NCBI GenBank assembly: GCA_963575745.1
Contig: CAUYUJ010000115.1
Coordinates: forward strand, 620,001-669,721
Origin: Prorocentrum cordatum
Lineage: Eukaryota
Reading direction: 5' to 3'
Length of the DNA stretch: 49,721 bases
Shown here: piece by piece, positions 1-49,721 of the stretch
Numbering within the stretch: position 1 is the stretch's first letter
How the letters are laid out: each line of letters opens with the position of its first letter
The notes under the pieces: model-generated
The model's database searches: none
The model's input: the letters and a program-made list of their open reading frames with translations, nothing else
What the model was told of the DNA's origin: nothing
Made by a program: the position numbers and the translations under genes

Positions 1-596
1 TTTGCTCGAGTAACCAGGGTCGCGTTGCATCGGTTCGCGGCGATCCTTGGGCATTTTTTCAGCGAGTCGTAGGTGCTCCTTGACAGGAGATTCAGGGCGC
101 GAGCGCAGGACGTGGCTCGGCAATTCGGACGCGCCGCCGCGGTTGTCACGCAAGAGAGCAACAACACTTTACTGAAAGGCTCGTTTCCTTCTGAGCCAAT
201 AGCTCCTTAAACGTAATAGTGTGAATTTTCCGCTTCCAATATTGTTCATTTTGAACCGGACCCGCTGCCCGCGCCGCCGCGGACGTTGTTCAGTGAAATC
301 AAAAAACAACCTGCCCAGCAGCGGCAGCTGTCGGCTTTGGACAACGTGTGTAGTTGAGCATTGTGCCCCTTGTTTTTCTACCTGTATCGGGCGTCCAAAC
401 GGGGGGGGCGGTGAGGAGGGATGATCCGGGAAACGTGACACCCGAGGAAGGAAGTAGGGCGGGGTGGGGAGGGGGGGAGGGGATGGGGAGGGAGGGAAGG
501 GGACCGGGGCAACGTCAGACCCGAGTTCGCCTGAACTCGGGTTTTCCGAGGCGCGGCGCGAGGGGGTGGGGAACCTGGGCCTCCCATGTGGGGTCC

Positions 597-773
597 GAGT
601 AGATGGGGTCAGAGGATCGCGCCGCATCGCCGATGCATCGGCGATGCGGTTCGATTTGGAGCACGGTTTTCTCCACGCTGGCGTCGCCGATGCATCGCCG
701 ACGTCGCCAGGTCATTGCCGATGCATCGGTGATGCATCGACGATGCGCCGCGATCCTCCGACCCATTCTGCTC
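597..773. repeat. ~180-bp foldback (MITE-like) element with ~43-bp imperfect terminal inverted repeats and internal GATGCATC palindromes
   Basis: GAGTAGATGGGGTCAGAGGATCGCGCCGCATCGCCGATGCATC at 597 closely matches the reverse complement of GATGCATCGACGATGCGCCGCGATCCTCCGACCCATTCTGCTC ending at 773; GATGCATC recurs internally. Confidence 0.6.
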
Positions 774-1359
774 CGAGCCTTTTTTGATTGCCTCTAGTGG
801 GAAGGGGGTGAGGGCAGGAGGATCGGGGAAACTTAAGACCCGACCGAGTTTGGCGATATCAGGAGTGCCGACGCGTTTTGATGTTTCCGTCTTGGGGAGT
901 AACGGTCCAGGTTTCGTCGGAAGTTCGCAGTGGGGGTTCCCGTCAAAGTGCGCTGATTGTTTATTTATCCGCGGACGCCTACCGTAGTGGACCTGTACCT
1001 TCCCAAAAGACTCATCGCACCGTGCTTCGTACATAGGAGGAGGGGGGAGGAGGAGGAGGAGGACGAGGAGGAGGAGGAGGAGGAGGAGGATCATAAGGTG
1101 GCGCATGAGCGGGAGGAAGAGCAGGAGGAAAGGAGGAGGAGGAGGAAGGAGGAGGACGGCGAGGATGAACAGCAGCAGCGGGAATTGGAGCGGAAAGAGT
1201 CGGAGGAACAGGAGGACCAGTGGAAGGCGGATGAGGGCAAATGAGGGGCACGACAACGATGAGGAAGGTTTCGGATACACAACAGTGACCCGCGCTCGGG
1301 CGAGAACGCCATTCTGAATAAAGGGAGCAAAGCGCCGATCCGACATGAGGGTAACGCTG

Positions 1360-2445
1360 AGGCTGGGGGTGTCAGACGTGGTGGAGGTCAGGGAGGGGGG
1401 GGTCCAAGTCGGATTTCTGCGAGTCGAGTGGCCCCTAAGGAGACACCCGCCCTGCACAACTCCGACCTGGACCTCCCTCCCCGACCCCCTCCCCGACCAC
1501 GCCCGACACCCCAAGACTCTTGCAGCCTCTGGGCATAGGTTTTGTTGGGGCCACTCGTCCTGCACAGATCCGACCTGGACCCCCTGCCCCAAGGTCTAGC
1601 CCTTTCCCGGGACCTCCACCACGCCCGACACCCCCAGCCCCCTGCAGCCTCCGCGCGTGGCCGTGTAGGGGCCGCGCTCACCCTGCTAACATCTGACCTG
1701 GCCCCCCCTGCCCCGACCTCTTCCCTGGCCTCCACCAAGCCCGACACCCCCAGACTCCGACAGCCTCTGGGCATAGGTTTTTATGGGCCACCCACCCTGC
1801 AAACATTCAACCTGGCCCCCCCCACCCCGAACCCCTCCCTGACCTCCACCACGCCCAACACCCCTAGCCTCCTGCAGCCTCTGGCCATAGGTGCTAAGGG
1901 GCCATCCCCTAAGGAGAGGCCCACCCTGCACAAGTCCGACCTGGACCTCCCATCCCGACCCCCTCCTTGACCTCCACCACTCCCGGCACACCCAGCTCCC
2001 TGCACCCTTTGGGCACAGGTTTTTCTGGGCCACCCAACCTGTGCAACTCCCCCGCCCCGACCCCCTTCATGACCTCACCACGCCCGACACCCAGGCTCTT
2101 GCAGCACTTGGGCATCGGATCTGAGGGACAACCTGCCTTACAAACGTCCAACCTGGACCCCCCGTCCCAACCCCGTCCTTGTTCTCCACCACGCCCGATA
2201 CCTCCAGCCTTTGGCAGCTTCTGGGCGTAGGTTCTTAGAGGCCACGCACCCTGCAAAACATCCGACGTGGTCCCCCCTGCCCGGCCCCCTTCCTGACCTC
2301 CACCAAGCCCAACACCCCCAGCTTCTTGCAGCCTCTTAGCAGGTTTCAAAGGGCAACTCACCCTGCGCAAGTCCGACCTGGACCCCCCGCCCCGACCACT
2401 CCCTGACCACCACGCCCGACACCCCCAGCCTCCTGCAGCTTCTGG
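1360..2445. repeat. Degenerate ~110-bp tandem repeat (about 9 units) preceded by one inverted unit
   Basis: Recurrent CCCTGCACAA..CCGACCTGGACC...CCACCACGCCCGACACCCC...CTGCAGCCTCTGGGCATAGG blocks from ~1450; 1360-1435 resembles the reverse complement of a unit. Confidence 0.75.
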
Positions 2446-2695
2446 GGTGCGCGTGGTGGTGCTGGTTGCTGTCGTGCTGGTCAAAGAGGTACCGCTGGTG
2501 TCGCTTGTGCTGCTGGCGCTGCTGCTGGTGGCGCCGGTGGTGGTGGTGCTGCTGCACCCGTGCGCAGGGGGCTGCCGCTTCTGGCAGTGCTTGTCTCGGT
2601 GGCCGGTTGCGCCAGAGATGGTGCGCGGGTGCACCGGGACGCTTCGCCCGCGATTGCGACGGATAATCTCGCCTTACCGTTGGCCACATCCATTG

Positions 2696-3008
2696 TTCGC
2701 CTCGGCGCTGGCCACATCCATGATTGCGAATGTTGATTTCACCTCAGCGCCGGCCACACCAATGATTGAGATCGCTGTTCTCGCCTCAGGGCCAGCCACA
2801 TCCCTGATCACGAACGTCACTCTCGCCTCAGCACCAGCCACATCCATGACTACGCAGGTGCTCTAGCCTCAGCGCCGGCCGCAGACATGATTGCGAATGC
2901 CGCTTTCGCCTCAGCGCTGGCCGCATCCATGAGTACGACAGGTTCTCTCGCCTCAGCGCCGGCCGCAGGCATGATGGCGAATGTCGTTCTCGCCTCAGTG
3001 CTGGCCAG
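2696..3008. repeat. 42-bp tandem repeat, 8 units
   Basis: Core (G/A)CCTC(A/G)G..C.(G/A)GCC at 2699, 2741, 2783, 2825, 2866, 2908, 2950, 2992 (period 42, one of 41). Confidence 0.85.
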
Positions 3009-3629
3009 ATTCTTCAGCGGAGCCGAAGAGGGATCAGTGGTACATTTGGCATTTCTGCATTGCACGTTGCTGTGTCGCTTCATTCCCGTGCGTCAATCGC
3101 CCACTGTGTGTGTCTACCCCGTCCAGCTCCACCGACAGGGCACGGCCTCTTGCCGGCCCACGCCACACCGCCTGCGCCGCATCGACGGGCCTCGGAGGGC
3201 AACACACACGTTGGCGCTGACGCGCGACGTGTGTTCGTGCCCGCGTAGCGGTGTTTCATGAATTCTTTCGCCGATCGGCGCGGGCCCCCGCCCCCTGCCC
3301 AACAGGCCAGATCTCGGCTGCATTGGGCAGTTGCCTCTGGCTACTAGTCGGGACCCCAACCGCTCACTGTGCGTGCCCGACCGGTCAAAGCAGATCTACT
3401 AGGCTCACTGCGATGAGGATCGTATGATCGACATCGATTTCGGTCCGACTTCCGGACCCCGCGCCCTCGCCCGCGCGCGGGCAGGAACACCCGGACTGGG
3501 TGATCAGGAGCTCCGCGCTGCAGGCGCCCGCCGTGCCCCAGTGCAGCGCCGCCAGTGCAGCGCCGATGCGAGTAGTCCACGTGGGCCTCCGAAAGTTTCA
3601 CGAGGCACCCCGCACTTGCCGAGTGAGGG

Positions 3630-3815
3630 GTGGGCGCGGGGCGGGTCGCGGGTGGGTCGCGGGTGGGTCGCAGGCTGGGTCGCGGGGCGGGTCGCGGGCC
3701 CCGCGCCCGCCGAGTGAGGGGGCGGGCGCGGGGCGGGTCGCGGGTGGGTCGCGGGCTCGGTCGCGGGCTCGGTCGCGGGGCGGGTCGCCCGCGGGTGGGT
3801 CGTAGGCGGGTCGCG
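3630..3815. repeat. GGGTCGCG(GG) short-unit minisatellite
   Basis: Repeated GGGTCGCGGG / GGGTGGGTCGC. Confidence 0.7.
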
Positions 3816-6800
3816 AGCAGCAACGACGACAGCGCAACAGGCGATGACGACGATGCCCCGCATCGGCAGGGCATCGGGGCGAGGGCATCCAGCAGAGTCG
3901 GTGGGCATCCGGCAGTCATCCCGCAGCGTACCAGCAGTCACTTTGCAATCGAAGGCCAATTCGCGAATCTTCCGACGGTCTCGATGATCCTCAGGACGGG
4001 TGTTTATTGGGTTCCGATTCCCCATTCGCACGCAGCTTGTGCCGCCTGCGTCGCATTGGAGGGCTTTGGTGGACAGGCACACGATGGCGCTACCACACTT
4101 TCTGATAACCATCGACAGTCAATCAGCAGCCAGTCTGAGGAGAGCTTCTTCGCGGACCCACGTCGTCCTGAGCCTGACCCCCAGGGGTGTGTGGCCCCTG
4201 GTCGCGCCCCCGGTGGTGCCTCTCATGGAGAGTCTGGGGGATACTTGCAAACTTCGCTTGCGCACGGGAAGTCCTGGCGCCAAGGGCTCCCCCCCAAACA
4301 AAAAAGCCCAAGCAGAGTGGTAGGATGAGTCGGAGAGACGAAGGAAAAGGAAGAGGGAGTATAAGGAGGAGCAGGAGGAGGAGGAGCAGGAGCAGGAGGG
4401 TGAGGAGGAGGAGCAGGCGGAGGGAGGAGGAGGAGGAGGAGCGGATGTTGCGGGGAAGGAGGAGGAGGAGGAGGAAGAGAAGAGCAAGAGGACGCTGTTT
4501 ATGCCAGCGCTGCAGACGATGCGCTGGGCTCGTGGTGTGAGCGACAGGCGCGGTCTTCCGCGAGGTGGGGATGATGCGGCAGACGGCCCACGGGAATGAG
4601 AACGATGGGGGAGGGGGACGGGAAGCAGAATGAGGGGTCAGGCGTGGGGGGTCGAGTAGGTGAATGAGGAATGGGGAAGGAGGAAGGGAGGGTATAGGAG
4701 AGGGGCGAATGATGAAGATGAGGAGCCCGCGAGGGGCGACCGTTTGGTAGGCGACGGCTCCCGAGCAACCGCGGAGCGGCGGAACCGTCCTGAGGCCCGC
4801 GTCGTGCCTCTTGGAGATGTGCCAGAAGCTATTTTGAGCCATCTTCGTCTTTCTGTTGAACCATGTTCCAGGCCATCATACTGGAGCATCGGATGCCCTC
4901 TTGGAGCCATCTTGAGCCATCTCGGGCGCCCCGACACTTCGCGCCCCCCCCCCCAACTAACCAAAATCTCAGGGAGGGAAGGGGGATAATGCCCCTCACT
5001 CAAGGGGCGAGAGCTGTTCTGGAAGAGGAGAAAGAGATCGCCAGGCCACCTTAGCCCAAAGGGCTGCTGGGATCCTATACCTTGCAACAGCGCTAGCGCA
5101 GTGTCGTCTCTTAGACGGAGGCCGACCATGCATGCAGCATTGCGTAAACTTCCCGCGGAGAGGCTATCCTTTCTATGCTGTTGGCCATGTTGTCGGCCTG
5201 GGTGAGCCTTCGGGTAAGGTCGCCACGCCGCTGTCGCAAGGTCCTCTTTTTGGTGCCTCTCATCGTTTTGGTTGACGTGGAAATCATACATTTCAGACAC
5301 GCTGTCGACCTGCGCCGAGAGGGAAGGGGAGGGCGGGCGAATTCTCAGCGTTCTAGCGTACGCGTCCCAACTCAGAGCAATGTTGATTGCAGATTGGCTC
5401 AAGGAGACGTGCTGGGGTGCAACTTTTGTCGTGTGGTGTGACGTTGATATCAGTCCTGGCAGTCGCTGCGGGACTGGGGTGACCGTCGGATCCAAGAGTT
5501 CGTTGTCGATTTTTGTTGGCGGGCACCGTTCAACCCTTCAGGGCAGCCCAGTGTTGTCAAATGTTGCGCGGCGGTTGCGCGACGACGGTGGGCGCACCGA
5601 CGGGGCCTCTGATGTGGGCCGTGGCCCCCTGAACGGGCAGGTAGACCTCCCTTGGCCTCTCTCGCGGCCCGCGGTGACTTCGGGAGTTCTGTGCGAATTG
5701 CTTGATTTGAGTGTCGCGGTTGCGCAGTGCGTTTCGAGTTTCCTTGGCTTCTGTGACGAGCGAAACCGCGTGAACCAGTGTAAGTTTTCAGACCACAGCC
5801 ACAGTCGCATGGGGTGAAGGCATACATGTTAATCCCTCTTCGCACGATGACCATTGGAACGCGCGGAAGGACGTTATAGAAAGGAGCGTGCTTGAAGCCA
5901 GATGCGCGCGCGTCGAATGTAAAGCAGAGTGGATATGAACGCGAATGCTTTTAGTTTCCATCTCAATGTTTTAATTATGTTTGAATAAGTTGCCCCTGCA
6001 TCGCACATCCAGGTTAACGTTTTCAGACAAAACACTGTGTGTTCGTTTATTTTTTTGTCGATTCATATTTTTCTGTGTGTTCATTCTCAGTTCTTTGTCA
6101 AAAAAGACCGTGCGGCCAGTCAATCGAGTTTCGGCAGTTGTCGTCAACACATCGTAGGCGGAGGGTTTCTGGTTTAGTCGAGATGTCGTTGTTATTTTCA
6201 GGGGGCGGGTGCCCTTGAATATTGGTTTATGTTGTCTTTGTTTTTCATGTCAAATCGGTTCCACGCGTGCGTGCCAGTAGTGATGGTGATACTGTGGTGA
6301 CAGCCCCGTGCTCGTTGTCATGGCCTTCGCAGTTGCCATGCATCTCTTGTGTGTTCACGTGCTCCCCCTTTCTGATCCTGGCGTTCCAGCTGTCTGCTGC
6401 AAGCCGCAGTGGCGCGCAGCAGTTCTGGATGAGGAGCAGGGGGATCTTGTCAGGGGGGCAAGAGGTACTGATAACGAGAAGCTCCAAGATTTCCAGGATT
6501 TCTTATAATATATATAGAGAGACATATATGTATATATACACCCTAACGTTCTACACGGGCTGCAGAAACGAGGTCCGCTGGATACCCCGGAAATCATGGA
6601 ACGCTTCTTGACCCAATCCTATCATGACATTCTCGTCCTAGCTGGAATCCGCTCCAGTTCAGTGCCTCCCTTGTCTCTCCTGCGCACCTCGTGGAGAAAC
6701 CAAGAGGAGCCGACACTGTGCCGCTGCTCCCTGTACCTTTCCGGGGGTGCGTTCTGACCAGGATTCCGAGGCGAAGCCAGCGATGGCGACGAGGGCCTTC

Positions 6801-9685
6801 CATCAAGGGAGGAAAACCACCCGGACCCGACAATCGGCGTTTACAACATGGCCCTGGGCGTTTATGAATCAGCCCTGCCCTGTTCGATGCCTTCTGTGGG
6901 TGCGTTTGCTGAACGTCTTCGCGTGTCGGGGTCATCCTCATGGGAGGTGAATTTTCTGCCCTCCCATCCCAGGGGGCCCAGAAAGGGGAGACGAGGCAAG
7001 GGTAGCAGTGTGGGCACCTTTTCTTCCACCGACCTCGCTCGCCAGTCTCTCCAGGGCCCCCACCGGCGCTCCGTGCCGCGCGGCTGGGTCGGGGCGCCGA
7101 GGTGCTCTCGCAGCTGGTGGCGCACAGGGGCGAGGAGCCTCGAGAGAGGGGGCCACGGGCGTCGGGCGTGTCCGTGTCCATGCTCTCGCAGGCTCGGGGG
7201 AGGGAGAGGCGACACCGCCACCCCCAGGGGGGGGGGGGCACCTCCATGGGGCGATCGCAGACATGGAGTAAAGGGGGCGTGGATTAGCGACGGGTCCCGC
7301 TTCCAGGGGGAATCGCGGGTTTCCGCCGCCGAAGGAGGCGGCATTGGCCGCATTGTGGGGAGGGCACCTCCCCCGAGCCATGGATTTGGCGACCGCGCGC
7401 CTGATCCATGGGTCGCTAATCCATGGTTGCGCGCCCCCGACTCCGGCGAGGAGCTCCACCATGCTTCCCCGAGCTGGGGGCAGGGGACGTCTCGAGCGAG
7501 AGGGGGGGGCCACACCACCAGGGGGACCCGCCCTGGCTCCTCCCGCTGGTGGTCCCTGGTGGTGGTGGTGTCGCTTGTCCTTGTTCGTGCGGGCTGGGCG
7601 CCGGGGCGCGATGCTCTGGATCAGGCTTGTGTTCGCCGAAAGTTTAGACTTTCACCGACAGTTGTTGTGTTTGGCGTTTAGCGGCCGTTAGCGTCGAATA
7701 GGGGATGATTGGTGGACGGTCGGCGCGGGGCGCATGCCGCTGTTTGCAGCTGATCGGCTGCCGCTATTTGACGCCATTGGCCGCTAACCCGCCATAATCC
7801 TGACTATGGTAGCCTTCCATGAAAGCGAACAGAGAGATGGACGCGCGACCCCCTGGAATCTAGACTGCTCCGCGCTGGCCATCCGCGCAGAGCCGCCCGG
7901 TATCCACAGGATCGCGGCCCAGAAGTTCGAACAGCGAGGTTGTGAGTACGGACCTGTCTCTTGCCCAGGAAGTGTGAGGGAGCGAGGGGAGCAGTGGCCA
8001 GTAGCCGTCGTAGTAGATGTAGCTGTTGCACCAGGTTCCCCTGCCTGGGCGGAGCGTACGTGCACATGAGCGCACAAAAAAACGGGTTCGACTGCGTCGA
8101 CATTCGCGCGTAGGCTGCCCGGGCAAGGTCGCGTGTAAGTGATCTCGTTTCCAATGTGGCGTGCCGCGCTGGCGGCCCGCGTAAGCCGCGGCGCAGGGTC
8201 GCTAAATCATCTCGCTTCAGAGCTGTTCCTTTTCGCCGCTCAGATGGAAGGCAACATTGGGACCGTTCTACGGTCGAGCCAGATCTGCATTCGAAATGGA
8301 AGTTGTGGGCATCTGCGCCGCCGCGGCCCAGAGCTTCTCAGCTGACTCAACACGCGGATGTGGAACAACCCGAGCAAGAGCGCTCGCCTTGATAGCTAAT
8401 TGTGCGTCATGTCGACCGGCGGCGTTCCCGAACGCTGATCGCCGCCGGCGACCCGGAATTGGTCGATGCTGAACGATTTGATGCTTCGGGAACGGTTGAT
8501 CGTTCAAGGTTGGACGATCCCCGCGGAGTCTGAAACCAACGACCAGGTCGGTGTCGACATTGCATGCAAGTAGCAGGGAAGCGCGCTGGCGGCGGGCCAG
8601 AGCAAGCGATGACGAATGCGGTTGCCCAGTTTCTCTATTTGGTACTCCTGCACTGTGTTCTCTGCTCCTTTGCTCTAGAGCCTCTGACACATGTTCTGTA
8701 TGAGACAAGTTCGTTCCCTCGCCCCGGGCCCTATGCGGCCTCCAGCAGGTTCCAGTGTCTTGGCAATGTTCGGCTTCCTGGTGAAGTCAAAATTCTATTT
8801 CGTTCTTAACTCGATCCTGGCCAAGCATTCTCTTTCACAAAGAATAGTATGCTGCTGGTAATGGTCAGAGTTCACGTCAAATAGTACCTTGCGGGTCCCA
8901 CACGCGCTCGCGTTTGAGAATCTATGGAAGGCCATGCGTGCGTTGCACACCCGACGAGCATGTCATGTGAAGTCGATGTTTCAACGAACGTGATTATATA
9001 TGCCACACAAGCGCTCAACACTGTCAGAATTGTTTGCGGGTGCACTTGCGAAGTAATCCGATTCCCCAAATAAAGTGAAACACTCCCTTTCGAACGACCG
9101 ACAACAAGCAGTTTTGACATCACATGCCCTGCCCATGGTTGTCGCCGATGGTTGTCGTTCTGAGGTCTGGGGCGTCGACGACCTTGTGCTCCTGCTTTCC
9201 TCGTCTTCGCTCTCCAGTCCTCGTCTTTCCGTCCTCTTCTCGTCGTCCTCCTCTTCCCGCCTCCTCTCCTAGTCTTCGTATTTTTCCTAGTCATATCTCC
9301 TCGTCCATCGTTCCTCCCCTCCTCTTCTTGTCCTCGTCGTCCATCCTCGTCCTCCTCACATCCTCTTCCTCCTTTCTTATTCGTTCATCATTCTTCTCCT
9401 CTCGCTCCATGTTCGTCCCCCCCGACGTCTTGCCTGCCTCCCCTCCCCTCTCGTGTCATTACCGTCTCCCTCATCTCTCTCCTCTGCAGAGGTTGAGAAG
9501 ACCAAGCGAAATCATTGTCAGGGACTCATTATACCGTCGTCGCAATCGTCACCCTATTACATCATCGCCGGTTTTGTCGGTCCGAGCAAGATCGGATATC
9601 GCATCTCCGTGGTAACGGCGTCTGCTGCTTTGGTGGCGGGTTGGGGGGGGACCCGCGGCAGCGGGGGTCGCTTTGGCCAGCTGCC

Positions 9686-12271
9686 ATGGCAAACGAATCG
9701 TTCGCCCAAATCATCAAAAGAAGCATCGCGTACCGAGCTCGATTCAGGGTTGAGTCGAAGAAGGTCGTGGCGCCGTTTCAGATTGTGCCTCATCCTCAGA
9801 ACCGCGGCGGCGATCCAGTGAAATCGTTGCGTACGAACCAAATTATATATAGCATCATGAAGGATGGGTACGAACCCATAGATGCAAACAGCAACGGTGT
9901 GCTCGTGGAAGAAAAACCCGTGTTGGCGGGGGGCAGCGACACAGTCATACAAGACAACTTCGCGAAGGAGATCTTGTTAGATCTGGACATGGCCCTGCAT
10001 AACACATCCCGCCAGCCAGCGAAGTATGGTAGTTTGTCGCACAGCCATCTGAATTGTTCTTTCCGCAACATCTTGGGCAACAAAAAAAGGATGCGAGTGC
10101 TCAGGGACCCGCGGTGGCGGGGCCGAGCAGGCCAAGTGTGATTGCAAGTTTTCGACACTTTTGGACGAAAAGGGAAACTACATGTTGGAGAAAGTGCGAG
10201 CTCACGATGGTGAGTGGGGTTCTCAGTGCGAAGGCGGCCTGGAGTGGGAGATTCTGTCTTGGAGGATGGACGAAGAGGAGCCCGAAGCAGCTCTAGTAAT
10301 CAGCATCGCATTCAACAAGAATAACGAAACTGCCATGAAAACGGGCCACCTGGAGATCCTGTCGACCCTGGTGGGTTCGTGCAAACCAGACCCCCACGGA
10401 TGCGTGCCTTTCGAGCCAGTGAGGGACAAGCTCATCGATTTGTATGGGGCGGAGATCGACCATCCTGACTTCCTGCACCTATTCAAATTGGTGTGTGATG
10501 CAGGAGGGGAGGGCAGTATTCACATGAAAGACCTGTTCTCGTTCACTGGTGTGTTCGTGAACCCGAAGGTGCGCAAAATGCGCATGGAGGCCTATGGCGC
10601 GATTGCGCCCTACCCTGAGGAGTTCCCCAAACTCAAGAACGCTCGCCTCAAGTGGGCTTGGAAGCAGCCGCCCGCCAGAGGGTTTTGCCAGATCCCCCCC
10701 AGCATTGCGCACAGATTCAACAAGGAATCGAGGTTCCAGATGTATGATTTCTTGAAGGAAGTAGAGGGTGCATTCCTGCAGCTGGGAAAAATGGCATCCG
10801 CGGTAGTGGGGGGGGCCGACTTCCGAGAAGTTGCGGTGCAAGTGGATTGCGGAGGTGGAGGTCAATGTCATGGCAAAAATCCGCAGAAATGCGCTATCTA
10901 CCGCTGCCCCCCCTGCTCGTCAGCATCGTCCTCTCCCCTTCTTCCCCTCGCAATTGTACTCCTCCCCTCCCCTCAACGTCCGTTTCCCCCACCTCTCCTC
11001 AAGAGTGGTTCTGTCCCTCACCTCCCTCACCTCCCCTCGTCGTTCGTTCTTCCTGCTCTTGCATGTTGTTCCCCTCCCCCCATTTCCGTCGGAAGCAGTT
11101 CGAGACCCCTCCGCTCCCATAGTGGGGCTGTCTGATTTTCGCGGCCCCGAAGAATCCCAGCGACGGCGAGTCTGTCAGGGAGCAGGAGGGCGCGATCGCA
11201 AAGGATTGCAGCTCATTCATCGCGACCAAGCTACGGGAGTTGATGTCATTGGGAAAGGCTGGGTTGACAAAGGCGGACATGCCTCAGTTTCCGCGGGAGA
11301 CGGACCTGATGCAGGAAGTAGGGAAATTGCGGGACGACCCGAATGATAAGGGGCAATCGCCTTCCCCCGGGCCGAAGGGCAAGAGCTCCGTGGCCACGGA
11401 GACTCTGACGCCCAAGGTAATCAAGCAGGACGCAGAAGGGAGGGCTTTGACCGCGCACGAGACAGTGTCTGCCGCAGTAGGAGTAGCGAACGGGGACAAA
11501 GTGGATACCATTCCATGGCGCGAGTGGGCGCGCTCTGCCTGCGCCTCGGACGACAAGCAGATTGCCAAGCAGGCACTGGCGTTTGCCATGTCCGCTAACC
11601 ACGACCACATGACATGCGAAATCCCTATCGCGATGATCAAGAGCGGCAGCGTGGTCAAGGCCGTGGCCACGAGAGACATTCCCGTGGGGCACTTGAAGGT
11701 GCCATTGTGGTTCAAGAAGGACGCGCCCATGGTCATGGAGGGGCCGGGCGTCTTCATCCACCCGAAAGCCGCGTGCGCAGAGGTGTCGTGGGTAAAAACC
11801 ATTACCGAGGCAGAAGAAGTAGCTGGCGTCGAAAGCGGGGAAGAGGTGGTCGTGAGGATTCACGTCCAGCCTGAGCTCAGACTCCCGAAGGAGGGTGACG
11901 CAGGGTTCGTATGGGACCCGAGGGACTCAGTCCACCCGTTCTGGTTCATCAAGCGCAGTGACCACAAGGGGAACGCCGTCACAGACCACCACTGCGAGGC
12001 GAACGCCTCCGTGGTGATGGAGACGGTGAAACAAGTTTGGGCGAGTGATTACGTTCATCTGAAGACTGCCGAGGCCGAGGTGGCTCCTATGGTGTCCACG
12101 TATTCAGTGAAGCTGCCGTGCATCGTCAGCAAGGCCCCAATCAAGGCGGGGCAAGAGGTTGTCGTACAATTTGACGGCGCTCCCACGACGAAGAAACAAA
12201 AAGCCACGACGCAGCAGACCGCCTTCGACCAGATCGCGGCGCCCCAGAAGAAGAAGCCGAAAAAGAAGTGA
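9686..12271 (+). pseudogene. Protein with N-terminal ParB/Srx-like domain and C-terminal SET-like domain; frameshifted and interrupted
   Basis: ATG at 9686. N-terminus IVPHPQNRGG...SIMKDGY...GSLSHSHLN (ParB-like). Frameshift at the A-run ~10082, then GLEWEILSW...ISIAFN. Frameshift at the G-run ~10810 and a ~250-bp pyrimidine-rich insert/intron ~10881-11134. C-terminus KAVATRDIPVG...PFWFIKRS...EAN...PCIVSKAPIKAGQEVVV (SET-like). Domain calls by motif recognition only. Confidence 0.55.
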
Positions 12272-12347
12272 GTAGGTCGGGTCTCGATCCGCGGTGGCGG
12301 AGCGATTCACCACATACCAGCGCTCCGAGGCAGAGAGCGCCGCGCGC

Positions 12348-12538
12348 AGAAAAGTCGACCTGTAAATCCAAAAACTGAATGAAACTTTTCTGTGGCTCTT
12401 TAAGGAGGCCGACGGCGGCCGGGTCACCCGCGAAAGCGTTGGGGAGTTCTGTAGAGTCAACAATGGAAAAGTCGACCTGTAATTCCAAAAACTGAATTCA
12501 ACTTTTCTGTGGCTCTTCAAGGAGGCCGACGGCGGCCT
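12348..12538. repeat. 1.6 copies of the 117-bp repeat also arrayed at 19064-19660
   Basis: AAAAGTCGACCTGTAA.TCCAAAAACTGAAT...GGCCGACGGCGGCC with GACC at 12357 and 12474 (period 117). Confidence 0.9.
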
Positions 12539-12795
12539 CCGCCCTTCGTTCCTGCCTTCTCCGCTCTCCTCCTCCTGCCTTTTCCGCCCTCCTCCTTCCT
12601 CCTTTCTGCCCTCCGCTCTCCTGCTCCTGCGTTCCGCTCTCCTCCTCCTGCCTTTTCCCTGTCCCATGTCCTCCGCCCTCCTCCTTTCTCCTTTCTGGCG
12701 TCCTCCTGCCCCTCCGCGCTCCTCCTTCCGCAGCCGCGCAGCCTCGAGCCCCTCTGCCCCATCTTCGTGGTGACGGAGTGTGGGGGAGGGGGGGC

Positions 12796-15065
12796 ATGAG
12801 CAGCGCATCCCCGCGTTCGAAACGCCCAAAACTGACCAGCGTTGAGCCGAGCTCGCTCGACAGTTCGTCGGCCCGCCGCCACAGGCGACGCAGCCCGCCG
12901 AGCAGCCGCCCGAAAGCGCAACTCGTGGCACGAGCGAAAGCCGAGCCAGCCGAGCCAAAGCGGCCGAGGGCGCAGCTCGTTCGGCGCCAGGACAAGGACA
13001 AGGACCAGAAGGACAAGGAGGAGGAGGGGAAATCCGCGGTAGCGGAGAAGGACAAGGACCACAAGGACAAGGACCACAAGGAGAAGAACAAGGACGGCAA
13101 GAAGGAGAAGAAGGAGAGGAAGGAAACGGAGAAGGAGACATCCGCGGTAGCGGAGAAGGGCAGCAACGACAGGGAGGACAAGGACAAGAAGCAGGCGCCG
13201 CAGGAGGCGCAGCAGCGAGCGGTAAAGAGGAGGCGTCTGCCCAAGAAGGACAGGGAGCGGAAGAAGAGACTGGAGGAGGCGCCGAAGCAGGCACCGAAGG
13301 AGCGTCTGCCGAAGCTCGCGCCCAAGGGGGCCACGGAGAAATCCGCGGCAGCGGAGAAGAAGCGTCCGCCGAAGCAGGCCCCGAAGGAGCGTCCGCCGAA
13401 GCCCGCGACCAAGGGGGCCGACTCGTACTCGTCGGACTCGTACTCGTCGGACTCGGACTCGTACTCCCACTCGGACGAAGAAGCGGGCGCGGCAGCACCG
13501 GCGGCAGCGGCGAAGCCGGGCCGCGGGCCGCGCGGGGTTCCTCCGCCGCGGAGCGCCATGGCGGCAGCAGCCAGCGGCACCAGCGGCGCCGAGGAGCGCG
13601 CGCGGGGACTGCAGCAGGCAGCGGCCTCAGCCGCATCAGCCAGTCAGCCGCGCAAGCCAGCCGCACCAGCCTCAGAAGGAGCCGCGGTTGCGGCGGCGTC
13701 TCCACGCGATGGGGCCGCGGTGGCGGGGAAGCGGGGGAAGAGCAGCAGCGGCAGCAGCAGCGCCACCACCAGCAGCAGGCGCAGCACGAGCGAAGAAGCG
13801 GACGCGGCAGCACCACGTGCACAACCCGGGAGCCAACGGTCGCAAACGGAACAGGCCGCCGCTTTCGGAGTGCCCGCCCCCCCTCACCTGCGCGGGGACA
13901 GCCCCCAGCGGTCTGGACTGGGAGCTCTTGGGCTGCTTGGGCCCAACAGCAGCAGCAGCAGGCGCAGGGGCACTGGCATGCTTGGCGGCAGTGGGAGGCC
14001 ACGCAGAGTTCGGAACAGCAGAGCTCCGCGGTCGCGGAGAGCTCCGCGGTCGCGAAGGGGTCTGCTGCGCGCGACGACGTTGGCTTTGGACAGGCTCAGT
14101 GCGTGTGCGTGGACGTTGCCGAAGGGGCCAACCTCCCTGAGATCGCGAGCGACCTGCGCAACCAGGGTCCTCATATGCTCCTGGTGCGGCGCTCTACAGT
14201 AGAGCAGAGGAAAGAGCTCCAAGACATGCTGACGCAGGGCCGCGCAGAGGGCCAGGGGCGCGCAGAGGGCGAGGGGCGCGCAGAGGTGCCCTTCCTCTGC
14301 TCTGACCAAGGGCCGTTCCTACTGGCAGGGCGGGATGGGTTCGTGTCAGAGGTGGGTGTGCAGCAGTTTCTGAACCTGCCTGGCGTCGGCCAGATTACGT
14401 TCGGCGAGTTTTCTTTGGCCGTGAGTATCCAGCAGATGGTGTCCATCAAGGTGGCCGTGGTCAGTCTGACCCCAGGCGGCGATCAGCCCATCGACTCCGC
14501 GGCGGCGGACAACTGGACGAAGGTCGTGGACTGCATTGGACGGAAGTCAGTTCGATTCGTGGCTGGCCACTTCGCGGACAAGCTCGACGAGTTCCTCGTT
14601 GCGACGCGCACATTTGTGCAGGTGAGAGCGTGCGCCACTCTGCATGTCGACGCTCACGCCGAGACCCACTCGGCAACCGCTATGTTCATCGTGGGGCCTG
14701 TCGGCCGCGTGAAGGAGCGGCTGGAGGGCGGTGGCTACAGTATCACCCGTGGTGACGGGGTCGAGGCCTTGCCCGCTGCAGTCGAAAAGGCGATCGACCA
14801 CGCGCAGAGCGCGTTTGGCCAGCGTGCGTACCTGGGCGGGGAGGGGGCGGACAGATCGCGAGGCTGGCCCACCATCCAGATGTCGAAGGAGAAGCCGCCG
14901 CGCCATGTCGCAGACCACGCGAAAAAGATTGTGATCTTTTTTCGGCTCCACTGCGCCCCGCCGCACGAAAGGGAAGGGCAAGATGCGCCAGGACAATCGC
15001 GAGGTGCGCGCGGAGAAGTGGTGCCAGAAAACTGGCAAGCAGCCCGGGTGGCGCAACTCAGGTAG
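12796..15065 (+). CDS. Hypothetical protein: Lys/Glu/Ala-rich N-terminal part (12796-14202) and globular C-terminal part (14103-15065), probably one frameshifted gene
   Basis: Two long overlapping + ORFs with GC3-rich codons; the C-terminal part has an alpha/beta-like pattern (IKVAVVSL...VRFVAGHFADKL). Confidence 0.45.
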
Positions 15066-15237
15066 CGGGTAGGGCTCTGGCGCACCCGCGGTTGCGGGGG
15101 AAGTCTGATTAGGTAATTAATAACCCGCGGTCGCGGTGAAGTATGTAGCAGTCTCTGCGCAGTCGCCCGCGGTCGCGGGGCTTCGGCGGACGCGCGCGCA
15201 CAAAAAGGGGAGCAGGACAGTTAGGAGGGATTGTCCT

Positions 15238-15705
15238 AATCTTACTCCTCCTCACCACTCTTACTCGTGCTCCCACTCTTACTCTTACTCTTACTCTACT
15301 CCTCCTCACCACTCCTACTCCTACTCGTCTTTTACTCGTGCTCTTACTGTTGCTCCCGCTCTCACTCTGACTCTCGCTCTCACTCTGACTCTCACTCGTA
15401 CGCTTACTCTTACTTAAACTCTGAGGTCTACTCCTACTCTTACTCTTACTCTTACTCTTACTCTTACTCTCAATCTTGCTCTTACTCTTACTCTTACTTG
15501 TCCTCGTACTCTTACCTTTAATGTTGACTCTTACTCGTGCTCTTACTCTTACTCGTACTCTTACCTTTACGTACTCTTACTCGTACTCTTACTCTTACTC
15601 TTACTCTGACTCTTACCCGTACGCGTACTATTACTCTTAATCACTCTGAGTCTCACTCTTACTCTTTCTCTTACTCTTACTCGTACTCATACTCGTACTC
15701 TTACC
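15238..15705. repeat. (TACTCT)n hexanucleotide microsatellite
   Basis: Direct inspection. Confidence 0.9.
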
Positions 15706-15740
15706 AGAGCGCTTTTCAGCTCGAGTCTTACATACTGCAC

Positions 15741-16043
15741 ATGGCGGGCTTGTTCCCGCGAGGGGAAGCAACAATCTCACATTGCGACGATGAGGAAACG
15801 CTTGCCGCCCGAGATAGGGAGGCCTTCATTCGGGTTGCTGTTGTCGATGCTCGGACTTGTTCGTGGGCTTGGCGGATGGCGCCGCGATATCGGACCGTGT
15901 TCGGCCTCGTTCTCTCAACCCTATTTCCGGGAGGATTCGTTATTCCCGATTGGGGTCGAGTTCTGTGGCGGTGCAGAATGGCGATCACGGACCCAGATGA
16001 CGACTTCGACACAGACTGGGGGGATTACGTTGCCTCTCCCTGA
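15741..16043 (+). CDS. Small hypothetical protein (~100 aa)
   Basis: ATG at 15741; normal-complexity sequence (AWRMAPRYRTVFGLVLSTLFPGGFVIPDWGRVLW). Confidence 0.3.
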   Translation: MAGLFPRGEATISHCDDEETLAARDREAFIRVAVVDARTCSWAWRMAPRYRTVFGLVLSTLFPGGFVIPDWGRVLWRCRMAITDPDDDFDTDWGDYVASP

Positions 16044-16108
16044 GGCGGCGGCGGCGACCGACACGGCGGCGGTGGCGACGGACGATTCTGTTCTCCTCCG
16101 ACGCAGCC

Positions 16109-17476
16109 ATGTCGGCCCAAGGGCGACTTTTCGCGGGTGGCGCCAACGAGGCCCGCGCGGAGCTCGCCAGAGCCCACGACAAACGAACCAACACCCGGGG
16201 CCCCAGGGCCCGCTCGGCAAGGCGCCGTCCCTGGGCTCCGCCGCCCGACGGCTTGGCGACCTGGGCCGAGAGCCCCCAAGAAGACGCGATGGCGGAGCCA
16301 CGGCCTGCAGGACTTGGTATCCCGCCAGGGCTGGAGCCAGCCGCGGTGGCGGCAGGGGGTGGTGCTCCAGCCGCGGTGGCGGCGGGAGGCGGTGCTCAAG
16401 CCGCGGTGGCGGCGACGCGAGCAGACCTGGACGCGCTTCCCATGACGCAGCCGTTCAACAGGAACAACACCGCTCTGAAGTGGATCAGGGACACTTCAGA
16501 GAACCCTCCAGGCTTTCCAACAACGCACCAGGCCGACATCACCGAAGTGGACCCCATGGACATAGGAGTGCTCGACCGCACCTCGGGAATGGCATACAGT
16601 TTCAAGGTCGGACAGACGCAGCCATGGTCATGGCGGCAAATGTTGGCAGCCTTCAAACCAGAGGTGAAGGACAGAGTTCTGGGACCTGATCCCTCGGTGG
16701 GCGTCGCGCGCATCACGTGCGAGGCCATAGGCGGGCACGACCACAAGCGCTGGCACGCCGCGCGTGCCATGGGAAGGCCTTTCGCCGAAGGAGCTCCCGC
16801 TCCGATCTGGGACTACCGCGTGCACCGCGCGGACAACGTCGTCACCAGGTTCCACACCAGCCTCACGAACAACAAAGTGGAGGTAGCCACTGTCGACAGT
16901 GGCCTCGTCCTGCCTGGGCCGCCAAGGGCGGGGAAAGGCAAGACGGACGGCAAAGGCACGTACAAGAACAAGACGACAGGGAACTACGAGCAGTCCTACC
17001 GCGGTACTGGCTCAGGGATCCGCGGTGGCGGAGTTGGGCCAGCCCCTCAGGGGTCCGCGGTGGCGGAGTTGGGCCAGCCAGAAGCCCCCCCGCAGGCCGA
17101 CGCTTCGGGACCTCCGTCGCGCGCCGCTGCAGGAGAGGGGGCTCAGCAGGCAGCCTCGTGGGAGGCGGGGGCGGCCTGGTGGGAGGCGAAGGCGGCCTGG
17201 TGGGAGGCGAAGCAGGAGCCCGCCTCGCGCGCGGACGGTGCGTGGAGCGGCGCAGACTGGTGGAGCAGCGGGTGGAAGAGAGCGGCGGAGCAAGAGCCCG
17301 CCTGGTCCCGCGGCGGAGACTGGGAGGAGAGCGGCGGAGACTGGGAGGGCTGGGAGTGGCCCAGCAGCGGTGGCGCCAGCAGTTCCGCCGCAGGCGGGGC
17401 AGCTTCGGCAGCCGAGCCTTCCACGGAGGAGAAGGAGCAGTGGAAGAAGTGGGGGTGGCGCTCGGACTGGAAGTGA
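16109..17476 (+). CDS. Hypothetical protein, 455 aa, with globular core and Trp-rich low-complexity tail
   Basis: Uninterrupted ORF; core NTALKWIRD...PWSWRQMLAAF...HDHKRWHA...PIWDYRVHRADNVVTRFH has protein-like composition. Confidence 0.65.
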   Translation: MSAQGRLFAGGANEARAELARAHDKRTNTRGPRARSARRRPWAPPPDGLATWAESPQEDAMAEPRPAGLGIPPGLEPAAVAAGGGAPAAVAAGGGAQAAVAATRADLDALPMTQPFNRNNTALKWIRDTSENPPGFPTTHQADITEVDPMDIGVLDRTSGMAYSFKVGQTQPWSWRQMLAAFKPEVKDRVLGPDPSVGVARITCEAIGGHDHKRWHAARAMGRPFAEGAPAPIWDYRVHRADNVVTRFHTSLTNNKVEVATVDSGLVLPGPPRAGKGKTDGKGTYKNKTTGNYEQSYRGTGSGIRGGGVGPAPQGSAVAELGQPEAPPQADASGPPSRAAAGEGAQQAASWEAGAAWWEAKAAWWEAKQEPASRADGAWSGADWWSSGWKRAAEQEPAWSRGGDWEESGGDWEGWEWPSSGGASSSAAGGAASAAEPSTEEKEQWKKWGWRSDWK

Positions 17477-17802
17477 GGACGTCTGAAGTGGTGGTGGAGC
17501 ATATTCTCCGCGGTGGCGGTGTCGTAGAAGCACTCGCGGTGGCGAGGGCCGTGTCCGAGCATCCGTGCGAGGGCGTCAAGCGCGGCGCGAAAAATGCTTT
17601 GTTTCCTCTTCCTGCGCATCACTTTCTCCCCCTCCTCTTCACGTTCCTCTCTCTCGACGTGCGATTTGCATGCAGCCGCCCTCTGCCTCGACGCCCGCCT
17701 CTCCCCTCCGCGCCTCTGCCTCGACGCCCGCCTCTCCTCTCCGCGCCCCCCTTGTCCGCCGGACGGCGCCGAATTATCCTGGAAGGGCTCCGGAGGTCCC
17801 CC

Positions 17803-17952
17803 TGACAACCATCGCCTGGCGATGGTTGTCAACGTCTTGGGGTGACAAGCATCGCCTGGCGATGGTTGTCATGGGTGTTGGGGTGGCAACCATCGCCTGG
17901 CGATGGTTGTCACGGTCTTGGGGTGACAACCATCGCCTGGCGATGGTTGTCA
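17803..17952. repeat. Four copies of the 29-bp palindrome TGACAACCATCGCC-T-GGCGATGGTTGTCA separated by 11-12-bp linkers
   Basis: Copies start at 17803, 17843, 17884, 17924; linkers ACGTCTTGGGG, TGGGTGTTGGGG, CGGTCTTGGGG; copies 2 and 3 each carry one substitution. Confidence 0.95.
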
Positions 17953-18078
17953 CACGGTGTCGTTCCGTCGGCTCCCCGCGGTGGCTCGAGCTGGATCCAC
18001 GGTGGCGGAGACTCGCGACCTTTGCGCGGTTGCGGATTTCCCCGGCCGCGTCTACGCGGTTGCGGAGCAGCCTCGAAA

Positions 18079-18749
18079 ATGGCAGGGTTCGCTCTCCCAA
18101 AGTTCAAGCCCCTCGAGTTTCAGTTCGGTCAGGTTCACGTGCGCGGGGGCCACAGCGGCAAGTTTGCGCTTCTCGTCTCCAAGGTCGTTCGCTCTCCAAA
18201 CTCCTCGGTGGAGGAGAGGTTTGTGAAGTTGGCTTTCACAGACCAGTGGCTGATCGGCCTTACAACGGGCTCGACGAAGTACTCCCAGAGTTCGTTTGGG
18301 CGCACCTCGTTACTCGCCGACCTGCGTGCCCACGTGGAGAAGCTCTGCGACGGCGACGAAGCGCCGGAGGCGCCAGACGCCCAAGAGGCGGAGGTGCAGG
18401 GGGGAGACTACGACCCGATGGCCGAGATCGACCAGAACGGCGGGGCCGACACAGACCGCGCCAAGGTGGCAGGAGTGCAGGGTGTGAAGCGCACCCGCTA
18501 CTACAATAACCACGTGAAAAAAACACCGTGGTCACGGTGAGCATGCTTGAGCGGTGCCCCGAGCAGGATCCTCTCTGCCAGGAGGTCCGCAAGATCAAGC
18601 TCTTCATCGAGGATCGCAAGCAGATTTGGCTCCATTTGAACGATCTGGACTGGGCGGTGAGGTACTTATACGTGCAGAACATGCTGAAGGGCGTTCCGAT
18701 GGTTTCTCCAGACTCGGCGGGGGCAAGCGGCGCTTCAGGCGGCGCGTAG
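18079..18749 (+). CDS. Hypothetical protein (~220 aa) with a frameshift in an A7 run at ~18517
   Basis: MAGFALPKFKPLEF...EERFVKLAFTDQWL joins NTVVTVSMLERCPE...IWLHLNDLDWAVRYL across the A-run. Confidence 0.6.
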
Positions 18750-19063
18750 AGACGCCATGGTAATGGTGTTCCCTGCACTCGCAACGGTGCTCGGGAGATC
18801 AGGGGGGTCTCCGAACAGGCGAACAAGGACGGCAAGTCATTCCTAGAAAACGTCAGTGCGTGACTCAGGGTTTCAAGAATCCTGCACCCGGCTCCATGGT
18901 CATGGAGGGCTGGGGTTGCCACAAGCAGGACGTTTTAGCACGCAGTGACACATGGCTTGCCCCTTGTAGTTCCCGCGGTTACAAGCGCAGCTCGAATGCC
19001 TCGTCCGAAGCGCGCGCGATGAAAAGACGCCTCCCTTGCATCATCTTCCTCCGCCTCCTGCAG

Positions 19064-19660
19064 TGTCCACAATAGAAAAGTCGACCTGTAATTCCAAAAA
19101 CTGAATGAAACTTTTCTGTGGCTCTTTAAGGAGGCCGACGGCGGCCGGGTCACCCGAGAAAGCGTTGGGGAGTCCTGTGTTGTCCACAATGCAAAAGCCG
19201 ACCTGTAATTCCAAAAACTGAATGAAATTTTTCTGTGGCTCTTTAGGGGGGCCGACGGCGGCCGGGTCACCCGCGAAAGCGTTGGGGAGTCCTGAATTGT
19301 CCACAATGGAAAAGTCGACCTGTAAGTTCAAAAACTGAATGAAACTTTTCTGTGGCTCTTTAAGGAGGCCGACGGCGGCCGGGTCACCCGCGAAAGCGTT
19401 GGGGAGTCCTGTGTTGTCCACAATGCAAAAGCCGACCTGTCATTCCAAAAACTGAATGAAATTTTTCTGTGGCTCTTTAAGGGGGCCGACGGCGGCCGGG
19501 TCACCCGCGAAAGCGTTGGGGAGTCCTGAATTGTCCACAATGGAAAAGTCGACCTGTAAGTTCAAAAACTGAATGAAACTTTTCTGTGGCTCTTTAAGGA
19601 GGCCGACGGCGGCCGGGTCACCCGCGAAAGCGTTGGGGAGTCCTGTATCGTCCACAATGA
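19064..19660. repeat. 117-bp tandem repeat, 5 units, alternating A/B variants (234-bp higher-order unit)
   Basis: TGTCCACAAT at 19064, 19181, 19298, 19415, 19532 and variant CGTCCACAAT at 19649; GCAAAAGCCG and GGAAAAGTCG variants alternate. Confidence 0.95.
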
Positions 19661-20217
19661 GAAGTCGCGTCGAGGCTGGGCCCGCGCTAACGCAGGGCAC
19701 AACCGTCGACTGGCGCAGGCCCAGGCCAGGCGGTGGGGTGAGCGCGAGTCGGCGTCGCGGAGCCGAGCAACCTCGCCGACGCCTCCCCCAAGCCTGGCGC
19801 TGGGTCAGCCCAGCCTCGACACAACTAGCAGCCACTGCGACGCCAGTGCGCTCGCGCAGCAGGGTCGGGCGGGTGGGGAAAAACGCATCCCGCCAGCGGG
19901 ACGGCCACGCGTGAGACAAATCCCATTCACCTGCGACGAGAACGCGCTCGCGGGCGCGCAGGGTGGGGATCCGCCTCAGCCGTGAATAGCCGTCCCGCAG
20001 CATTAGAGACAAGCAAGAAGATAGCCAATAGGGGCCACGACGCTCGCGCGACTTCTCCCCGCGCTCAAATGCTGCCCAGAGCGCCCATTGGAAGTCGCGT
20101 CGAGGCTGGGCCCGCGCTAACGCAGGGCACAACCGTCGACTGGCGCAGGCCCAGGCCAGGCGGTGGGGCGAGCGCGAGTCGGCGTCGCGAAGCCGAGCAA
20201 CCTCGCCGACGCCTCCC
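19661..20217 (-). repeat. Split direct repeat (B1-A2-B2-like 3' terminus): two 127-bp copies at 19661-19787 and 20091-20217
   Basis: GAAGTCGCGTCGAGGCTGGG...CCGACGCCTCCC duplicated 430 bp apart with 2 mismatches. Confidence 0.85.
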
Positions 20218-20499
20218 GATGCATGCTCGGCGGAACGACGCCCAAGCGCGCTCTAAGCAGACCGCAGATGCCTGGTCTGCTTGACTCACGGCCTGGGCGG
20301 CCCCTGCACCGCTTCCGCGGCGATCGGCGCGTCCTGCGCGCCACGCGCCGCCGCGGAGCCCCGACCCCGATGCCTGCAGGGCGGCGCCTCGTCGGAATCG
20401 GAGTGCGCGATCTCGGCTTCTGCCGCCAGCACCATGGCTCGCGTCTTTGCGGCCGGGTACCTGTGCGCCGCCAAGCGCCGCGCCCTCGCGACCCAGGCA

Positions 20500-21640
20500 G
20501 CGCGGCCGTGCCCCCCGTCGGAATGGAGTGCCCGAACGCGGCCACAGATCTCCAACCCCCTTCGAAGAACAGCGCTGCTGGCCCCCCGGCGCGGAGTGCC
20601 TGTGTGCGAGAGACACGAACTGCGCGCGGGCCCTGGGTAGGCAGGGGACGGCAAGGGGAGCCCATGCCTGGTCGGCCCGGCCGCGCCTGAAGCAATGCGT
20701 CCCCCACTCCAATGCCCTATGGAGCCCGAGGTGGGCAGCGGCGAGCTCGACGCAAGCCAGCCCGTCCACGTAAGAGACGCCCGGCAGGAGCTGCTCGCCG
20801 GGCCGGAGCGAATGCCGAATGATGCAGACCGCACACAATCGTTTGCCCTGGAGCTGGCATACGCATACCCTCCAGACCTCGCGATGCGGGGAGCCCGGGG
20901 CGCGCCCCGCCGCGCGCGCGCGCTCGGCCCGCCGGGTCGGGAGCCACTCTCCCCTTCCGCTGGCGGAATTGCACCTGCACCTGGTGCTTTCCTTCGTCTA
21001 CGTGGAGCGAGACGGCACTATGCCCAGGCGCATTCAGCCCCACTACTTCGGAGCCGAAGCGCAAGCAGAACTGCCAGCATATGACGAAAGCGTCGGCCAT
21101 ATCGCCGCGTCCGATCTGCCAAACGCCAGGCCCGCGGGCCGGCACGCACGGCAGGCCGCTTAGTTCGAAGAGCGCGCGGCCGCGCCTCGCGCAGCCAATC
21201 CGACATCGCGCGCACGTTTTCGGCCGTGGCGCGCGCACGAAATCTTTGCGCACCAGGCGGTTCCGCCTGCCGCCGATATCATGGGCTCGCGGCCGACGCG
21301 CGCGGCGGCCGTACCTTTCGGGCACCGAATACCAGGGTCCGCGTGTCCGCCAAAGACCCTGTGTCTGCGCGGAGCAGATGCAGGACTGAGCGAATGCCCT
21401 GCAAATAGTTCGACAGGGTCCCCGGGCGGCGACAGAGCGCCACCATCATGTCCCGCGCGATGGCGCACGGCGGCCAGGGCGGGACGCCTGCCGCATCGCA
21501 CGCCTGGCCGTACAACTCCACCGCCGAGGCATACGGGTATGCCGAGAGCTTCCACGCGTGGAATTCTCGCCACAGCGCGGCCATCTGGATGCGGCGAATG
21601 CACTCCAGTCCTGCTCCTGACGCCCGCAATTCCTCGGCGC
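20500..21640 (-). pseudogene. Tyrosine recombinase (frameshifted)
   Basis: YASAVELYGQAC...GTLSNYLQGIRSVL (core-binding-like); FCLRFGSE (catalytic R); WGTHCFRRGRA (HxxR); GGWRSVAAFGHS, with H (CAC) at the expected catalytic Y position. Confidence 0.8.
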
Positions 21641-21779
21641 GCCGACGAGGTGTTCCTGGCACCCGCCGCGCGCCGATGTCCTGCCTCGCGCGCACCTCCC
21701 GCGGAATGCCGCCTTCGTTTATGAATATCGCGGGCGGAGCCTGGAGTTTCGTCAGCTGGCGGATTGCCTCTGCCAGCAT

Positions 21780-22347
21780 CGGCGGCGCTGGTACCTCCGC
21801 GCCGCGCGCGGTGCACGAGGACGGTGGCGCCGCGCGGTGGTGCCTGCCGTGCCTGCCTTGCCGCTGAGAGCAACGCGAGGGCTTCTTGAGGCGTCAAGCC
21901 CCCGCCGGGCCGGCGTTTCGCGCGCAAGCCCGGTGCCGGTGCCGGGCACTTGGCCGCTTTCTCGAGTAACGTTTCCGCCGCCTTCGCGCCCACGGGGCAG
22001 CGGGCGGCGGCCGGCCTTGCTTGCTCCGCCGGATGGGGCGGAGTGGCGCGCGCGCGCTCGACCTGGGAGAGCGATGCCGCTGCATCGTCCTCCCGGGGCC
22101 GCTTTGCCTTTTCGTGGGTCAGCTTACGCGCGTGAGTAATAAGCGTCACGGTGAAGCACTCTGACCACTCCCGGAGGCACGGGAACACTTCCCTCGCCTC
22201 CTTCGCCGTGAATCCGGACAGGTCGGGGGGATACGCCGCTCCTTCGGCTGCGAGCATGGATGTCAGACACTGCAGAGCTTCCGCGCCTACCGGATGCGAA
22301 TCATTTTCGGGCGTCCACCGCGACGCGTGTGACAAGCGCGCAAGCAT
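21780..22347 (-). CDS. Hypothetical ORF between RNase H and YR (possibly the YR N-terminal extension)
   Basis: Protein-like N-terminus MLARLSHASRWTP...EAREVFPCLREWSECFTVTLITHARK. Confidence 0.35.
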
Positions 22348-22499
22348 GGCGCCCGCGGGCCCCCTCTCGCGGCGGGCCTGGTCGTCACGCGCTCGCCGCG
22401 CAAGCCTTTGCGCCCCCTACAAATTGCCCTGTGCTACTTGCTATGCATGCCCGCGCGAATGCCAGGGCGCCGCGCGGGGCCATGGCCACGCCACTCGGG

Positions 22500-24107
22500 T
22501 GAAGCCCTCGCGGTGCATGGCCGCAATCGCGGCCGCCTTCGTGGCGGGCCGCGTAGGGGCGTCTGCCACGTTGAGCGCGGATGGCACATACCACGCGCTC
22601 AGGAGGCACCGCGCGGTCGCTGCTGCGAACCAAATATCTGCCACGAGCGCGTGATAATCTGCCTGGCGCGAGGTCCCGCGTAGGAGCACCCCGAGCGCGG
22701 CCTGGCGCGGTCAGCGGAGCATCGCACGGGCAGCTCGGCGACCCGCGCCCGGCCGCGCCTTCGAATCGACAAACAACGCGATTTCCGCATCGCGCAGCGT
22801 CGCGAGCAAATGATGCAAGGCGCAAACGGCCGCGACGAGTTCCCATGCCGCGACCTTTCGCAACACGGCGGGCTGTCCGCCAGGCTACGCGTGGCCGGGG
22901 CGCCCCCGCCTGCGTCTTGCGGTGCTTCGTCCACCGCTTGATCGACGAAGGCACATCAGCCGCTGCATAGCGCTGACCGCTGGGCCCAATGATGACCCAC
23001 GCGAGCCTGCGGAGGCGGGGCGGGCCGGGCAAGTCGGGCGCCGCTCCAAACAGGCGCGCGCGTATGTCGCCTGCCGCCGCCCGTCGCGTCGGAATAGACG
23101 AGGTAGCGTGGCCGCTCCGGGGTCACCCGCAGGGGCACCGCTCGTTCCGGCGCGCTCCGGAGGAAGCGCAGCCACCATTCCAATGCCCCGCGGAGCCGCG
23201 ACTTCAACCTCCATCCCCGCTGCTGCGCGTGCCAGAACAGCGGGGCGAGGTATACCCGGGCACCTGCCGTCGCTCTCGCGCGCGCGCGTCGCTCGCGCGC
23301 GGGAGCTTGGGCGTGCCTCTGCCGAACACCGCAGAGGAGCCCCATCCGAGTCTGCCGGCAAGTTTTGATGCCGCCGCCGGCGACATTCTCCCTGCCTCCA
23401 GCACCCACTCGATCTCTTGGATCCATTTGTGGCGCTTGTCGCCACCGATCGCGAATACTAACGAGAGCTCATCGCCCGATCCGCGCACTTCCGCGTCGAC
23501 GCCGAGCACAGTGGCCCTCGGCTCGGCAACAACGCGTTTGCCGGCGTCCAGGCGCCAGCCCAAAAGGTCTTCGACGACCGCCCTCAGGACCTCTGCGGCA
23601 TCGCGGGGGCCGCCCGTGCCGGGCCCCCTGTCCGCGTCGGCCCGGAACAGATCGTCCACGAATCGGCCCGAAGCGAGCGAGAACAGCTTGGCAAGGATGG
23701 CCTGCCGCGCTCGCGGGGCGCTCGCCGTGCCGCCGCGGCGCTCGCGCCTCGCGCCTGGAGCGCCGCCCCAACGCGGTCCCAAGCGTATCCGCTGCCCACG
23801 GCGCCGAAGGGGCAGCTCAAGAGTTGCAGACAGTAGCCCTCGCGGGCTCCCTTGGCCCATACCGAATGGGCCAACGGGAGGTCGGCGCCTCGCACGGGCA
23901 ACGTTTTGTAAGCACCGATGAAATCTTCTTTGCTCAGCACCGGCGTGCCGGCCGCGGCCGCGATCCGCGCCAGCTCGACCAGAGCATCGAGAGAATCCAC
24001 CCTACGCGCGGTCGCGGCGACACGGGAGAGCGGACAGCGCGCGCGAGGGGCGGGGGGGGGGGGAAAGGGCCCGCCTGCACCTCTCGGCTGCGGCGGCGCA
24101 GTCATTA
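22500..24107 (-). pseudogene. pol: Reverse transcriptase core and RNase H of the YR retrotransposon (frameshifted)
   Basis: KEDFIGAYKTLPV; CPFGAVGSGYAWDRVG; RFVDDLF; KLAGRLGW; ALEWWLRFL; RNase H YSDATG and WYVPSALNVADAPTR. Confidence 0.85.
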
Positions 24108-24140
24108 CCCAGAGGCCTCTGCGATCTTAGGCTAAGATCG
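24108..24140 (+). repeat. Left TIR CCCAGAGGCCTCTGCGATCTTAGGCTAAGATCG
   Basis: Reverse complement of 44377-44409 with 3 mismatches. Confidence 0.92.
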
Positions 24141-24578
24141 AAGATCGCCGATCTTACACTCTAAGATCGGTGATCGTTTCATTATGTTAATAAGTTCATA
24201 TTTTTATATCTCTTGAGCCTTCCTCACAAAAAACTCATCCTCTCTCGTCCACCGTCCGTCCGTCGCAGTCGCCGTCGTCTCGCCCGCTCCTCGGTTGTCG
24301 TCGTCGTCGTCGTGTCGGTCCTCGTCGTCGTTTTCGCTGTTGTCGCCGTCGCCGTCGTACGTCGTTATTGCGTTGTCGCGCATGTGATCGTCGATCCTCG
24401 TCGTCGTCGTCGTCGTCGTCTCGGTGGTCGTCGTCGTCTTCGTCGGTCGTCGGTGGTCGGTCGCCGTGGTCGGCGAGGCGCAGCAGGCGAGAGCGAGGGG
24501 GGAGGAGAGGGAGAGCGACAGAGGAGGAGTTGAGGCAAGGACGGCAGGATTTAAGAACAAGATTATTCAACGCGGCCT

Positions 24579-24663
24579 CCAAGACGGCCCAAGGGAGTCC
24601 AAGACGGCCCAAGGGAGTCCAAGACGGCCCAAGGGAGTCCAAGGGCTCCAAGACGGCCCAAGA
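24579..24663. repeat. 20-bp tandem repeat CCAAGACGGCCCAAGGGAGT, three copies plus a partial (subterminal)
   Basis: Direct inspection. Confidence 0.85.
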
Positions 24664-24909
24664 TATTTCCAAAGGGCAGGGGGCGTCGGCGAGACGCCGC
24701 AGGCGTATTCGAATATACATTTAACTATTTGTTATGTTTATGTCTTGAGCTCGCCGCAGGCACCGCAGGCGCGGGGTCGTTCGAACAGCCGTCGGGTGCG
24801 CAGATATATCAGCGCATAGTTAACTGGCGCATGGGGCCCAGGCTCCAGCGAAATCAGGCTGCCCGTAAAAAAATGGCCTCGCGGACGAAATATTAGATAC
24901 ATGAGCTTC

Positions 24910-25692
24910 TCATTGCACGTCGTCGGCCGCCGCCTCGACCTGGTCCTGCACCTCGAGCTGCTCCAGCAAGCGGTTCGCTGTCACGTAGTACCACTTCCCG
25001 TTGATGAGGTGGTGCTTGTCTCCCAGCTGGTCCCCGTCGGGGTGGCTGCCCTGGCAGTTCGTGATCTCCAGATCGTCGACGCCGAACTTCCACGCGACTC
25101 CGTTCACACAAATAGGCTCGAATGCCGAAAGGATGACGAGCTTCAAGTCCTGCACGGTCGAAGACGCTGCCGCGTTAGTGAGCGCAGCGAAGTCTGGAAC
25201 GAATACTTCGCTCCACGTCGCCGTCGGCTCGATGAACACAAGCGCCTGCATGACGTGGCTACCAGTATGGTCCGTAGGCGGTTGGTAGTTCCACTTCAGG
25301 CGCGGCTCGATCTTCACCCAATCCACTGCTGCCGCCACCGCCTCACGCGTATCGGCGACGAGCCACGTCAAGTAGTACACGCCGTCGTCGTCGGCGAGCT
25401 CCCGTCCGCGCGGCTGCTCCGCGCTGCACTTGTGGATCACGATCTCCTTCTGCTTGAACATGCTGAGCCGCGCCTGGAGCTCCGCCCTGATGCTGGGCGC
25501 CATGACGCACATCGCGCCCGCGGCGGCGTCGGCGAAACCACTGGGCATAATGGCGGAGTCCTTGGCCAAGTCGACGACGAGCCACGTGCCCGCTGACGGC
25601 GGGAGCACGTGCATCTTGACATGGTCGCGGCCCTGGGGGCTCTCGTCCCACGCGTTCCCCTGCATGCACCGAGGGGAATTCAGGACGGGCAT
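24910..25692 (-). CDS. Hypothetical cargo protein, 260 aa, intact
   Basis: Uninterrupted ORF with strong GC3 bias and normal amino-acid complexity. Confidence 0.65.
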   Translation of the reverse strand: MPVLNSPRCMQGNAWDESPQGRDHVKMHVLPPSAGTWLVVDLAKDSAIMPSGFADAAAGAMCVMAPSIRAELQARLSMFKQKEIVIHKCSAEQPRGRELADDDGVYYLTWLVADTREAVAAAVDWVKIEPRLKWNYQPPTDHTGSHVMQALVFIEPTATWSEVFVPDFAALTNAAASSTVQDLKLVILSAFEPICVNGVAWKFGVDDLEITNCQGSHPDGDQLGDKHHLINGKWYYVTANRLLEQLEVQDQVEAAADDVQ

Positions 25693-26424
25693 CGCGGGCT
25701 CGAGGGGCAGCCGACTGGCTGACCGAGGCGCGACTCGAGGGCGGAAGCCCTAAGAAACAACACTGCTCGGGCCAGTGATGATGGCCGCGGAGCGCGCGTG
25801 CAAGGATGCCAGCAAGGATGCAAAACCACGGGCACGAAAGGATGCAAGACCATCGGCAAGCATATGTAGGAGACCGTGGAATTCCAACGCAACACCATTA
25901 TTGCAACAACCGAGCACGCTAGAGGGGAGGATGGAGGAGGAAGGAGGGGAAGGTGGAGGAACGGCGGAAGGGAGAACTGGGAGACTAGAGAAGAGGGATG
26001 GTGGAGGACTGGAGAAGGAAGGAGGGAAGACTGGAGGAGGGAATGTGGAGGACTGGAGGAGGGCCATACGCATGCCCTCGGACGGGTTTCCCCCTGTGTC
26101 GGGGGCCCACGACGTGGCCAGTGCAGGCCCCTTTGATCTTCGTGTCCCTCCTCTTCCTCCTCCTCCTCCTCCTCCTCCTCCTCCTCCTCCTCCTCCTCCT
26201 CCCCCTCCTCCTCCTCCTCCTCCTCCTCCTCCTCCTCCTCCTCCTCCTCCCTGTATGTCCCTCATCGGCCTCGTCCTCGCGTCCTCCTGCCTCTCGTATT
26301 CTTCCTCCGCCCTGCCTCGCGACGATCTGGAGAGTCCGAGCCTCGGTCGCCCATCCCCCTCCTCCAGTCTGGGCCCAGCGGTCTAAGCTCACGTAGCTCC
26401 AGTCTGAGCCCGAGTTTGATCGGG

Positions 26425-27125
<701 letters not shown>

Positions 27126-28021
27126 CCTATTTTTTATTTAAAAATCTCTCTATATACCCCTCATATGTGCTTTCTCCTCGTCCCCCGCCTCCTCCTTTAC
27201 CCCTCCTCCTCCCTCTCGTTTCCACCCTCGTACTCCACCTCTTTCCCACCCTGCCCCCGTTGCCCTTCTTCCCATTCCCTCGCGAGCTCGACCCTTCCGC
27301 GGCGAGCAGATCCGAGGGCGGCGGGCGCGGGGCCCGAGGCCAGCCCGCCAGCGAAGAGGCGAGGGTAGAGCGTGGACCCCCCTTCCTCTCCTGGCATTCC
27401 CCAGCGGGGGCGGGTCATTGGGGGAGGGGGCAGATGGAGGGAGGGGGAAAGACCGAACAGGAATGGAAGTAACAGGAGGGAGAAAGATAGCAAGGAGATG
27501 GCGGGGAGCACGTCAGAACTTCGCGCAGCGGGCCCGCCGCGGTTCGAATTCGACCAGGTCGCGAATTGCATAGCTAGCGGAGTAAGGATGGGGGAGGCGC
27601 TCTTGGCCAAACTATTGCAGCTGTGATGTTATGCGCCCCCCTCTGCCTCTCCCCCACTGCCCCCTTCTCTCACCCGTGCCGCGGTGCCCCCGCCCTCCCC
27701 CCTGCTCGCCTTACTCCGCGCTACCGCTTCTATCCGTCATGACGGGGGCTTCGAAGAGAGAGCGATGCCAGGGGCGCCCGAGGGGGGGTGCGATTCGAAG
27801 ACCCCCTGAGAGCGCGGGGCGCGAGCAGCCGATGATGAGCTGAGGCGGGGGAGAAGCCAGCGAAGCGAAACGCTCGGGGCGGCAATGCGGCCGCGGCTTG
27901 AAACTGGCCGGCCCAGGTCTGCGCGGGGCCTGCGACGCGGAAACGTGTTCGAACCAGTTCAAGGTTTGGAATGGCACCAGGGACACAAAACTCGTATATG
28001 ATTTCTGCGTTGCCTGCAAAC

Positions 28022-30472
28022 CTAGGCCAGGTCGTTGATTACGAGCGTTGCCACAGCCTCGCAGAACTCTGACGGGTACTCCTCTGAGCGCCTCATGGCA
28101 CTGGCCTTTTTGTTGCCCGTGACCCATGGCTTAGAGCCCCAGCCCTCTGTGGAGCGGCCCTTCGACCTATCCTGCATGAAATGCAGCGCCGAGACATGTC
28201 CCCTGGCAGTCATACTAGATATTGCCTCATTCTTCCCAACTTGCAAAAAGAAAAAAAAAAAAAAAACGCCGGCTCACGGGCGTGGGTAGTCCACAGCGTG
28301 GCGGGCTTCAGCGTGTCGCTGCCGAAGTAACCCAGGTAGGTGGTGAAGGCAAAGGCGAGGGTCCGCATCAGAGCCTCCTGGCGAGGAGGAGGAAGAGGAG
28401 GAGGAGGAGGAGGAGGAGGAGGGAGAGGAGGAGGAGGAGGAGGAGGACGAGGAGGAGGAGGAGGAGGAGGATGGGGGAGGAGGAGGAGGAGGAGAAGGAG
28501 AGGAGGAGGGGGAGGAGGAGGAGGAGGAGGAGGAGGGGAGGCGGAGGAGGTGGAGGAGGGAGGCGGAGGAGGAGAAGGATGAGGAGGAGGAGGAGGAGGA
28601 GGGGGGAGGAGGAGGGGGGGGATCAGGGTTCCGTGGGTGGCGAAAGGCGCAGGAGGGGAATGGTGGGGGGGATGTCAGGGGTCCTGAACGCTAAATTCGC
28701 AACGACGGCCGCGCGCGGGGGGAGGGCGAGGGGGGGGAGGGATTGGGAGGAAGGGCCGATGGGGATGAGCAGTAGCATATGTTACACACGATGAGGAGCA
28801 GGAAGGATGACCAAGGATGAGGAATAGGAAGAGAAAGGACAGGGCGAGGAGTAGGATGGGAGGGGGGGGGGGGGGGGGGGGGGGAGGGGGGGCGGAAGCG
28901 CAGGGGAGGGAGGGACGGAGGGGGGGGGACGAGGGCCCTCTTCGCATGGCTCGCCCGATCGCTCGACCAATCGATAGCTCGTTCTCGCGCGGCGGCCGCT
29001 GGCGCGACCATGGCTGACGCCGCCCCGACCCCCGCCCGCGGTCCTGCATACAGGGAACGAGAAACAGCATGCTGCCCACGGGATTCTCCAAGAGGATCTT
29101 GGTCCCGCGGCTGTCAGCAAGCTCGAGCAGCCAAGACCTCGGGCCGCGCTCGCATCCGTAAGAGGAGAGCGGGGGCGGGGGGCGGGAGAGGTGGTGGAGG
29201 AGGCGGGAGGGAGGCGAGGTAGAAGCGTTGGACGTTGGGCATGGGCTGGGCCACGCGACAGCTCAAGGGCCCGCTGGGATCTGAGCGGCGGGCTGTACTC
29301 TCCTCCTCACTATACACTGTCCTTCGCCTCCTCCTCACTCCTCCTGTACTCTGTCCTTCGTCCCCCTCCCCAACCCGCCCCCCTCTCCCGCCGCTCCTCA
29401 TTGGGCCTCCTCCCACCAGATATGTTGAGGCAGCGGCACCACCTCAGCACAGAAATTCGCTTCCATAACGTCCACTCTCGAGGAGTCGCCGTGCAAGTTG
29501 CCCACGCGGCGGCGCTTGGTGTGATGGGCGGCCATGTTGCCCCAAGTGGAGCACTTCGGCTCGAAGACGGCCGCGCCGCCCTTCCTCGCTTGCAACGCCC
29601 CGAAAGCAGCCGCTAGGATCCCAGGGAAGCGGCGCAGGTCTTCAGATACGTGAGATGTGAGCCTGGGGAGGGGCTTTATTTTACGCGGCAGGGGGGGCCG
29701 CGCACGCAAACGCGGGGGGGGGGGGGGGGGGATTGCGGCGGTGGGAGGGGGGGAGGACGAGGAGGAGGAGGAGGAGGAGGAGGAGGAGGAGGAGGAGCAC
29801 TGGCAATCGTAAGGAGGAGGAGAGGAGAGGAGGAGGAGGAGGAGGACGACGACGACGAGTAGGAAGCCGTAGAGGATGAGGAGGAGGAGGAGGAGGAGGA
29901 GGAGGGGGAGGAGGAGGAGGGGGAGGAGGAGGAGGAGGAGGGAGTGCCGTGGAGGATTAGGAGGAGGGGCGATGGGGTTTGCTAACACTCCCGCAGTTCC
30001 GCTCATAGAGTGGCCCAGGTGGGCCAAACCGGGCAGGCCCTCGAACGCCAGGTCACCCCCCTCTCAAGATGAGCCAAGTGGGCCACGCGCGGGGCCGCTC
30101 GCATTCGAAGCACCCCCTAGATTGGCAGGGTAGAGCCCCTTGTCAACAATTAGTTTCACCCCCGAACCGATCGAAACCGCGAGACTGCATGTTCAAATCC
30201 AGGAGGGCGCGGGTGATGCCAGCCTTGCCGCAACGCACCTCGAAGCAGTCGAGCGTCCGAGAGGGCGCTCGAGAGCTTGGCGCTGCAATCCACGATGCCA
30301 CCTCGGCCTTGGCGGCCGCCAAAAGGGCGCCGCCGTTGCTGGAGCTCAACTTCCAGTCATTCTTATAGTCGGGGAAGATGGCCCGCGCTCGGTCATAGAT
30401 CCACTGGGGGACCCCATTGCCAACACCTGTCGTAGGAGCGCTTGGCGCCGTCGAACTCGAACGGTTTGCCAT
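28022..30472 (-). CDS. C5-cytosine DNA methyltransferase-like protein (~325 aa), 4 exons: 30472-30168, 29662-29438, 29137-29044, 28377-28022
   Basis: Spliced product: LDCFEVRCGKAGITRAL..RGFD (motif I-like), VFEPKCSTW (motif IV PxC), ILLENPVGSMLF (motif VI), YLGYFGSDTLKPATLWT, SEEYPSEFCEAVA. Introns are GT-AG, GC-AG and GA-AG and all keep frame; one shift in the A-run ~28245-28266. Confidence 0.65.
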
Positions 30473-30759
30473 AAATCACACGAGATCGACCCAGAGCACC
30501 GATGGTCTTGATATTGCGGTGGATCGATATCGAAAGTGTCCTCCTGTGAGCTCTTTGGGCCAAGTTTCGGGCCAAACAATTGAGGCTCTCGCCCACGAAT
30601 GTCGAGTAGAAATGGGGCGGCCCAAACTGCCAAATCCTGTCCAAAAGAGGACGCACTGATATGGTATTCTCCCCCCCCCCCCATCCCTCCCCTGCCTGGC
30701 CCGTCCCCCCCGCCGCTTCCGCCCTCATGATCTCGCCCTTTCTATTCCCTTGTTCCATC

Positions 30760-31335
<576 letters not shown>

Positions 31336-31565
31336 CCTCTCCCTCCCATGTCCACGCGTTGTCTTCGATCTCTCTGCGCCTGCGCTGCGTCTGTGCTGTG
31401 CCTGCTCTGCCCCCCTCCTGAGCCTGCCCCTGCGTCGGGCGGATCTCTAGATTGCTAGCCCAGCTATGCGCTCTGGCCGACGCCATTCCTGACCCCTGTC
31501 CCCCGAGGGCCCCTGCGTTTGGATTTCGCGCGCCGCGGGGGGGCGCCAGCGAACCCCCTCCCCAC

Positions 31566-33539
31566 TCATCGCCCGCTCCTGCGGGCTAAAACCTGGCAGC
31601 TGCAACGGGGGGAGGGGTGCGCGAACGGCAGGTGGGGGTACCCCCCCATTCCTTTAGGATGTCCCTGGGTCCTTAGAGTGAGGTGGCAGAAGAGGTGGAA
31701 CTTAGGTGTGAGCCTCACTCGCGCCAGATCTGCGTAAGACACCACTCGATCGGCTGCTGACAACAGCTCTGCATACACGTCATGGGGTACTCGAGCAGTT
31801 TCGCACTTTGCCAGGCAAAACCATTGCTGAAGGGATCTAGCAGAGGTCCCAAGATGATCAGAATATTTGATAATATCACTGTGCGTCTCGAGGGCATCTA
31901 CCGCGAAACTCAATAACATTGTGGTTTCGGCCCCCTTCAAAGCAATCGCACATCCAGGATGCGGCGCCCCCCTCCTCCTCTTCATCTTTTTCCCAGCCCC
32001 AAACATATTAGGTGTCAAACGACCAATCCTGCGATCATGCTCCACGCCCTTCCTCTCGTAATAATTGAAGGGGTCGGATTCCAAACGCCTGAACCTTTGC
32101 CTCAGTGTTCCCGCGCCCCAGGGGTCCGCTTCAATGAGCCGCCAAACTATTGCACTTACAAGTCTGTGAGCAACCCCCAGGTGCATCGTGTGAAGGGCAT
32201 CGAGAGCGAGCCTCAGACCAGGCCACGAGAGAAGCTCCCGACAAAAAAATAGGACACCTCGAGCTTAGCCAATCCGTGCATCTCCCCTTCCTGTCTTTGT
32301 GGGCTCGCCAGAAAATCGCATCAAAAGGGAGTGGTCGGTCCCAGGCGTCCCGAATGTCTGGCAAGTCCTGGGGCGGATGTAATTGATCACCAACTTCGAT
32401 TGGGGGCCCAGGGAGGGTGGATGTCAAAATGAGCCCACCTGGATGTTTTTTTCAGATCCCTCTTTGAATTCTAAGCATCGGAGCAATGCATCTCTCTCTT
32501 CTGGCGTGCGCACGGATACCGTTATCTCGCGCGCGCTCACTGCCCTCTCATATGCCTCGACTGGCCGATCGCAAAAAGGCAAACCACTTTCGTCCAAGAA
32601 TCCTGGGAATATCACGTTCAAAGAATCGAGCGGGGCATCGCAACAAGGGCATGGGTTATAGCAACTCCCCCACTGAGCCATTCCGAAAGTATGTGCGAAC
32701 TCACCCCAGTCCCCCTTTATTTAAAGAAGCACACCTCTGAAACCAAGATCTTCGTTCGCACGCAACTCTTGGCCCTCCTTCCAATCAGACCCGTCATGGC
32801 GGACCCCAGGGACCCGACCGGCCACGAGTGCTTTCAGTTGCCACGCGACAATACTCAACAAAGCATGCGTCGTGCAATGCCCTCCGCAACCGCAATTGCA
32901 TTTATCGAGACTCCTAGAAAAATCCAAATAGTGCCGTTTGTTCGTCAACAGGTTCACTACACTAAGATTGAGGATCGAGTCCGTGCGGCCTGCGTGAATC
33001 GGCGTGTACCGCACGCTGTCGGCGTACAGAGCAATGGGCAGAGGCCACTTACCAGTCTCTGCCAAACATGATGATACATGCTCGTGCTCTTGGTACATAC
33101 GGGTCAACATCACTGATTTCGGGTCCGACGTGCCATTCACTAGCATATCTTGAACATCCTCTCTCTCAGACACCTCATCTGCCAATGTTTCGTAAACCTT
33201 TTGGCACACTTTTATTCCTTTTTTCTCGTGAGCCCTCCCCCTGATCGCCATCGGTATTGTTGCTTCGTACATTGGGCCAGGATCTGGGAGTAGAGAGTCG
33301 AGGTGGGACTTGCATCGACCTGTCGGGAGACCTGGCTGGAGACCCCACTTGCTCCAGTGAGCGCCGCCGACTCCTGCCTCCGAACAGAAGTGAAATACAA
33401 TCGCAAGATCCTTTGCAGACGTAGGCTTTCCAAGAGCATACACGCCCACCAAATGCTCGAAAAGAGACGCACCTGCGCTTCGCTTTCTCTCGCCATCGTC
33501 CACTGGAACATAAGTCGAAGTATGTCGCCTCCTCCTCAT
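31566..33539 (-). pseudogene. DDE transposase, CMC/EnSpm(CACTA)/Plavaka-like; one in-frame stop and frameshifts
   Basis: PIALYADSV (D1); CNCGCGGHCT; LL*IKGDWGE (D2) followed by PCPCC; DALHTMHLGV; KGAET; LTPKFHLFCHL. The third catalytic acidic residue was not identified. Confidence 0.7.
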
Positions 33540-34304
33540 CGCTCGGGGCCGGCCCACAGCGGGCCGCCAGAACCTAATGGCGGGGGCCTTGCGCCAAAGA
33601 TGCGGAACCATGGCGGAGAAAGAGCAAGCGCAGCTTTGCAGAAACAAGCAATGCTCCCCACCCATAGCCCCATGCATTTTGATGGACATGCGTGCTCTTG
33701 GTAAGCCTATGCAGCAATATTGCACAGCACTACCATCTATATATGGCGACACGTGCAACTCAATGACATGTTTCACCCTCCCAGCTTTGCTGCGTTGATT
33801 GTTTGATCAGCCGCTGCCGCGGGCCCATCCGCTCTTGCGCTGCGTGTCTAGCTCGGCATCGCAGCGCTACTCCCTGTCACTACGTGCGCCCTGGCCCCAT
33901 CCCTGTCTCAATTTATCAGGTGGCAGGCGCCCCACGTCCGCCGAGTGGTGGCAGACAGCGAAAATTACGAGCGCCCTCCCTCAGCACATGTGAAACTTCG
34001 GGGGTCCGAGCTTTCAGAGAAACGTGTTTTCCCCTACCCCCTAACTCACAAGCTGCCTCCCTGGCAGCTTTTCGCTCGGACCCCCCATTGGCCGACATAT
34101 GTCCCACGTGGCCAGATGTGCCGAGGCGCTCGGGCGGCCTGCTGCGTAAAAGTGGCGACTTGCTCCTCTTGCTGCGAGCGCTTCCCCTTCCTCCTGATGT
34201 TAACTCGCAGTGCCCCCCCTCAAAAACGCGCCCAAGGATCCTGAATTTTGTTCCGACCCCCCTGAAATCCTGAAAAACGGAGGCCGCACCTGGCCGGGGA
34301 GAGT

Positions 34305-34452
34305 TTGGACGCACTTGGATGCACTTTGGACGGTAGTTTGGACGGTACCCCCTTGGACGGTAGGGGGGGGGCAAACCCGGTAAAAACACAGGGAACACGC
34401 ATGGGTTGGACGGCACTTGGACGGCAGTTTGGACGGTGCCCCCTTGGACGGT
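34305..34452. repeat. Cluster of eight TTGGACG motifs in two duplicated blocks upstream of the transposase
   Basis: TTGGACG at 34305, 34326, 34338, 34353, 34406, 34417, 34429, 34444. Confidence 0.8.
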
Positions 34453-34564
34453 TCCCCAGGCAGCCTGAGCAGGCTGTTCCGTTGGATTTCCAATGGGTTT
34501 CAGCGCTCGCGAGCAGTCCGAGCCAAAACGCCAGGGCTGTCAGCCCAACAAAATCACTAACTAC

Positions 34565-35680
34565 TCAAGCCCCTCCCATGCCCTGGCCCTTGGCGAGCTT
34601 CACCTCTGGCGCGGGCCTGGCCTTCTGCTGGCGCCAGAGCTTCGCGACCTCCCCCGCCAGCGCCTTCAGCGATGGCTCCGCAGTCCGGGGTCGCGAGGGA
34701 GGGGGGGGGGGGCCGCAGGATGGAGCCAGAGAGAGGGGGGGGGGAAGTTGGAGGAGGAGGGGGAGGAGGAGGAGGGGCGCAGGAGGAGTAAGAGGAGGGG
34801 GAGGGCGTGGAGGAGGAGGGGGCCAACGGGCGGGGGGCACGAGGGCACGAGCAAGCGGTGAGGACGATCCCCCCCCCCATCCTCGGGCTCGCTCGACTGC
34901 CAACTCTCCTCCTCCGTCACCTCATCCTTCTCCTCCGTATTCATATTCCTGCCCATCCTCCTCCATGTTCCCTCCTCTCCCTCTTCTTTCCTCATCCCCC
35001 TCCTCCTCATGCTGCTGCCCCTCCTCCCCCCGCCCCCCGCCCCCCCATCCACCTCCTCTGCTTCTGCCTGGCAAGTAACCCTGCTCCGCGCTGCCCCGCC
35101 TCCTGCAACTGCTTGCACTTGACCTCCAGCTCCGCGTCCCCCCCCCTCTTCTCCAGGCTCATCAGCTCGCCCGTGAGGATCTCAAGGTACAGGGTGTCGC
35201 CCGAGACCGCGTGCTTGACCTGCCCTCCCTTCCCTGGAGCGGCAGGCGGCGAGAGGCGCAGGGGGTGGAAGGGGCGGGGGAGGAAGGGGGGAGAAGGAGG
35301 AGGAGGAAGAGAAGCAGGAAGAGGAGGAGGAGGAGGAGGAGGATGAGGAGGAGGAGGAGGAGGAGGAGGAGGAGGAGGAGGAGTGGAAGGAGGAGGAGGA
35401 GGAATAATAATGGAGGAGGAGGGGGAGGGGATCTAAGGGGAAGGAGCAGGGGGGGGAGGAGGGGGAGACGGGGGGGTCGCCCCGATCCGAGGGCTTGAGC
35501 AGCTTGGGAAGCTGCCCGCTCGAGCAAGCCCCCCCAGCGCATGTCTTGCGTTTTTCCTGACAGAAGGGCAAGACTGGAGTGCAACAACTACACAGCCCGC
35601 CCGCGCCGCGAAAGCGGCGCTGATGCCGAAGAGCATCGGCGGCCCTCTCGATGAGATTCGAGAGCCCTCGGCCGCGCATG
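34565..35680 (-). CDS. Possible small multi-exon hypothetical gene
   Basis: Exon-like islands between G/A-rich tracts: VKHAVSGDTLYLEILTGELMSLEK... (~35219-35070, after CAG|G) and SLKALAGEVAKLWRQQKARPAPEVKLAK (~34680-34565). Confidence 0.3.
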
Positions 35681-35848
35681 CCCCGCGATTGCTATCTCCA
35701 GTTGGCGGCGCGCGCTGCGAGCGCTCCATGCGGGTCGGGCTGCGCCTCTCCGCGCCCGCAGCGCGCGCTCGCCGACTGGAGAGGGCAAGCGCTCCATGCA
35801 TCTACTAAATGCGCCAAGCTCGCGCACGACGCCGCCCGAACCCCGAGC

Positions 35849-37320
35849 CTAGTACTCCTCATCTGATGAGCCAGCTCCGAACGCGCAGGACGGGATGGCG
35901 TTCTTGCGAACATGGGGCTTCGGCAAGGGCGATGTGGGCCTCGGCGCGGGCTCCTGGGGCTTCGCCTCGGGCTGCGGCGTCGGGATCTCGGGTGCGCCAG
36001 CCAGCGCCTGGGGCACGACGGCCGCGGCCTCGGGCCCCCCTTGGGCGGCGGGGGAACCTGCGACAGCACCTGCGGAGGAAACCGTGCCAGGGGTCTGGAT
36101 CGGCCTCTTCGGGCTCGGGCTTGGCTGCGCGGCTGCTGGCTTCTTCTGCGGCGGGGCCTCTTCTTCGCTGGGAGGCACACTGTCCGAGGGGGGCTCTGGC
36201 TTCTCTGCGCCTGCTGGCCTCTTCATCACTGGGGCGTCGTCCGAGGAGGGCTCTGGCTTCTCCGCGGCTGCTGGCCTCTTCAGAACGCTGGCAATGTTAG
36301 CGGCGGGCTTTCCCTTTGAGACGACCTCCTCTTCCTCTGCCTCGTCGTCCTCCTCGATCTCGTCCTCGCCCTCATTTTCCTCCTCCTCCTCCTCAGGCTG
36401 GCCGTCCTCCTCATCCTCCTCTTCCTCGTCCTCGGCGGGGTCGTCATCCTCTTCCGCTTTTGCTGCCTCGGCAGCTGCTGGCTTTGCCTTGAGGGTCATC
36501 GGCTTGGCCGCAGCTGTTTTTTCTTTGCGGGCCCGCCACCAAATTTCTCTTTTTTTCAGCTGCTCCATGGCCTCTTTAGTAGTAGTGCCTGCGGCGTAAA
36601 GCCCCCCCTGCTCCTTAGAGAAAGCGAGGGCTTCCATCTCGGTCTCTACCGTAATCGACAGGTTCAACTTCATGTTGGGTCTCTGTTGGCCTTCTGGCTT
36701 TTCCCACAATGCAAAAGACCTTTCGCCGTGGCGGCTGTGCTCTGTGATTGTCAATAATGTTCCTTTCTCGTTGGCTTTCATCTTGCTCCAGATCGGGCCG
36801 CGACCTTTTTTTTTTTTCTGGTCGAGTTCTGCTTTGAGCGCCCCCCACGTCAGCCCTGGCACTGGAATCTTCGCCCCGTCCCTCCACGCAGCCACGGCCT
36901 CGTCCTCATCCGCTCCCCCCTCCTCGTTCTGGTCGGCCCACTTGGCCGCGTACTCTGGGGCGGACGTGGCGTTGCCCGTGTCCACGCGGTACGCGGCCTG
37001 CCCTTCCGATATACGGGCGGGGGCGCGCAGGCAGGGCAGCAGCGCGGCGGGGTGGCAGAGGCTAAGGAAAGGTCACAGGGTTTCGGTGGCGGCGTTGCGG
37101 ATGGCATTGCCGTTTCTCGTCTCCCCCTCCCCCCAGCCCCCGCCCCCCCCCCCCCCCCCCCCCTCGCACTTCCTTCCCCATCAGGCTCGAGGGGCGGGGG
37201 GCGGGGGGGGGGGGGGGGGGTGCGAGCCGAAAGTCAGCGCGGCCGCCCCCAAAACCTACATCGCCCCAGGCAGGAGCCAGCGGTCCGAGCATGAGAGACA
37301 CATTGCAGAATCACACGTAC

Positions 37321-37365
<45 letters not shown>

Positions 37366-37374
37366 TGATTGAGA

Positions 37375-37407
<33 letters not shown>

Positions 37408-37420
37408 GGGAAAAAAAAAA

Positions 37421-37504
<84 letters not shown>

Positions 37505-37543
37505 AGAGAGAGCAGAGGAGAGAGAGCAACGAGAAAAAAAGAA

Positions 37544-37582
<39 letters not shown>

Positions 37583-38205
37583 GACAGAGGGTGGGAGCGA
37601 GAACGATAGAGAGAGAGAGGGAGAACGAGGGAGGGTGAGAGATACTATGAGAGATAACGAGAGAGAGAGAGGGAGACGCAGAAAGAGAGAGTGAGCGAGG
37701 GGTAGAGAACGAGAGAAGTAATACATATAGAGAGATATAGAGATAACGAGAGATAAATAAAAAGAGAGAGAGCCCCCTTTCCCACCACCATCTCGTTGTC
37801 CATCTTGTACATGTACTTCCTCTCCTGCCCGGCCACCGCATCGCGCCGCTCGTGGCAGGGGGGCGGTACTTGCAGGGGTGCGGAAGGAGGGAGAGGAGAG
37901 GGGGGCCCTCCCCTCCTTGCTCTCGTCCAGCTCGATCGCATGTTCGATGAACTGCTTGGTCCACTCTGGCGCGCATGGAAAGTTCCGCCTGCGGGTCGCC
38001 CCCCCTCTGCGCTGCGTGCTAAGTCGCTAGGTTGCGCATAGCTTCCGCGTCCACGATCAGCCCCCGACGATTTCCCAATTGTTTCTTCGAAGAGGGGGGG
38101 GGGGGGGGGATGGACGGAGGTGGGGGGGGGGGGGGGGGGGGGGGGGGGGGGCGGTTGAGGGCGAGGAGGAGACGAGGGCTGTAGAGAGAGAGGGAGAAAG
38201 AGACG

Positions 38206-38246
<41 letters not shown>

Positions 38247-38818
38247 AGAGAGCGAGAGAGAAATAGAAAACAAAGGCGAGGGAGAGACAGAGAGAGAGAG
38301 AGAGAGATAGAGAGATGGAGGGAGTGGGGAAGGGAAATGAATGTGAGCTTAGAGAGGGTAGGTAAATGAGTGACAGGACGAGGACGAGGAAACTGAAGTA
38401 GCGCAACCAAAAAAAACACCCATGGAAAGACGTCGCTCTGATCACCCGAAGCTCACCTGTTCTTGATGATATTTTGTTGAACGTGTCGAAGAGCGACCCG
38501 CAGGTTTCTAGATTTCTTCTGGGCCCAGTCGTCTATCTGGTCAGCCAAATGCCAGGTCTTCTCGTTCTCTGATGCGACCTTCTGAAATGCGCCAGCGGCG
38601 GCCACCGACGATATCGCTGCGTTCGGGTAGATGGCCTTCCGCACGGCTAGGATCAGCGGGGCTGCCTTTTTGAGCTTGGCCGAGTCTACGGGGTCCTCCA
38701 TTTCTAGATCATACTCGAAGGACTCTGGGTTCTTCAAGAAAGAAGTGATCGCCTCGACCAGGCCATCTGTGGCTTCTAGGGTACGCTTCCGCTGTTTCCT
38801 AGGGGGGCCCTCCGCCAT
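35849..38818 (-). CDS. Multi-exon hypothetical cargo protein with acidic tract and KRPA repeats; exons ~38818-38457, 37988-37789, 36997-35849
   Basis: AACAG|GTGAGC donor at 38456 and CAG|G acceptors; spliced text RHVQQNIIKNR-RNFPCAPEW...YMYKMDNEM-AAYRVD...AVAAWRDG. The middle exon needs one indel or a mini-intron. Confidence 0.6.
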
Positions 38819-39479
38819 GGTTGACCGCTCGAGCCAGAACGTGTAATTACGAGTTTCTGTGCATTGCCTCCCCCCCCTTGCTCCTGGACCCAGCGGGCCT
38901 CCACTCGGGCACCAAAGAGCCCATCGAAGCAATGTGATTCAGACTTTCCTCCTTCCCCTCCCAGTGGGCTCAGCCCCGCCCTCCTCCTCCTGCCCCTCCT
39001 CGTCGCCCCCCCTGCCAGCTCGCGCCCTGGGCCCACCATCGGCTGGCGCCCAGCGGCTGGCGCGAGGAGAATGAGGATCAGGAAAGCGGGAGCTGGAAGG
39101 GGTGTGTGAAAATGGAAGGGTGCGGGGGATGTGGGTAGGGGGCCGATGGCAGGGAGGGTGGCACAGCCCGCGGGCCCCCCGTCGGGGGGAAGGGGGATCT
39201 TGCATGAGCGATGCTTCCAATGGGGCAGTGGACGTCGATGCGATTACGACGATTCCCTCAAGGGGGGACGGTGGCCCCTGAAACGGGAGGCGGACCCGGG
39301 AGGGTGGCGGACAGCGTTAGCACCGTTAGCACTGGGTTAGGGCACGTCTCCGAGCCAGCATCGAAGCCTCTGCGAGTCGAATGGGTGAGGGGCATCCTGC
39401 TGAGAGGGCGATGGCCATTACTGGGCTGCACCACTCGCCCTCCCCCGCCGAGAGGCCGACGACCGACCGCCCGCCCAAC

Positions 39480-42400
39480 CCTTCCCATGACCAGGTCGTC
39501 GATCTTATCCAAGTCACCGCGGACCTCCTTACCCTTCGCCCACTTCCAGTTCACATCCTTGTTGATGAGGGTGTTCAGCGTGTTGACCTCCCCGCGCGTC
39601 GAGTAAGGGATAGGGGGCGCCAGCGGAAACGGCGACGCAGCGGGTGAGGTCGAGCGAGATGGGAGGGCCTGGGCGAGGGGCAGACGCGCGGGGGGACAGA
39701 GCTATAAAGGGCTGAAGTTAGAGCGGAGCTGGGGGCAACGAAACGCGAGCGAGGGGCTCTAGGGCGGGTCTGCAATTTACGAGGGAGCGGTGGGAGACGA
39801 GCGCTTCCTGCGCGGAGGCGGGCAACGCAGAGGAGGAGGATGAGGATGAGGATGAGGATGAGGATGAGGATGAGGATCAGGATGAAGGGGGGAGGGGGAG
39901 GAGCGCGAGCAAGGAGAGGGGGATAACATTTAAAAAAGCAAGAGGAGGTGAGTCGGAGGAGGGAGGATGAGTAGCGGAGGAAGCGAACATGACGCAATAA
40001 TGACATCATCCGCCCCCCCCGCCCGGCCTGGGCCATGGTCTGCACGTACGTGGTGCGGATCTTCCTGACGGCGGTGAGCCAGTCGGCTGCCTTCTTCGTC
40101 ACCCTCGTGCCCTCTGTGTTGCAGTCGCCACCGTCGCCGCCCGTCTCGGCCCGACCGCGCTTCTTGCGGTTGGCGCCCTTCTGCTCGGAGTGCTGGAGGC
40201 CGTCCTTCTTGTCGGCGCCAGACGGCCGCGGAGTGGCCTGGCCCTGCGCTGGAGGCGCGGCCGTGCCAGCGGCCGCCGCCGCAGGACTTGCGGGGGCCCC
40301 CGCAGCAGGAGGATGCGCAGCCGCAGCAGTAGCAGGCGTCACTGGAGTAGGAGGGGCCGCACTCGTAGGAGTAGCTGGGACCGCAGCCGCAGGAGTAGGA
40401 GGGGCCGCACCCGTAGGAGTAGCTGTGACCGTGGCCACAGGAGTAGAAGGGGCCGCAGCGGTAGACCCACCATCAGCGGCCAGAGCCGTCCCACCACGAG
40501 AGCCGTCGCCACGGCCGAGTCCTTGGCGATCGGCTGCGGGCTGATCGGCAACGGCAGCAGCTTGGGTCCAGGACTCGAAACTCGACCACGACCTCGACCA
40601 CGTGTCGCGGAGCTTGTGCGTGGTCCACAGGAACAGCAGCGTGCTCGTCATGTCGCCCCACTTGCACCAGATGCCGCCCATGAGCACCGCCTTCCTGCAG
40701 TAGTTCTGCGCCTGGCGCATGCCAGACCTTCCCCCGCCGCATTTCCATGCGACCCTTCCCAAAGTCATGCACTCAGCGTCCTTGATCTCCGAGAGCACGC
40801 GGCGCTCCTCAGTCGTCTGCTTGTGCTCGTGATCCCACTTCTCATACTCGCCCTCGGCCCATTTGGCACGAAAGTTCTGCTTGTTCACGTAGCCCTTCGC
40901 TTTCATGTAGTCTTGCTTCAGCTTCTTGTCGGCGTTCAGCGCACGGTCCCATCTACCTGCCATGGGGTTGCCCTTCACCTTCTCGGTTGAGAACACAAAC
41001 CCTCGCTCTCGAAGGTCTTCTTTTTGTTTTGCTTTGCTTTGCTGTTTCTAGGCCTTGGTCTTTTTTTGTGCTGTTGTTTGTGTTGTTTGGTCTTTGGCTG
41101 TTGTATTGTGTTGTGTTTTGTTTGCTTGTTTATTTTTTTTGCTCTTTACTTTTTTTTTTTTTTTTTGTTTGTTGGGCTGCTCCAGAGCTGCGTGTCGGGG
41201 TGGTCGATCTCCGGCTCCTCCTCATCGGGCTTGGTCTTCCGAGCCTTGTGGACGTTGCGGATCAGCTCGCTCTGGAAGAAGGACGTCATCGTGAACTCGG
41301 CAGCGTCTACGCTGTCGCTTGTCGTGGCGTCGTTCTGCAGCCTCTCCATCTCCAAGTTCAGGGCCTCGACGAGATCTGATTTGTCAAGGGGCTCCGTAGG
41401 CGTCATGATGGGCTCCGTTCGCATCTCGATATCATCGGAGGAGTCGGCGAAGTCCAGTGCCAAGACTCCTATCTGCCCCATCTCCTGCAGCGGGTGGTGC
41501 TCGTCTCCTGGCATCTCCACCCGCGCGGGCCGACGTTTCGGCGGCGGCGAGTCGATGCTGGCCCCGTCGATGTTCAGTCTGCTGGCCAACGCTCTGAAAT
41601 AAGAGTTCGCGTCGTAAGCCTCCTTGTGCTGGGCCTCCCACTCCGCCTTCTTCTGGTCCAACTCCATCTGCGTGCACGTGCCTGGAAGACGGTCCGTCAG
41701 CCAGGGCAGATGATCATCGGGTTCAATCGGCCCCGATGTGTCTGCGAGCTCAACGTCCGCGTACGGGTCGGCCGTAGCTGGCTCCTGCTGCTCCTGCGCT
41801 GGCTCCTGCGCTGGCGCCTGAGCTGGCGCCTCGGCTGGCTGCTGCGGGCAGCTCGGGGCTGAGACTTGGGCCGTCGGGCCCGCGGGGACCCACGTGGAGC
41901 CCGACGACTGAAGGTACGGATCGGAGTCCGCGTCCTCGACGACAATGAGTTCGGGCACTTCGACGCTCGCGTGATCATGCTTTGACAAGGCCAGGGCAAG
42001 CTCCAAGTCGCGGTGGTAGTTTTCCTCTGGAGTCAGGACGGTCTCCAACTCGGTGTCGGAATCGTCGGGGTCCGACGCGCGGTCCGAGGGGTCCCACGCG
42101 CCCAATCGTTTCTCGCCCTCGTCCTCGGCGCCAGCCAGGTCCTCGTCCGCGACGCCGACGCTGCTGCCCTGACTCTCGGACTCACCCGAGTCGCCCTCGG
42201 CTGTGTCCACGGCGGTGTCCACGCGGCGGGCGTCGCTGTCCTGGCCCTCGGCGGTGTCCACGCGGCGGGCGTCGCTGTCCTGGCCCTCGGCGGCGTCCAC
42301 GCGGCTGGCGTCGATGTCCTGGCCCTCGGCGGTGTCCACGCGGCGGGCGGTGTCGGCCTGGCCCTCGGCGGTGCCCACGCGGTTGTCGTCGCTGCCCTGG

Positions 42401-43024
42401 CCCTCGGCGGTGTCCACGCGGTTGTTGTCGCTGTCCTGGCCCTCGGCGGTGTCCACGCGGTTGTTGTCGCTGCCCTGGCCCTCGGCAGCGTCCGCGCCGG
42501 CCTGGTGGCGGCCGCCCTGGCGGAAGAGGGGGCGGCACGGCACTGGAAACGGGGAGGGGCATGAGATGGGGGAGGCCTGATGCAGGCTGCCCCACATGTG
42601 GTCGTGCTCGCCGAGTTTTAAGCGGCTGAGCATCTCGATGATCGCTGTCACATCGTCAATCGGGTCGTCGAGGACCGATGGGGACGCGAATCGATGGGGA
42701 CTAGAAGGACGAGGATGGAGCATTAGACGTGGGGGAGGGAGAGCGGGATGAGGAGGAGGAGGAGGAGGAGGAGGGGGAGGAGGAGAAAAAGGAGGAGGAG
42801 GAGGAGTAGGAGAAGGAGGAGGAGGAGGAGGAGGAGGAGGAGGAGGAGAAGGAGGAGGCGGCGGCGGGGGCCTGATGTTGGGCTCTCTCTTGAGCCCTCA
42901 GCCTGTGGTAGAGATCCACGAACTTTTTCTTCTCGTGAATTATGGTGCATCTCATTTTTTTGTACAACTTCGAATGCACTCGAGGGAAGTAGCCGATGTG
43001 GTCCGAGACAATGTTGGGTTTCAA
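39480..43024 (-). CDS. Large interrupted hypothetical cargo protein (ORF pieces 42701-43024, 41146-42723, 39575-40996, tail ~39600-39480)
   Basis: Long GC3-rich co-oriented ORFs separated by low-complexity inserts; globular part RWDRAL...KQNFRAKWAEGEY...AQNYCRKAVLMGGIWCKWGDMT. Confidence 0.55.
42190..42495 (-). repeat. 39-bp coding tandem repeat (13-aa DTAEGQDSDxxRV), about 7 units
   Basis: Visible in ORF 41146-42723 and in DNA as GGCCCTCGGCGG.GTCCACGCGG. Confidence 0.9.
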
Positions 43025-43379
43025 GCGCCTCGAACGCAGCTCCTAGGGACGATCGGCTCAGGATGAACGGACATAGGGGAACGCATGGGGGAGGGCGAGA
43101 GGAGACGAAACGGAAGAGGAGGGGGGGGGGGGCGGATCGGGGAAAACGTGGGAGGGCGAGCGTGGAGGGATGAAGGGGAGAGGCAGGACGTCCTCCGTCG
43201 CTCCTCCTCCTCGTCCTCCCGATCCTCCTCCCAGGCCTCCTGTGGGGCCCGCCTCCGATCGTTCTCCCCTTCCCCCCCTGCAGGGGGGGAAGGGGGGGGG
43301 AAGGGGGTGGGGCCCCCCCCCTCCCGAGTCCTCCTTGATGACCTCGGCGATCGGCATCGCACGGGCCTGGGCTGGGGGC

Positions 43380-43544
43380 GCGACGATGGCGACGACGACG
43401 AAGACGACGACGACGACGACGACGACGACGACTACGACGACGACGACGACGAAGACCACAACGATTGACAGCGACGGCGACGGCGACTACGACGACGACG
43501 ACGGCAACCACGACGACGAGGACCAAGACGACGACCTATTGATA

Positions 43545-43591
<47 letters not shown>

Positions 43592-43700
43592 ACCGGCCTC
43601 GGCCGCGCCGCGGATTCCCCAACGGCGGATGTCGGCCTGCATAAAAACCCTGCAAGCCATGAGGGCTGCGGGGGCGGCAGCGGCGACGGCGACGGCGCCG

Positions 43701-43762
<62 letters not shown>

Positions 43763-43945
43763 ACGACGACGACGACGACGACGACGAAGCCGCCGCCGAC
43801 TACGACGACTGCGGCGACGACGACGACGGCGGCCGCGACGGGGACGACGACGAGGACGACGACGATGGCGGCGACGGCGACAACGACGACGACGGCGGCG
43901 GGGCGACGGCGGCGGCGGCCGACGCCAGCGACGACGACGGCGGCG
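43380..43945. repeat. (GAC)n/(GGCGAC)n tracts
   Basis: Direct inspection. Confidence 0.85.
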
Positions 43946-44044
43946 TGTCCGCTGCCCCGCTCAGGCGGTGGCGTCCTGCGTGCAACAGTAAGCTCTTCGA
44001 CCAGACCTTCGCGCGTAGTTTAGGCGATCCAGCCGTGGCGACGA

Positions 44045-44260
44045 GAGCAAAATGGTAATGCAAAGCAACGCAAAGCAATGCAAAGCAATGCAAAGCAACA
44101 GCACGTATCATGATAATGTTGAAAGCAAATAAAAATCTGCCAATCTTGCAAAGCAAAGGTAAAGCAACGCGCAGCAATGCCAAGCAGCGCCACCCAATGC
44201 CAATATCGAACGCAAGGTAATGCCAAGCAGTGCAAAGCAATGCAATGTTGTGCAAATCAG
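44045..44260. repeat. (GCAAA/GCAAT)n 5-bp periodic subterminal repeat
   Basis: GCAAAGCAACGCAAAGCAATGCAAAGCAAT... Confidence 0.75.
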
Positions 44261-44376
44261 TGCAGATAGTAGTGAACACATAAAGTTTTGAATGTTTCCA
44301 AGAGCGTGAGATCTTACATCTAGTCTTTTTAAGAACAGTCCTTGCCGTTCTTAGAGGCTCTAAGAACATAGTTTTA

Positions 44377-44409
44377 CGATCTTAAACTAAGATAGCAGAG
44401 GCCTCTGGG
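44377..44409 (-). repeat. Right TIR
   Basis: CGATCTTAAACTAAGATAGCAGAGGCCTCTGGG followed by TA. Confidence 0.92.
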
Positions 44410-44411
44410 TA

Positions 44412-45326
44412 ACGCCCGTGGCAGTGAAATCGTCGATCGCGCGTACCTGGACGCGTTGGCTCCCGGCGCGGCGTCCAGGGGAGGGGGCGGTGCATGCCGC
44501 GGCGAATGCGCCATTCCTTGCGTATCCATTCTTCCAACTTCCAGCGCCATCCCTCGTCTACAGGGAATCGCGGGTTTAACACCGCCCCGCGTGGCAGGTC
44601 GGACAACCGGGCCCACGCTGCCTGGCCCGCGGCCACCTGCGCGCTCGCGGACGTCGCAGCATGGGCGACTGTCCCCGCTGGCTTGCGCGGCGCGCGCCCT
44701 TTCGTATGCTTTATCGTGCAAAATCTGGGTGACTTCCGCGTCGGCCCCCAGATCCCGAGACACGCGCTCGAGGGTGGCGGCGTTCAAAGTGTCCGCTCGG
44801 CTGCGCAACTCGGATGGGCACTCGGCTCCCTTGGGGGTCACGGGCGCGTTCATGCCCGAGCGCGGCAGGGCCCCCACTAGCGGGAAGCCCCGCTCCAAGT
44901 CACGCGTCAAATTCTCGTCGGACGCCTCAAGCACGGAGCCGCGCCCCGCTGTCGCGCGCGCGCGCGCTGCGTCGCTGGTCACCCCAGCAGCTTGCATCAT
45001 TTCGGCCAAAAGCAACAAGTTCTTGTCAGGCCCAAGGACGGAGCGCACATGCCATGGTAACTTCGCATAGCGCGCCTCGCCCGACCGCGCTCTCCGCCGG
45101 TGCTTCGCGGTAGCGGCGTGCCGGGCGGCGCCTTCCATTCTGAAGCCGTCGCGCGTTTGCGCTCTCGCCAAAATTGCAACGCCGCCTCGCGCCTCTTTTG
45201 CAAGAGTGCGTCGCTCGTCTGGCTCGCCGCCACCGCCGCATCGCGCTCAGGTCCCGCAAGCGGCGCTATCTCGCGGACCCGCGGCAAGTGTGCCGCCCAG
45301 GCGGCGTGGCAAAGAGGGCTCATGCC
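44412..45326 (-). pseudogene. pol: N-terminal part of the YR-element RT ORF
   Basis: KNLLLLAEMM...LTRDLERGFPLVGALPRSG...PRFPVDEG...VRAIDDFTATGV, continuing at 24105 as NDCAAAAE. Confidence 0.85.
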
Positions 45327-45511
45327 TGTGCGTGAATTCCCCTACTTCCCCTTATCTTTGCTCATATCCATCCCCCTTCGGCTTCGGATGCATGGTACTC
45401 CGTACTCAGAGGGTGATGTGGCCTGGAACAAAACTTCATCATCCTCATCACGTATACCTACGGACACTTTTGGGGGGGGTTCGGTCCTTCGGTCCCCCTC
45501 CCCCTCACACA
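45327..45511 (+). repeat. Putative 5' LTR (185 bp, TGTG...CACA)
   Basis: Begins where the YR RT frame ends and stops immediately before the PBS; the second LTR is not in the window. Confidence 0.6.
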
Positions 45512-45522
45512 GGTTATCAGCC
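45512..45522 (+). other. Primer-binding site GGTTATCAGCC (copia-type, half-tRNA-iMet-like)
   Basis: Directly after CA; one mismatch from GGTTATGAGCC, the complement of an initiator-tRNA anticodon arm. Confidence 0.6.
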
Positions 45523-45584
45523 TTCTCTGTTCAAAACGCAATCGCTCCAACTTCCGCGCTTCCTGAGCCCCCCACTCAGTCGCG

Positions 45585-45914
45585 ATGGAGGGCGGTGCGC
45601 CTCTCGGCCCCGCGCCTCTTCGCGACGGCGTGGCGGACCCCGTGGCGCGCAACTTGGAGCAGGAGATTGAAGTTTTGATGGACGTGCATGGCATCCCGCG
45701 AGCTGATCGTGTGGCCATTTCTCCAGGTACTGAGGGTCTTGACACTGGACAAGGACACGCTCCTGGTACTCCTCAGTTCCAGGCCCCTTCCTCGTCGTCA
45801 GTCGTTCATCCCGTCGCGTCGCCCAACGTGTCGGATGCAGCGGGAGACCGCAGCCTTTCTCGTTTCTTTTATTCTCTTTTTCCGCTTTTTCTTTGCTTCG
45901 TTTCTGCTTTCTCT

Positions 45915-45968
<54 letters not shown>

Positions 45969-48900
45969 TAGGGTGCTGCGCAGCATCTCTTTCAGAGCGC
46001 TGAGGTCCTCGTGCCACGGCATGATCCGCCCAGAAATGCTGTCAGAGCGAGACACCCTGTGGCTCCTGGAGTTCCTCAGCTCCAGACTCCTCAACCTCCT
46101 CAAAATCTGACCCCGACTTTTCGGGCCCCTGCTGGGGGGGCCCACTCGGAGGCTCTTTCGCCTCCACAGGGAAGTCCCGTGCAGAGAGGCTCTGGAGGAT
46201 CTCGCCGCTGGGGCGGGAGTCACGCGAACGCCGGCGCGCCAGGACGGAACCCAGTCACCCGCGCCGTGACGCCAGTCCGAGAGCACGTCCGCGCCCTCGA
46301 GTTTCGTGCTCAGACCCGCGACGGCGCAGCCTTCGCCGGTCGTCAAGTCACTGTTTCTCGTTCTCGCGCAGCTTCGCCTCGTGACAGACGTGGCCCCGAA
46401 CAGTTCCAGATTGCAGCCCAGGATTTGCACAGCCGCAGTCCCTCCCAGAGGGCACGAAGACGCGCTGTCAGCTCACCTGTGGCTGCGCCTGCCGCCGTCC
46501 CCCTAACAGATATGGCTGAGCTAAGAGACCAGGTACAGACGGATGTGGAGCATCAGACTGCTCTCGTGCACCGGGCAACCGCCACTGAGACTGCGATCTT
46601 GCGATCGGATCTCGCTAAAGGTTTGCAGGAAGTCGACGCTAGGTTGAACGAGGATCGTCACGTCATGTGTCAACTCGTTTCGAAGGTCGATGCTGTTGCC
46701 GCTCAGCGTGGCCAAGACCGCTCCGAGCTTGCCGCTGTGCACTCCGAGTTCTCTCATTTGGAAGCACGTTTTATCCATATGCGTGACCACAATGATACTC
46801 GCGCCAAGTTTCTCCACGATGAACTCCAAGCAGTTGCTGCCGCCAGCGCCGGCGCGGCTCCCTCAGCTCTCCAGGGCCAGATTATTGAGCTTCGTGACGC
46901 CACGATGTCTGCTACATCTGATCTTCGTGCTGAGACCCAACAAGTCCAACAAGATCTCTACGGCAAACTCTGTCAAGCCGAAAATGTTGTCAACCAGCGT
47001 TTCTCTGATTCCCAAGTTGATTCGATCCCAAAGCTCACCGCCAGAGTCCTGACTCTCGAAGAGGCCGTGACTGAGCTGCGCGTTGTAAGGGCCCAGACTG
47101 GCCAGCTGGTGCCCCCTTCTTCGGTTGACGACCCCGCCGTACTGGCAGCCGTACAACGGACCGTGCGTGCGGAGGCGGACCACGTGCAAAGGCAGTTACA
47201 CGAGCTTCGCTCTGAGAGGGATGCTGGAAAGGCACGGGTATCTGAAGTGCAGACCCGCCTGGCGGATACGCAGCAGGAGCTGTCGCGCGTAAAGGCCGAC
47301 ATGGATCAGCTACGTTCTCTTCTTACAGACCTTTCCCAGTCTACTCAACGACAGTATTCCGTGCTTACAGACAAGACCCGCGAGGTCCAGAGGAATGTTG
47401 ATGGTTTCTCAGGCTGCATCGAACAGTTGCAACGTGACAACATCATTCTCGAAGACCAATTCAAGGCCCACGTAGCTGACGCTACACAGCACACACCTGT
47501 ACCACCACACGCCCCGACCTCCAGACGCACTTCTCCCGGCGCCCCTGCCTCGAACGCGGGGGGTGTGCAGGGGGGAACCCCAGCCGCTGGCTACCAGCCA
47601 CAGGCCCGACGTGTGTCACCGTCAGCTGCCAGCAGGACCGCGGCCCCGGCCGCTTCCGCAGCACCTGCACAGGAGGCAAACTTCGACGCTGCAAGCTTTC
47701 GCACGCACTCACCAGTGCCCAACGTCCTTGGTTCTACTGTCATGCAGTCTCAATACACCATCGGAGGGAGCCCTGTTGCTACCATCACACCGGTGAAGGA
47801 GAGCGAGCGTGTGCGTGTTCCAGGTCTTCCCAGAATCGGACATGTTCTTGAGTGGCAGCACGCAGTCCGCAAGGCCTTCTGCAGTGCCTCTGGGCGTCCA
47901 GATGCTGCATACAAGTTCTTCTGTGTTGCAGAACAGCCCGGTGTGACACTGGAAGATCTACAGGACAGCGGTGATTTCGCAAGTTTGGATCTGAAGTTTG
48001 CGGAAGCTTTACAAGCGATTCTCAGCAGCGAATTGAAACTGGATATCAAATTGCTGGAGAACACAGAGCACAAGCACGGTCGCATGATAAAGGGACGTCA
48101 GATCTACTGGAAGATTTTGCGTTATTACGATGTGACCGACGCCGACGATACGATTCATGATTTCGAAAGGATCAACACTCTACGTATGCATGGAGATGAC
48201 CTCAAAAGGTTCGTGACGGAGTGGGACCAACTGCTCCTGGAGCTCCGGGAGCTTCCTCCGCCGAACATTATGGAGTCACTGTTTCGTACACAGATTGAGT
48301 TGCATCCTTGGATGAAGGACGACATGAACACGTACAACAAAGCTCCTAAAGGGGCACCAGAGCGCTGTTACACTTGGCTCCACCACCGAGTCACAACTGT
48401 TCTTGAGCTACACCGAACGCGGCGCAACCAGTACCACCTGAGGACAGGCAACAGGGACACCGCAGCCATCGTCTCTCCGAAGACTGGCTTCTGCGTGCCC
48501 TTCAGCAAGGGCAAATGCCCCAAGGGAAACGCGTGCAAGCTCCTGCACATGGTGGACTCCCGCAGCCGCCCTGACACTGGCGCCCCTCACAGCGAGAACT
48601 CTCGCCAACCCCAGCGTTCTGCCCAGCCACCCGGCTCGCAGCAGCCTCACGGCGGCGCCGCGCGTTTTTGCCACAGATTCGCCAAAACTGGTGCCTGTTC
48701 GTACGGCGACCGCTGCCGCTACCCCCACGTGCCCGCCTGCAGCCACTTCCAGGCAGGCCACTGCGCCAAGGGCGACGCGTGCACCTACGCACACCTGGCA
48801 GCCAACGCTGCGACTCCGCCACAGAGCACCAGCCGCCCGCGGAGTCAGGACAGCCGTGGCCGCCCCCCCTCGCGTGGACCGAAATCTGGTCGAAACCACC

Positions 48901-49721
48901 GTTCGTCCAGGAGTCCGGGGGGATCTCAGCAGCCTCCTCGTGACGCCTCCCAATCTCAGACCTGGGATAACTGGCGATCTCAGCCCGCTCCCAACCAAGA
49001 CGGGTATGAGAGTCAGGAAGGCACGCTCCACGACGACTCCCAGCGCGGACGTCGACCTTCTCGCGACTCAGACCGTACCAGCCAGCGGAGCAGCACGAGC
49101 ACGAGGGCCCGGTCACCTGCCGCTCCCTGGAACCGAGTGTACGACATACGCTCCAAACACGGCGCCCTGACCGGCACCCGCGCCGGCTCCCAGGCCGGCC
49201 CCGAGCGTAACCCCCAGCCCGGCTCGCCGCCCGGCGCCCTGACCGGCGCCTTTGCCGGCTCCCAGGCCGGCTCCCAGCCCGGTTCCCCACCTGGCGCACT
49301 GCTGCCTGGCGGCGCCCCCCCCGGCTCTGAGCACGGCTCCCAGACCAGCTCCGAGCCCGGCGCCCTGACCGGCACCCGCGCCGGCTGCCAGGCCGGCTCC
49401 GAGCACGGCCCCCAGACCAGCTCCGAGCCCGGCGCCCTGACCGGCGCCTTTGCCGGCTCCCAGTCCCGCTCCGAGTCCGGTCCCCAACCCGGCTGGTCTG
49501 AGCGCAGCACCTTTCTCGGCTCCGAGCCCGGCTCCCAATCCGGCGCCGAGCCTGGCGCCCTGCCTGGTGCCTCGCCAGGCCCCCAGTTTGGACACAGCAC
49601 GCGAGTGTCCAACAGTCCGGGGGGCACGCGCTGTTACGACTCCTGTCGACTACGGCGCTCCCCCTCCCGCGACCGACGCCGCAGCAGCCAAAGCAATGAT
49701 CACGACCCGAGCCCTTGTGAT
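45585..49721 (+). CDS. gag: Gag(-pol) polyprotein, 5' part: coiled coil, capsid-like region, three CCCH zinc fingers, Pro/Gly/Ser repeats
   Basis: Frame read as open from 45972 to the window end (absent from the ORF track, consistent with having no stop) and in frame with 45585-45971 across a poly-T tract. IKGRQIYWKIL; CVPFSKGKCPKGNACKLLH, CHRFAKTGACSYGDRCRYPH, CSHFQAGHCAKGDACTYAH. Confidence 0.8.
49160..49580 (+). repeat. Coding repeats (GGCGCCCTGACCGGC.. / CCGGCTCCCAG..) within gag
   Basis: GALTG(T/A)xAG occurs four times. Confidence 0.7.

What the first reader, a model, noticed from the sequence alone, without database searches (positions are those of the whole stretch)
9653..18065. Strand-polarised, frame-independent 12-mer CCGCGGYNGCGG across a ParB-like gene block
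Seen: 19 matches counted by eye on the + strand (9653, 10109, 12289, 13034, 13142, 13343, 13682, 13715, 14026, 14497, 15086, 15125, 15167, 16341, 16371, 16401, 17020, 17055, 17508) plus near-matches to ~18065. I noticed no reverse-complement matches in this block. It occurs in different reading frames (SAVA and RGGG) and in intergenic DNA, so it is not just a peptide repeat. Inference: an oriented DNA signal (protein loading, packaging or modification site) that marks this block as a unit, perhaps read by the ParB-like protein.
Basis: partly seen in the sequence, partly recalled or inferred. Interest (0 to 1): 0.72.

Follow-up and report, generated by a model that had tools for sequence, protein, structure and literature searches.

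The report
Sense-strand hairpin tag on dinoflagellate genes
The repeated 12-letter motif is the core of a tiny GC-rich hairpin written about 30 times on the coding strand of a compact block of uncharacterised dinoflagellate genes, and relatives elsewhere carry the same hairpin, so it is probably a functional nucleic-acid tag of still unknown use.

Summary
There are 19 exact CCGCGGYNGCGG on the + strand at 9653-17519 and none on the − strand of the block; local nulls expect 0.04-0.12. The 12-mer is the core of a hairpin, A-N-CCGC-GGYN-GCGG-N'-G, with a 5-bp stem and a tetraloop. The closing pair is Watson-Crick in 16 of 19 copies, using three pair types. Variant stems are compensated (CCGT/ACGG, CCAT/ATGG). 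In a test anchored on the 5' half only, 29 of 41 + strand anchors in the block pair fully, against 0 of 47 on the + strand elsewhere.

A covariance model finds about 35 copies, all between 9.6 and 18.9 kb on the sense strand of a compact, co-oriented, nearly intronless block. The nearest named protein is from Prorocentrum cordatum. Relatives of two block genes carry the motif's translations in all three frames. A 37%-identical relative (L338) has 7 sense-strand copies with the same stem and a GTTG loop.

A hairpin starts 17-31 nt after 3 of 4 stop codons and overlaps the fourth. Gene 1's N-domain is weakly ParB/sulfiredoxin-like by fold only. Best reading (0.42): a lineage-specific hairpin read on the sense strand, probably as RNA, as a multi-copy binding tag. 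No RNA data or binding partner was obtained.

The parts
9652..9665 (+). hairpin C-CCGC-GGCA-GCGG-G, 21 nt before gene 1 ATG
10108..10121 (+). hairpin C-CCGC-GGTG-GCGG-G, read as TRGGG in the frame that relative P0057 uses
12288..12301 (+). hairpin T-CCGC-GGTG-GCGG-A, starts 17 nt after gene 1 stop
13033..13046 (+). hairpin (loop GGTA), read SAVAE in gene 2
13141..13154 (+). hairpin (loop GGTA), read SAVAE
13342..13355 (+). hairpin (loop GGCA), read SAAAE
13681..13694 (+). hairpin G-CCGC-GGTT-GCGG-C, read AAVAA
13714..13727 (+). 12-mer copy with mismatched closing pair (G..G), read AAVAG
14025..14038 (+). hairpin (loop GGTC), read SAVAE just before gene 2's conserved C-domain; degenerate twin at 14044
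14496..14509 (+). hairpin (loop GGCG; C>T at 14503 in runs X1 and X2 gives GGTG), inside gene 2 C-domain; relative P0054 reads SAVAD at what I judged by eye to be the same spot
15085..15098 (+). hairpin, starts 20 nt after gene 2 stop
15124..15137 (+). 12-mer copy (closing C..T), +59 after gene 2 stop
15166..15179 (+). hairpin, +101 after gene 2 stop
16340..16413 (+). three hairpins in a 30-nt tandem repeat (16340, 16370, 16400), read AAVAA just before gene 3's conserved core
17019..17067 (+). two hairpins in a 35-nt tandem repeat (17019 read IRGGG, 17054 read SAVAE) just after gene 3's core
17507..17520 (+). 12-mer copy (closing T..T), starts 31 nt after gene 3 stop
17533..17546 (+). compensated variant C-TCGC-GGTG-GCGA-G, +57 after gene 3 stop
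11387..11400 (+). compensated variant T-CCGT-GGCC-ACGG-A (fully self-complementary, so it scores on both strands)
14746..14759 (+). compensated variant C-CCGT-GGTG-ACGG-G
16621..16634 (+). compensated variant G-CCAT-GGTC-ATGG-C inside gene 3 core
18202..18215 (+). compensated variant T-CCTC-GGTG-GAGG-A in gene 4
18525..18538 (+). compensated variant A-CCGT-GGTC-ACGG-T; its last base is the first base of gene 4's TGA; 5 nt before the ATG of tentative ORF 5
18893..18906 (+). compensated variant T-CCAT-GGTC-ATGG-A
9606..18767 (+). weaker model hits not used to build the model. E<1: 9603, 9914 (loop GTTG), 10794, 11723, 12005, 12761 (hairpin ends 19 nt before gene 2 ATG), 17150, 17993. E 1.3: 18751 (hit starts given)
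9686..10857 (+). gene 1, first part: N-domain 9686-10087 (weakly ParB/sulfiredoxin-like fold) plus a Cys-rich middle; the frame is broken near the A-run 10083-10089 and in the G-run around 10811
10858..11122 (+). CT-rich tract: an intron in the paralog's gene model, or a spacer between two genes
11123..12271 (+). gene 1, second part (SET-like is a lead only); 92% identical to a P. cordatum protein
12796..15065 (+). gene 2: K/E- and S/A-rich N part, conserved C-domain from about 14100; the frame changes between 13727 and 14025
16109..17476 (+). gene 3: linker, conserved core (about residues 100-260, fold unassigned), W/G-rich tail
18079..18540 (+). gene 4 (153 aa); tentative ORF 5 at 18543-18749

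Best explanation
The 12-mer is the core of a 14-16-nt GC hairpin, A-N-CCGC-GGYN-GCGG-N'-G, with a 5-bp stem and a 4-nt loop. About 35 copies lie on the sense strand of a compact, co-oriented block of five or six ORFs (about 9.05-19.06 kb), and I found no copy of the block genes elsewhere in the window. I propose that the hairpin folds in the block's sense-strand transcripts and serves as a multi-copy binding tag for a factor matched to each lineage's loop. Copies are kept wherever the sequence tolerates them: just before ATGs, just after stop codons, in protein linkers and variable loops (in whatever reading frame fits), and occasionally inside conserved domains. Shown: the sequence, the strand bias, the restriction to the block, base-pair covariation, conservation in relatives with a lineage-specific loop, and the placement at gene ends. 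Inferred: that the folded molecule is RNA rather than single-stranded DNA, that a protein reads it, and what the tag achieves (selective packaging or RNP assembly, export, stability or translation of the element's own mRNAs).
For: Excess and polarity: 19 on + and 0 on - in the block, against 0.04-0.12 expected. Any perfect 5-bp stem with a GGYN loop: 23 on + and 1 on -, null 0.5-0.7. Pairing: the closing pair, which the search pattern did not require, is Watson-Crick in 16 of 19 copies (T-A 8, C-G 4, G-C 4; no label permutation reached this). Anchored test (5' half plus loop only): 29 of 41 anchors fully paired on + in the block, 0 of 47 on + elsewhere, 1 of 20 and 2 of 44 on -. Among non-consensus 5' halves, 10 of 16 are fully paired (CCGT with ACGG, CCAT with ATGG). 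Block limits: the 29 best covariance-model hits (E<0.1) are all on + between 9.9 and 18.9 kb. Among hits not used to build the model (E<1), 8 are on + in the block, 1 is outside, and the only - hit is a self-complementary site. Family trait: L338, 37% identical to gene 3's core, has 7 of 7 CCGC-GTTG-GCGG on its coding strand (null 0.001). All 7 keep the A-N...N'-G frame, with closing pairs C-G x3, A-T x3 and one mismatch; two follow its stop codon. Relatives' proteins are enriched for sense-frame translations. Gene 3 family: frame a 110 against 2.5 shuffled, frame c 36 against 3.6. Gene 1 N-domain family: frame b (PR[WLS]R) 10 against 1.2, frame c 16 against 2.7. Antisense-frame controls sit near the null apart from two excesses (gene 3 family P[PLQR]PR 9 against 1.9; gene 1 N family R[YHND]RG 10 against 1.3), which I put down to proline-rich tails and the domain's NRGG motif without testing this. 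In the variable loop after 'GCEC' of gene 1, the window and P0057 read TRGGG while P0061 and P0063 read SAVAE. At the spot of 14497, which I lined up by eye from the printed sequences, relatives have SAVAD, EATAD or SELAE with no length change, so the motif arises by substitution there. Placement: a hairpin starts 17-31 nt after 3 of 4 stops (p about 0.004-0.006) and overlaps the fourth. Predicted stability: -8.6 to -10.8 kcal/mol as RNA.
Against: No RNA evidence at all: no RNA run was listed, and the four runs laid look like DNA. Every gene in the block and in L338 has the same orientation, so transcript sense cannot be separated from element or replication orientation. The wobble test does not favour RNA: by my tally's listed rows, single-defect copies show 3 G-T pairs against 4 C/A mismatches. 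No reader protein was identified. Gene 3's core has no fold match (Foldseek best E 0.7; VIA best Z 4.7). Gene 1's N-domain is only weakly ParB/Srx-like. In the window, 11 of 13 coding copies share one reading frame, and in the 31-sequence alignment 'AAVA' and 'SAVAE' are positionally conserved beside gene 3's core, so a peptide role is not fully excluded. DNA from only one relative could be read. The other evidence from relatives is indirect (peptides). Seven of the 33 rows in the pair-count table were selected for pairing, so that table is partly circular.
Confidence: 0.42

Rival explanations
1. DNA-level oriented signal. The sites act in DNA, as a clustered array of imperfect inverted repeats or as extruded or single-stranded hairpins. 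They would load, orient or partition something on this unit, possibly read by the ParB/sulfiredoxin-like protein of gene 1.
For: The four runs laid, which look like DNA, carry the unit at 90-99% identity, apart from its right flank in two of them. Gene 1's N-domain matches only ParB/Srx-fold chains by their names and my recollection: 7 of 7 chains with Z>=2 among 48,161, including KorB and PadC. The hairpin is also stable as DNA (-5.6 to -6.9 kcal/mol). The wobble tally (3 G-T against 4 C/A,'s rows) does not favour RNA. Clustered repeats as centromere-like sites are known for plasmid partition systems (recalled).
Against: The Z scores are low (2.3-4.2) and there is no Pfam or PDB sequence match. 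No helix-turn-helix or other DNA-reading domain was found. Covariation of paired positions is not expected for a double-stranded binding site; it needs strand extrusion or a templated repair process. parS-type sites are symmetric, whereas this site has a strand-specific loop (23 against 1). The 1.6-kb L338 contig carries 7 hairpins with only a gene 3 relative on it, though the contig is too short to exclude a neighbouring gene 1.
Confidence: 0.17
2. Gene-boundary punctuation. The hairpin is a processing or translation signal at cistron ends of a polycistronic transcript (3'-end formation, or stop/restart coupling). The coding copies would be degenerate by-products.
For: A hairpin starts +17, +20 and +31 nt after the stops of genes 1-3 and overlaps gene 4's stop, 5 nt before the next ATG. 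In L338 the 14-nt hairpin starts 9 nt after the stop. Hairpins end 21 and 19 nt before the ATGs of genes 1 and 2. Each gene is preceded by a long CT-rich tract. The size and post-stop position recall the histone mRNA stem-loop and the Mimivirus 'hairpin rule' (both recalled).
Against: 22 of 35 copies lie inside ORFs, many with perfect consensus, so they are not degenerate. Cutting there would destroy the mRNAs. Rfam found no histone stem-loop or any other family at the hairpins. The post-stop statistic rests on four genes, with ORF ends that I defined. I corrected one of them, and the 4-of-4 version uses a window chosen afterwards. No transcript ends were observed.
Confidence: 0.15
3. Mutational footprint. 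The hairpin is a slippage- or template-switch-prone sequence that spreads by micro-duplication and gene conversion, and survives only where it is tolerated (linkers, UTRs), without a function of its own.
For: Several copies sit in tandem duplications (30-nt x3 at 16341-16412; 35-nt x2 at 17020-17066). Copies favour linkers, variable loops and post-stop DNA. Templated correction of quasi-palindromes can mimic compensatory change (recalled).
Against: Strand exclusivity (23 against 1). In that earlier case the hairpins lay on both strands. The copy just before gene 3's core is positionally kept in most of 31 homologs at 32-74% identity. All 7 copies in L338 share the same altered loop. At 14497 the motif exists without any length change relative to homologs, as judged by eye from the printed sequences. 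Peptide enrichment holds across 40 and 150 diverged relatives.
Confidence: 0.12
4. Conserved peptide. The repeats encode a functional S/A-A-V-A-E/A peptide (a linker or a protease site), and the nucleotide identity is secondary.
For: 11 of 13 coding copies in the window are read as x-A-V/A-A-x. AAVA and SAVAE flank gene 3's core in most homologs.
Against: 6 of the 19 exact copies and 13 of 35 model hits are non-coding. Two other frames are translated in the window and in relatives (RGGG, PRWR). The alanine codons are always GCG and the stem's flanking pair co-varies, which a peptide does not require. L338 encodes A-L-A instead of A-V-A while keeping the stem.
Confidence: 0.03

Closest known systems
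Dispersed RNA packaging signals of single-stranded RNA viruses (MS2, STNV, parechovirus, HBV pgRNA). PMC6281560 and PMC5699041 were seen only as search listing and abstract or highlights.
   Same: Many short stem-loops sharing a loop motif, spread over coding and non-coding sequence of one strand, with the code overlaid on protein coding.
   Different: Here the sequence is chromosomal DNA of a eukaryote, the stem as well as the loop is conserved, and no capsid-like protein was found. No virion or RNA genome is known.
Retroviral psi stem-loops with GGNG tetraloops bound by nucleocapsid zinc knuckles (recalled). A review passage on CCHC knuckles reading G-rich loops was seen in PMC12787238.
   Same: A short GC stem capped by a G-rich tetraloop (GGUG is the commonest loop here, 9 of 19).
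   Different: About 35 copies rather than a few at one site. No reverse transcriptase, Gag or CCHC protein in the block. Loops GGUC, GGUA and GGUU lack the fourth G.
Histone mRNA 3' stem-loop with its binding protein SLBP (recalled)
   Same: A small stem with a 4-nt loop shortly after the stop codon, with an A-rich 5' flank.
   Different: Rfam found no match at the hairpins at E<=1. The stem is 5 bp and the sequence differs. There are many copies per gene, including inside ORFs.
ParB-parS and plasmid centromere repeat arrays
   Same: Clustered inverted-repeat sites next to a gene whose product has a ParB/Srx-like fold.
   Different: The site is asymmetric and strand-specific, its paired bases co-vary, it lies mostly inside genes, and no ParB-type DNA-binding domain or partner ATPase was seen.
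Bacterial REP/BIME elements with RAYT transposases, and Rickettsia palindromic elements inside genes (both recalled)
   Same: Short palindromic repeats in many copies. The Rickettsia elements are translated in frame.
   Different: Those are genome-wide and longer, and occur in both orientations. Here the copies are 14 nt, confined to one gene block and one strand, and at 14497 the motif arose by substitution rather than insertion. My idea that gene 3's core is HUH-like got no fold support.
   Same: Hairpins placed right after stop codons of compact, intronless genes.
   Different: Those hairpins have no conserved sequence or lie on both strands. Here the sequence and the strand are fixed, and most copies are in ORFs.

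Membership tests
ParB/sulfiredoxin superfamily (gene 1 N-domain) | ParB/Srx fold | tested here: inconclusive
   Model pLDDT 87.9. Foldseek found no match with E <= 0.001. In VIA-align only 7 of 48,161 chains reach Z>=2, and by their names and my recollection all are ParB/Srx-fold proteins, but Z is only 2.3-4.2.
ParB/sulfiredoxin superfamily (gene 1 N-domain) | Sequence match to the Pfam ParB-type family or to a solved ParB or Srx | tested here: not met
   0 Pfam families for the window protein and for all 52 aligned relatives. Profile against PDB sequences: best E 0.34, to an unrelated antigen.
ParB/sulfiredoxin superfamily (gene 1 N-domain) | Adjacent helix-turn-helix DNA-binding domain and nucleotide-binding motifs as in chromosomal ParB | not tested
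parS / centromere-like sites | Symmetric double-stranded site, equal on both strands | tested here: not met
   The loop is strand-specific: 23 on + against 1 on -.
parS / centromere-like sites | Bound by the cognate ParB | not testable with these tools
   Needs EMSA or DAP-seq.
Dispersed RNA packaging signals | Multiple stem-loops with a shared motif across coding and non-coding sequence of one strand | tested here: met
   About 35 copies, 13 non-coding and 22 in ORFs, all on +.
Dispersed RNA packaging signals | A cognate coat protein and an encapsidated RNA | tested here: inconclusive
   No capsid-like fold for gene 3. Other block proteins were not folded. No RNA data.
Histone 3' stem-loop and other Rfam families | Covariance-model match | tested here: not met
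   cmscan of 9000-19200 at E<=1 gave no hit at hairpin positions other than a sub-threshold 'Prion_pknot' hit over two tandem copies.
REP/RAYT-type repeats | Associated HUH (Y1) transposase | tested here: inconclusive
   No Pfam hit in 87 window ORFs scanned. Gene 3's core has no fold match.
SET-domain methyltransferase (gene 1 C part) | Match to the SET family | tested here: inconclusive
   No Pfam hit at E<=0.01. No PDB profile hit. The Atlas's nearest clusters are SET families at 0.92 with only 131-134 shared features, so this is a lead only.
Dinoflagellate retrogene with relict spliced leader | Relict spliced-leader sequence upstream of the gene | tested here: not met
   A 15-nt piece of the spliced leader (recalled from memory), allowing up to 3 mismatches, gave 4 matches against 1.25 expected, none at a gene start except a 3-mismatch match over gene 3's ATG.

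The most novel reading that the evidence does not exclude
This block represents an undescribed kind of multi-gene, probably mobile or virus-derived, element of dinoflagellates. It writes a lineage-specific hairpin 'barcode' on its own sense strand, even into its coding sequences in any reading frame. The barcode co-evolves with an element-encoded reader, so that the element's nucleic acid is told apart from the host's.
Probability: 0.28. Interest if true: 0.88.

Novelty: new variant of a known kind. Interest (0 to 1): 0.72.

Why it matters
Dinoflagellates are thought to regulate genes mainly after transcription, yet very few cis-acting RNA or DNA signals are known in them. This is a short, clearly defined signal that is easy to synthesise and shows covariation. 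It is tied to two large gene families with no Pfam match: 218 representative clusters for gene 1's N-domain and 40 cluster representatives for gene 3, mostly from unnamed environmental assemblies (ENA, JGI). It offers a direct handle for pull-downs to find a sequence-specific nucleic-acid-binding protein in these organisms. It also allows whole elements of this type to be found in multi-gigabase genomes. Finally, it is a clear case of a nucleotide code overlaid on protein coding: the same 12-mer is translated as AVA, RGGG or PRWR.

Tried and rejected
- The whole genome is not held for this window, so the genome-wide distribution could not be tested.
- Scanning viral contigs for the 15-mer gave 98 loci; each of the 80 listed carries a single, chance-like match.
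- The two-motif pattern in viral contigs and metagenome contigs was too loose: with Y=C and N=G it matches (CGG)n. It returned unrelated tandem or peptide repeats. None of the 337 loci then held has blastn similarity to the window.
- The search for related loci in viral contigs found no relative of gene 3 or of the gene 1 N-domain family.
- No RNA holder was listed among the sequencing runs. Contigs cannot show transcript ends.
- The idea that gene 3's core (FxLNN...YDHK...RFHTS) is an HUH/Rep-like nuclease got no support. Foldseek against PDB: best E 0.7. VIA-align wide: best Z 4.7, to an uncharacterised protein. BFVD: no match with E <= 0.001.
- The Atlas and a PDB sequence search for gene 1's N-terminal ORF returned nothing usable.
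- The G-U wobble tally as an RNA-versus-DNA discriminator was uninformative (3 against 4,'s rows).
- Reading the loop G|GY as a splice donor was rejected: the reading frames run through the copies without splicing and agree with homologs.
- No terminal repeats were found at the block's ends, and no relict spliced leader.
- Literature: the literal 12-mer occurs in papers only in what look like cloning or primer contexts, judging by titles. Four word searches and passages of four papers gave no description of this hairpin or of these gene families. Paper supplements were not opened.
- My first post-stop statistic used a wrong end for gene 4. It is replaced.

Full report
**1. The observation**

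There are 19 matches to CCGCGGYNGCGG on the + strand between 9653 and 17519, and one other match in the 49.7-kb window, on the − strand at 33811. Whole-window dinucleotide shuffles expect 0.31. For the block alone (9400-18950, GC 62%), dinucleotide shuffles give 0.04 and triplet shuffles in three phases give 0.05-0.12. Looser forms keep the polarity: CGCGGTNGCG occurs 23 times on + and 0 times on −. Some copies are tandem duplicates (16341/16371/16401 at 30-nt spacing; 17020/17055 at 35 nt). By my own grouping of the flanks printed there are about 14 independent 12-mer copies.

**2. It is a hairpin, not a linear word**

CCGC-GGYN-GCGG is a 4-bp stem with a tetraloop.

- **Closing pair.** The base on each side of the 12-mer was not part of the search pattern. 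It is Watson-Crick in 16 of 19 copies, with three pair types (T-A 8, C-G 4, G-C 4), and no label permutation reached this. By my grouping, about 11 of the 14 independent copies are paired there.
- **Outer flank.** The next position out is mostly A...G (12 of 19).
- **Motif-free scan.** A scan for any perfect 5-bp stem with a GGYN loop finds 23 on + and 1 on − in the block (null 0.5-0.7, largest 5).
- **Compensated variants.** The extra + strand hairpins carry compensated stems: CCGT/ACGG (11387, 14746, 18525), CCAT/ATGG (16621, 18893), TCGC/GCGA (17533) and CCTC/GAGG (18202).
- **Unbiased test.** Those extras were selected for pairing, so I anchored on the 5' half plus loop only (CCRY-GGYN):

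| Strand and region | Anchors fully paired |
|---|---|
| + strand, block | 29 of 41 |
| + strand, elsewhere | 0 of 47 |
| − strand, block | 1 of 20 |
| − strand, elsewhere | 2 of 44 |

- **Non-consensus stems.** Among anchors whose 5' half is not the consensus, 10 of 16 are fully paired.
- **Pair counts.** The pair-count table on 33 aligned copies shows 97.5% of cells paired, against 82.8% when shuffled. Seven of its rows are the selected ones, so it is partly circular.
- **Stability.** The predicted stability is −8.6 to −10.8 kcal/mol as RNA and −5.6 to −6.9 as DNA.

**3. Extent and placement**

A covariance model built from 26 window copies and 7 L338 copies was run over both strands with filters off.

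- Its 29 best hits (E<0.1) all lie on the + strand between 9914 and 18909.
- Among hits not used for building (E<1), 8 are on + in the block and 1 is elsewhere (43694). The only − strand hit is the self-complementary site at 11384.
- Counting one further hit at E 1.3 (18751), there are about 35 copies. 13 lie in the 3,165 nt I class as non-coding and 22 lie in ORFs.
- A hairpin starts 17, 20 and 31 nt after the stop codons of genes 1, 2 and 3 (p about 0.004-0.006 for 3 of 4 stops).
- Gene 4's stop overlaps the 3' end of a hairpin that sits 5 nt before the ATG of a tentative ORF 5. That call replaces, which used a wrong gene 4 end. The 4-of-4 figure uses a window chosen afterwards.
- Hairpins end 21 and 19 nt before the ATGs of genes 1 and 2.
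- In ORFs the copies favour linkers. Three sit just before gene 3's conserved core and two just after it, and two sit just before gene 2's conserved C-domain.

**4. The surroundings**

- **Organism.** The window is eukaryotic. The closest named homolog, 92% identical, is a Prorocentrum cordatum protein.
- **Atypical architecture.** By that genome paper's table (a passage seen in PMC10666404), P. cordatum genes average about 10 introns of about 4.7 kb and intergenic spacers of about 26 kb. This block holds five or six co-oriented ORFs in 9.5 kb with at most one short CT-rich intron, so it is atypical.
- **Reach of the unit.** Logan contigs of four runs, including marine metagenomes, cover about 9.05-19.1 kb at 90-99% identity, including the CT-rich tract. 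In runs X2 and X4 the right flank (19.9-22 kb), which has high depth in X1, is at or near zero depth. I take the unit to be present beyond this locus, probably in several copies.
- **Boundaries.** No terminal repeats bound it, and I found no relict spliced leader.
- **Domains.** Pfam finds nothing in the 9 block ORFs or in 77 other ORFs of the window, apart from one weak sub-threshold match; a zinc-finger ORF at 45972-49721 is the clear exception.
- **Family members.** Relatives of the block genes hit only the block itself within this window.

**5. The proteins**

- **Gene 1 N-domain (9686-10087).** It has 218 relatives among 50%-identity representatives, with no Pfam or PDB sequence match. 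Its model (pLDDT 87.9) has no Foldseek match. In VIA-align only 7 of 48,161 chains reach Z≥2, and by their names and my recollection all seven are ParB/sulfiredoxin-fold proteins: a free serine kinase, two sulfiredoxins, Atu1540, SbnI, KorB and PadC. The Z scores are only 2.3-4.2. So 'ParB-like' has weak support from fold alone.
- **Gene 1 frameshifts.** The window's gene 1 is frameshifted near an A-run (10083-10089) and in a G-run. Contigs of three runs lack one G at 10811, and P0057 reads straight through.
- **Gene 1 C part.** It is nearest to SET-domain clusters in the Atlas, which is a lead only.
- **Gene 3 core.** It folds confidently (residues about 100-260, pLDDT above 90) but has no structural relative.

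**6. Relatives carry the hairpin**

- **L338.** This was the only relative whose DNA I could read. It is a 1.6-kb contig binned in a bacterial MAG, 37% identical to gene 3's core. It has no GGYN copy. Instead it has 7 exact CCGC-GTTG-GCGG, all on the coding strand (null 0.001). All 7 sit in the same A-N...N'-G frame, with closing pairs C-G x3, A-T x3 and one mismatch. Four lie before the core, one inside it and two after the stop codon. The rest of that MAG shows only background counts.
- **Gene 3 family.** For the other relatives only proteins are available. 39 of the 40 gene 3 relatives contain [SPTA]AVA[GAVDE] (110 occurrences against 2.5 in shuffled sequences). 19 of them contain RG[SGCR]G (36 against 3.6).
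- **Gene 1 N family.** The 150 gene 1 N-domain relatives listed contain PR[WLS]R 10 times (against 1.2) and RG[SGCR]G 16 times (against 2.7).
- **Antisense controls.** Peptides that the antisense motif would encode stay near the null, with two excesses: P[PLQR]PR 9 against 1.9 in the gene 3 family, and R[YHND]RG 10 against 1.3 in the gene 1 N family. I put these down to proline-rich tails and the domain's NRGG motif, without testing that.
- **Same loop, different frames.** In the hypervariable loop after 'GCEC', the window and P0057 read TRGGG, P0061 and P0063 read SAVAE, and others have unrelated sequence.
- **Substitution, not insertion.** At the spot of 14497, which I lined up by eye from the printed sequences, relatives read SAVAD, EATAD or SELAE with no length change. 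In runs X1 and X2 the window's GGCG loop there is GGTG.

So the recurring entity is the nucleotide hairpin, and its loop is uniform within a lineage but differs between lineages.

**7. What it most likely is**

A strand-specific folded element under constraint, belonging to this gene block and its relatives, is well supported.

I favour action in the sense transcripts as a multi-copy binding tag (0.42). Many copies are maintained, even at a cost to coding freedom. The loop changes in concert, as if matched to a reader. The polarity equals the coding polarity in both loci that could be read.

This is inference. No RNA data exist here, orientation cannot be uncoupled from element polarity, and the wobble tally is uninformative (3 G-T against 4 C/A,'s rows).

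The rivals are:

- A DNA-level oriented site, possibly read by the ParB/Srx-like protein (0.17).
- Gene-end punctuation of a polycistronic transcript (0.15).
- A slippage or template-switch footprint (0.12). Strand exclusivity, positional conservation and substitution-type origin argue against it.
- A functional peptide (0.03).

**8. Known systems and novelty**

The nearest analogues are the dispersed packaging signals of ssRNA viruses, retroviral GGNG tetraloop signals, the histone mRNA stem-loop, ParB-parS arrays, REP/RAYT repeats and the Mimivirus hairpin rule. Section Membership tests lists why it is a member of none of them.

Rfam has no family for the hairpin. My literature searches found no description of it or of these gene families.

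I rate it a new variant of a known kind: dispersed cis-acting hairpin signals, here in an unprecedented setting.

Noticed in passing
window 17801-17953: Four tandem copies of a ~40-nt near-perfect palindrome (TGACAACCATCGCC / TGGCGATGGTTGTCA) lie between genes 3 and 4. Rfam gives miRNA-precursor-like hits well below the gathering scores. They are long hairpins of unknown role, distinct from the 14-nt hairpin.
   Followed up: partly
window 19056-19787 and 12348-12537: A 117-nt satellite (about 6 copies) follows the last ORF of the block, and 1.6 copies at 92% identity follow gene 1. Contigs of all four runs show loose ends at 19064.
   Followed up: partly
window 16991-17476 (gene 3 C-terminal tail) and its homologs in alignment A1: The tail is rich in W next to G, S, D or E (for example GGDWEESGGDWEGWEW; homologs have SGWQD-type repeats). 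From memory this recalls the GW/WG Argonaute-binding 'hooks' of GW182 proteins and some viral silencing suppressors. Not tested.
   Followed up: no
window 10083-10089 and about 10809-10816: Gene 1 is out of frame at two homopolymer runs. Contigs of runs X1, X2 and X4 lack one G at 10811, and relative P0057 reads through both places. This is either an assembly error or a decaying copy.
   Followed up: partly
window about 9150-9480, 10890-11120, 12520-12760, 15220-15700, 17600-17760: Each gene of the block is preceded on the sense strand by a 150-500-nt CT-rich tract. One of them is a CTTACT-type microsatellite with no hairpins over 1.17 kb.
   Followed up: no
window 13727-14025: Gene 2 changes reading frame between its low-complexity N part (frame 1) and its conserved C-domain (frame 0). 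The motif is read as x-A-V-A-x on both sides. The cause (small intron or indel) was not resolved.
   Followed up: no
window 6534-7601, 8136-8669, 19884-22000: Stretches with very high contig depth in runs X1 and X3 (up to about 2,200) but little or none in X2. I take these to be high-copy repeats of the host genome flanking the block.
   Followed up: no
L338 (whole locus; contig C78 of G001): A 1.6-kb, 67% GC contig encoding a relative of gene 3 sits in a bacterial MAG. I take it to be mis-binned eukaryote- or virus-derived DNA; the rest of the MAG shows only background counts of the motif.
   Followed up: partly
window 45972-49721: A long open frame running off the window end carries CCCH zinc fingers and a Torus domain (Pfam E 3e-11 to 4e-9). 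It looks like an ordinary host gene, and no hairpin hit with E<1 falls in it.
   Followed up: partly
window 9914-9933: One weaker hairpin inside gene 1's N-domain has the GTTG loop that characterises L338 (CCCGT-GTTG-GCGGG, with a T-G pair).
   Followed up: no
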